DNA of 64,000 nucleotides, filler included, from Streblomastix strix (taxonomy: Eukaryota): NCBI GenBank assembly GCA_008636045.1. It is 4 parts of 4 records of this genome, joined end to end, with 100 filler letters (N's around TTAATTAATTAA, not from the genome) between each part and the next. Parts side by side here need not be neighbours in the genome. Positions count along the whole stretch, not along the records: positions 32,082 to 48,003 come from SNRW01000906.1; 3 more parts are not named here. The stretch is one strand, 5' to 3'. The translations under genes and the position numbers were made by a program. Numbering within the stretch: the stretch's first letter is position 1; each line of letters begins with the position of its first letter. The notes under the pieces were generated by a model that ran no database searches, was not told the DNA's origin, and worked only from the letters and a program-made list of their open reading frames with translations. Below are positions 1 through 64,000 of the stretch, one piece after another.

Positions 1-344
1 TATTAAGTCCGCACTATCAAAATCTTGTGGATGACATGTCATATTTCATAAATATGTACTTATCATAAAAATAGTCATTTGTACTAATTTCTATTTAAAA
101 TGCGATTTTCAAAAATTTTATCACATTATTATGAAAATTTTTAGCTTATTTTGTTTTCATTTTTTAATTATATTTTTTGACATAGATTTTTAATTCGTTT
201 ATGTTTCTAACTTATTTTTATTAATTTTTATTCAATTTTGGCATTTAAATTCATGAGGGAATAGTTGGTTGTATGAATAATATCAGTATATTAAATGGAT
301 AATTAACGCAAAAATAATAAATATAATAGATCAGTATAAACTCT

Positions 345-1921
345 TCAATACCAATATGGCTTTGAACTGTTCTTGTCAATAAAAAAGTTAAGCAATAATC
401 CTTCTACTTCTTTTGATTTATCTTTAACATTACCATACAATCCTTTATTAGCTATTTACGCATCAACTTCTTCATTTGCACCTTCTTCCTCGATTTGCTC
501 TATTGATATTTTGGCAAGAAGAGGTTAAGGTGGAAAGGATGGATATTTTGTAATATCTCTTCCATTATTCAGAAATTTTAAGAAATCGGCGATATTAAAC
601 AATTCTTCCCGGATTTCACTATCTCTTTCTTCACTAATTCCTCCTGCTGAACTTATTGCAACGAACAAAACTCCAGCAATACCTATATTCACAAGTTCTT
701 ATTGGTCTAATGCATCGCCGTAATCAAGAATAGTCCAAAGACATCCTCTACTACTGTTTCTTAATGAATATATTTATTTATCATTTTCAGAGTTGAAATG
801 AATTCTTGATTTGTAAATAGCAAGTGCTTTAAGTGAATGAATGAATTTAGGCATTTATATTATTTCTTTGATCTAATTATTACTATAATTCTGGATTTAA
901 TTTGAAAGAAGATTAATAGAAGAAGAAATAAATGACAAGAAAGAGGAAGATTGAGCTTATTATTATCTAAATGATCTCGCTTTCTTATCAAGTTGAAATT
1001 ATGTTGCAAAAGAAATAATAGTATGTGTAAGATGAGGGATTATGTTATGGTCATTCACTAACATGTCTTTAAATTCTTAATTATTACATGAAAACTGTGC
1101 AAGAGATTATAATACGACGGTTTAAAAATATATTAAAGCATCTGATTGTGGAATACTGATACATTGTTAACAATTAACTTCAGGAGAACAATTTAGATGA
1201 ATGAATTGGCAAATTCTTTCTTTCTATATCTCAATTATCTAATTTGGAATTCTTGTTTCCCAATCATACTAACCATTTGAGTCTTTCTCTCTAATTATTG
1301 GAGAAACTTTTATTAATTATGAAGATTATTTTAATTCATTTTCTATTTATTCATTCGCATATTCATTATTAATTTCTTTGATATTTACTTTTACATTTAA
1401 GGTATTGATTAAATTTGATATATTGATTATATTCTTAACAACAACTTCAACACATGAATCAGTCATTAATTAATCATATTCTCTACCTTTCATTATTTAA
1501 ATATATATTCTAATTAATTGTTCGGTTTCTACTGAATATTTTATTTCTTCTTTTTCTTCTAAAATCTTATTTTTAATCATTTATTCAATCTTATTAAGGA
1601 GATCAGAATCATTAATGTCATCAAAGAAAGGATCAAATATATTCAATGAATGATATATCTATTCTCCTTTTTCTGCTACTAATTCAATTATATTTAATAA
1701 TATCTTTTTTATTCTAGTTGGACAATCATTAATGTATTTTTGAATTAATTTAAATGCATCAATATTAAATATCTTTTTTAATTCACCCTGATCTTTTTTT
1801 TTTCAATTCAGAATATATTTCACTTATGTTAATTTGTTTCACTTCATCATTTATTGTCTTAGATTCAATAATATTTTGAATATCTTTAAATTTTTAATCC
1901 ATTTAATATACCTGATGCATT
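345..1921 (-). CDS. Uncharacterised helical-repeat-like protein, 3' part (code 6)
   Basis: Minus-strand reading frame ending ...EQIEEEGANEEVDA...SSKPYWY then TGA at 345-347. An apparent intron acceptor near 1922 means the 5' end is uncertain. Confidence 0.5.
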
Positions 1922-2348
1922 CTAAATAAAAATAAATTAAATAAATAAAATTAATGTTTAGAAATTTATTAAATAATATTTAATAGAAAGAATATTAAAA
2001 AAATTAGTTCGGTTAAAATGTGATTTCTTAATATTATTCTTAGCTAGTATGAATATAATTAATAGGTGAGTCAAAATAAATTAATGGAATATGATAATTG
2101 AATTTCACTGTTCTACAGTTGTAAATGAGGGCGTGGAATTTGCAAATTAATGTACTGTAGTTATAAACCAGTATTAGACATTATCTTTCTAATAAATATT
2201 AGTTATGTTATTAAATAATACACGACACGAATATAAAACCAGAAATATCATAGAATTTTGATCTAATAAAGGCTTGAATTTCGTTGAAACTTTTAGTTTT
2301 TTAAAACCTGATGTTGTCATATTAAAATGTGAATAAACTAATTTTTAT

Positions 2349-5186
2349 TAGGCCTGGCAAAATCGACATATTCAGGAGAGTCATGTCTGTCTACCAATTA
2401 ACTTTTAAGATTACTAGTGTCTTTATTAAAATTAATTATTTGGTAAAAATTCTTATTTTCCAAAATCTTTCTTGGTTCAATCTATTTAGAAATTCAAAAA
2501 TATAATCAGATTAATTGTTAGAGTAACTTAAATTAAATTTTTATTTATTCTTTTCATCCATCATCTAATTTTTTACTTCGAAATTTATGCTGAGACAAAT
2601 TAAGTTTCTCGAAATAGCTTCAATAATGAGGCGCATTACAATCAGATATTATATTTTATTTACTTTAGATATCATCATTACTATAGATATTTATAACTAC
2701 ATAAAAAACTATTTTATTAGAAAGCTAATACAGTGTTTTTATTTTTCCTTCTCAATCTCATACGCCAATGTATTATTTATATATTAATTCTTTTTAAATT
2801 CTTTTCATTATTTTTTTACAATTTATAATATATAATATAAATATTTTTGTCTATTTTTTGTCAAGAAACTTGCATAATAATTTTTTCTTAATAAATTTTG
2901 ATTTACGTACTATAATTGACTTTATTTTTTATTTATTAATATATTTTGTAAAAATTATTCTTTTAATTCATTTTATTTTTATAATTATATTAGTTATTTT
3001 TATCAAATGGAATTTATTTTATCATATGATTTATACGATTTACAGTAATTTTATTATTTATTCTCCGGACTAGCACACTGAGTTCCCTCATAAGCACATA
3101 AAAAAGATTGTATCTATTGCAATATTTTGAAGTGGACCATACATCACGTTTAGCGAGAAAACGCGCACGAGCTATTCAGTATATTCTTTCCTCTCCATCT
3201 TATAATTAGTTTCTTAAATTATTATTTTTTATCTTATAAACACTTATTAAGCTGATATTGCAATATGGGACTATGATGCAAGGAGAATGCATTACAAACT
3301 ACATTATCACAATATAATAATCTAAAGAATATTTTTTCCCCGCTTTTTAAGAATGCATTGTCACTTTTGGAGGATTCGATGATAATAATATAGTTTAGAA
3401 TGTGGCATGGAGAAAACCAAGTATGAAAAATAATATTTAGATTAAATTTAATTCACATTCAATTTTTTATTTAGTTATATTTAAATATATTTTCAGTTTA
3501 TTGTTAGAGTAACTTGAATATACAAATTTCTTCGGGTTCTATAACAATTTGGATGAATCATTCAAAACAAGGAACTTATGCAACCAATAAATATGGATCA
3601 TTGATTACAAGTACGCATAACTCATCAAAAATTATACCATATAAAATCATATGAGGTAAGTCTGAACAACTACAGTCAATGATAATGATGACAAATACAC
3701 TAATCTAGATTCTACAACAGGAGATTTTGTTGTTCTGATTATCAGATGTTAACATGAGTATGTTCATTTTGATATAATAATTTTCAATTATTTTATATTT
3801 TATTAAATAAATTTTGTTTATTTAACAATTAATTATATAATTAATAATTATTTACAATTGAAATATTTACAATTTATATATAATTTTCTTAGTTTCTTAA
3901 ACGTCATATCCATCTGAAACAAATGCTCAATGGTTCAACTTTCCAAGGATTAAATTATTAACCTGGCAATTCTCACATTGAATATAGTTCAGATAGTTTA
4001 GCAACATATTTTGATACATTTGAATGAATCAACTTCGTGAAGATGAACTGTCAGATATGGAGCTCTTTGATATTGCTGTGAATCCAAATTTGATGAAGTT
4101 TGCAGTAGCAGATCAATTAGTAATAATCTATAACATGTGTAACATGATCGCCAGATGGAGCACAAATTGTGTCAGGCAGTGCTGATGATAAAATCTTCAA
4201 CTGATAAACTCCAAGATGATGATTGTTCAAACACCATTTTACTAAAATTTCAATTTAAATCAATAAATTTGTACGCATAAATTATTATATATTTACAAAT
4301 GTATTTATTTATTTAATAATTATAAAGAAAAATTACAAATTGAAATAAATTAAATTAAAAATGAAATTTAAGTACAGTGAAACAAAGTTTCAAATAAAAT
4401 ATTTAAAATAAACATAATAGTATGATAATATTTGTATGAATAAATACAATTTTTTAAAGGATTAAACGATAGAAGTTGATAAAAATTGAGTGGAACGAAA
4501 ATTTAAAAAACTTTTTATAATTTGTTTAAATTGAATAAAATATATTAAAAATAATATAAGATAGAAATTTTATTTAAGAATTTAAATAATTGTTGTCAAC
4601 TTCACTGCAATAGCGCATATTTCCCAAAAGTTGGAAAAACTTCATTAGCAATGAGAGTTATAAGTATTAAAAATATTAATCATATATAAAAAATTAAATT
4701 ATTAATGTTTCCAACAAAATTTTAACTTTTATACTCTACTTACCAGATTGTTAATCAAGATTAAAGCCACAATGGAGCCTCCAGACAGACAGACTGTCTG
4801 TCTGTCTGTAATCCCCATAGCGGTGTAAATCGAATATATCAATCTTCAATCATGCTCTTAAACATTCTGGTTTTCATATGATTGCTACTAATTAATTATA
4901 TTAATTATAAATAAATATAATATATATTATTATAAGAACTATTTAATTTGCAATTTTAATACATTAATCTTCATCATGTTCTTAAATGTGTTTAATTTTA
5001 TATTATTGTTATTGAATAATTAAAAAATTAATAAATATATGCTATGTATATCTAAATAATATCTTTTTATTGACTAATTTCAATGTTTGAAATGATTGAA
5101 ATTTTAATTGGGAGACACGGTCTATGTCGACAGCTCGAGGGTTTTGTCTGTCGAAAATTGACTTCGTGCCGATTTTGCCAGGCCTA
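2349..5186. mobile_element. Non-autonomous hAT-like DNA transposon (2838 bp)
   Basis: 17-bp perfect TIR TAGGCCTGGCAAAATCG (2349-2365 and 5170-5186) flanked by an identical 8-bp direct repeat ATTTTTAT (2341-2348 and 5187-5194). TAGG termini with an 8-bp TSD are typical of hAT elements. No transposase seen inside. Confidence 0.8.
3070..4230 (+). pseudogene. Decayed WD40-repeat gene fragments inside the hAT-like element
   Basis: Fragments such as SPDGAQIVSGSADDKI (about 4148-4195), GGFDDNNI..RMW (about 3369-3406) and ISSGSITIW, broken by frameshifts and intron-like AT tracts. Confidence 0.5.
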
Positions 5187-5688
5187 ATTTTTATTTATTA
5201 ATTAATAATAATAATTCACGCATTATTACAAAAAATTGATAATCCAGAAAATATACTTCCACATCAAGAGAGAAGTAAACAGATCTTTCAGTGAATATTT
5301 AGATAAAAGATAATTAATGAAAATATTTAGCATTAAATTGTATATATGAATCAGATATTATGACTAATCAATGTATTAAGCATAAATCAGTCAAGAAAAA
5401 ACGATAATTCATTTTCTATAATTAATTTCTAACTCTTCTTTATCTTATTAATTCAGCACAAATTGTGTATTAAATAAATAATTATATTATTTTTATTACA
5501 AATAAATTAAAATATGGTATTGTTTCATTTGTTTTTTACAAAATTATTATTTATATTTGAAAAGACCTAAAAGTTATATTGAATTGAAGCTACTAGTTAA
5601 AAAATCATATCAAATTGAACTAAATTATAAACAAACTCATTTCAATAGAGCAATCAATATTCAATTTAATCTTTTTTTATTCATTCAT

Positions 5689-10316
<4,628 letters not shown>

Positions 10317-11740
10317 ATGTATTGTAGAAAGTTAGTATCTATAAGAAAAATAAAGAATAAGTTTCCACATAAGTGGATATGATGGGAAAATTCAAAGAAA
10401 GGAAGGCTGAAACTTGGATAAATATATCATTGAGTTTGATATTACTATAATATATGTTAAAACTTGCAAGCATAAATAATAACTAGAAAATTTATTAATA
10501 GAATATAAAATATTAATATGCAGTTTGAGTGATGATTCGAGCAAGTTGGAAAAAATAGTCGAGACTTTTTCTTGCACAAGGTTAGTAAGGCATGCAAAAA
10601 TATTTCAAGCCTAAGAGATTCAAATTTTATCTTTAAGAAATAAATGTCAAATTCCTTATGAACAACATATAGCAGCGCTGGTAAAAAAAGTTTAAATAAC
10701 TTCGCTCAGGAGATGTATAATTAATTCATAATTTTAATGAAATTGGTAGTCGTCCACACACAGATAATGATGTGATAACGAATGACAAACGGCGCACAAA
10801 AAATTCACAAAAAAACGGCCAATCTAATAAGACTGATTAGAATTCAACTCGCCAATCATAATATAATTCTCTTTCTAATGAATATTTTTATATTTGCATT
10901 ATCTCTTTTAAAATAGATTTTAATATTATAATCTAATACGTAACTATTTTAAATTCAAAATTATGCAAATATCAAAATATTATATGAACGTTCAAAATTA
11001 ATAAAATATTATAGTTAAGAATGAAAATAAAGAAAGTTTTGTTAAAGTTTAGATTGTTTTTTTTTAAGAAAAGTTGCAATTAAAGGATTTAATTATGCTG
11101 TCATATTTTAAGAAAGTCATTAACATACTATATACTTTAATGAGAGAAAATTTTGAAAAGAGTTCAAGAAACATTAATATGCTTCATTTATTTGGCATAT
11201 TTAATACAATTGATAGTGAAAAGCATTTTTAACTTTTTTAATTTTTACGATTATTTCAAACATATTTGTAGTTTTTTTTCTCAATAATTTTAAATTATTT
11301 TAAATATTTGTTGATTTATAACAAATAATCAAAAAAATTGTAATCTTTCTATGTTTAAAATCGATTTTTATTATTTTTTCGAATTTCTGGAATCATTGTA
11401 GGAAGCAAAAATCTAAAAAAATTAAAAATAGCTGACCGTGTTTGCCCTTTCCATTAAAAAAAATTTTTGTAATAATTATAACAAAAATATTTATATAAAT
11501 TAATTTAAATGAAAATATTAAATTTCTAATGCATCTTTGAGACATAAAAATGAAATTTTTATTTTGCCATTTTTTTCCAATTGGGAGATTCCCAGCGGAC
11601 CTAAACATGTAATGTTTTTTTGAAATAAAAATGAGTAATTAATTTTTAAATGGTCACTGAAATATAATAAACATATTTTAAATCGATATCCGAACGGAAA
11701 TAAATATTTTTGTTTTTTCACCCAATTTTAAAAAAAAATC

Positions 11741-13653
11741 ATGGAGCGTGATGAGAGCCCTAGCGAAGATAACGCTATGACACTAGACGAAGCCCTAAAA
11801 TAGCTTCATCAAGAAAGGGAAATGAAAAAGCTAGGATTGCTTAATTTACTGAATTTTCATAATCAAATTCCACTCGAATTTTAACCTGCATGTCGTGCTG
11901 TGGCGTTTTCGTTTGGCCTATCATTTAATGAAGATGGAAGTTTCTCATTTCCAATGTCTTGAACAAGTAGGTATACTGCATGAAAACGAATTTAGGAGTA
12001 GAATTTCAAATCTACAAGAATTAATGTAATTCCTCCTCTCAATGGGATTAGTCCAAATACAAACGAGTTTAAGATTATTGATTCGGTCATCAAGTTTTTC
12101 AGTTATGATTAATAAAAAGATTTTCAAATCCAAACTTTTATAAACAATCAATAATTTAATAATAAAGTAAAATGAAAAAGAAGTCAAAAGGTTAAAGAGG
12201 AAAAAGAAAAAATATAGGATGGAGAAAAAATGCTTCATCATAATTGACATAACTGATAGACGACGAACAAAAAGAAACTCCAACTCCTGATTTGTTTCCT
12301 TCACGATTTCCTTAAGAGAATTCAGATTCAGAGATTGAAAGTAATACTTAAAATATTATTGTTCATTACGGAGTTTAAAAACAGTTATAACTAATTAAAG
12401 AAGGAAAATATTAAGATATTGAAGATATTAAAAATATTAGATTTTATGGTGGTTATCAATTCTTAGACGAACCTAGATTTATTAATGGCCCTAAAGATAA
12501 TATCTTTAACTTTATCAAAGCATTATTCCCATGGATCCCGCTGTCCAGGTGTGCATTTTTTAGGAGGACCAAACTATTACAATAACCTAAGAACAGGACC
12601 GACCTTTGTTCAATACGTTTTGTTGCAGAACTTCTTTTTTTAGGATCTAAGAAGAAGAGATATTTGTATAGAAGATGCTACTGAATAAGAAAAAAAATAC
12701 ATTGAAATGTTTAGAATTCATAAGTGACGTGCAAACCACTAACGAGAATGTTTCCACTCGGACTTATTATCTTTATCTTAAGGACAAGCAGTTATTCTTG
12801 GTGATTTTAAGGAAAACCTAAAAATAATATAGAAAAGACAATAATTAGGTAAAGATTATTTCTATCAACATCCTATAACATGTTTATCTTTCATCGTACA
12901 TACATAATCTAAAAAGAAAGTATATACCTTTCTATCGAAATGTCTTTCTCATACCACATCTTTTGTATTGAAATGCATTGAACAGTTAGTTAAATTTCCT
13001 ATAGTTAGCGGAATACAAACAATTAAATGGTGGTCTGATGGTGGACCTCATTTCAAGTCAGAATAATTCATTGGTGAGCTGGGGAAAATTTTAATAATAG
13101 ATTTGGTAAAGAAAGATAAATAATTGCTCAATTTTTTACACCTTCCCATGGTAAGTCTGAAGTTGATGGTATCTTTGGATTCTTTTCCAATTTGATCAAT
13201 TCTAATTTATCTCAAGAAGGAATAGGAAATCTAAATGAATTAATTACATTCTTCGATGAATAAGCAAACTAAGTTAAAGTTGGAAAAGAACAAGATAAAA
13301 AATATGAATTCATAAAGTTTACATCAACATTTTATTAATATTACTATTTATTAATTTATTTATAAATATTAAGTATTGAATGCAAACGATTGCAGAAGCA
13401 TGTGCATAAGTTGGAAATCTAAGGATTCAGACGAAACTTCTGGTTTACAAGAAATGGTGACATGTTGCTAAGTTCAGTCCAATCAAATCCTGAACAAAAC
13501 CAAATTGAATAAAGACCATTTAGTACAAAAATGGCAGAAGTTAGTAGTAATTTAAAAACTTCTACTGCTCCAGTTAAACAGCGAGAATCGCTACAAGCAC
13601 TTATTGAACATGGAATTGCTCAAATGACGAATTAACATCTTAACGGTCTCTGA
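11741..13653 (+). pseudogene. Sola2-like DDD transposase, decayed
   Basis: Motifs TDLC, LGDFKEN, WWSDGGPHFK and FTPSHGKSEVDGIFG match the DFxEN / SDG / HGKxxxDG pattern I associate with Sola2 transposases. In-frame TGA at 12725-12727. Confidence 0.65.
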
Positions 13654-14394
13654 ATTATATGTATAATTATTAAATTGTAATATATGTATCATAATTTAAT
13701 CGTATTTATTAATAAACCTGAAAATAGACTAGTTTGTGACTTCATATAATGCAGATATTATTTTAGACTGTTTTGTTTTTTTGCGCTTACACAGAAGTTC
13801 GAATTCTACTTTTAGTGTAAAAAATAAATGATAAATATAAAATGATAAATTTGATTATAATTTCAATTGGAATTTATATCTAACTAATGAAAAAAATAGA
13901 TTTTTTATTGCAACATCATAACAGTTTAATATGTAGAATTTCATCAAAAAAATAGAACAAAAGATATGTATAGAGAAATATATGATATAGCATGATATAT
14001 GCAATTGCATGGAAAAGCAGAAAAATGAAAAAATTTGAAAGAGGGCGATTTTGACTTCATAAACTTAAAATTTCAATAAATAATTGTTAAATTTTATTAC
14101 TATTGATTAAATCATCGAAATATGCAGATTGTAATTAGACATTAAATGAGTGCGTTTTCAGTAATCATAACGTATTTTATATTTATTTAGAACAACAAAA
14201 TGAGTTTTATAAGAAAAAAGATGACTTTAAAAATTATTTATTTAAGATATATTTATTATTTATATCATATAAAATAGCTTTACAACAATTTATCATATAG
14301 AGTGCTATATGTGTCTTGACAAATGTCCCAATTAACTATCATCATAACTGACTTTAATTATGAATTTGTTATTTCTGCACGACAATTTATCATA

Positions 14395-15130
14395 TTATGC
14401 TTTTTCAGTGGAGATAACTGGAGTTTGTGATGAAAGCGTATAGTGGAGAAGTGGATTGGGTACAATCTTGGTCTGGAATTCAGTCATATCGATGTTCAAT
14501 GCATCAACAAATCGAAAAGATGCGGTTAGAGATGAAATAAATAGTCCTATCAATCTGTTCAAGTTCGTGTATGTTGGACGTTCAATATCTAATGAACGAC
14601 GGTAGATATCATAGATGGCATCATTATCCAGCATCACAGCAACATCGGTGTGCTCCAGAAGAGAGTGGGTTGACAAGACGCAGTTGTATGGCTCTACGAC
14701 CGCTGTTGCAATCTGCGGTGATGGGTACACTGTAAATGACAACTTTGACTTCTTTCCATAGTCCATGCTCAGACGCTAAAGAAGAAGTGAGCCAAGACCA
14801 GCTCCTGTGCCTCCACCAACTGAGTTGAAAACAAGGAAGCCCTGAAGACATGTACAGTTGTCCACCAGCTTGCGGATGTGATCAAGGCACAGATCGACTA
14901 TCTCCTTACCGATGGTGTAGTGGCCACGTGCGTAGTTGTTTGTTGCGTACTCTTTCCCTGAGATAATTTGTTTAGTGTGGAAGAGCTCTCTGTTTGTTCC
15001 AGAGCGGACCTCATCGGCAACTGTTGGCTCGAGATCAATGAAAATGGCGCGAGGTACATGTTTGCCAGCTCCGGTCTCTGAGAAGAATGTGTAGAACGCG
15101 TCATCATCGCCGCCAATTGTTTTATCGCTC
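14395..15130 (-). pseudogene. TUBA: Alpha-tubulin pseudogene (roughly residues 38-281)
   Basis: [34 protein letters not shown] and [12 protein letters not shown] are present, but with many substitutions at invariant sites and truncation at both ends. Confidence 0.9.
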
Positions 15131-15944
15131 AATTTCTGAGCAAATAAATGATCAAAATAAAATAGTGTATAAATAATATTAATTAAATTATTCAATTATA
15201 TTAATATATAAATAATTTAATTAATAAAAAAGCATTTTCATTGAAAAACATACATTTATAACATTTTCGGTTCAGTAGCAAATTCTCATTCAACAGAGAG
15301 ATAAACTACCATAATTTTAATGAAAAATAATCATAGTTATAAAGATAAATAAAAAAATCCAAAAATTTTCTTATAATGTAATTATATATTAAGTAGAACA
15401 AGAAACATTTTATATTTTGTAAGAATTTAAATAAAAAATTTATTCATTATATGTACAAATAAATTGAATTAAAAAATAAATTTAGATAAACGATTAAAAA
15501 AAGATTTTGATAATAAAGATATTAAAAAATTTGTAAAATTTGTTGTATTGCAATTTATTACTCAGTTTGTGATTATTTCAGTTCAAAAATTAAAAAAAGG
15601 TTAAAACTATTAATTATAATATGAAAATTTATATTACAATATAATATTAGTTTTTTTTTTTTTAAATATTTAAAGATAAGGATATAATTATTTTGATTTA
15701 TATCGTAGCAACTTTTATCCATAACTCAATTTATTTATCCATAACTAAATTCTAAATAAATATTTATATGAATATAAATATGTTTCGTAAAAAAATAAAC
15801 AAATTAGAAATTGATTAGGCGAGTTTTTAAGCTTTTTATTAAAATTTTTTAAAATGTAAAATTATCAGGAAAAATAAGTTCAAAAATGGAAAATTTGTTA
15901 AAAAATGATGTATCAATTGATACAATCTAATGTTAACATAGTAA

Positions 15945-16044
15945 NNNNNNNNNNNNNNNNNNNNNNNNNNNNNNNNNNNNNNNNNNNNTTAATTAATTAA
16001 NNNNNNNNNNNNNNNNNNNNNNNNNNNNNNNNNNNNNNNNNNNN
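15945..16044. other. Artificial contig linker
   Basis: N44-TTAATTAATTAA-N44. Confidence 0.98.
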
Positions 16045-16610
16045 ATTATGATATTGATTATGATATTGATTATGATATTGATTATGATATTGATTATGAT
16101 ATTGATTATGATATTGATTATGATATTGATTAGTTTGATTAAAGAATTGTATTGATTAATTATATTGATTAGTTATATTGATTAATTATATTGATTAATA
16201 ATTTTGGTTAATTATTTTATACTATCTGTCACGCTGTCACGCTGTCACGCTGACACTCAAACTTCTATAATAGGCCTAGGTGGCAGGTGGCGGTGGCAAG
16301 TTATTTTTATATTAGTTGTAGTGATTAGTTATATTGATTAATAATTTTGGTTAATTATATTGATTAATTATATTGATTAATTATATTGATAAGTTTGATT
16401 AAAGAAGTATAGTGATTAATTATATTGATTAATTATATTGATAAGTTTGATTAAAGAAGTATAGTGATTAATTATATTGATTAATTATTTTATACTAGCT
16501 GTCACGCTGTCACGCTGTCACGCTGACACTCAAACTTCTATAATAGGCCTAGGTGGCAGGTGGCGGTGGCTGATTATTTTTATATTAGTTATATTGATTA
16601 ATTATATTCA
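16045..16610. repeat. Terminal repeat region: 12-bp tandem array plus duplicated GC-rich module
   Basis: (ATTATGATATTG) about x7 at 16045-16130. The module (CTGTCACG)3-CTGACACTCAAACTTCTATAATAGGCCTAGGTGGCAGGTGGCGGTGGC occurs at 16226-16297 and 16499-16570, with a diverged inverted copy at 24929-25001. Confidence 0.85.
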
Positions 16611-17138
16611 ATTAGTGTTGTTTGATTAATCTGTTATTCCAAAAGCAATTGTTAGGTCATGAATCGAAACATTAAATTACTTATTATTATATAACCAGAT
16701 TATTCCTTGAAGGATAGCATCAGCTACATCATCTTTTTTTTATAGTGAATGGAAGTAATTAAATGTATTACGTTAGCTTAGTAATTTGGTTATGTAAGAT
16801 ATTGATTATTATTTATGGTGTTTATTTTTCGTATCATATTATTAATGGATTGAAGTAAACTTTGATTTGGGATCAAACATAAATATTTTATCTGTATAAG
16901 TTAGTGCTAAAGCTACTACAGCATATTGAAGTTCCATTGCTATTGTATTAAACTAAACTTATCTCTCTATTATAACATAATCAATTGTACCGAATTACTA
17001 CTATATTTATCTGAACAATTCACGAATACAGATACACCTATTCACTATTACTGATTAATCTACTGATTAATTATTTTGCTATGTTATATTTATCTTATTT
17101 ATTTTTAACTTATTTATATTTATCTTATTTAGCAACAT
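16608..17138 (-). CDS. RuvC-fold Holliday junction resolvase, poxvirus A22/Ydc2-like (probably N-terminally truncated)
   Basis: Code-6 translation contains IDYVIIERQ and KKDDVADAILQG, matching the E and DxxD motifs of A22/Cce1/Ydc2 resolvases. The N-terminal DxG motif is absent. Confidence 0.75.
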
Positions 17139-18212
17139 TGAACTCCCACTAATAAGGAAACTATCTATGAATTTATGTACAATCATCTAGTCGAGCATAA
17201 GCTTCCTCATGATATTATGGAAAGAAAATTAATAAATCTAGTAGATACAATGAATTAAGTAATGAGTTTTAATAATTATTATCTATGGTTATTGATGGAT
17301 AGTTGTCACTTCATAATAGATGAAATCGTTAGTGTTACAACATTTACGAAACATACTAATTTCAATTCATTTGTTAAGGAATTTATGAGTATAAGATAGC
17401 AAGCGAAAGATGACCATAATGATGGTCTTGCGTAATTTGCAAAAATAGTATTGAATAGAGCATTCGGTGGTGATGCATTGAACAGTGAGAAATATTCAAA
17501 TACTAAACTGCTATTGTCTGAACGAACATTTCTATAGCACATGATGTCAGGATTCTTTAATTCTACAGAATTGAACGATGATTTGTACGCTGTATAAGTC
17601 GATAAAGAGAATTGTCACTGTAATACTTGTTTATAAGTAGCATATTTCGTATTAGATTCAGCTAAATTTTGGTACGTTAATTTCATATATAGCTTTATGT
17701 ACAAAGCATACGACATGAGTAGGATGCACTTCGTTCAGTGTGATACTGATAGTTTGACATGGGTGATTAGCGGTGATTCAAATCGTGGTCCCGAGTAACT
17801 GTTCGAAGCAGTTATCAAAGACTAATAGTTCCATGATAGGTACAAAGATAATGTGTATACAGATAACGGGAAGAAATTGATATTGCATATAGGTGTGGAA
17901 AAATACGGATCAAACTGTATTGCTTTATTACCTAAAAATTACATAATTAATAATAAGTTTGTGCTTAAAGGAAATATATTGGATCAAAACCCGTAGATAA
18001 ATTAATGAACGTTTATAGACTATATTAACAAGGGTAGTGTAACAACAGCTGTAAATACAACGTTAGCATAGCATAGAGGTGTAATGAGCAGGTTATAAAT
18101 GAGTCGTAACGCAATCACAGGTTCAATGACGAAAATGATAGTTCTTCCGAATCAATCGTGTCTTCCATTCATACATGAGATTAAAGCAGATAGATATTTT
18201 ACTAAATAATGA
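17130..18212 (+). pseudogene. Protein-primed family B DNA polymerase, C-terminal remnant
   Basis: KIVLNRAFGGD (motif B) and QCDTDSLTW (motif C), colinear with the pPolB at 43436-48003. The 5' part is missing and there is an in-frame TGA at 18006. Confidence 0.85.
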
Positions 18213-18236
18213 TTAATTTATTTTTGCTTTAATGAA

Positions 18237-18578
18237 ATGGACAAATAAGACAAGTACAAAGATGTTGCTGATAAACTTAATTAATGCACTTCATAAATGC
18301 GATAGACTAAGGAATTATTCAAATTATCTATGTAATTATAATAAATTATTGACCAGTTAAATTAATGTGCAGATCAATTAGATGCAAAAAAGTGTATATA
18401 AAAATAAAGCAAATCAATGTAAGAATTACTAAAATAAAAATTAGAGAAGGAAATACTGAATTTTAGTGCTGAAAACAGTTCATTGAACAGATTACATAAT
18501 GCATTAATTAATTACGATGAAGCACGAAATAATTATAAAGATGAATTAGAACAGATAGTCGAGAAAACTGATGTGTGA
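18237..18578 (+). CDS. Hypothetical coiled-coil protein (113 aa)
   Basis: Open code-6 frame MDKQDKYKDVADKL...EKTDV, bounded by TTATTTTT motifs. Confidence 0.55.
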
Positions 18579-18602
18579 TTGATTTATTTTTTGGCTAATG
18601 AA

Positions 18603-18767
18603 ATGCCATTCGAAACGCTATTCATACCATTAACAGAAAATTTAGCAGCAAATATTACTCTTGCTTTCGAAACATTTGATTCATTGGGAATTAATTGGAA
18701 AAGTATCTGAAAAATTATCTATGAAGCAGGAATTAAATATGCTTGCGAATCTAAATTGTGTAGATGA
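18603..18767 (+). CDS. Conserved viral micro-protein (54 codons, internal TGA)
   Basis: ...GINWKSI*KIIYEAGIKYACESKLCR, homologous to 36279-36404. Confidence 0.65.
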
Positions 18768-18792
18768 AGAATATTATTATTTTTGATATGAA

Positions 18793-20106
18793 ATGAATAA
18801 AGATCACCTTACATAGGCTAAATAAGATAGAGCATATGAACTATTGTTGTAAAATTATGATCAAACTGATCAGTAGATTAGTGAAGCAGCAATCAATATG
18901 TAGAACTAACTCACACATTTAGTAAGGTAAAATAATGGAGGGATAATGAAATTTGCATAGTTTATTTCAAATATGAAAATTACTCCGAGCAGAGCTGAAT
19001 AAGATATATTAATTAATAAAGCTAATGATATATAATTAAGTGGAAAAAGTATAAGTGAATGTTATTAAATTTATATAACTGAAGCATAATAATACAATGC
19101 TCCAATAAAACTTGCAAAAACAATTAGAAGATTACCTTATGTAAATTTATAGCCATAAACAGACCAATAATTAATAGAAATATTTCCATTCAAATCAAAA
19201 GTAAAATAATACGAAAAAATTAATAATGAAAGAGTAACGAAATAAACATAAATCAAAGATATTAAAGTGAAACCATTAAATAGACTCTAACGTCAATATT
19301 TCTCACCAAAATTAGGATCTTGGGAAATTGATCTTGTATTCGATACAAATCCAATAACACGAAGAAATTAGCAATACTTATTTGCGATCAACATTAGCAC
19401 AAAATATTTAGTTGTGATACCAATGATTAATAAGAGTGCTGCATAGATTAAACTTGCATTATAAAAACTCATAAAACAGGTATACGTTAACAATATAAGA
19501 GGAGATGGTGAGACTAGTTTTAAAGCTAATATTATTAAAAATTTTTGTAACGGTACGAATATTACGTTATTCTTCATATCATCTAGTTTCACTTAACATA
19601 ACAGAGTAGTAGATAATGTCATACTTACAATAAGAAATGGGTTTGGCTAAGATTTATTAGGTTTTGCTACTCCAAGTAAGATGTAATTGATGGTTAATAT
19701 ATATAACAAAACGCCGCATCTATCATATCATAATAAATTCACTCCTCAATAGATATAGTTGAATAGGGATTTAGAAGGTAAATTCATAAGATAAAAATAA
19801 GCATAAACGGAACAGATAATTTTGAATAAATAATGGGAAAATTTATTCAATTTCAAGAGTGGAAATATATTGATGATTCATGCAGATTATGCTAGGACTA
19901 ATGTAAGATTCTAGAAGTAGAGACGTTAATTCAATGAGTTAGCTACATTCGTAACTTATAAAAACGGTAATGTTGTATGTAAATTATTGAATCAATACTA
20001 AGGATTAGATGTTATTGAATTACCTATATTTTACTGTAAATTCATAAGTAACGATATCAATTCATTACCAGCAAACTATAAAAGTTAATTTAATATAAGT
20101 AATTGA
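18793..20106 (+). CDS. Retroviral-type (rve) integrase, 437 aa
   Basis: GSWEIDLVF, YLFAINISTKYL, IRGDGETSF, HNRVVDNVILTIR and YNKTPH motifs; start and stop are in the same frame. Confidence 0.85.
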
Positions 20107-20126
20107 GATTTTTATTTTTAAATCAA

Positions 20127-20627
20127 ATGCAAGCAAGTGAAACAAAACAAATCCGTAAAAGGTAATCAAAGAAACCAATTTCATAATTGAATGAAACATA
20201 ATCCAGTCCAATTGATGAAGTGCTTCATGCTCCTACGATTGATGCTCCTTTAATTAATTCACCTACAAATGATACATCACTTATTTCAAATACTAGTCCT
20301 TTTGCACAATTAGATCAAGAGAAAATTGAACTAAGAGGTAGACCAAAAAAATATAGTTCACTAGAAGAAGCTGAACGAATAGCCACCTAATAACGTCAAC
20401 GCGCACAATAAAAATATAGAATTCAGCGATAGGAATTTCGAACATCTGCAAACGATTTGTAACTCTTATTGATTCGACGTCTATAGAAAACCATCATATA
20501 TGACGTATAGGATTTATCTCAGATTAGCTAGATAATTGATCGGTACTGCTAATCAAACAACTAATCAAACAGTTCACCAAACAACTAATCAAACAACCAA
20601 TCATATAATCAATTGAACAATCAATGA
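20127..20627 (+). CDS. Small AT-hook (RGRPKKY) putative DNA-binding protein
   Basis: Open code-6 frame of 166 aa; ELRGRPKKYSSLEEA is followed by a basic helix. Confidence 0.6.
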
Positions 20628-20670
20628 TGTGGATTTATTTTTGCAGGTAACTATTTTTATGTTATAATAA

Positions 20671-20979
20671 ATGTAACACGACGAAAAGACTTTGACAAAA
20701 GAATAAAAAGAGTAAAAAGAGTAAAAATAGTAAAAGGAATAAAGCGATTAAAGATATCACGATTATATATAATCAATATCACATAATGGATCTAATTTGT
20801 CTAAAGAATAAAGGGAGAAAGGATATAAAAACAGTGCATTTATGTAAACTATAATGGATTTATTTGACGGAAAGATAACTTAATAATAAGCTAAGAAACA
20901 ATAAAGATACTACATTAATTAATAGAGATAATTAGATAAATAAGGTAAATTAAGATGGATTAGTCCAAACAATCAATGA
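20671..20979 (+). CDS. Hypothetical protein (102 aa)
   Basis: Open code-6 frame MQHDEKTLTKEQKEQ...RWISPNNQ, flanked by T-rich motifs. Confidence 0.45.
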
Positions 20980-21159
20980 GTATGAATTTATTTTTGCCTG
21001 TTAATTCTATGTGTTAGTCCTTCCTTTTAATGATTAGAGATAATAATAATATAAAACTTAATGGCAGGGTTCTATTTCCATTTTGTATTTTTTGTCTTTT
21101 AAGGTTATGCAAGTTAGTGTTAATATACTAGAATCATAGGTAATATTATATAAATCTCT

Positions 21160-21752
21160 ATATAAGACAAAAGACAAGACAAGACAAATCCATCAGAAGT
21201 TTGTGGAAATCATCTGCCATCTGCCATAATGCCATATCCTTCGATTTGAATCTAATTCTCCATAGCTAGTGAACATTCAACCTAAATTCTACCTAAATTG
21301 CACTGCCATACATTACCATTGAATATATTTATGGCAGACTTATCAAAGATCGACTTTCAGAATTGTCTTATCCTCATTTTCACAAATATATTGAAGGATT
21401 TTCGATAATCATAGAATCGTTCATTTTCAAAAATAGTTTCTATGTTCAATAGATATAAGACAAATTTGTTTCACTGATTTCAAGAGTCAAGCTATATTTA
21501 TAATTCTTATGGCAGACTATATATTGATTCATTCATTAATTATTCACTAGACCTTCAAATTCAAATTCAAATTGAAGGATATGGAATTATGGCATATGGC
21601 AGATGGCAGACAAAAATAGCTGGCGTTGATAGGATTTGTCTTGTCTTACATTTTGTCTTATAGATTAATTCATTCAATTCGTCCACAGCGCTTACACGCA
21701 CGTACTAACATGAGACAGAATTTTTGTCTTATCGTCAATTTGTCCGCCATAA
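21160..21752. repeat. Inverted repeat plus first copy of a ~165-bp repeated module
   Basis: 21160-21250 is an imperfect reverse complement of about 21566-21662. 21587-21752 is repeated directly at about 24682-24844, and more distantly at about 25120-25240. Confidence 0.8.
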
Positions 21753-21779
21753 ATTTTTGAACAAAAATAAATTCAATTT

Positions 21780-24625
21780 TCATTCTTCTTTTATACTCTA
21801 TACGACTTAATCAACGAATCTATCATCTTCAATTGATTTATTGTATTTCTGATAGTTTTTATTAGATACTTCGATATCTTCTTCATTCATCATTTTATCA
21901 TAATATGTTTATTAATCTTTGTTCAGTACATATACTCTTGTTTACACTCCGTTAAAATATGGTCTTGGAGTTGAGCATTTATGTTCCAAAGCATTCTTAT
22001 ATGTCTTTAATAACCAATTTTAAGGTTTACATTAATTTGCAAAAGCTACTGGAATTCCTTATTTGAACTATTCATAATGTTCCATAATTATATTATCTAC
22101 TGGTAATCGACTACCATTCATCAATTATTTTTTAGCTTCAGTCATTGGAATTATAGCAGAATTGAACTATGAAATATCTCTTTCAAGTAAGAATGTCATC
22201 AAATTCTCATAAAACTTTTATGTATAGCTTTAACTTAACTCTTTAAAATATTCAGCATCTTCTTTATGTTTTTCAATAATTTAATGAACAGTTTCACATG
22301 CACATACTAAATGACGTCTATCATCTGTGTCTAATTGTACTGGCATATCAGCGTTTGTTACATATATCACGTTCATAACATTCTCAGCTGTTCTTCTAGG
22401 TTGATTCTTCTCATTAATTCTTATAGATAAATCTGAAATTATCGATTTCATTACTGTTGCAACACCTTTCTTAGAACCGTTGTAATTCATTATCTCATTC
22501 AATACTGCAAACATCTTATTTTCAACTACTGAATTGAACCTTCCTATGAACTCATCTATGTTTGTTATGTTTGGACAGCTGTATAGACTTGTTAGTTCAG
22601 CGATAACATCAGTGAATCTATTTTTGCCTATTGCTTATCTACCTTATAATATAATTGCGGCTCTAGACTTTTTTCCGGGATTTTGTATCATCCATGCTAT
22701 CCAATTAACAATATATTCATAGACCCTTTCATCGCCTGCAGCAATAGTATCTTTAATTAAATCGAAGTACATTTACAAGCATTCGTAGTCGATTGTATCT
22801 AATTTCTTATATTTATACCCTTGGAATATTGTGAGAATTTTCAGATCTTCACTAATGAATTTGCATCCTTTCTTTACAAATTTTGAAGCATATTTCTTGA
22901 AAATATGCTTTGCTGTTAGTTATTTTTTATTATCATTTTCAGGATCTTTCTTTTAATTCTTATAATTTATAATCACTTTATCTAATTGTTTATAGATTGT
23001 TCTTTCTAATTTATGATATAAAACTTACATGTCACTAATAGCATCATATCCTTTAATCGCATATATATCTTCAGTTTCACCTTCGTAGTATACTAATAAT
23101 CTTGTTAAATCCTTTAAGATTTATTCTTCATTCTCATATTCTCCATTAGCAGCTTTTTCTAGCATATCAAGTAGTGTGAATTCATCTGATAGATCAATCT
23201 TATTCGGTATTAATGTCTAGCTAATTATGATTTATTTTTCCTTTTTTTTGCGTCATAATTCTTCTTCAATAATGGTATAATTATTTATTCATTGTAATCT
23301 TTGTTATGGTATTTTAAGATTTTTGTATGGATCCATGGATTTGGTTTACGTTCGCCATTAGAAGCTGCTTATCCATAGTTCTTTTCAGCGTTTGCAGTTA
23401 GCTTGTTAAATTAGCGTATATTATTTATTCCTTATAGTCGAATCGATTCATTAGTTATTCCAAATAATCCTGAGAATATACTTACAAGAGATACTTCCAT
23501 ATTAATAGCTTATGGGTAGTTATGAATGGTTAAATTCTTCAATCTAGCAATACAAGCTTATGCAAGTTCATCATTCATTTAATCAATAATTCCATCATTT
23601 GTAATCTGCTATCCAAATTCTCGTTTCTATTTCTTTTCAATGTATTCAATATATGATATCTCAATATCCACATTCCATTTATCCAATATATCTCTTAGAT
23701 TTGCTAGATGTGTCATGTTACTCTAATCATTAATTGTCTCATATTTAAGTATCTCTCGTTTATTATTTTTCGTTTCTCGGAATGATGAATTAGGTCCAAC
23801 CACTCGATTCTATATAAGTTCTTTTTATTCCGGATCATCAGCATAATGTTTATTCTTAAACATTTATCCAAATATATCAATCTAAATATTATCTAATATG
23901 ATACATTTTACACATCGATTTGCAGGTAAAATATATCCACTTCTATTACAATAAGCATGTAGTCCACCATGTGCTGTTCTAACTAAACCAACGTTAATAG
24001 GAAGCATGCTATTGATTATATTCTAGCGTATCTCATCAATCTTCTCTTTTGGTAGTTCATGATTAATATCAAAATCAATTACACATAAATCACCATCTTC
24101 GACAAGAGTTAAATCAACTAATTTGCCTGTTACTTATTTTTTCTAACCTTCTTACTAGCCTATTTTGGTATAATTTACTGTGTTAATCATAGCATTTTTA
24201 ACTCTTTCGCTAATAGTCTTATTCTAGAATTCTTAGTAATGTTATTCAAATATCGGTTCCAATACATCTAGAAGTTAATCTACTTATGTTTTATCATTTT
24301 ATACTTATTCTACTTGTTTCTATAACTTCTCTAATCTATATTCTTCTTATTACTTTTCAAGTCTTACTTCAATACATCCTTCAGAATTTAATAAATCAGA
24401 TATAGTTTATTCACTAGATTATTCAATAGGTTATTCACTAGGTTATTCAACAGATTATTCAATGGTTTGTTCCTTAATCATTTAATCAATTAATACTTTT
24501 GCCTTGTCATTGGTTTTCGATTTACGATTATACTTACGCGTTGGACCTTTTTCCAGTGTCTCATATTTAACGTTTATAGATTCATTTGAGTTTGATTTGG
24601 TGCTTGAGGATTCTACTGTTGTCAT
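21780..24625 (-). CDS. Prim-Pol primase fused to an SF3 (D5/NrS-1-like) helicase, with one frameshift
   Basis: Primase motifs LCVIDFD and VRTAHGGLHAY. Helicase motifs LQGRQAIGKN, AVLNE and YVTN..DRR. The frame changes at the A8 run 23242-23249. Confidence 0.85.
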
Positions 24626-27397
24626 TTTGCTTACGGATAAAAAGTTCAAATAGTTTGTTTAAACAATATTTTTTATTTAATTTATGGCATATGGCAATGG
24701 CAGATTAAATTCTCAGGAGTTAAAATTTTTATCTTGTCTTGTCTTTTGTCTTATAAGGATAATTATTCAATTCGTCCGCAGCGCTAGCACATATGCACTA
24801 ACATGAGACAGAAATTTTGTCTTATTGCCAATTTGTCTGCCATATTTATTGGTATGGTCATTGCATTCAATTTCTCCATAATTCTAATATTATTAACAAA
24901 TTCATTAATTAAAAGAATCAATTAAATTGCCACTGCCACTTGCCATCTACCTCTTTATATAGGAGTTTGGGTGTAAGCATGACAGCGTGACAGCGTGTCA
25001 GTTTATGGAATGGATTATTTATCTCAATTATACATCTCATTTACAAGTAAATATTAGTGTCACGTTACATCAAATATGTCAGTATGTCGATATATCACGC
25101 TTTTTTCGTCGGACTCATAAATTTTTGTCCCGTCCAGTCCTTTTGTCCTAATGGATAATTCACTTCATTTACCCACTCCGCTGGCACATTCATACATTAA
25201 TGGGACAAAATTTCTGTCCACACTTTCATTTGACTGACGAATTTCATTTACCGACCGACTGACCGACTTCTGCTCAAAGGGTTAATTTTAGGGGGGTCCA
25301 ACTCGGCATACTGGTACATATGATTAATTCAATCAATTTATCCACTATTTCAAACATAGTCATCAGAGTATTCAATAGACATAGTCAATTCATATCATCT
25401 ATCCACACAAATAATTAGTACAATCAATCTTCATAATTCACCTAATACAACTGTTGTAACACTCCCTTTTAACATCAAATTCATGATCAGCATATCAACA
25501 TTACCCTTAGGACTTATTCTCAAGTCAATTGGTAAACATTTATTTTTCCTTATATTTTTCACTTTTTATTAGAATATATATTAAAATAAAAATATTTTAT
25601 AGTAGGTTAGAATAACCATTAAAAACTTAAAATTTCATATCTCTCTGATATACTACTCTAAGGTCATATCACACACATAGATTCCAAAAATTATGTTAAT
25701 AATCAATTCTGTAACTGTTCAACACAGTCAATCTTAACAAATAATCCATTTCATTCATCGTATAACTAGTCGATACAATTATTTAATATTTTAGTGGACC
25801 TTGGATCATATATTATAATAATATATATGAATTATACAAATCCTCAAAAAAAGAGAAGTTGTGATTTTTTTATTTTTTTGTATAAAAATTAAAAAATTTT
25901 TTTTATAAATTTTATAAATATCTTTGCTACATATTAATTGATTTGATCAATTTAATATTTATTACGTACAATATATATGATGTAACTACAATATAAATAT
26001 AAATATAATAGATAGCTAATTTCTGTACATCAAAATTAAAAATATACAAAATTTTGATACAAAATTTTTAACGATTTTTTGATATTGGTTTGATTAATTC
26101 TATGTTATTATTTCTGTTGTGAAAATTATTTTATTTTATATTTATATTTGTATAATAGATATGTGTATGCATTATTACTAATATGCGTATTGAAACATTA
26201 AACAAAAAATTTTTATTCAAACAATTAGATCTGTTTCGATCAAAAAAAATACTACTAATTTTGAATCGGAGTTTATACTTAATTAGACTTTGTAATACAA
26301 CAAAAATGTAAGCAAAATAATTAATCAATTAATTTTGAGATAATATGAAATGGGCTGATTAATCGTATATTCATCTTTACAAATAAAATCAACAATCTAT
26401 CAACATATAAATGGATCAGGAGTTAAAATTTCTTTGATAGTTGAACTTCAGCGACTTGCTGACAATGTTAGTGTTTCGCATATAATATCCTGCTCATAAA
26501 ATGATTGCTGGAATGGATCTATTTAAGAAGTTATCCCCTCTTTCTTGAGCCGCATTTCTACTTCTGGAATAGTTGGTAATGAAGTACAATAAATATTTTT
26601 TAATTTATTATTTAATTAGAAGCTAACATTCTTGGACTCAAAATTTAAATTATAATAAAAATAATTAATTATTCACTTAAAAAATCTATTAATTCTGTCG
26701 AAATACCTATTATAAGTTGAGCTGAGATGGAGTTTTATGGAATGTACATATATGAATTATGATTATTATTGAATATCAATTGATTTTTGGAAAGAAGTTA
26801 AATAATTAATGTTTCCATTTAGCTTTGAGAATGAAATTTACATACAATGTTGATATATTGAATTTAAAAATACTGTATAAATCGATATCTTGAATTGCTG
26901 TTGAACACAAATTTTGTTATAAAAAAGTTTATGATTTTGTATCGATAAATTGAATTGAATAATGAATAAATATTGAATGCCCCGAGTGTCTCAACTAAAA
27001 GAGCAAAATTATCTTATTCTGAAAATTAAGAGACAATAAAACAATGAGACAATTAATAAAAAACATAAATAAAAATAAATTTAATCCAAATAAAAAATTT
27101 AAAATTTAAAGAATTTAACTTATTTTAAAAATAAACAAGTTAGTTTTAATAAAATTTAACACATAATGTATATTAATGATTTTATTAAATTTATATTTAA
27201 ATGCTAAGTGATAGAATTAGAGATGCAATAATAGATATATATAATTATATTTAATTTCCAATAATTAAAAATATTGGTTTTAAATCAGGATATGCAATTG
27301 ATATAGCAAAATTGTAAGGTTTAAAAATTATTCTTCATCGTCAGAAGATTTTTAGAAAAACAAAAAACTTTTAGAAAATAGAAAAATATATCATATA

Positions 27398-27932
27398 CAG
27401 GTGCGGGAAAAAGTGTCTGCACTCGACTTTTCTGGGCATATAATAAGAATTGTATGTTGTAATGTATATAAATATTATACATATAGTATAATGCAAAATG
27501 TCATTTTTTCTCAATCAAATTTGATCTATTTATAAAAAAGTTGTCAATTTAAATTTTTCACTTTTTTTACCATTTTGGCATTAAATGCTTAAAAATTATA
27601 ATATCCATATTTTCTTAAAATTAAGTTTTATTTTATATTATATATAATAATTATATTTAATATACAAATATATAATAAATAAATATCAAAAATTTAAAAT
27701 AAAATTTAATTTCAAAATAATATGGATACTTTAATTTTTAAGCACTTAAAGCCAAAATGGTAAAAAAAGTGAAAAATTTAAATTGAAAACTTTTTTATAA
27801 ATAGATCAAATTTGATTGAGAAAAAATGATATTTTGCATTATACTATATGTATAATATTTATATATATTACAACATACAATTCTTATTATATGCCCAGAA
27901 AAGTCGAGTGCAGACATTTTTTCCCGCACCTG
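27398..27932. mobile_element. Foldback MITE, Tc1/mariner-type (535 bp)
   Basis: Near-perfect inverted arms of about 210 bp beginning CAGGTGCGGGAAAAA, flanked by TA on both sides; non-coding. Confidence 0.88.
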
Positions 27933-28310
27933 TATATTAAATAAACAATAATTTTTTATTAATTTTGTAAATCAAAATTTTGAATATTGAATTAATAAGT
28001 CAATAAATTTGTGAATGAATAATTTATATGTATTATAATATTAATATATACGAAAAATATTAATTTCCTCAACTGTTTGATTATAAAAATACGTTACAAA
28101 AATAAATAATTAAATTTAATAAAATTTCTAAAAAGCTTCAAAAAAATATTAATAATATTAGCACATGACACATATATATGAAATAAGTTTAAAAAAATAA
28201 AATAATAACAGAATAATTGTCAATGCCGGAGTAATTAAATTTAGCTTCGGAAAGCTCTAATTGAATATTTCGATAAAAATTTATATCATAAAGTATTATA
28301 TAACCTAAAA

Positions 28311-28634
28311 ATGAATATAAATATAAATATTCCGAGAAGAAATTGTAAAAGTTTCATAATATTTTTCCGAAATTTAGTACGCAATGGTGGATTTGGAAAG
28401 CATGGTGGATTCGGAAAACATGGTGGATTCGGAAAACATGGTGGATTCGGTGGACCTGGATTTGGAAAACATGGTGGATTCGGTGGACCTGGGAAACACG
28501 ACCTAAAGAAGCTGTTGTATCTGTAATAGGTTGGAGCACAACCAACTGAGGAAGAAGGGACCACAACTTCTTCATCTTCGTCATCATCTTCGTCCTCATC
28601 TTCGTCTTCCTCTTCATCAACTAGCGAGGAATGA
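28311..28634 (+). CDS. Gly/His-rich repeat protein (GGFGKH repeats, poly-Ser tail); 5' structure uncertain
   Basis: GC-rich 18-bp tandem codon repeats with variation at synonymous positions. In code 6 the frame continues to TGA at 28632. Confidence 0.55.
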
Positions 28635-29446
28635 ACTCTTGATATGAAGAGATTTGGCCTAAGATAGTAGTTTAATTATTAATACTGAAATTTTTTTTTT
28701 GTGATGCAACGAAGCAAATAATTAACTTATTTTTTGTAGTCAGCACTCATAATTCGTCAATAAACTTATTGTAGTTTATATTTTTGCAGATATTATTTTA
28801 TTTACTCATTTTGGTTAGAGCGAAATATCAAAAATTCACGTAACTCTTTGCAATCAATAGATGGAAACATTAAGATAACGATTTATCAATTTGAAAGTCT
28901 TTCTGTTCTTGTGCTCGCTGAAGATATCATTCTTATTTGCTGCGATAATTGCTACAAACACCATACTCTAGCTTGTTTTAAAAAATGAAGACAAACTCCC
29001 TTTTTCGCCTATAGCTTGCTTTCTAACAAGATGGTACGAATTTACACTGGATTTATCTCAATTGTAATATATATTTTTAAACATGTTATACAGCGTGGCT
29101 GTCGTAGCACTATCACTTACTTTTTTGGAATACCGAGCGATCAAACCAGCGATGAGTAAGCAGGTTAAGATTTAGGAGGCAAATGGGAACTTCCTTATGG
29201 CAGTAATGTAAGTTCACCTCATTTTAGACGTTGCCGCACTACTGCTACTCTTCGACCTCTTCTTCCGTATCAAAGCCGCAAAGAACTTGTCATTTGCTAT
29301 TCTTTATATTGGAATATCAATTATTATTACGCTGAGATCGACATGGATTCGTGCATAGATTAGCAAGCCTAAGACTTCAAAGAAATGATCTCAAGCAAAT
29401 TTTTATTCTTTTGTGAATTTTATTTCACTTCATTCATTTGTATTAT

Positions 29447-31981
29447 TCATAAATAAATTGGGTAAAATGCTTGTGGAAGTGAGTGCTCTTCTCCATTCCA
29501 CACGAATTATGCATATAAAACATTACCAAAAAAATCTTTACCTTCTTCACCTCTACATGCCCTTACACAATCAGGCATAAAGTTCATTTCAAGTAGCACT
29601 GGTTAAATGTGGATGTTCAATTGGTTCGAATTTTGGATCTTAACAACAGTACGTTTAAGCATCACATCTATACCGTATGAAGCTGCACTCCAACCAACAG
29701 ATGCTATATGTGGTATAGTATTAGAATTATTGATAGAATCATGATCAGATGAAGTTGCAATTGTAAATATTTCTTTAAGCATATTATCAATTCTATGTTA
29801 TACATTCTTCCATGAATTGGATTACATAGCATCTTCATCATTAGGATAAGTGTTTCCATAATATTCTTATCTCTTTCTAAGTTCATTACTCAATAATATA
29901 TATCTCTGATTCTACATTTCATATAATTGAATAAATTAATTATCACTCATCTAAATCCATCTTCCTGTATTCTTATTATCATTAATATCCGTTTATCGAT
30001 AATTCATAACAGTAAAATGCTTTTCATATTCATCAAAAGTGTCCAAAGAAAATGGAATATTAGCTATACGTATCCAAAATCGTTTGTAGACTATTATGGC
30101 AAATCTTGGCGATTTTAATTAATTATTAGATCTTATTTCTTCATTAAATGTATTGTTTTATAATGGTTTTAAGATTACAATGAATCGTAAATCAAATTTA
30201 AAAAGAGGAGGATCAGTAAATATAGGTTTGATAATATGAATGAATTGATTTGTATAAGAATGAGATAAAGAAGAAGATTAAGTATCAGATGTAGAAGATT
30301 AAGAAACAACAAAATCTGGAACAGAAATGAGAAATGGAGTATCAATATATCTTTATATTATTCTAGGAATAGAAGCTTCTCCAATTGATAACTAAAAATG
30401 ATTGGATGTTGTATGTGGAAATGGAGTTACAGGTCCTATAAACATTCCCATTGATCTTGCTTAATTCCAAGGTTTACTTATAAATAGTTATAATTATGTT
30501 GTAGATTATCCAATCTCAGAAATCCATTTATTAAATTCTTAAAGACGATCATTCTCACATTTACCTTCTCCAAGGTTGAATGATGGAATAAACCAAGATA
30601 ATGAAAGAGAATTATAATATTTTTGCTATTCATCATTTTAGGATCTCTATATTTATCTTTCCATTGCTGTTCTAACCATTCGTGATAATAAATGTTTATA
30701 TACAAGGCATTCTTCTCCAGGAATTTGATTAATATACGTAAATTAAGATTCTTTAATTTATTTTTCGTTCTAATTATCATTTTTATGGTTTATTTAAAGT
30801 AATTATTTAATTCTTTTAATTTCTTCTTCTCTTTCAGAATCTTTTAAACCAATTTCCCATAATTTATCTGAATTTCCAATTTTTTCACCAATTTCTGGGA
30901 AGTGACTCAAAAATGATCTTATATCCTCAGTTATCCAAATAATATCTGCTTTAAATGGATCATCAATGGTCTCAAATTAAGCTAATGAAGTTGATAGATG
31001 AGTTGATACAAGATTGGAATCAGTATATACGAAATATTTCTTTTGTTAATATTCTAAAGATTTAATTTATTACTAATTATTTAGTTATTTTATAGATATA
31101 TTTTCTTCTAAATCATTATATCTATTTGGAAAATATTCATTAATAGCTTTTCTTTATTATTAGTTTTGATTTATATAATGCTAAAGACCCATTAACATTT
31201 CTTCAAGTCTTTCTCTATATTTATTTATTCTTTAATTATCATTAATTGCAACTGATGCAATATTCTCAAAATAATCTCTCGTCAAAGGTTCTCCAGGATA
31301 AATATCTCTAATTGGCCAACAAATAATTACAAATTATCCATTTTCTTTAATTTCTTTAATTTCTTTAATTTCTTTCTTTTCATTATAATTAATTTATTCA
31401 TTTCTTTAATCATAGAATATTCTATATTTAATATTTGGCAAATAAGAATTATGACATATTCTACTTCCAAGTTCATCAGGAAGAAACCAAATATATTCTG
31501 TTTTTAAATTATTATAAGTATTATCTTATTTTAATTCATCATTAATATCTTAAGGAGATACAATACTAATTACTTATGCAATTCTCCAAAATTCTTCTGC
31601 TGCTCGTTAAATTCTCTCTTCTTCTTCTCTAATTTAAATAAATGGATCTTTTATAAGATGTGGAACTTTGAGTTAAGAAGAGGATGATTAGGATGAAAAA
31701 GAAGATTATTATATTATTTGACTTTGATGAATATTTAGTTAATAGAACTCAGAATGAGGTGAAATTCCATTAAATTGTTGTAAATGAGGAAATATTATTG
31801 AAATAAAACTTCGGAATTCTTCAACTGGATTTTTGATTTGTTCATTTGAATTTAAAGAAGAAGATGAAGCAGAATAATTATTTGATTAATTGTAGATGGA
31901 CGAAATAAATTATTAATAAGGAGATTATACTGAAAACACGTCTTTATATAAATCTTCCCAATCAATTCTTTATAAAGAGTA
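29447..31981 (-). CDS. TTLL12: Tubulin-tyrosine ligase-like protein, TTLL12-like (5' end cut by contig end)
   Basis: KPWNQARS, IIQRYIDTP, FKFDLRFIV, YGIDVML and PVLLEMNFMPDCVRAC. Confidence 0.8.
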
Positions 31982-32081
31982 NNNNNNNNNNNNNNNNNNN
32001 NNNNNNNNNNNNNNNNNNNNNNNNNTTAATTAATTAANNNNNNNNNNNNNNNNNNNNNNNNNNNNNNNNNNNNNNNNNNNN
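31982..32081. other. Artificial contig linker
   Basis: N44-TTAATTAATTAA-N44. Confidence 0.98.
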
Positions 32082-32795
32082 AAATATTTTGAATAATGTA
32101 TAATTAAATTATTTTTGTAATTTAGATTGATATATGAAGCCTATACAAGAAAAATAGTGGCACACGATTTTTTTGTAACCCAACAAGTAATATTAATTCA
32201 TAATATGAGTTTTCAACAAATTTGCACTTATTTATTAAAAAAAACATATTTTTTAAATTCAGATATAACAGCACGCTTGTGCTAACTGTTTTTCCTGCAT
32301 ACCTCCACAACAAAGTAACATAATACTTTCATTTATTAATATTCATACGTAAATAAATGAATAATTTACAAATTATTATTAAAAACTAAATATAATATTA
32401 GTATAGTATGAAGAAGTTTGTGGTAACTTCAAAACCATATTAATCCATATCAATTCGCCCGCGCCAAATGACTCGGTGTGACAAATTGATTTTTTTAATA
32501 TGATTTTAAACTTACCACAATCAATCTTCATATAAATATGATATAAACATATTGTAAAGCATTAATCCATAGCACCAATCCATATAATTAATCCTACGTG
32601 CAGATTCTAAGCGTTAATCTTAAAAATTAATCCAGCGATAAACCCATATGATTAATTATATGATTTGTCATATATATGAACATACGAAATTGTTCTGGCG
32701 CTTGTTACTAATTTATAATTAAAAAATATAAAGTATTAACCAATAAAATTGGTCTTTCTAATAAATTGTGTGGAGCCTATTAAAAATAATCAAAA

Positions 32796-33955
32796 TCATT
32801 TTTTATTAAGATAAGCCTCAGCTATACGTATAGAGTCTCGTGTATGATCAAGCAAAGCATATAGATGTTGTACTTATTTTTACTTTAGTTCTATATCAAA
32901 ATCTACAATTTCTTTAGTCTTTTGTTTATATTCGTTTAATAGTTATACTTCTTGTTGTTTAAGAAAATCATATTGTGTCTAATCCATTTTTAATATAGGA
33001 ACAAAAATATAATCAAAGATCGTTATTAACTTCATATTATAGATATCTAGACTCTTCAGCTTCTCTTGCAACTCTAGTATTATGTATCGTACATTAATTG
33101 TGACTAAGTTGTTTCATTTATTTAATATATTAATTTTTGTCACCGACTATTTTAATATTAGCTTTATAATCATTGATTTGATTATCTGTTAAGAATAAAC
33201 AATCACTTATCTCAACTGTATTATAATTATCATATGGAATATTACTTATCAATACTATTTCATCTTAATCATTTGTATATACTATTTTATAATCCATTTT
33301 ATACAGAGAACAAAAAATAATTGTTCAATATAAATCAAAATTAATATCTTTATCCTATTCATCATATTATGCAGATTCTTCTTAACATTAGTTTGTAGCT
33401 TTAACTTATTATGGCTCTTCTTTTTCAATAATCTATTTTGGTTACTTATATCGCTTAACTTTTTATATATATTTCTCTATTTGTTTAACAGCATCTTAAT
33501 GTTATTGTTTAATAAATGAATTTTTAGTTCGCAACCTGATTAGTTCTTCTAAATCAAGTTGAGCATTAGCATAATTAATTTATGGAGTTTTAGATGTTTT
33601 TACTACTCTTTTTCTAACTTGTTTCTTTAACGGTTTTTCCCTTACTTCGCTTATTGATGTTTCATCGCTTTCATTTTAATCTTCCTATTGTTAATTTGAT
33701 ATATATAATCTTCTTCTTCATCTTCAATTTATTTTTAAGGTTACTTTTATACTTTTTTCTTTGATTCTAACCCGCCTCCACGAGCTAATAGCAATAACAT
33801 ATTCTATTATGTTTATGTTAATTTTCTATGAGTCTTCTTTCCTTCTTCGAAGACCTTTATATCTTTATTAATTTAGATTACATATCCATTGTCAAAGTAT
33901 TCAATATTTGTTCCATTCTCTTTCAAATTCTTCAATGCATGTTGTAAGTCCATTT
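32796..33955 (-). CDS. Three small hypothetical viral ORFs (two frameshifted)
   Basis: Code-6 frames starting MDLQHALK (about 33955), MDYKIVY (about 33297) and MDQTQYDF (about 32987), separated by TTATTTTT-like motifs. Confidence 0.45.
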
Positions 33956-33976
33956 GAATATTTTTAAATAAAGAAA

Positions 33977-34699
33977 ATGATAAAGGACATAGAAAGAAAC
34001 TAAATTCGAATGTCAAAAACTAAAAAATAAATGTCAGAGATTAAACATAAAGAACTGACGGATGAGGATAAAATAAGATTGCAATTGATCGATGATGCAA
34101 TTAGTCGCATTAAGACAATGCCTACAGTAGACGAAACTGTCAAACCAAAAGAAAATCCAACTTAAACTGAGAATGAAACTATTCAAGTAACTCCTGAATA
34201 ATTGATCCTTACAGAATAAAAAATTACTAAATATAAGAGTAAATATAATAAAGATAAACATAAACAAGTAGATAGAACAACTGAATAAGTTGAACCGGAT
34301 GAAGTTGTTAAAAATACATATCTTTCACACCCTAATTTGTAGGTAATGAAATTCACCATTGACCAATTATGGAAGACGGTAACAAAAAGAAATAGAGGTG
34401 ACGATTTCATATTCTCATCAGATAATTTTATTAAACTTTGGTCATTAATCACATAAGAAAATGAAGAAGATATAGAAACTGTATTAGAAGAGCAATTAAT
34501 GAGATCTCATTCATGCATAGGTAAATCATATAAAAAGAAAGATCTAATAAGAATGATGGATATATTGATTAAAAATGTATCAGTTAAAGTATTAGATAAT
34601 GTGCTATATAACTCTATTGAGAAATTGTACGGTGTGAATTGTGACTTTGTTCGTTTATCTGATGCACCTGAGATAGAAATTACAGATAACGATTTTTGA
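33977..34699 (+). CDS. Hypothetical viral protein (frameshifted)
   Basis: Coding-like code-6 frames ending ...APEIEITDNDF. Confidence 0.45.
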
Positions 34700-34751
34700 A
34701 ATAATTTAACCGTCTATTTTATACAATTAATTATTTTTATCGACAACAAAA

Positions 34752-35165
34752 ATGCTTTCAAAATCAGAAATAGTCAAAGGTAAATTGCTTGTTCATCCTC
34801 AAAATATACCTAAGGAAATTTACGTTGAACCTATATATTAATGTGGTGATGATTTCTATTAATGAACATTAAATAAAAATAATAAGCCTTACTACAAGTT
34901 ACTAAAACGATACGGTACTAATCAAAATTATCCGTAACAAATTTATGTATTAATTGAGAAGAGAAATAATGAACATATTGATGATACAATTAAATAGTAT
35001 GACTAACAGATGAAAGTCTTACGTGACAATATGGATATAGGTATAAAATATCGAGAGTTAAAAGAAGCGGTTGAATAAATGTAAGCTCAAACAAAATATA
35101 ATTAATACAATTAATATGGAGTTAAATGTACGGTTAATAGTATAGATTATTATGTTGAAAAATGA
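34752..35165 (+). CDS. Hypothetical viral protein (internal TGA at 34863)
   Basis: MLSKSEIVKGKLLVHP...YYVEK, 138 codons. Confidence 0.5.
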
Positions 35166-35188
35166 TTACTGATTATTTTATATTAAAA

Positions 35189-36232
35189 ATGGATCAAAAT
35201 TTAAGTGATTTAGATTTGATTGATGAAGATGACCAGATTAATTAATATGAATAGGTTAGTAAAATAATATAGTAATAAGAGGGGTAATAAAAATAAATTA
35301 AAGAACGTAATTCATTACTACAAGTTATTGATAATGAGATTATTAAGTATTTTAATTATTTGAGTTAGTTCTTTAGGAATTCTATCGATTTTGTTAATTT
35401 GCATACTGACTAGATTATTCGTGGGGTTAAGACATTTCTATAACCTATCATAGTTGGTAAAATTATTAAATAAGGTGGAACAAGTAACTAATTATTACAA
35501 GCTAATGGTGACACAACTGATGTGGGTAATTTCTTGCCTAAATACTATCCTCATGCTATGATGTAAATGATAATAGAACCTATTGATGACATATGTAATT
35601 AAGGTATTAGGATAATGAAAAATAAAGCGAACTGGGATAGCTTTGTTCTCACTGGTTGTGATGCTGATCCATCAAATAGAGATGGTGTATGAAAGATGGG
35701 ATCAACTTCATCATAATTCAGGATTCAAAAATAAGTGGATGAAGCTTATGATTATAAGGGATTGATTATAGATTTTGATTGTACAACTCTTAAGTTCAAT
35801 AACCAATTAGTAGCACCATTACCATCCCCTCCAATTGATTATGCTATTTAATAGTCATTAGGTTTTGGCGTATTTGATTTCTTTACATGGGGATAGGTAA
35901 CCTTATAGAATAATCGTGTATATATTTCTATAGCAGTTACTCACTCTGACCCTAATACGTATTGGAATACAGGTTATACTATATTTTCTGTTATGAATGA
36001 CGCTGCTAAACCTAAGTTCAGTGGATCACCTCGTAATTTACCTCTTAATGCTGTTATATATGCGACAAAGTAATCTAGTAATCCAGTTACATGGATTAAT
36101 CCCGTTGCTATTGATTGTTACGTTGATGTAGATGGTCATATTAAGATTAATGCTATATGTTAGTTTTATTTACTTGATGATTTTTTAGTATAAATTTGCG
36201 ATTCATATGCTATTAATAATTAGACTTCTTGA
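35189..36232 (+). CDS. Fibre-like virion protein 1 (internal TGA at 35690)
   Basis: QIIRGVKTF and IIKQGGTSNQLLQANG resemble phage tail-fibre motifs. Shares a QGIRI..W..GLxI..TLxFN module with fibre 2. Confidence 0.6.
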
Positions 36233-36278
36233 ATAACAACAAAATTGTTGGCATAAATGCTAATTTAAAAATAAACAA

Positions 36279-36404
36279 ATGAATCCAATTAACGAAACAA
36301 TAATCTATTCCCTCGAATAATTAAACATTAACTGGCATGAAATCTTTAAAGCTATTTGGGAAGCAGCTATCAAATATGCTTGCGAATCAAAAATTTGCCA
36401 TTGA
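36279..36404 (+). CDS. Conserved viral micro-protein (41 aa)
   Basis: MNPINETIIYSLEQLNINWHEIFKAIWEAAIKYACESKICH; homologue at 18603-18767. Confidence 0.7.
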
Positions 36405-36425
36405 AAAATAAATTTATTTTTACGA

Positions 36426-38417
36426 TCATTGTGGTTTAATAGCCCCACCAGCAAGCTCGCCAATTAATTCGATATTTAATACTTAGGGCATTGATCTATC
36501 ATCAAATATTATTCTAACAAACGCATCACATAAGTAATGCATCATTGGTGTAATAGATGCTTTAGTTGGATCGGGATAAGCTCGAGTTCCAATGAATTAT
36601 TTGAAATCATTTTAGTTCTAAGCTGGAAATATGTTAGTTGTATCAATAATTCCTTTAATTAAATTTCCTTACAAAATAACCTATATATTAGTTCTAGAAC
36701 CTATCTTTGAAGAGTTAAATCCTCGCATAAATGAGTCATCAGTAGCCAATTTCCATGCAAGCATATATTTGTTAGGGTAAAGTGTTTTAATAGCTTTACT
36801 CCCACTATACAATGTTGTTAAATAGAATATGTTTTCTGTTGCAAGTGGATCATCATCTATCACTCCATAGAAATTATGCTAATCATTAATGGATCTATTC
36901 TCAAATGTAAGTGAATGATATAGATCTGATGGAGCACTAACTACATCTTAATCAACGAAGCAGTCAAACATTTATCCATTAGTTGCTTATTTTAATGATT
37001 TATATGGTTATGGGATAACATTATTCTAATCAATTATTAGATTAAGCCCTGTGAATAATACTGAGAAACACCATGTAGGATATTAAGGCATAGCATATGT
37101 CATAAATAGTGACTTTATGTTAGAGAATGACATAAAACTTTACAAATATCCACTATCTTTACCAAATCCACTAAATGGAAAGTTCGAAGATTATGTTCTA
37201 AATACTTATGTAGGAAAATTAATTATTTTTTGTGTCTGAATCAGACTAATTATAGCTTCTTCATTTTCAATATTGAAGCATACGTTCTAGATCTCCAATA
37301 CATCAAATTTAGCCGTCCCAATCTAACTAATTGAATTTTATGGAGTCTTATCACCAGCAGCTACATTTTACATATTTACAATTCTTACATTATATCTTTA
37401 ATACGTTAGAGCATCAGCAGCATTTCCTGATAATAGATAAACAATATCTGGTTTCTCCGGAGGAATCATATGATAAGCTAAATGATTATTTTATATAGTA
37501 TCATTTTTGTTAAGCCAAACAACCTTCAAATCTTGTAGGAAATCTTATATCCATAATTATAGATGTAATGATGCATAATTACGTGTAAGAACAGGAAATG
37601 AGTTAATTATAGGATTTAGTTAGTTAAGATCAAGCACTCCACTAAATGTAATATCGTTAGGAATTTTGTAATAGAATAGTGTAGCAGTAGGTGACTCCTG
37701 TGTTCCAGCTGTTGCGTATCTATCAATTTCACTAAGTGGGACATCAATAAATACTCCAAAATGACGTTTTCCTTCTATTATACTTTCTAAAGGTGATACG
37801 TTAACGCTATTTTTAGTACACAAATCACTAAGAGAATTATCACTAATCACAGCTTATTCCCTTGCATAAATAGCTGATCCCCATTGTGCTGTTGCATCTT
37901 TCAGTAGTTAGAATTAGTAGAATGGTCCACAGGCAGTAGAGAAACCAATCCAAAATTATAGACGTTCAGATTTTTCAATTCCATCTGCTGATTTACTATA
38001 ATATCCTTATGCTGTTTATGACATATTATCAGTCCAATTAGCTAATGGATCTTTTTTACCATTAAAGTTAGTTCGTGCGATTAATTTAGCTATAGAATCA
38101 TAATCTTCATATGTTTTATTTAATTATATTGCTAATGTATTTGCTTGTATAGTAATTGTCCAATTTACTTAACAAGTTTATACCATCGAACAAGTAGATT
38201 TACCTCGTGCTCCTAATGGTGCTCTAGTATATTTAACTCCACTAGATGTAAGTTCAGTAATAGGAGAATCGAAGAAATTTTGCTTAAATATTTCAAATGA
38301 CTGAGGATGGATAGATATAGTTTTTATAACCTCCCCAAGTTACATATATCCGCTAACGTAATTTGAATGTTGCATTTTTGCTAATCGTCCAAGATAATCA
38401 CTAGATTTGAATGGCAT
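36426..38417 (-). CDS. Probable double jelly-roll major capsid protein (663 aa)
   Basis: Long beta-strand-rich code-6 ORF in a pPolB/ATPase element. The C-terminal FMRGFNS...HYLCDAFVRIIF is reminiscent of PLV capsids. The call rests on context and composition, not a database match. Confidence 0.6.
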
Positions 38418-38483
38418 TTCATTGAAACAAAAATTAATGAAACGGAATGGATGTTTAAGTTAATAGTTTTTATAATAAATCAA

Positions 38484-38690
38484 ATGGGTTTCTTCTCTAG
38501 AATTGCAAATTTTGGATCAAAAATATTATGTGGTGTTAAGAAAGCTGCATAATGGGTTGCACCAGCTTTAAATAAAGTTTTGTCAACAATATCAGGTCCA
38601 GTTGGAATGATTCATCCGGGAATTGGAGGTGCATTAGGTGCAGGGGCTAATCTAGCAGGTACGGTGGATCGTCTTGTGAATCATAAATGA
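38484..38690 (+). CDS. Small amphipathic Gly-rich protein (68 aa), putative membrane-penetration or cement protein
   Basis: MGFFSRIANFGSKILCGVKKAAQWVAPALNKVLSTISGP...; divergent from the capsid gene. Confidence 0.6.
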
Positions 38691-38786
38691 TTCATCCCAG
38701 CATAGCTGAGTTAATAAACGGTGATGACATCGTAATTTATACTCTTTGAGTCTAAGAATCTTCGATTATTATTTTTGAATAAAATT

Positions 38787-40718
38787 ATGAGTGCATCATT
38801 AACCCAACAATAAATCCGTACGGTTAGATTACTTATCGCTAACGATATAGCTTATTATATATATTATTAGAAACGAGGTAGTTCAAGTGGTGGAATGATG
38901 TCAAATGAAGAGTATTAATTATTCATAGATAATAACAATGCATTAGTCTATGCAGCTAACAATTAAATCGTTGATGGAATGGCATCAGATTACGCATTAA
39001 AAATAGAGCCAAATGGACTATTAACTATAAAGAATTTGAAGGTGATTAATTTTGATTTTGTTGCTTTGATTAATTAGTTGATTAATTAAGTGAATTTACT
39101 ATAGCAATCAATTGGGACAACTGAATAAGATATCACTGATACAAAAAATGATATTGATACAATTAATCAAGAACTATCTCGATAAACACATTTCAGAGGA
39201 TATTATTTATTGAATACAGATATATAAAATTTGCCCGATTCAGCTATTGGTGATTTTGCTTTTAGTGCAGAGAGTGGAGCAGTATGGATGTATGATTAAA
39301 ATTGGTATAATAGTGGAGATATAGTACCAGATTAAATTACACCAGCTAGTGATGCAAATCCACAACCTGATGGTACAGTAACTGCAGGAATTAGTTCTGA
39401 GTACTCACGCGGGGATCATGTCCATCCATTAAATATTACAACAACTATACCGATTAGTGATTCTGTTAGTGGATCAGTTGGTACAACTAACTATTATGCT
39501 AGAAACAATCATTCGTATCCAATTAACGTTGAGACTAATGCTTCGAATATCCCTATAGTTAATGGTGTTGGTGCTAATGGAACAGCAGCCTTTTACGCTA
39601 GACAAGATCATGTTCATCTATAGCAATTAACATATGATGGAAATGTTACTACAACTAAATTTATTAACGCAGGTGGCACATCTAATGATATATTGTTAGC
39701 TGATGGAACAACTAGATAATCATCACTTGCAGGTAGATAATATCAAGTAATCTATCCATAATAATATGTAAAATTATGTACATTTATAGCTTTAAATACA
39801 TCTACTGATAATTCTATTAAATTCAAAATAAATACAAGAGCAGGCTTCGGATAGATATAGTTTAATTAATATTGGTCTAGTGGAGTAGGAATTAGTCGGT
39901 ATTAGTATCTATTTATTCCAACATTAGCCACAGGCATTAATAGTGCATGGATTTTATACTTTAATGATGTTATTGATAGATATGGTGAATTATGGTGTAA
40001 AATTGATGAATATACTTACAATTCATATATATACGAAGCAAAGGTAAGTGCTTTCTAAGGAAATATTACTGATATATTTACGACTGATGGATAGGAAGAA
40101 TTACCTGATGATTATAGTGTCATTTAATAGTTATTCCCTAATTAATATAGTACAACTATGTAAATTAACCCCATAATTAATGTTACATTTAATGAAGGTA
40201 TTAGAATAAGCAGAACCCCTACGAATTTATGGAGCAATATACTGTTCGATTGCGATCCTAATTCTATTGTTGGATATATTGATAATTAATGGCTAATTGG
40301 CTCAACAGGTAATAATACAACTAATCCTCTTGGATTTATTATCGTTAAAGCAGGATAAGAGGGATCGAGTAGTGGATTATAAATTAATTAATATGGTAAT
40401 GAATTAAATTTCTATGGTAAAGTGAACTCAGGTAATATATAAATTAACCCCACAGCTGATGGAAACGATGATGGTTTGAGAATATCAAGAGCTGATCCAA
40501 TAAGTACAGGTAATTTATCAATTTAGTTAGGATGTAGTAGAACATCTACCGTTGGAGCTATTGATGGTTAATGGTCAATATTTACTCCACCAAGTAGTTC
40601 TACAAATAACCCTCAAAGTTTTGTAATAGCTGTATCATCTTAAGCAGGTGATAATACCAGAGGATTATAAATCAGCGCTGATGGAAATACATTAACTTTC
40701 AATGGACGGGTTCTTTGA
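38787..40718 (+). CDS. Fibre-like virion protein 2 (643 aa)
   Basis: N-terminal coiled coil, three (S/A)RxDHxHP-type repeats, FINAGGTSNDILLADG, and two C-terminal QINP..GxRISR repeats. Confidence 0.7.
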
Positions 40719-40740
40719 TGTAAATTTATTTTTGAAATAA

Positions 40741-41217
40741 ATGGAAAAAGCTGTAACCTAACCAATCAAACAATTATTCAATGAATTAGTTAAATAGCAC
40801 TTTAATGATATCGATACAATTAAAGTTACAATTGAAGCATTATAAAATTTGTTAAAGAATGATGTAAAAGAATCAATCCACCTATTACTCTAAGAATTAA
40901 TGAGAATCAATAAAATGTTCACTAATCAATGGCAATAATTATAAAATATAAAGAAAATGGTAGATGAAGAAGATTATAAAAATAAGTTGTTTAATGAATA
41001 GGATAAATACTTCAAAAATAAATATCTATTAATTAAAAAGTCATTAGATCTAAACAATTAACCATAACAAATAAAGAAGTACATTATCTCTGAAGCTAGT
41101 GAAGAAGAGAAATAGATTTACAATTAATTTGTGAGTGATGTGTAATATAGTAACTTTGTCAATAACTATCAACTTAATTTAAAATAATAAGATTGTTAAT
41201 ATATTAGATATATTTGA
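40741..41217 (+). CDS. Hypothetical helical protein (158 aa)
   Basis: Open code-6 frame MEKAVTQPIKQ...YIRYI. Confidence 0.5.
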
Positions 41218-41801
41218 TTATCTCTTCAATTTAATCTTGGATTTGTTCAATAAAAGTGTAATGTTATTTGAATTATTCATACAATTATTTTTCCTATTAA
41301 TCTAAATCATTTGTCTCTATTAGCGCTTCAAATATTTTAAAAATCTCATAGTCTGTTGCATTATACAATTCACCAACACTTCTAGCTGTTTAATAAAGTT
41401 ATTCCATTTCATTTAATTCAAACAATTTATTTAGTAGGTTAATTTAACATTTTATGATACATTTTATATCTTCAATGAGTTGCTAATTCAAAATCTTTAT
41501 TAGCTATTACTTCGTTCAGAAATGTTTCGATTTATTCTACAGATAGCTATGACCAATGGATGCGTGGTTAATTTTTGTCCATTTTTCTTTTGTAAAAGAA
41601 TTATATAATGTAAATCGTTATATTTAGTGGAACTAATACGATATCAAAATAACTCCATGATACTTTTACTACATTAACTGTGTCCATTAATTTATCAGGA
41701 ATTGATACTGATATGATTGATGTTACAAAATTAACTCCATAGAATATGTAATTCATTATCCCCATGATCAAACTAAGTATGTTCATTTTATTATTTTGAA
41801 A

Positions 41802-42817
41802 ATGTCGCTACTAGAATTGTAAGATATCACATTTACTAATCAAGTCTTATTGAACGAGTATAAAACTACGCCATTAACCAAAAATTCACTGTTTCTTATT
41901 AATGGAAATCATTATATTGTTGGTGCTGTTGGAAGTGACAAAGCAACATTAGAGTGTAAGTTAATTGCGATCTATAAAAAAGTAATTGATCCATTCATAT
42001 TATACATCTCGAATTTTGGAGCAGATGAGACAATGGCACTAAACCTAAATAGTAAGAACATATAACTAACGAATGTGATGTATGGCGAAGCACAGATTTT
42101 TCTACCCGAATTTGATGAGATAAAATATTCCACTAAAGAGATGTATACATGGTACAAGATGAATGAGTAAAAATAGTCTTACACTAGTGATTTCATTAAA
42201 CGAATGGAAGAGTAGATTTTATAAAATAATGAGATTAAAAAAAATGAAAAACCTAATGATTATCTTAATAGAATTGCTGTACTTTTCAAATAAAAGGTAA
42301 TCGAGACAATTAATACATACAGCTAGCCAACCAAGATATTGAGATTCGATATACCAGCGCTAATTTAAAATGTTAGTTATTAAAACAATTCAAAATAGTT
42401 GATGAAGAATAAGTTGATGTAAAAATAATGAAAATACCTATATTGGAAAAAGCTTAATTATTCAATACTTTAATGCTATTCGATGACATTGGTTCTAATG
42501 CTGATATATAAAGATTCAGTTCATAATTATCTAAAACAATAACCCATCTGGTTAGTGATTCGAGACATAGTAAAAATACTATTTTTTTTATAGCTTAACG
42601 TCCAACTTATTTGTTCAAGACAGCAAGGATATGAACCCATGTGATTTGCTTGGGAGTTAATTTAGGTGAGTCTGACCTAAGATAAGTGTATGAGGAAAAT
42701 ACTATATAAAATTTAGATTTTGATGAGCTTCGGTTACTATACAGTACACTAAAAAAATATGAGTTTATCATATTAAACAAATGGAATAGTTAATTCTAAA
42801 TTTTAAATAATAAATGA
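41802..42817 (+). pseudogene. A32-like FtsK/HerA genome-packaging ATPase, decayed
   Basis: YIVGAVGSDKA (damaged Walker A), LMLFDD (Walker B) and SRHSKNTIFFIAQ (arginine finger/Q motif). There is a frameshift between the Walker motifs and a TGA at 42632. Confidence 0.8.
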
Positions 42818-42839
42818 TTATTTTTATCTATACAAAAAT

Positions 42840-43418
42840 ATGGCAGAAGAAAATAATGAAGTGAATTAATGGATACAACTAATTGCGGACGCCGACTATG
42901 AAATACTTACAAATGAACCACATACTATTAGAAGAATTTCAAATGGATATATACTAACAATATCTATAAATAATGGTTATCAATCAATTAAATTAAATGG
43001 AAAAACATATTTACAACATAGAGTTTTAGCTATTTAATTCTTACCAAACCCTAATAATTTACCTGATATAGATCATAAAGACCGGAACAAATTAAATAAT
43101 GATTTAACTAATCTGAGATGGTGTTCAACTTCAGAAAATATTAAAAATAAATCAAGCTACGGGAATATAACATTTAATTATATTGACTAATTATCCGACG
43201 AAGCTATTACGGTTAATTAATATGGTTAATATCTGTTTGAATTTCTATATTTTGATAATAATAACTTCTATTTCTATAATGGATTACAATATCGATAATT
43301 ACATATCAATGAGAAGAAAAGTACAGGTTCATTATTTATTTATGCTTATAATATTGATAACATATAATATAAAATTTTTATAAATAAATTTAAAAGATTA
43401 TATGATATAGAATTTTGA
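42840..43418 (+). CDS. HNH homing endonuclease (HNH_3-like), 192 aa
   Basis: HRVLAIQFLPNPNNLPDIDHKDRNKLNNDLTNLRW; frame intact. Confidence 0.88.
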
Positions 43419-43435
43419 AAAATAATTATTTTTGA

Positions 43436-46400
43436 TCAATTATCTTAAAATGAGTAATCCTTAGCAGTTAATGTAAATATTTATGGGCAACAACTCTAAT
43501 CAGAAAGTACGACAGCTTTTGTATGAATTCCGGTGATCTCATTTTTTTCTATAGATAATTAACTCATCTGATGATTCTTCTAGCCCAATCTCATATTAGT
43601 GCATTTAGTTATCTTCCCTTCTTCAATACAATCGACTATCTAGTCTTTAATAATTTTGTTAGTTTTCTAATTGACTCCTTTCAATTTAATTTTTGAATTA
43701 GAGCAATAGTTAGTTTCTATCATGTAATTTTTAAGAGCTAGCGCATACATAGCGGTTCCTTGTCGTTCGATTGCTAATCCGAGGATTTTCTTCTCATCAT
43801 AAACGTCTGACTTAATTGTAGGAAAGAAGTATTTAGCATTATCGTTATAAAAATCTCGATCGTTAATTACAACATTAAATTACTAAGTAAAATCTTCATT
43901 AAAATTACCACTAACTGCCCAATAAGCCGAATCAGTATCTCCTTCAATAAAATTGATTCGATTAATATCTAGACACTTGTACATGAAGTTATATATGAAA
44001 TTTAAATATCAATATTTAGCATTATCCAATACAAAGAAAGCTACCTATAAAGGCGTTTTACAACTACATTGCTATGGATTCATTTATACAATATAGCTGT
44101 CCTCAGATATCTGTTGTTCGTCAATGAATGCATTTGATTTTACAGCTCTTTCTGTTTACTTTCTATTCATTATTTTAACTGTATGATATTTTTCTGTATT
44201 CATTCCATCACTCCCATAAGAGCTGTTCATAATTATCTTAAAGAATTATTCTTATCCATTATTCTCGTCTAATTTTGCTTCAATTCTATTTTTAGTAAAT
44301 TTCTTAATAAATGAGTTGAATTAATCATGTTTATTAAACAGCACTATCTATCTCACATTATCAATTATAAAATGACAATCGTCAATTAAAGACGATAGAT
44401 AATATGAGCTAAAAGTCATATACTCTCCCATTGTTGATGTAAGATTAGTTAGCTTTCTTTATTTTTGGTCAGTCTTAATCTTATTATCTTTCATATGATT
44501 ATACATATAACTGCCGATAGTTCTATCATCAGTTGTAAATTCATAATTTCTTAGGATAGGTGGAAAGTTAATATAATCGTTCAAGTAATTCTCCTAAATA
44601 TGTCCTTTAACTTCTGCAACGAATAATTAGCCATCAGCTATAAATCTTTTTTTGCTACTAATTATTCGAAGTATAGTTTATTTTGAATGATCATTATCTC
44701 TCATAACCTAACCGATTTATGATCCACACATACACATTTTTCCATTAGTATACTTAATAAATTTATGCGGCTCTGATGACATAACGCTAGGATGTAAGGA
44801 ATTAAAATCTACACCAACTACATAGATTATTCGATGATCAGTTGTAAGAGCAGTAACCTTTTTATATATTTTATCATACTATAACCGTTTAATAAAATCA
44901 ATTCCTGCTCTATTAACTCGATGCACTACATTTGAAAACCCACCTGTTATACCGGATCTGATTAAATGATATACATCTATATCTGTAAGATTAGTTGGTA
45001 AACAATGAATCATACAATATTTTCGTAATTATATGAATAATTTACCTATATTTTTGTCTTTGTTAGAGCAGAAGCAATTGCAATATAAACAGCAAGGCTA
45101 AACATTATCTTTCGAATGACCCTTTGAATTATCGATTCGGTCTAATGTAGGCTTATTATTTACAGTGAAATTACACCCACAAATGCTGCAGTTAGAATCT
45201 TTGAATAATTGTTTGAAATAACCGAAATCGCTATCTTAAACGTTATTTATTGTATCTCTTCTTTAATGATTATCTTACGATAGATATCCTTTCACATTAC
45301 TCTACCAATATTGCTCTATTAAGTAAAATTTCTATGACTAATCTTCAAAATTAGGATATACACCATTAATATCAAAATCATCATATGCTTTAGCGTATTT
45401 GATAGCATTAGAGCATGCTGCCATACTCATAAAACTAAACATATCAATCTTATATTTAAATTGTAAGCTAATGAGAGTCATTAAAGGCTTGATCATTATA
45501 TAAGTATCTTATTCGTTGTAAAATTATATGTAATCCCATCTATTTTTAAATCGTTTTGCGTCTTCTAGATAAATCTAATAATCCTTCTAGCTAATTTTAG
45601 TCTTCTTTAATGATGAGTTGAAATCCTTCATCGTAAACGGTTCTGATTTGCTTAGTACTTCATTAACGTTATCGGTGCTGAAAGCTTCATAAGGAAATAA
45701 GCCTTTTTTATCATCATATCCATCACCAAAATCCTTAGCCGCTTATTTTAGTTCCATAGGTTAAAGATATGTTAACATGTCAACAAACTTCACCTTCAAA
45801 TTCATTTTCTTATGATGTGCAATTACTTGTTTTGCTTATGTTGGACTACCAATATAATTACTAATTGTCCAATCTTTACATTACATCTATTATATAATTA
45901 ATGATATATCAAATCTTGAGCTATTGAATCCTACAATTGGCACTTCCATTTAATAAAGTATTGTTTCATCAATCGTACAGGCTTCTGTTATATACTAGTT
46001 GTCAGCATTAACCTATTCAGCTTCTATAAACAATTAATTTAACCACTAGACTATAAAATCATCTCCATCTTACTAGCTAAAGAAGATTTTCTTAATACCT
46101 TATTTGTTACGAATAGTTGATGCAACTGATAAAGGAAATAGCTCGTACATTTAATAGCTTGATTTACTGAACTTTTTATTAACGATTTTAGGTACTGTTT
46201 CAAGATCGTAAATGATGAAATATTGTGTGGGTTTAAACTCATGCTATCTTCCATTTGCCAATAGATACTGATAAGTTTTGTTCTGCATAATGTGTGGGAC
46301 AAACGGTTTTTATATATAATCCATTTTAACTTTCTTAACTATTTTTCCTTCGTTATTTTCACATTTAATAATGTGTTTCTCATAGTCTCTAGAGTAATTT

Positions 46401-48003
46401 TTATCTTTAGGATCGAATGCTTTTGAATTACAATGTGGACAAAATTTCAGTCCAGTTAGTACTTGTTTATTAGCTATAGCCAAAGCATGTGATATCTTTT
46501 TCCCTTCCCATTCAGATTCAACAACTAATATATCAATTGTTTTGATGTCTTCATTTTCATTTTCACATTAATACATAACTTATAATCCTCTATAATAATT
46601 CTTATGTTCGTTATCGTAGTAATAAATGTCTTAGTTAATTTTTAACTTTTATGATACTATGTTAACGTATTTAGTTATATCTAGTCCTTCAAATGTCTTC
46701 AGTAAATCAGTCATTTTTCTATTCTTTGAATCGAATGGTAGATCTAATACTTAAACTAATAGTTGCTTGCTAATTCTAATAATTTCATCAGGATAATAAC
46801 GTTTCTCTTTTGTGTCCGGATGTAATTCTTTAGCAACTGCTTCCATATAACAGTTGTTATTATTTCCAGTATTTTTATATAGTACATTTTTGCGACCATT
46901 ACAATGAAAATCGATTAACTCTTTCACACTTGCTCCGACAATTTACGGTTAAAGATTATATGTTTTGATTAGCATGGAGTATATAGCTATGTAACGTTAC
47001 CTCGTACTATCTAATGTATAATTCTACATGTTTATTATCTCAGATTTAATGTATTATTAATACTCACTAATATTTTCTTCAAATTATATAACTTTTCGAG
47101 CATGTTCTTATATTCGTGTATCTCTAGATAATATATATTCATAATCAACAAAAACTTAATCATTCTAATCAGATTTAAATTCTTCGTAAATGACTCCAAA
47201 AATGAGTTGAATCTTGAAAGCCATATGGTGCTATTCTTCATAAACTTAATCAACAAACTCTTCGATATCGGATAATGATTAGATAACATTATTATAGTGT
47301 AACTCGCTAAGTTATCCATTATCTTCTGTTTTTTCTATTGTACATTCACGAGCAAATCCTTATTTCGCTTCATAAATGGTAGCAATAAATTGTTCCATAT
47401 TCTCAGGTAGATAATATAATAGAGTGCCTGCATCATTATCGAGTTCTCTAACTTTATATCCATTAAACTAATTAATCCTATCATTAATCTCTTTATTTTA
47501 TTTGAGAGTTATTAAATATTGTAGATTCGCTTCTTATTCTTCTTCCATAATTCGTTAGGCTAATTCTTGTTCTCTGATAATTAAATCAGTCAAATAATCA
47601 TTAGCATATTGTTATTCTTATTCTCTACGATATTCTTATAAATCTTATTCATATTAATTTGAATTGTAATGTGATAATTCTTAATGCAATTATCGATTCT
47701 ATTCTTATAAATCATCATAGTAAATATCAGCTTACTGTTACAATTATTCCCTACGATATTACTATAAATCTTAATCATATTGATTCTATTTGAAATGACT
47801 AATCATATCTTTTGCTTTAACGATTTACGTGTTGTATTAATGAATCTATTTTAGATGTGACTTCAAATTATTGTAGTTATGACTTCCTCGTTTCTTATTA
47901 TTAATTCTGTCTAGATAATCATGGAGTTAATTATTAAGTTATTTAAGTTTTAATGATTCACGTATAGTGTTATTATTACTTTGGAGTAGTTGAATTAGCT
48001 CCG
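43436..48003 (-). CDS. Protein-primed family B DNA polymerase polyprotein (5' cut by contig end; internal TGA)
   Basis: ExoI YDLET, ExoII GFNSSRFD, ExoIII YNEQD, and polymerase motifs DFNSLHPS, KIIMNSSYG and EGDTDS. In-frame TGA at 44009-44011. Confidence 0.92.
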
Positions 48004-48103
48004 NNNNNNNNNNNNNNNNNNNNNNNNNNNNNNNNNNNNNNNNNNNNTTAATTAATTAANNNNNNNNNNNNNNNNNNNNNNNNNNNNNNNNNNNNNNNNN
48101 NNN
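48004..48103. other. Artificial contig linker
   Basis: N44-TTAATTAATTAA-N44. Confidence 0.98.
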
Positions 48104-48461
48104 CTGTATTCTGGCCTGGAGACATTGTGAAGTTCGATATAAATGCTTCTTTGGAGATTGGTGTTGGATATGATGGCAAATAAAGTGTTCCATATAATAA
48201 TGGAAGATAGAATAGTAGAAGTGCTTATAAAGGACCCATGGCTTGGTCTAGTGTTCCGAATGATAAACAGAAGGAAGGAATTGTGACTCATATTAATAAT
48301 GATGGGGTTTGTTATGTACTTATTTAGCACTTAATAATTTCTCTGAATATTAATTCTGCATTTTATTTTAGATGATTATTCTGACGCCAGATGGAAAACA
48401 CCATCTTTTCCCTATACAATTGCTTCGTACACGACAACCGTTAATAAAACTTTCTTATTGA
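48104..48461 (+). CDS. 3' end of an unidentified host gene
   Basis: Frame VFWPGDIVKF...EGIVTHINNDG, a short intron, then ...LIKLSY and TGA. Confidence 0.4.
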
Positions 48462-48820
48462 TTTCAAAGAAAGATAATTTATTTTTTTAATACTATTAAT
48501 TATAATAATGACTAATTTTAATATGAGAACAAGGAAAAAAATTTGAAAAATTAAACGCCTCAAGTAACGGACGCCCAAGGTATTTTACTTATTACTTGAA
48601 TATGTAAACCAATGTTCACAAGTTTTTTACTGGCATTGATATTATATATCAAAGTAATATTTATTGGCTGCCATGAAATTTTATTCTGAATAAAATTTTG
48701 ATTTTTTCCCTATTATTTTCATTATAATTTTTGATTTTGAATTTATTAATTATTATTATATTTATTATTTTATTCATTTTCTACATTTATAATTGAAAAT
48801 ATCTATTTTAACGCAGGAAT

Positions 48821-50267
48821 ATGACCTAAACGCCAACCACGCAAACTACCAATGAAAACTACACCAAGGAAGAGCTTGTGACTATGGTTATTTTTTATTT
48901 GTTTAATTTTATCAAAATTGTCTATATATTTATTCCTAATTTTGTTTTTTAGGCTCAGAAGAAGAAAGGGGACAAAAATGATGATCTTGACTTACTTGAA
49001 AGGAGAAAGTAACACCATGAAAAGCAGAAAATGCTAGAAGATGAGAAAGTATACTAAATAAATCTTTATTACATTTCATTTTTATTTAATAACTCGCAGA
49101 AAGAATGCAACGAGAGACTTCAAGCGTTATAAGCAAAAAGAGCATATTTGGAAGAGGAAGTATGGCGTATTATTACTTTTATTTAATAATTTAATTCATG
49201 TTTCTTGAATAATATTTATTAAGAAATCAAAATTCAAGTAACAGCAGGCCGAGTACTCAGCCATCACAGCACAACGAAGCAAACTTGCCCAAGAATCAGA
49301 GAAGACAAAAGGTGAAATAACCCGATCTTAGAGGAAACAAAAAGAAGCTGAGATTAAAACGAAAACAGCTGAATTGCATCACTTAACTCTTGAAAGAGAT
49401 GCATTAGCTGCAGGAGTAGAGAGATACAAGGCTTATAAGGACTTCCTTGAGTAAGTTGAGGAGAAAAGTTCAGAAGCATCAACAATAGATGAGATAATGA
49501 ATAGATTTACTACACTCACAAGAACATATTTGAGTATTCGCGAGGAGATTGAATAATAACGTCAGTAGAAAGATGATATTTAAGACAAGCATCAGGAATT
49601 CGTTAAGGTTTGAAGAATAGATTACAAAATTTTATTTGATTATTATTTATCACTTCATCTTCTACTCTAAAATCCTATAGGATAACCATGTAATATATAT
49701 GTAGTTGAGTAGTTAAATGGAATAGAAGTAGAATGAATTAAAAGACTTACGTATGGAACTGAAGAAGAAAGAAGGACTTCTTTATTCACTTGATGATTAG
49801 GCAGTGTTGTAGAAGGAGATAAAAGCATAACTATCAATGGCTATACGCAACTTATATCAACAATTGAAGATTAGTATGGGTCAGATATTCCGTCCTCGTA
49901 AAGCTGCATTAGCACAAACAGAAAAAGTTGTAAATTAAACAGTATAGAGTGGAGATAAGACAACTGGATCAACATCCATAGCTGCATAAATTAGGAAGGA
50001 TAAGGCTGCATCTACTTAAGGAGGATCTTCAGATTCAATGAATGAACCCGGATTAACTTTGGAAGTTATGCTCCACGATCTTCAGCTACAAATGGAGGAT
50101 ATGCAATGTATGCATATTTATTCGGCTTTAAAAAATATATTTCACTATTTTTTTCATTTTCTGCAAATTTTAATTAATGGAATTTAGTTATAATTGAGCG
50201 ATGGAATGCTGCAGATACTGATGCAAAAGGCAGTGGAAAAAAGGGCCTTGACTCTACCGACAATTGA
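48821..50267 (+). CDS. CCDC42/CFAP73-like (DUF4200) flagellar coiled-coil protein, multi-exon
   Basis: Coiled coil with RYKAYKDFLEQV..IDEIMNRFTTL and MAIRNLYQ. Confidence 0.6.
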
Positions 50268-50612
50268 GTAAAATTCATTTCATCATTCCAAATACACACC
50301 TCGCTATATTTTTGCCTTAATTTTAGAAAATTGAGATATATATTATTTTATTGACCAAGAAAAACGAAATGTTTTCTAATAAGCTTAGATCTTCATTGCC
50401 ATTGTACACAAACTTTTTAAAAGTTAAAATAATTAACTAATTAAATTTTTAAATGTAAATAAGACCATTTTAAACAACATTTTCATTTTATGAACACTCA
50501 AAACATTGATTGCAAAAATTGATTTTAAATTGCATTTTTCTCCAAAAATTACATGTATTCTACTATTAATACGTATTTAATAAATATATTTTCAGATACT
50601 TGATCATTTTTC

Positions 50613-53600
50613 ATGAAAATCAAAGCAATTTCACGCATTAAGCCAAAGGTCAACACAATTCAGCGAAATCTCGACCCACTTATCCATCCGTTCGCTAAAG
50701 CACGGGAAGCATAACGTGCTGTTGTGGCTGCTAAGACAGACCGTATATTTGCACAACCATTTGTCTGTATGTTATAATTTTAATATAATATATAGACTTT
50801 TTGTAACTTAAAAAAATATTTTAAATTTGGATGAGAGTTTTTTTTCAAAATTTTACATTTTATTTTTATATAATAGATGCATTTTCTGGTCATTCTGATG
50901 GTGTATGGAGCATTTAAAGGCATCCTAAGAGATTAAATTGTATATTTTCAGGGGGATGCGATGGAGGTAAAAATAATTGAATTCATTTTTTATATTTCTC
51001 ATTAATCAAAATTCAATATTCATTTTAGAGATTAAAGTCTGGAATACAGCAAATAGGTGTGAAATCGCCTCTATTCATGCTCACAATGGGTTTGTGCGTG
51101 GTATGTCACTCCCAGGAGATGGAAGGACGCTCATCACTTGTTCAGAAGACAAGACAATCAAGATCTGGAATTCATAACCATGGGTATAGAGTGATAGAAT
51201 GGATGGGTCAATATCTGCACTATTGTATAGAATGAATGAAGAATAGGATAGGAAGAATTAAGGAGAAGTGCTAGGTGATGGATCTGAAGGATTGCGTTCA
51301 TTTGGGATTGGAATGAATGAAGAAGATGAAGATGAAGATGCATTAATCGATAATGAGGATGATGAAGATGAAGAAGATGATGATGAAGATGATATCAATA
51401 TAAATGAAAATAAAAATATAGATCTGTTGAAAATAAATAAGAGAGCAATGATTATGGATGAAGAAGATGAAGATGACAAAAGTAATTCTGATGATGAGGA
51501 AGATGAAGATGATGATGAAGATTAAAAGTTGAAATAATCTCAAGTTAGACAATAGAGCTAATCAAAATTGAAAGTCAAAAAACAATAATCTTCGATGAAT
51601 AAAGATAAAAAACCAATTAAACAATAATAATAACATTAATTAAAATAAACAAATAACTTTTCTTCTTCTTAATAATCTTCATCTTCTTCTTCATTATCAT
51701 CTCATGCAAATGGAATAGTAGATACTCCAATTGAGACAATAGTTGGGAGGTTTTAAAGAGAATTCAAATATTTAATATAACAATATATAAACATAATATA
51801 TAAATAATTTTACTCTCTATTTAGTTATGCATATACATCTGTTGATCACAATTGGACTAATTAGACGTTCTGCAGTACAGGTTGAATTATTTACTTTAAT
51901 AACTAAAATAATTAAACTTTCTTTTATCAATTTTAATTTAATATAATTTATATAATCAGGAGCATCAGTTGATATCTGGGATTTATAACATTCAAAAGTA
52001 CCAATAAATTCTTTTGCTTGGGGAGCTGATACTTATTATTATGCTCGGTATACAAATATTATCTTATTCTCCATTTACTCTTTCTTATAATTGAATACTC
52101 TTTCTTATATTTGAATTCTCTTTCTTATATTTGAATACTCTTTCTTATTCTCTATTTACTCTTTCTTATATTTGAATACTCTTTCAGATACAATCGAGTA
52201 GAATAAAATATTTTGGCAACATGTGGAAGCGATCGAGGAATTGTATTATATGATTTGAGATCTGAAACACCAATAAGGTTTATCTTATTAACTTATATGT
52301 TTATTATCTAATATAAATGTATTTATTTATTAATAAAGGAAATTGATATTGAGGATGAAGACCAACTAACTTTGCTGGAATCCTGTTGAACCTTTCAATT
52401 ATTTGGCTGGTATTATTTCTTTATTTTATTATGTATTAACTAACTTTAAGTAATAATTAATTATTATTTATTTTATTACTTGAAGGAAATGAAGATGGAA
52501 ATGTTTATGAATTTGATATGCGAAACTTGGGTGGTATGAAAATATACATTGAGATATTAATTGAATTAAATAAAATAAATATAATTTAATCTATTAATAT
52601 TCATTTATATTTCTGAATATAACACATTTCAATCATATTTTGTGTATCACTAACATATTATAGCTTCAAGATGTGTATATAAAGACCATTTAGATTCTGT
52701 TATGTCTTTGGATATTTCACCAACTGGAAGAGAATTCTGCAGTGGTATAATAATAGTAAATAATACACTAAGAAAAGAATTATTCTTTTTTATTATTATT
52801 TAATAGGTAGTTATGATAGAACAATAAGATTATGGGATTCTTAAGCTGCTGGAATTCATACGAAATCTGCTGCTCCAATTGGTATTATTCTTATACATTA
52901 AATGTAAATGTCTTATATTAACTTATTTCTTATTGTATTCATTGTTCTAATTAATTCATTATTAGGTCGTTCAAAGGATGTTTATCATCTGAAAAGAATG
53001 CAGAGAATATTTGCTGTTACATATACTGGTATAAATACATAATAAAATGACTAATTATATCTACATAATATTTCTATATTTATTAATTACTATTAATTAA
53101 AGGTGATGGTGAATATATTCTTTCTGGATCTGATGACATGAATGTGAGGTTAATTAATAGATATTAATATTAAGAATATTATAAAGAATAAAAGAGATAA
53201 TATAACATTTAAATGATTGAATTATTTATTATATATATTTATTACTATATATTAGATTATGGAAATCGCATCCTTCACAGCCTTTATATCGATTATTAGG
53301 AAGAGAGAAGTAGAAAATAAAATATCAAGGTGCTCTTTTGCAGAAACATAAACATATGCCTGAAGTCAAGAGAATTATGATGTATATATTAATATATTAA
53401 TATTTAATATTGTTTATTTTATATTATATCTATTATATTTCTATTATATTTCAGGGCTCGTCATCTTCCATCAAATCTTTATCATTAGGTTTGAACAATA
53501 AAGGAAAATTTTATTAAATTTTATTCAATTATTTTTTCTTTCAGTTGAATAAGCGACGTATAATGGAGGCATCAAGTAGACGAAAAGCTTAGAATATTGT

Positions 53601-53729
53601 TGCAAACTCAAGAAGTATAAATATATTATTATATATTCATTTACAATAATAATATTTTATTTATCTTCAACAGGGAAAGAAAAGATTGAGCCTGAAAGAG
53701 TTGCAAATATTGTTACAGAAGAGAAATGA
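50613..53729 (+). CDS. DCAF13: DCAF13/SOF1 U3 snoRNP WD40 protein, multi-exon
   Basis: MKIKAISR, RNLDPLIHPFAKARE, WGADT, SPTGREF, YHLKRMQRIF, SGSDDMNVRLWK and RHLP. Confidence 0.93.
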
Positions 53730-53905
53730 GAATATGAATCATATGACGGAAGGACTTAATAATTGAGTTTCATTTCATTTTTTATTTTTCTTCATTTCAT
53801 TTTTAATTCATAATGAATAATACTTAAGAGCGAAAATGTTTTATGTATTTATTTTATATGAATATTATTTATTTTATATGAACTATTAAAACTACTTCAA
53901 CTTCA

Positions 53906-56900
53906 TCATATCCCATATGTTACATATATAGTCTTCTTCCTCGTTGCACTTCTGTGAAGAGCATCCAACAATTCACGAGATGGATTCACCCAATCAATTC
54001 CAATATATTAATCTTTTATTTCTTATGACTTGTCTTCATTCTCAAATCCAATCACTACTTTCTTCAGACCAGATGAAGATATGTAGTTTATTACTGCTGC
54101 ATCCTTCTAAGATGATTCTTTTACACCAAATGCCCAAATTGCATTCACTTCTTGATGGGATGCTAGGGTTGAAAGAAGAACAGATTGTGTTCCTGAATAA
54201 TAGATAAGAAGTATGAATAATAAATAAGAAGAATGAATATAATAAAATAAGAAGAAATAATAATAAATGAATAATAGACATTCTTAATTAATATATTAAA
54301 TACCAGTCACAATATTCACAGTACCAGAAGGAACATCACTTGTTTCAATAATCTAATACATATCAGTGGCGAGTAATGAATATTGTTCAGATGGAATAAT
54401 AATGATTGAATTCCCAAATGAAAGAGAATACGAAAGAAGAAATGAAAATGAAAGAAAAGAATAAGAAGAAGAATTTGGCGTTGTTATTCCTGATTAATTA
54501 AATAGAAACAATTATAACGATTATAACAAATGGGGAAAATGTGTGAATATGAGAAATGATATATTTATACGAAAGAATAATTATATTTCTGGTTATTAAT
54601 TTATACCAATAACTCCAACTGGATTCTCTCTTGTTGTTATTTGCATATTTGAAATTGGAGATTCAAGAACCTAACATCAAAATAAATAAATATTATAATA
54701 AAATGAATTACAATAAAATCTATTCACTTTTCTCTTTTATTTTCTATTATTTAATTAATACCTTTCCTTTGCTATTTCCTGAACAGCATTATGAAGCAGC
54801 ATTGAAATATTATTGAATTGATAATTCAACTTCTTTAAGAGATTATTATGCAGATGAACTAAAATGAAATAAATAAAAATAAATAAAATAAATATTCTTT
54901 ATAATTTATTATTTTCTAAATATTTCAAATTCAATTCTTATATTAAACCCTGTCAGTTATTCAATCCTTTTTGCAAATTCTTCTTTTCTTGCAGAAAGAT
55001 TCTCTCCAATGTAATATAAAACCTTATTAAAATAAAAGTAATAATAAATAAATAATAAATAAATAATGAATAAATAATGAACAAATGATGCTATACTTGA
55101 GCACGTTAGAATCCTGTTTTTGATGCCCATTGTAAACCCTAATTTTGTAATAGCCAAATTAATTAAGATAAATAAAGAATAATATATTCTATATTATATC
55201 CATTTTCATAACAAACTGAAGTTCTGGCAGATTCAACAGCATTACGAATATCTTTCTTAGATCCTTCATATACTTATCCTACAACTATATTCTCCAATTA
55301 ATATTCTTTTTATTCTTCTTTTTCTTTCTTCTTAATTATAACTTTCTTCTTCCCATAAATTACTCTGACTTATTCTGAATCTGATCTGGCTTATTTACCA
55401 CCAATAAATAGTTTGGATGTTCTGTCAATTGAAGCTGAAATAATTCAATATAAATAAATATATATGAATGAATAGTTAATATATAATTATATATATTATA
55501 CTTCCTTTATTCTCATCTTCATCTCCAGTTAATTTATCATTTTAATAAGGAAGGATATCAGCATTTGATTTTGATCCGAATGTTTTTAATTCTTATTCAA
55601 TATTAATTGGTTAATATAATTCAGCTTCTTTTCCTAATTGATTACTATGTGCACCAAAAGATATTGTACTTGAAATACTATTGAATTTATTAATGAATAT
55701 ATAAATAAGATATTTATGATTAAATAATAGAATACCTATCACCTCCATTTCTCCCAATATCAATAACCTACTCACCAACAATTGGGACACAATTCACATA
55801 AACTTCTTTTGCTTTAATCTTCTCTACAAATTCATTCGCCAAAGATAAGTTCTCAGTCCATAAAGAGACTGACTGTGATTCCAAAGCAGATTAAGAAAGA
55901 AAAGGAGAAAAAGAAGGTGAAGATGATGAGATTAGTGAGAATAGCTCTGATAATAAACGAAATGGGAATGCAATAATAATTGGAGGGATCAATGAAGATG
56001 ATTATTATTCATTTTCATTCTTATTCAATTCATTATCTTCTCCTTCATTAATATACACTAATTTAGTAACTAATGGAGAGGCAGATGAAATATTTGTTAT
56101 TAATGTTGGTGCATATGAATTAGATATGGATTAAGATGATGATTAAGATTAAGGATTGAATTAGAAAACTTTGCCATTGGATGCTTTAATCTAAATTATA
56201 ATAGATCAATAAATAGGAAATGTAAATTATGAATAAATATTCCTATAAAATAATATAATCATACCGCTTCTAATATTTCATTTGTTTTCCCTTCATCTTC
56301 ATCTCCAAATACATCAACTGTTTTATCCAATGATTTCCCAATTCTCAATTTAGTCATTTTAACCTTCAAACTCTCAATAAAAGAACCAAAGCAACTTTCC
56401 TGAACAAATAACTTCACAATTCCCCTTCCTTTGTATTTCCTTCTATTTAAATCCTTCACTTCTTCTTTCTAATCCAATTTATTATCTCTCTTATATCCAC
56501 TAATGTTAGTAAATGCAGATTCACATATTGAATCAACTGATGAATCAAAGGCTGCAGAATCAAATACAACAAATGAAAGAGAAGAAGATGAAGAAGACGT
56601 ATTAGAAGATGGGCTTATGATGATCTCTGTATGTGTGAGATATGAATACTATTAATGATTATTATATAATATAGATAATAATAATAATAATAAATAATAG
56701 ATTAAATATAATTAATAAAAAAGTGATACTTTCTATCTGAATTTACGCGCTTTCAGAAGAGATCCCACAAATACAATCTTCTTCACATCTTTTGAACTCA
56801 AAAGATGAGTTAAACCATCAAATTCATTTCCAAATTATTCCTTCTTCTCTTTTTCTTTCTCTTTTTATATTTCATTTCCCTTCTCTAAATATGTTACAAC

Positions 56901-57896
56901 ATTCACTACTCCATCAGGTAATCCAGATTCAGAACATATTTGCTAAAATAATAAAGATGAAAGAGCTGCATTAGAAGGCGGCTGATGATTGAAATAAATA
57001 ATATTAATAAATGATGAAAAATATATAAAGAATTGAATTAATTATTTTACTTAAACCTGCAGTATTACTGCATTTCCTTGAGTAAGTTCTGGAAGCACAT
57101 GGTTAGCAATTGAACTTATAGTATATGTCTCTGGAAGAATAACAACCACAATTCCTTTATTTTACTTTTCAAAATTAATTTCATTTTCTTAGTTAGAAGC
57201 ACTACTTGCAACATACAATGCACGAGCTAGTAATGCTGGATCGTTTGAACGGACCTTTATGTAGAATAGAATTTAATATAAGAATAAATTTTGAATATAA
57301 TAATAATAAATAAATAAATAAATAAAACTAATTGAATATAAACCTCACGTGAAAGACGGGTAGAATCCAGTGCTTCCACAGATCCTATCAACCCAGCATG
57401 TTTTTGAACGTGCCTTGAATTTATGTTTAAAAATATGAATAAATACAATATATAGTAGTAATTTATGTATAAAATATTATTAAAAGATTAAAGATAAAAG
57501 AGGAGTAATAATATTTTGGGTAGTGAACATGGGTAAAGATCAGTTAGGTAAGATGTCTTTGCAATGAAGTGTGGTTATTTTGAACAAACCTTGCAACAGC
57601 GTAAAGAAAGTGTTATCTTTCTACTGGAGTATTATTGTTCCATGTAATAAATCCCAATTTTGATCTTTGAAGTACAGCTTGAACGTCTACTGTGTTTGCC
57701 AGCATTTTTTCGCCATCTCTCGCCAACCTAATATAATTTTCGTTAGTTTTCATATAAATCAAACCAAAAGATTGTAAATCAAGAATAAATGCTTAAAAAT
57801 TAAAGAAAATGTGAACCAGCGCTACGCAGGCTCAAGATTATCAATAACAGGAGCTATCTTCAGTGCAGCGAACAATTCTGGAACCTGATATCCCAT
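53906..57896 (-). CDS. ALDH16A1: ALDH16A1-like two-domain aldehyde dehydrogenase homologue, multi-exon
   Basis: ARHVQKHA, VVFDSAAFDS, KLFIGGKQAR, KDIRNAVESA, RAQVLYYIGENLSAR, REPVGVIG and SDVPSGTVNIVTG. Confidence 0.8.
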
Positions 57897-58122
57897 TCAA
57901 ATGAAAAATATGAAATTCATGCGGAATAAAGCGATGTTGAACATCAAACTGATTCCTTCTCTTGCTATGATAGCGACATTTTATCCCTTCAATTAAATCA
58001 TCAAAATTCAGCCGAAATAAAAAATAGTGGATTATAAAAGTATATCTAATAATAAAAAGTATTTATTATAGTCGCAAAATTGTTTTTATTCAAGCAAATT
58101 ACACTGGGTGTGTTGTGAATAA

Positions 58123-59328
58123 TCAATAACCATGCAGAAGCTAATTTAGGTCCTGATCTGTTTAGAGAAAAATTAGATATAATATACATAATAATAAATT
58201 TAATATTGAAATGAGGAAATGCAAACCACTAGCAGTTGGATTCGGTATTCCAGTTGGATTCGGCATACCAGTTTGTGGCAAAGCTCCCGTAGGAACCGTC
58301 GTTCCATATTGTGGCTGTTAAAAGCAAATAAAATAATAATGAAAAAATGAAAATTTTATTGGGCTATTTAATTTATACCTGCAAATAAAGTGGTGCAGCT
58401 TATAATTCCTACTGAGTGCCAAGAAGTTGCAACTCGGCTTCTAAATCTGATTCATCGACATAAGAATCTTGTGTTTCATAAGTGCGTCCAATTATATCAT
58501 TGAAGTCATTAACTCTGTCCATCATGTCTTCCATTTAATCTCGCATTTTCTATTATAATGAATCATAACAAATAAATATTCAAAGATGTAACATGGTTGT
58601 ACTCATGTTGAAAATAAATACCTCCATCTTTTATGGATCAAGATCTTTCATTTATTAATTCATAGCTTTTGAAGCTTAACCATACATTTGCATCTGTTGA
58701 AGGAGTTAATAAACAAAAAAGTTTTAGAACTTAAAAATAATTCAAGTCAAACTACGTCAGATGCTTGTTTTGCATTTTCTGTTGCCATCTATATATTCAT
58801 CATTCCCATTCCAACATTCTATGTAAATGTATATAATAATTAATATATTGATAATATATCATATAAAACGCAAACTCTCTATTGGTTGAGAAATCCTTCA
58901 AGTCTATAATAAAGCAAAGTGTAGAAAAAAAGGGTATCCATTAACTAATCAAGAGCAAAATTTTGTAAAATTCATACTATTTGCGTTGTCTAAGAAGGCC
59001 AAGAGCTCTTGATTTCAGCATTGATTGTTGCTGTGGACTTTGGCGCATTTTTGTTGCTATATCGGCAATTTCTCGATCCAGCTACTGAATGCGTCCCATC
59101 AGGTTTGATTCACGTTGTGAATTCTATTTAAAATCAATATAGAGTAAAATAATAAGAAATTTTATGCTAAATGGCTAACCATCGCTTGATACTCAGCAAT
59201 CGATGTTTGCGGCTTAGGGTTTGACTTTCCTACAGTAAAATTATATTATTGTTATAAAAAGAGAATATAAGAATGAGTAATAAAGTCAATACGAATGAAT
59301 ACGAATGAATACCGAAGAAGTGCGACAT
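58123..59328 (-). CDS. CHMP5: ESCRT-III SNF7-family protein, CHMP5/Vps60-like, multi-exon
   Basis: MSHFFGK, RIQQLDREI, LKSRALGLLRQRK, IIGRTY and DESDLEAEL. Confidence 0.8.
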
Positions 59329-59634
59329 TGTAAGAATTAAGGCCTTGTGGAGACTAAAAAAATGCGACATTGTAAGAATTAAGGCCTTGTGGAGACTTAA
59401 AAAAAACGAATTCACCAGTTAAATAATAGAATTATAATTTTTTTTCATTAATGGATATTTATTTTAATTATTTTTTGAACAATAAAAAATCAAAAATTAA
59501 TTTCTAAAAAAAATATGATTGACTATTAACAACCTGTCATTTCCCTTATCTGCGTATAAATATGTTTGTTTATTTACAGGAAAATGAAAAATAAAACAAT
59601 CCCAAACAATATTTAAAAGATGATATTAAACTAT

Positions 59635-62600
59635 TCAATTGCTATTATGCTCTTCTTGAGTCAATCCAGGAGGAGGGAGCGAATCTCCAAAGGTCTGATT
59701 ATAATTGTACTAAATATAAGACTGTTCATTTGTATCAGGACTAACTGTATCAGAATCAATAAGACCTGGAGGGGGCTGATTTGATGATGATTATGATTTA
59801 GCAGAATGAATGCGAGGATGAAGATGTACATGTCTGTGTGCAAGTGCTCTACGTAATGAATGTACTTAAGAACTTGGGAGAATCTTTGAGGGTTTCAAAT
59901 TTCGCTCCTTTTTTGCTGTTGCATTATTTTCTTCAGCTTTTTTGGTATCAATTTCTTTTATAGTAACATTCATATTTGCTGCTTTTGTTTAATTATATGT
60001 TGGTTATTACTCTTATTTAAAAGATGGGGTTTGTTATTATTGATCAATTTGAATCAAAGATTGTGTGCTTTATTATTAAAGCGGGGAAGTTTGTATTAAA
60101 TTGTCATTCCTTAATGTAATTTGAGTTTAATTTTAATTTAAGTTTGAATAATTATTTGTAATTTTATCTTACTATGTATTAGATTTTCCATCATTATTCA
60201 AATTATTACTAAAATTGGAAAAATTATAATTATTTGCAGAATTCAGGAAAAATGGTGATGAATTACTTTCTACAGATTAAGACAGTATATGTTGAATTGA
60301 AGAAGATTAATTGAAAATACCATCAATGTTAATCCTATTTTTATCATTTAAGTAATAAGATGGAGATTATATCAATAATGGTGATTATGCAGTGTTTAAA
60401 TGTTATTAAGTCGGAGATGAAATAGAAAAAGATACAAAAGAAGAATTTGGAGAATAAGAAGGAGACTATGAGAGATATGGAAGATATGGAAGATTATCAT
60501 TTTTATCCAACTTCGCTAAATATTCATCCAATGATGAGAGATCGTGAAATTCATGTGAAGGCGAAGAGTGAAAATTGAATTGATCTGAGAAATCTAAATC
60601 AGCCAAATTAGTTTCATTAGTCTCAATGTTTTGACTTGAATGTATGTTATCATAAAAAGGTGCGAATGAAAGATCTAAATAAGAAGAAGGTGGAGGAGGT
60701 GAAATTGAATCAATTTATTAACCTTAGTTTGTGAATAATCCACGATTTAAGAAATCGAAATCATTTGTATTGTTGTTTATTTTTCCTTCTTCTTTCTTGA
60801 TTTAATCTTCTTCTGAAATTTCTTCTCCAAAATGTTTGAAATTAAATTTATTTTTCTCTTTATCATCAGTTTAGAATTTTCCTATTTATTGTTTTTCCTT
60901 TTCCTAATTTATATTTTCATTCAAGATCATTTATATTTATAGTTTATTCTCTTAATTCTAAAACGGTTCTATGTTTGTTTGTTATTATTATTATTATTCA
61001 TTATCTATAAACTATTATTTTAATAATTAATCTTCTTGTTTTATATCATTTTATTAAATAGATAAAGAAGAATGAGGAAATGAAGAAGAAAGATGAAATG
61101 GAGAAGGATTTGTTTGCTGTATTTGTGAAGGAATTATATTTTCTTATTAAAGTTTGTCTTATGTTTAATACGAAGGAATAGAATATTATTAAGAAAGAAA
61201 AGAAGAAAAAGCAGAATTTGCATTTTTATTTGGTGGATGTTGATTATTATAATTGGATGAAGGTGATAATGCTTCCTATAATCTTTTCTGTATCTAAGGA
61301 GATTGAAGAAGACGTTATTATTATTCGTATTTAGATTCTTATTATTATGTTAAAGAAAATAATAAAAATGAAGATGATGAAGGAGTTTATTATTGTAATG
61401 CATTATTAATATTAGTACTAAACTTCAAGAGTTCATTTGCATTTGTATTTGAATTCGTGTTAATATCTATAATCGATTATTTTTATTCTTACTATTAAAT
61501 CTATTCTTATAATTATTATATTTTTGGTGGTGATTTTTGTTTTTGCAAAGGAGGAATTTAAAATGGATATGGAGGAGGAACTTATTGTTTTATTTCTTTT
61601 ATATTCTGATCTTTATTTGTTTCCTAATTTAATTATTTATTCTCCATTTATAATATTTCATCTTTCACAATTAATTACTGATGTTATTGTAATAAAACTT
61701 ATTATTACTTCTCTAAATCTTATTTCTTCTTCTTTGGAATAAACAGTTTATATTGTTATGCATTCATTTAAGATGAAGATTGTGAATGTGAAGGAGATGA
61801 AGGATGTTATGTAGTGGATTTATACGATTAATGTTTATTATCTTATTTCACTATTGTTTATTCATTCTTATCTTTAATTATATTTTCATTAAGTAAATTC
61901 ATGTTGATGTTATTATTGATGATATTATTAGAAGGAATAGTTGTTAGTGGAGATTGAAATTGTTGCTACTGTTATGAAAGCGAGGATTATGATGAAGAAT
62001 TAATTGTTGAAATTGGATTAATAAAAGTATTTTAATTCAATAAATCTATTTATTATATTTTTTATTACTAAAATATTTATTTTTTATTATTATTCATTTC
62101 ATTATTCGCATATATATTTAGTTATTATTATTGTGGGTTGAATGAAGAGAAAGATGATTATTATGATTGTTTTTAAAACAATTATTATTAATTTTGTTAT
62201 TACAAAGGCTAAATTTGCTATTATATTTATTATTGTTATTATTATTACTATAATAAGAAAGTTTAATTGTTAATTTTCTATTAGTTTTTGAATTAGTTAT
62301 AAGAAGGGAGATAAGGAAGAGGAAGAGATGGAGAAGGTTAATTAGAAGAATGATTGGAATGAGATTTAGATGATTAAGTTAATGAAGATGGAGATTATGA
62401 AGATACCGGGGGATATTAAATTGATTATTATTATAATAACTAAATGGATTATGATTATTAAATAGATTATTATAATAATAATTAAATAGGTTATTGTTAT
62501 TATGGAATAGGTGTAATATATGGTATTAATGTTTATTGTTTTTAAGAAGATGATGAAAATATTAATGGATATTATGAAGTAGTTTGTTATTAAGTTGATT

Positions 62601-62818
62601 ATGATAATAACAATTATTATTATATATTATCTGGTATTATTTAATTTGCTTATAAAGGAAATGATGATGATTGTTTTATTGATGATAAAGGTGGATAAAT
62701 TGTTGGTTATTGGGTTTATGAAGTTACTGAAGGTAGATTGGACGTATTAAATTATTAATTATTTGATAAAAGTTGTTATTATGTTTGAGTTTTGATTGAA
62801 TCTTATTATAAGTTTTAC

Positions 62819-62915
<97 letters not shown>

Positions 62916-64000
62916 GTTAATTAAATTAATTATTTTATATTTATTGTTTATTTTATGTTGATACAAGAATAGGAATGAATGAATTTTAATTTAATTGGGT
63001 TTCAAGAAATGAGGGAATTTATTATTATGTTTATGCCAATGATTATACTTGTATTTAAGAAGATTGAGATTAAGATGAAGAAGATGATGATGATGAAGAA
63101 GAAGAAGAAGACTATTATTATTATTATTATTCTGTATGTGATAATTCTGAAGTAGAAGCATTTGTATCAAAATAAAGATTTTGAGGATTAATATATTAAA
63201 TATTTGAATTATTATTTGTTTCTCCATTTACCTTCTTCTTTTTTATTTCAGGAGTGAATAAATCAAAGTTAAGTCTATTGTCCTTTATTTTATTTAGATG
63301 ACTATTGGCTTCATTACTGTTTATATCTCCAATATCATCATTGCTTCTCTTTCTCAGAAAAGAAGGAGAGAAAGATTGAACTGAGAATTATGGAGATGGA
63401 ACTCAATGATTGTAGGAATATGAAGATGAAAATGAAGATGTCGATTTGGTCTTTGAATTGTCATTGTCATTTGATTTCTCATTTGAATTGTTACTTGATC
63501 CAGTTGCTGAATTATCATTAGAATGTTAATGCTAATGAAAGTGATGATACTCATTATAATTAGATATTGAAACTGATCGACTCAATTCACTTCCATCCCA
63601 TTGTTATCCAAATGCATTTAATAATGAATCTGCTGATTTAACTGATGATGGAGATGAAATAGTTGTTTCTAAGGTTAATTATGAATCATGTGAATTAGAT
63701 GTTAATTAAGTCATTGATAATCTATGCTTCTATGGTGTTTATTAAGACTATTATAATTATTTTGAATCTAAATCTAAATTTGAAGGATTAGTATCAGGAG
63801 ATTGGGATTATATAATTGAATGTGGATGATCCATTAATTACTAAGATTATTATTATTATTATTATTATTATTGTTATTATTATTATCTTTCCCTATTTTA
63901 TTTATGTCTCATATCTCTTACTAATTCTCTTTCTCTTTCTCTCTCTTATTCCATTCTTTATCTTTCTCTTTATCTTATTGTATATTCAAATAGATTATCC
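59635..64000 (-). CDS. Large low-complexity Q/S/N/P-rich protein (5' end outside window)
   Basis: Long minus-strand code-6 coding-like region ending ...LPPPGLTQEEHNSN then TGA. No domain recognised. Confidence 0.6.
62821..62913 (-). repeat. (TAA)31 microsatellite encoding polyglutamine
   Basis: 31 TTA units on the + strand, in frame with flanking sequence PILVST...NLPSVTS when TAA is read as Gln. Confidence 0.8.

What the first reader, a model, noticed from the sequence alone, without database searches (positions are those of the whole stretch)
16608..17138. Poxvirus A22/RuvC-like Holliday junction resolvase inside a pPolB/integrase element
The minus strand encodes ...IDYVIIERQ...KKDDVADAILQG next to the terminal repeats. 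This resolvase type is characteristic of large nucleocytoviruses and fungal mitochondria (Cce1/Ydc2) and is not a standard Polinton core gene. Together with a primase-helicase it suggests concatemer- or recombination-based replication in a small element (inference).
Basis: partly seen in the sequence, partly recalled or inferred. Interest (0 to 1): 0.8.

Follow-up and report, generated by a model that had tools for sequence, protein, structure and literature searches.

The report
Clipped giant-virus resolvase in protist Polinton
A small virus-like element in a protist genome (likely a termite-gut oxymonad) carries the gene for a DNA-junction-cutting enzyme likely taken from a much larger virus, but this copy lacks the start of the gene, including one catalytic residue, so it is predicted not to cut DNA; a similar capture is already published for another protist.

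Summary
The family call is right. The code-6 minus-strand frame is a poxvirus-A22-type RuvC resolvase: 195 relatives, fold matches to fowlpox/canarypox resolvase, RuvC and Ydc2. But it is 5'-truncated. The first strand with the catalytic Asp (fowlpox D7) is found in no frame of the window. The gene's broken 5' end meets a 5'-truncated pPolB head-to-head across a 15-nt tandem repeat. Other contigs of the one sample examined, 6-8% diverged, share this junction; differences among copies are mostly synonymous (18 of 29, 21% expected). Its closest relatives sit in large-virus contigs (RNA polymerase, VLTF2-like, A32-like genes), none with Polinton genes (0 of 24 loci); I infer an egovirus-like donor, without a reference to compare. 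Best reading: an accessory gene captured by a Polinton-like subfamily, recoded to TAR=Gln, later clipped. Concatemer replication is not shown. Precedents exist: PF04848 resolvase in Oxyrrhis PLVs, and egovirus genes in parabasalid Polintons. What is new is the host group and a possibly selected dead form. The scan's notes returned no earlier report of this feature.

The parts
16045..16607 (.). Left repeat region: 12/13-nt tandem units and two copies (273 apart) of a GC-richer motif with CTGTCACG x4; begins at the contig end
16608..17093 (-). A22/RuvC-type resolvase remnant (code 6): keeps the equivalents of fowlpox E60, Q62, K129, D132, D135 and the dimer helix; lacks the first strand with D7 and N12
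   Evidence: residue names from PMC6962361
17084..17131 (.). Junction: 15-nt unit x3.2 joining the resolvase's broken 5' end to the pPolB remnant; encodes the low-complexity KININKLKINKINIT stretch
   Evidence: bridged by other contigs with one unit fewer
17126..18212 (+). 3' fragment of protein-primed DNA polymerase B (starts at residue about 1157 of the 1330 read for the pPolB on the next contig); 1-nt frameshift near 17145, in-frame TGA at 18006
   Evidence: (PF03175 E 8e-6)
18793..20106 (+). Retroviral-type integrase-like ORF
   Evidence: rve E 0.081, weak; start motif
21780..24625 (-). Primase-like N-part plus SF3 helicase, split by a frameshift near 23250
   Evidence: DUF5906 E 1.6e-16, VapE-like E 2.6e-5; the primase label rests on recalled DxD/GxH motifs, no Pfam match
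24886..25001 (-). Inverted copy (75% over 116 nt) of the left GC-richer motif; candidate sub-terminal inverted repeat

Best explanation
This is the 3' three quarters of a poxvirus-A22-type Holliday-junction resolvase gene inside a Polinton-like element, likely captured from a large egovirus-like DNA virus and later clipped by a deletion that is predicted to leave it unable to cut DNA. Shown: family, fold, loss of the first catalytic strand, head-to-head junction with a clipped pPolB, several diverged copies, mostly synonymous divergence, TAA/TAG=Gln use. Inferred: the donor was a large virus sharing the host cell; the whole gene served a subfamily of the element as an accessory nuclease for branched DNA left by replication, recombination or integration; one deletion then removed the 5' ends of both divergent genes, and the shortened element was copied by enzymes of intact relatives.
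For: Family: 195 relatives at E<=0.001 of 1.84 billion; 72 of 74 relatives scanned match Pox_A22; 74 of the 150 listed were given. Truncation: 225 of 232 relatives of 150 aa or more carry the first-strand motif; an N-terminal profile scores at most 1.1 bits anywhere in the window's six frames against 37-54 bits on 7 full-length relatives; structural alignments start at residue 12-18 of the canarypox, phage and bacterial RuvC chains; D7A blocks cleavage in fowlpox resolvase (PMC3439875, passage). The ATG at 17138 lies in pPolB-derived sequence and lacks the start motif found before four plus-strand genes of the element. Donor: 24 close loci, none with a match to seven Polinton-type queries in 148,987 bases; they hold an RNA polymerase largest subunit whose best PDB matches are 1,440-1,450-aa viral-type chains (that these are African swine fever virus is recalled), a shared FCS zinc-finger neighbour in 4 of 24 loci (VLTF2 label recalled) and a weak A32 match; relatives lie on contigs up to 118 kb and 175 kb. 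The window's protein falls with these, apart from 16 distant large-virus resolvases (99/96). Egovirus resolvase genes are reported to have moved into gut-protist genomes and KilA into parabasalid Polintons (10.1101/2024.03.23.586382, abstract, sections 5 and 7 and passages).
Against: No full-length copy was seen: three contigs 6-8% different from the window share the clipped junction, so the synonymous bias may have built up after the deletion, which this reading explains only through unseen whole copies or exchange with them. The AU test did not reject a tree with the window's protein outside the close group (p 0.275), its branch is long and its sister is unresolved. No reference egovirus sequence was compared, and most of the 24 loci are short. 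The copies come from one sample.
Confidence: 0.5

Rival explanations
1. The clipped form is itself the selected product: a short protein made from the ATG at 17138 that keeps the dimer helix and basic DNA-binding surface but not the active site, and would act as a decoy that poisons the resolvase of a co-infecting large virus or shields branched DNA of the element.
For: Three diverged contigs share the junction (12 of 155, 8 of 125, 10 of 150 letters differ); 18 of 29 listed differences in the core are synonymous against 21% expected, p 2e-6, and 2-5 of 29 in four other frames (13 in the antisense frame that shares third positions); the retained part has no stop or frameshift while the pPolB and primase-helicase of this copy do; length variants at the junction are 12, 15 and 6 nt. 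Fowlpox resolvase dimerises through helix B (PMC6962361), which is retained.
Against: The lost strand is the central one of the five-stranded sheet (established knowledge of the RNase H fold), and residues 1-30 of the model are low-confidence (pLDDT 44-68). The ATG lacks the element's start motif. The 12- and 15-nt variants equal the local repeat units, so they need no selection. Differences could not be phased to junction-bearing copies; only 40 of 90 difference rows and 7 of 29 loose-end rows were shown; most listed sites come from one or two diverged copies.
Confidence: 0.25
2. The gene never worked in the element: a fragment of a large-virus insertion (or of a host-held copy of the viral gene) was joined to a broken Polinton and spread as a passenger; the selection signal comes from the donors.
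For: No whole gene seen in the element; the other pPolB element in the window (32082-48003) has no resolvase in the part visible; resolvase genes are reported as sporadic transfers into gut-protist genomes.
Against: A contig 9% diverged joins the gene's 3' end to the same left repeat (record 1); the stop codon sits directly against the repeat; the gene is heavily recoded to TAA/TAG=Gln while the 24 close loci read open under table 11.
Confidence: 0.15
3. One reading: resolvase and primase-helicase form a core module, and the element replicates through concatemers or recombination, as poxviruses do.
For: Both genes lie in one element; poxvirus resolvase cuts concatemer junctions at inverted repeats (PMC6962361, PMC3439875, passages); small viruses with this resolvase and an SF3 helicase exist (mriyaviruses, PMC11253617, passages).
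Against: This copy is predicted inactive; the element has a protein-primed polymerase, which copies linear DNA end to end without concatemers (established knowledge); pPolB relatives in the same sample continue into pPolB sequence instead of the resolvase (record 8; loose ends at 17148).
Confidence: 0.1

Closest known systems
Poxvirus A22 resolvases (fowlpox Fpr PDB 6P7A/6P7B, canarypox 5E6F; Pfam PF04848)
   Same: Same fold and family; E60, Q62, K129, D132, D135 equivalents and the dimer helix are kept.
   Different: Only 15-19% identical in structural alignments; first strand with D7 and N12 absent; read under code 6; lies in a small pPolB element.
Egovirus resolvases and egovirus-to-Polinton KilA transfer (bioRxiv 10.1101/2024.03.23.586382; abstract, outline, sections 5 and 7, passages read; supplements closed)
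   Same: The resolvase is named an egovirus core gene found in gut-protist genomes; gene flow into metamonad Polintons is described; the close loci here look like divergent large-virus DNA.
   Different: That paper names Parabasalia and Trichostomatia; 'oxymonad', 'Preaxostyla' and 'Streblomastix' occur 0 times in its main text, and the Polinton gene it describes is KilA. Membership of my loci in Egovirales is inferred, not tested; its figure S7 and tables may bear on this.
Oxyrrhis marina PLV (OmPLV) with HJR PF04848 (PMC12721341; passages read)
   Same: A Polinton-like endogenous element of a protist with an A22-type resolvase, said to derive from large viruses and proposed to resolve integration intermediates.
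   Different: OmPLV has a tyrosine recombinase and SF1 helicase-pPolB fusion and no rve integrase; here an rve-like integrase, an SF3 helicase and a clipped resolvase. Whether the two resolvases are one capture was not tested.
Metamonada-group Maverick-Polinton EVEs of Streblomastix strix (PMC10120064; passages, section 9, keyword search of 3 supplements, one cut when stored)
   Same: Endogenous code-6 pPolB viruses in this kind of host.
   Different: 'Resolvase' and 'RuvC' occur 0 times in the main text, and 'resolvase', 'Holliday', 'A22' 0 times in the held supplements; this copy shows no capsid, ATPase or protease gene.
Mriyaviruses (PMC11253617; passages read)
   Same: Small (35-45 kb) viruses with an A22-like resolvase, nearly all with an SF3 or SF2 helicase.
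   Different: They are tied to Nucleocytoviricota by VLTF2/VLTF3; the element here has pPolB and an integrase-like gene and no such factors were seen in it.

Membership tests
Pox_A22 / RuvC-like resolvases | Sequence match to PF04848 and to solved poxvirus resolvases | tested here: met
   E 4.4e-4 directly, below the curated cut-off; 72 of 74 relatives match; their profile finds 6P7B at E 9.5e-13
Pox_A22 / RuvC-like resolvases | RuvC/RNase H fold | tested here: met
   Model pLDDT 86.7; Foldseek top ranks fowlpox resolvase, Ydc2, RuvC though none at E<=0.001; VIA-align Z 12.4 (rmsd 2.8, 137 aligned) and Z 10.5 (rmsd 2.2, 114 aligned)
Pox_A22 / RuvC-like resolvases | [quoted passage not shown] | tested here: not met
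   Three kept, D7 strand absent from all frames; so a remnant of the family, not a complete member
Pox_A22 / RuvC-like resolvases | Homodimer that cleaves four-way junctions | not testable with these tools
   Needs biochemistry
Maverick-Polinton | Protein-primed DNA polymerase B | tested here: met
   PF03175 E 8e-6; 3' fragment only
Maverick-Polinton | Retroviral-type integrase | tested here: inconclusive
   rve E 0.081, below cut-off
Maverick-Polinton | Long terminal inverted repeats and target-site duplication | tested here: inconclusive
   About 110 nt inverted at 75%; left end is a contig end
Maverick-Polinton | Capsid proteins, packaging ATPase, protease | tested here: inconclusive
   No such match among the element's 10 frames scanned; they may have lain in the deleted part; hence 'Polinton-like'
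Egovirales (donor of the gene) | Relatives lie in large, gene-dense viral genomes with RNA polymerase and other Nucleocytoviricota genes | tested here: met
   Atlas clusters for relative P0155 are 96-100% viral
Egovirales (donor of the gene) | Phylogenetic placement with reference egovirus proteins; large capsid protein, pp220/pp62, gut habitat | not testable with these tools
   No reference sequences at hand; bioRxiv supplements closed; habitats of the loci not determined

The most novel reading that the evidence does not exclude
A Polinton-like virophage of an oxymonad took the resolvase gene of the egovirus-like giant virus that shares its cell, cut away the catalytic strand and keeps the dead, dimer-competent remainder under purifying selection as a dominant-negative weapon against that virus's genome resolution; it would also extend egovirus-like viruses to oxymonads and invertebrate guts.
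Probability: 0.13. Interest if true: 0.8.

Novelty: new variant of a known kind. Interest (0 to 1): 0.42.

Why it matters
At minimum it is a genomic trace that a large virus of the egovirus-like group met an oxymonad lineage, a host group not named in the egovirus preprint's main text, and a second kind of gene passed from such viruses to metamonad Polinton-like elements. Such transfers are the main evidence on which giant viruses these elements co-infect with. If the clipped form is kept by selection, it would be a candidate mechanism by which a small integrated virus interferes with a giant one, testable with two purified proteins. If not, it is an ordinary decayed passenger with a published parallel.

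Tried and rejected
No whole genome is held, so copies could not be counted or phased. Word-index protein searches with the window's protein found nothing (15 candidates at 78-251 aa; 332 at 311-2000 aa). Direct PDB sequence search gave no relevant hit. Scans of viral contigs with the resolvase, relative P0004 and the helicase found no relative; with alignment A3 only distant resolvases of 23-30% identity (25 loci); the 19-nt repeat motif hit 6 loci with no Polinton genes. No RNA holder listed: no evidence either way on expression. Summed contig depth over the resolvase is far below that over integrase and helicase, but the tool states that it cannot rank genes, so it is not used. Rejected: frameshifted, split or spliced N-terminus elsewhere in the window; assembly artefact at the junction (three other contigs bridge it); fungal-mitochondrial Ydc2 origin (weaker match than A22). 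Control for synonymous bias in other genes was too small to rank (3 of 5, 2 of 6, 5 of 13 listed sites). PDB searches of three neighbours in L030 gave nothing. The single-sequence fold of the 663-aa ORF on the next contig failed (pLDDT 28), and three short peptides of it were not in the held supplement. No complex prediction was run, so dimerisation of the clipped form with a whole resolvase is untested. Literature searches: Streblomastix+Polinton (1 paper); Holliday junction resolvase+Polinton (18, 15 listed); resolvase+Maverick+Polinton+Trichomonas (4); egovirus (9); Streblomastix/endogenous/virus/resolvase (490 with three terms, 10 listed, none of them with both Streblomastix and resolvase); Polinton-like+A22+resolvase+virophage (7, 4 listed). 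None of the passages read reports this gene in an oxymonad element; most subscription journals are not searched.

Full report
Setting. The window is four contigs of about 16 kb joined by N-linkers; the finding lies on 16045-31981. Long frames open under code 6, and tubulin, WD40 and aldehyde dehydrogenase pieces on the other contigs show a eukaryote. The best holder among public runs is recorded as termite gut metagenome. Earlier scan notes name Streblomastix strix (unchecked), which fits the code and the endogenous viruses described in PMC10120064 (passages and section 9). I treat the species as likely. No whole genome is held.

Observation. The minus-strand frame 17366-16608 is open under code 6 and holds the quoted motifs. 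Pfam gives Pox_A22 at E 4.4e-4, below its cut-off, from profile position 45 on. A full HMMER search found 195 relatives at E<=0.001, 111 at 1e-10; 72 of the 74 that I scanned match Pox_A22. A profile of 62 relatives matches 16662-17117 at E 2e-47 and finds fowlpox and canarypox resolvases (E about 1e-12), then Ydc2, then RuvC in the PDB. The model (pLDDT 86.7, 37 sequences) ranks fowlpox resolvase, Ydc2 and RuvC first by Foldseek, none at E<=0.001, and gives Z 12.4 to phage RuvC and 10.5 to canarypox resolvase. The family call stands.

The gene is clipped. Fowlpox resolvase uses D7, E60, D132 and D135 (PMC6962361, passages), and D7A blocks cleavage (PMC3439875, passages). The window keeps the last three but not the first strand; 225 of 232 relatives of 150 aa or more have it. 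A profile of the N-terminal part scores at most 1.1 bits in any frame of the window and 37-54 bits on seven whole relatives, so no frameshifted, split or spliced start is present here. Where the start should be lies a 15-nt unit repeated 3.2 times (17084-17131), then, on the plus strand, a pPolB that begins in mid-gene, at about residue 1157 of the pPolB on the next contig. The ATG at 17138 lies in that pPolB-derived sequence and lacks the T-rich...AAATG start motif seen before four plus-strand genes. The simplest account is one deletion through two divergent genes (inference).

The element. After the pPolB remnant come small ORFs, an rve-like integrase (E 0.081) and a frameshifted primase-like/SF3 helicase gene. 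About 110 nt of the left repeat region recur inverted at 24886-25001. True ends cannot be seen, and no capsid, ATPase or protease gene matched. It is a Polinton-like, probably non-autonomous element.

Other copies. Contigs of three runs of one sample were laid on the region. One contig, 26 letters different over 277, joins the gene's 3' end to the left repeat. Three contigs (12 of 155, 8 of 125 and 10 of 150 letters different) bridge the clipped junction, so it is no assembly error and was copied. Of the 40 difference rows shown (of 90), 29 fall in 16662-17060; 18 are synonymous against 21% expected (p 2e-6, pN/pS about 0.16). The other frames give 2-5 of 29, and the antisense frame sharing third positions 13. 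Most of these sites come from one or two diverged copies and could not be phased. No loose end pointing to a whole gene was among the 7 of 29 rows shown. Other contigs run from 17148 into ordinary pPolB sequence. So the gene was under purifying selection, and whether before or after clipping is open.

Where it came from. A scan of metagenome contigs kept 80 of 83 relatives; 24 loci match the query alignment's first sequence at 34-49%, the rest mostly at 22-31%. The window's protein scores 160 bits on the family profile, within the 24 close loci (101-210) and above 81 distant ones (24-94); the profile was built from proteins found with the window's own sequence, so this is partly circular. The close loci gave no match to seven Polinton-type queries. 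They are gene-dense under table 11 and hold an RNA polymerase largest subunit, an FCS zinc-finger neighbour in 4 of 24, weak A32 and XPG matches, dUTPase and a nucleoside kinase. The polymerase's best PDB matches are 1,440-1,450-aa chains ahead of archaeal ones (African swine fever virus by recall). Relatives lie on contigs up to 175 kb. In a 226-row quick tree and a 43-row careful tree (16 of 33 distant loci, 14 close loci after removing near-copies, 12 proteins) the window falls with the close group (99/96) on a long branch without a resolved sister; the AU test did not reject a place outside that group (p 0.275). This picture fits egoviruses as described in bioRxiv 10.1101/2024.03.23.586382 (abstract, sections 5 and 7, passages), but no reference was compared. 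Unlike those relatives, the window's gene uses TAA/TAG for 17 of 20 Gln, including the invariant one, so it has long been read by a code-6 cell.

Mechanism. Best reading (0.5): an accessory junction nuclease captured from a co-infecting large virus, later clipped, with the shortened element copied in trans. Rival (0.25): the clipped protein is the selected product, a non-cutting decoy or junction binder. Rival (0.15): a passenger fragment that never worked here.

Comparison and novelty. A PF04848 resolvase in a Polinton-like element is published for Oxyrrhis marina (PMC12721341, passages). The egovirus preprint reports resolvase transfers into Parabasalia and Trichostomatia genomes and KilA into parabasalid Polintons; it does not mention oxymonads in its main text, and its supplements were closed. 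Mriyaviruses pair this resolvase with helicases in small genomes (PMC11253617, passages). PMC8715426, PMC11296320 and 10.1101/2025.04.19.649669 were searched by passage and added nothing on this point. The searches listed under Tried and rejected showed no report of this gene in an oxymonad element. Verdict: a real but clipped gene, a new variant of a known kind of capture; interest 0.42, higher only if the clipped form proves to be maintained.

Noticed in passing
window 32082-48003: A second, more complete pPolB element (43% identical polymerase, HNH endonuclease, a 663-aa possible capsid protein, a fibre-like ORF); no resolvase in the part visible.
   Followed up: partly
window 44009-44011: In-frame TGA in the second pPolB where the first element's polymerase has Trp; the frame continues in phase. 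Decay or TGA read-through.
   Followed up: no
window 21150-21751 and 24682-24844: Repeats flank the primase-helicase gene directly and inverted; other contigs join about 21616-21662 to 25119-25154, skipping it, so the gene may be a removable cassette or these are repeat-driven joins.
   Followed up: no
window 18237, 18603, 18793, 20127: A shared T-rich...AAATG motif precedes four successive plus-strand genes of the element.
   Followed up: partly
window 27387-27943: A 266-nt-arm inverted repeat, 92% complementary with a 25-nt spacer; MITE- or foldback-like.
   Followed up: no
window 29450-31981: Tubulin-tyrosine-ligase-like host gene on the same contig as the element (weak SET_TTL match), showing integration in host DNA.
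   Followed up: no
window 8214-8951: An 18-nt tandem array of about 35 units.
   Followed up: no
L030:10073-12853: A 927-aa protein of a large-virus locus with a PCIF1-like domain match (E 1.4e-6), possibly a capping enzyme fused to a cap methyltransferase.
   Followed up: partly
P0007, P0017, P0025, P0031: Resolvases of the close group with long low-complexity N-terminal extensions (463-660 aa).
   Followed up: no

Follow-up and report, generated by a model that had tools for sequence, protein, structure and literature searches.

Streblomastix strix is an oxymonad protist of the termite gut which, like the ciliate Tetrahymena, reads TAA and TAG as glutamine (code 6). Endogenous viruses of this genome have already been described: according to Bellas et al. 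2023 (PMC10120064), it contains 820 capsid genes in elements that use the host code, and the authors estimated its viral share at about 11%. In a later framework (Bellas and Sommaruga 2026, bioRxiv 10.64898/2026.06.19.733378), the elements of Metamonada (MMN, MMPC_40; from S. strix and parabasalids) stay ungrouped, and more genomes of related organisms are called for. An older case of a capsid-encoding Polinton-like element integrated in a ciliate is Tlr1 of Tetrahymena thermophila (PMC5499653), which the element reported here resembles in encoding a capsid in a code-6 protist; Tlr1, however, encodes an rve integrase and, where our element has pPolB, an SF1 helicase.

The window, the whole stretch of 64,000 nucleotides that was analysed, consists of a number of contigs with N spacers between them (at 15945-16044, 31982-32081 and 48004-48103), and for this reason the element is taken to be the whole contig 32082-48003, whose 15,922 bp it fills end to end. 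We read this contig with good confidence as the decayed and likely integrated remnant of a small Polinton-like DNA virus written in host code 6, with a predicted double jelly-roll capsid of a probably uncatalogued family. As a headline this is not a discovery, because elements of this kind, endogenous to S. strix and in its code, are already in print; what the first-pass annotation described is not new in kind, having been published in 2023 (PMC10120064). What is of value is the capsid family, which supplies at least 180 database matches as well as many relatives that probably use the standard code, at a time when the Polinton-like viruses of metamonads still stand as outliers without a placement.

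The genes of the element are open only when TAA and TAG are read as glutamine, as in the host. The annotation had called them nearly invisible in the standard code, and indeed no stop-free frame on the contig exceeds 107 codons with table 11, against 1330, 696 and 675 codons for the longest frames with table 6; in 300 simulated, dinucleotide-matched sequences the longest frame was 565, and none (0/300) reached 660. TAA and TAG make up 0.73-0.83 of the glutamine codons in eight ORFs of the element versus 0.78 and 0.80 in two host-like ORFs. Four capsid glutamines encoded by TAA (Q80, Q83, Q188 and Q426) stand in columns occupied by glutamine in 82-96% of 106-108 metagenomic rows, while agreement with the S. 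strix rows is partly circular, since these are code-6 translations themselves. A quick capsid tree separates 20 S. strix capsids from the rest by a long branch (support 100, length 2.99), and a FastTree of pPolB does so for 13 S. strix sequences (support 99), both being fast trees, unrooted or midpoint-rooted. Together with the glutamine codon shares, these trees favour the long adaptation to the code that had been proposed, and the code-6 host is borne out by the close capsid homologues, 120 of 120 of which are from S. strix among the matches listed.

The capsid gene (36426..38417, minus strand) encodes 663 aa, with 35 TAA/TAG codons read as glutamine, and NCBI has the identical protein, from a contig of 15,922 bp. 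We predict from its structural model that it is a double jelly-roll major capsid protein, the outcome that the annotation expected of such modelling. The AlphaFold2 model, built from 150 rows, reached a pLDDT of 88.1 and a pTM of 0.89; it replaced an earlier fold from 51 S. strix rows alone, which had a pLDDT of 52 and no PDB match. Foldseek against the PDB gave 198 matches at E<=0.001, the best being the Sputnik major capsid protein (E 8e-11), and the VIA comparison gave Z 19.9 with an rmsd of 3.8 over 345 aligned residues versus the PBCV-1 chain 8h2i_bu; the best 16 rows all came from double jelly-roll viruses and were either capsid or scaffold proteins. A metagenomic relative obtained a feature score of 0.95 against NCLDV-type capsid clusters. 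Virophage capsids (Sputnik, mavirus, rumen virophages; PMC9952930) are among the best Foldseek matches, but capsid identity to them is 8-10% and NCLDV capsids score equal or better; moreover, virophages require a cysteine protease, and Pfam and PHROG searches recognised no protease ORF on the contig. At the sequence level, the capsid resembles no library model, unlike that of Polintons/Mavericks: Pfam gave 0 matches, a PDB profile search gave 0 at E<=10, the weak matches of 17 members of the capsid alignment include no capsid family, and none of four scans of IMG/VR viral contigs yielded a relative. In this copy, 20 of 274 conserved capsid columns are altered.

The contig may be just one of the 820 capsid genes of Bellas et al. 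2023, from cluster MMPC_40, with nothing new about it, a reading that we hold possible although on the unlikely side. The genome, the code and the kind of element are all the same as for the MMPC_40 Maverick-Polintons/PLVs, which likewise exist as many diverged endogenous copies and have a capsid recognisable only via structural modelling; several close homologues carry the UniRef label 'Major capsid protein', and the first jelly-roll loosely resembles, by eye, the pattern of the published representative. Against this, the Metamonada-group capsids measure 528-586 aa in those rows of Table S3 that give full lengths (562 aa for the S. strix representative) and ours about 650 aa, and three short motifs of the representative occur in 0 of 523 proteins compared. 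Published S. strix capsids share 31-33% identity with those of Tritrichomonas in the Table S3 rows available, whereas no parabasalid or Entamoeba name appears among the matches listed for our family (150 of 213 for the profile search), the nearest outside relatives listed being metagenomic proteins at 21-28% identity. None of six locus tags of the family occurs in the part of the supplement covered, a weak argument because that part does not list S. strix hits. Such indirect comparisons point away from the published cluster, and the capsid probably represents a second, uncatalogued family in S. strix; the annotation's view of a capsid unlike known ones thus probably holds at the level of the family. 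We found no description of it in the literature consulted, mostly non-subscription papers and part of the Bellas 2023 tables. If the family is distinct from MMPC_40, then the viral fraction of this genome has been undercounted.

More than 100 metagenomic relatives of the capsid family are known, and two of them, L001 and L002, were read at the DNA level (minus 4.6 and 7.4 kb, respectively). Both use the standard code, 11 of their 16 long ORFs ending in TAA or TAG, and the other metagenomic relatives probably do so as well. L001 carries an intact ATPase beside the capsid and a D5-like primase-helicase; neither pPolB nor an integrase was found in 18.4 of its 23 kb. A conserved gene of 273/290 aa in L001/L002 is a candidate minor capsid (penton) and has no match in our element nor in the Atlas. 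We lean, by a modest margin over even chances, towards a broader reading, in which the contig represents a second, uncounted lineage of S. strix capsid viruses apart from the Metamonada cluster: a code-switched branch of an undescribed group of ~20-26 kb viruses (>100 metagenomic capsid clusters), with swapped replication modules (pPolB in our element, a D5-like primase-helicase in L001) and an amphipathic entry peptide that is conserved. Already in our main reading of the contig, the lineage likely came once into the oxymonad line from standard-code relatives, shifted about 80% of its glutamine codons to TAA/TAG while selection still acted, and then radiated into subfamilies inside the host; the capsid and pPolB trees speak for this single origin and radiation. 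If the broader reading is true, it would offer a clear-cut example from nature of viruses that recoded the majority of their glutamine codons when they jumped, once, to a host with code 6, and the paired code-6 and standard-code branches would allow viral recoding after a host switch to be measured.

Besides the predicted double jelly-roll capsid, the contig shares with Polintons/Mavericks (Polintoviricetes) a putative packaging ATPase, a 15-25 kb scale and a pPolB whose parts include a vOTU-like region, an exonuclease, a nuclease insert and a palm. The annotation's assignment to Polinton-like viruses is supported. The pPolB gene (43436..48001, minus strand) appears to comprise a terminal-protein region, a vOTU-like Cys/His part, a Zn finger, an exonuclease, an endonuclease-VII insert (PHROG E 1e-11) and a palm. 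Its product is 39-41% identical, over its length, to metagenomic proteins of 1358 and 1510 aa and 90% identical to an S. strix copy that matches DNA_pol_B_2 (E 2e-8); motif columns were compared in 27 long relatives. The composition of this pPolB is atypical, and common glutamine enrichment could draw S. strix rows together in the trees. The putative packaging ATPase (41802..42817, plus strand), a broken P-loop protein which we take from its motifs to be A32/FtsK-like, matches, in two frames, the 388-aa ATPase of L001 (E 2e-12 and 1e-7) and yields only weak generic AAA matches in family searches. An HNH endonuclease follows at 42840..43418 (plus strand; ORF from 42690, likely start 42840), with matches to Pfam HNH_3 (E 2.2e-8) and PHROG 59 (E 8e-22).

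Unlike Polintons/Mavericks, the contig has no recognised rve integrase or maturation protease (Pfam and PHROG among the searches; the whole element may exceed the contig), no recognised minor capsid (penton), and no terminal inverted repeat within 32082-48003, whose ends abut assembly breaks. That it is nevertheless a classical Polinton/Maverick (pPolB, rve integrase, protease, terminal inverted repeats) with unassembled ends is unlikely in our opinion: the pPolB layout, with its vOTU-like Cys/His and nuclease insert, is of Polinton type and another element on a neighbouring contig has an rve-like integrase beside a related pPolB piece, but 15.9 kb without integrase or protease, a capsid unmatched in sequence by any Pfam or PDB capsid and the replication genes of L001 all speak against it. 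For the Polinton-like virus that we favour, an integrase would lie in unassembled sequence or be provided in trans.

The annotation named two fibres, and two repeat-rich genes do exist, although neither resembles anything relevant in Pfam, PHROGs, PDB or GenBank phages, nor the long beta-rich proteins of L001/L002; their fibre role is putative. The first (38787..40718, plus strand; 643 aa when started at the second ATG and 664 when started at 38724) has a probable coiled coil, three repeats of ~32 aa ending in a motif like [SA]RxDHxH, then longer beta-rich repeats. The second (35162..36232, plus strand, read through a TGA at 35690-35692) is probably a single gene of ~357 codons split by that TGA, which stands, read by eye, at a Trp position of the repeat of the first; the two proteins are weakly alike (pairwise BLAST E 0.001 and 0.003). 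A Gly-rich 68-aa peptide with an N-terminal amphipathic helix (38484..38690, plus strand) shares 49% identity with a 77-aa ORF of L001 across 41 aa (E 9e-8); its hydrophobic moment was reached by 4 of 1000 shuffles, and those of two L001 peptides by 0 and 1 of 1000. It is a candidate membrane-entry peptide, a role which, like that of the fibres, draws no support from database matches. The remaining small ORFs lie at 32796-33035, 33013-33297, 33249-33953, 41159-41407 and 41472-41786 on the minus strand and at 34010-34699, 34752-35160 (with a TGA at 34863-34865) and 40681-41217 on the plus strand; those scanned within 32796..35160 gave no Pfam or PHROG match above the cut-off. By analogy with known preplasmiviricots, pPolB of the intact ancestor would have copied a linear genome via protein priming, the capsid protein would have formed an icosahedral shell into which the ATPase pumped the DNA, and the fibre-like proteins and the amphipathic peptide may have served attachment and membrane entry.

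All genes of the cluster were found where the annotation had placed them (pPolB, ATPase, 663-aa capsid, HNH, the two repeat-rich genes and small ORFs), but the cluster is not intact. In-frame TGAs interrupt pPolB (44009-44011, a site that is Trp in 44 of 51 matched relatives), the ATPase (42632-42634) and the second fibre-like gene; the ATPase also has a frameshift near 42390-42430 and a Walker A reading GAVGSDKA. In the genes scored, 3 TGAs were observed versus 3.6-6.4 expected at 2-3% change, and we estimate that this copy has taken up about 2-3% of neutral change; it would now be unable to replicate or package on its own. Decay is also suggested by the terminal pPolB branch, which measures 0.083 versus 0.021 for the sister (FastTree). 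TGA read-through as a feature of the code was rejected, because the TGAs are few, their number fits neutral change and a frameshift accompanies them. Hypermutation (CpG methylation or RIP-like) is unsupported, the observed/expected CpG ratio being 0.80 in the element and 0.55-0.85 elsewhere in the window.

Stops and frameshift could also be artefacts, if many near-identical intact elements, or a free virus sequenced along with the host, had been collapsed or wrongly assembled into this contig: the contig carries viral genes only, ending near the pPolB start, 26 sequences fall into a sister pPolB cluster at 90% identity, and such stops were removed by polishing with reads in another protist (Bellas et al. 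2023, PMC10120064). We judge this very improbable. Besides its stop, pPolB carries private substitutions at sites that hardly vary (motif A Tyr to His, Trp1203 to Ser), the conserved residue being retained in the sister copy. A mix of viable alleles would not produce such substitutions, and their number agrees with that of the stops; the nearest capsid clusters, moreover, are only 77-90% identical.

As contig 32082-48003 has no host gene or host junction, and as neither terminal inverted repeats nor target duplications were found on it, integration of this decayed copy is inferred only. It is favoured by four of the 120 S. strix capsid homologues among the matches listed, which lie on contigs >30 kb (up to 41 kb), whereas the longest metagenomic contig among the 120 listed measures 26 kb. 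Linkage of the two genes is seen in another subfamily as well, where a single contig of 8,049 bp carries a capsid gene and a pPolB gene whose locus tags differ by three.

The element occupies all 15,922 bp of its contig (32082-48003), one of the four that make up the window together with N spacers. It carries viral genes along its whole length and none of the host. The first-pass annotation had described a compact, intronless cluster nearly invisible in the standard code, and this description holds: the longest frame of the contig is 107 codons with table 11, against 1330, 696 and 675 codons with table 6 (TAA/TAG read as Gln), and frames of at least 660 codons appeared in none of 300 simulations. 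The capsid gene (36426..38417, minus strand) needs no intron, because its 663-aa product matches an NCBI entry letter for letter. The pPolB gene runs from the contig end to 43436 (minus strand) as a single table 6 frame, and the HNH nuclease (42840..43418, plus strand) is certain from its Pfam and PHROG matches. The two claimed fibres exist as repeat-rich genes (38787..40718 and 35162..36232, plus strand), which owe their label to appearance and have no database support, and a 68-aa peptide gene (38484..38690, plus strand) sits between capsid and fibre. Pfam and PHROG scans of the contig recognised no integrase, protease or penton, and no terminal repeat was found within it.

Searches of Pfam and PDB with the capsid sequence gave no match. 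The model built from 51 S. strix rows alone was poor (pLDDT 52, no PDB match); the one built from 150 rows reached a pLDDT of 88.1 and a pTM of 0.89. Foldseek ranked the capsids of Sputnik, an iridovirus, EhV-201, mavirus and PBCV-1 at the top (E 8e-11 onward), virophage, ascovirus, adomavirus and adintovirus capsids led in BFVD, and VIA-align superposed the model on a PBCV-1 capsid chain with Z 19.9 (rmsd 3.8, 345 residues), its top 16 rows all coming from double jelly-roll viruses. According to this predicted structure, the 663-aa protein shares the double jelly-roll capsid fold, as had been anticipated; since identities to the structural matches are only 5-10%, the fold is given but not a family placement.

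A homologue search with the capsid returned 180 matches, and the 120 listed were all from S. strix (43-90% identity; 24 of at least 620 aa, 68 below 550 aa). Profile searching of 1.84 billion representatives gave 213 matches, the best 150 being listed, and all ten long distant ones looked up (Logan, ENA, JGI, NCBI) were unnamed or "hypothetical". A second search seeded with distant relatives yielded 159 ENA/Logan proteins; among the 120 listed, identity to one relative was 53-83%, and a count by eye put about 35 of these 120 on 17-26 kb contigs, with no longer contig represented. JGI data provided two loci from 90 pattern matches, L001 and L002 (contigs of 23.0 and 21.8 kb), and IMG/VR scans found no relative.

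L001 has capsid, ATPase and small peptide in common with the element. It also encodes a D5-like primase-helicase, and the 18.4 kb examined of its contig gave no pPolB match. Viruses of this kind are reported to swap their replication modules commonly (bioRxiv 10.64898/2026.10.13.758929). The 68-aa peptide, whose N-terminal helix is amphipathic, is conserved in L001, where two such genes occur (1197-1430 and 1456-1677), in tandem, with amphipathic N-terminal helices and homologous or similar to that of the element. It may resemble adenovirus protein VI. Accessory proteins of adintoviruses are predicted to be membrane-active (PMC8502044). L001 and L002 also share a gene of 273/290 aa (293-1114 and 965-1837; 30% identical), close to the capsid gene in L002, a penton candidate with no Pfam, PHROG or Atlas match. 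Their long fibre-like proteins (5704-9906 and 11651-14242) end in a phage Gp10_C domain (E 1e-11 and 2e-14) and have no sequence kinship to the element's fibre-like genes.

The pPolB shares 90% identity with a second S. strix copy and about 40% with metagenomic proteins of 1358 and 1510 aa. In 27 long relatives the Zn finger, exonuclease acids, endonuclease-VII insert and motifs A-C are kept, as are Cys and His residues that fit, by position and not by fold, the vOTU domain that has been reported in pPolBs of Polintons (PMC11071308). Many unnamed metagenomic pPolBs (P0419-P0469; 1400-1580 aa) have the same insert on contigs of just 5-8 kb, some of which may be capsid-less linear elements or mere fragments.

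Both pPolB and ATPase (41802..42817, plus strand) are present as claimed, but both are broken in this copy. The pPolB is interrupted by TGA where Trp stands in 44 of 51 matched relatives, and its motif A has His against Tyr in 26 of 27; the ATPase, which matches the intact L001 protein in two frames, has a frameshift and, in Walker A, Asp in place of the Gly of L001. In-frame TGA codons also break the second fibre-like gene, the ATPase and one small ORF. Conserved columns deviate at 20 of 274 positions in the capsid and 16 of 140 in pPolB, the sister copy retaining the conserved residue in 6 of 14 comparable cases. Bellas et al. showed that such stops can be assembly artefacts (PMC10120064); the breaks and the TGA count in scored genes (3, against 3.6-6.4 expected at 2-3% neutral change) are consistent with decay after integration, in which the element would have integrated first and then changed neutrally by a few percent.

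Long adaptation to code 6 is supported. Four capsid TAA codons fall in columns with Gln in 82-96% of metagenomic rows (overall Gln 4.7%), and TAA/TAG make up 0.73-0.83 of Gln codons in eight element ORFs, as in two host-like ORFs (0.78, 0.80). Standard-code usage is seen in L001 and L002, where TAA or TAG terminates 11 of 16 long ORFs. Because decay of a few percent cannot convert 80% of Gln codons, recoding likely occurred in functioning ancestors, which would have shifted about that share to TAA/TAG. In a quick capsid tree of 44 rows (19 S. strix and 22 metagenomic proteins chosen for full length and diversity, together with those of L001, L002 and the element), a long branch (support 100, length 2.99) sets the 20 S. 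strix capsids, in several subfamilies, apart on one side, and 13 S. strix pPolBs are set apart likewise in a FastTree of 40 rows (39 of 77 matches used; support 99); both trees are unrooted or midpoint-rooted, and composition may bias them.

The element is real: a Polinton-like virus of S. strix, decayed and written in the host code. Its kind is already published: Bellas et al. 2023 (PMC10120064) report that S. strix elements follow the host's codon table and assign 820 S. strix capsid genes to one Trichomonas-seeded cluster, MMPC_40. Its S. strix representative has 562 aa, against 663 aa here; in the table rows covered, members from S. strix share 31-33% identity with capsids of Tritrichomonas. 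Three short motifs of the representative occurred in none of 523 collected proteins, and none of six locus tags of the 663-aa family appeared in the portion of the spreadsheet covered, a weak indication. The 663-aa capsid probably belongs to a second family, so far uncatalogued, that has many relatives in metagenomes. The proposal of a capsid unlike recognised ones is probably right at family level. The first jelly-rolls show by eye a loose common pattern, so distant kinship with the MMPC_40 representative is likely. Strict Polintons require pPolB and an rve integrase, and Tlr1 provides an earlier Polinton-like case in a ciliate (PMC5499653); virophages require a protease (PMC9952930). In the parts covered, one 2026 preprint (10.64898/2026.06.19.733378) leaves Metamonada elements ungrouped and a 2024 one (bioRxiv 10.1101/2024.03.23.586382) treats parabasalid polintons only.

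The neighbouring contig holds a second element (16226/16499-25001) of 8.5 kb, flanked by 44-nt inverted repeats (89%), with 13-nt tandem repeats on its left and no match to the 663-aa capsid family. It contains an A22-like resolvase (E 0.02), an rve-like integrase (E 0.14), a split D5-like primase-helicase and the C-terminal third of a pPolB related to the element's (about 40% to relatives). Within it, nested inverted repeats of 70 and 47 nt (21145-21678; 79%) and a 117-nt direct repeat (copies at 21635 and 24728-24844; 81%) might delimit a smaller mobile unit surrounding the primase-helicase. The same contig has a probable host gene (29447-31198), presumably tubulin-tyrosine-ligase-like by its motifs, and a long hairpin (27387-27943) with 266-nt arms, 92% complementary, and a 25-nt loop, which is either MITE-like or the remnant of a foldback element. 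Finally, an 18-nt tandem array of about 29 copies (8400-8900) translates in code 6 as IYHNNS repeats.
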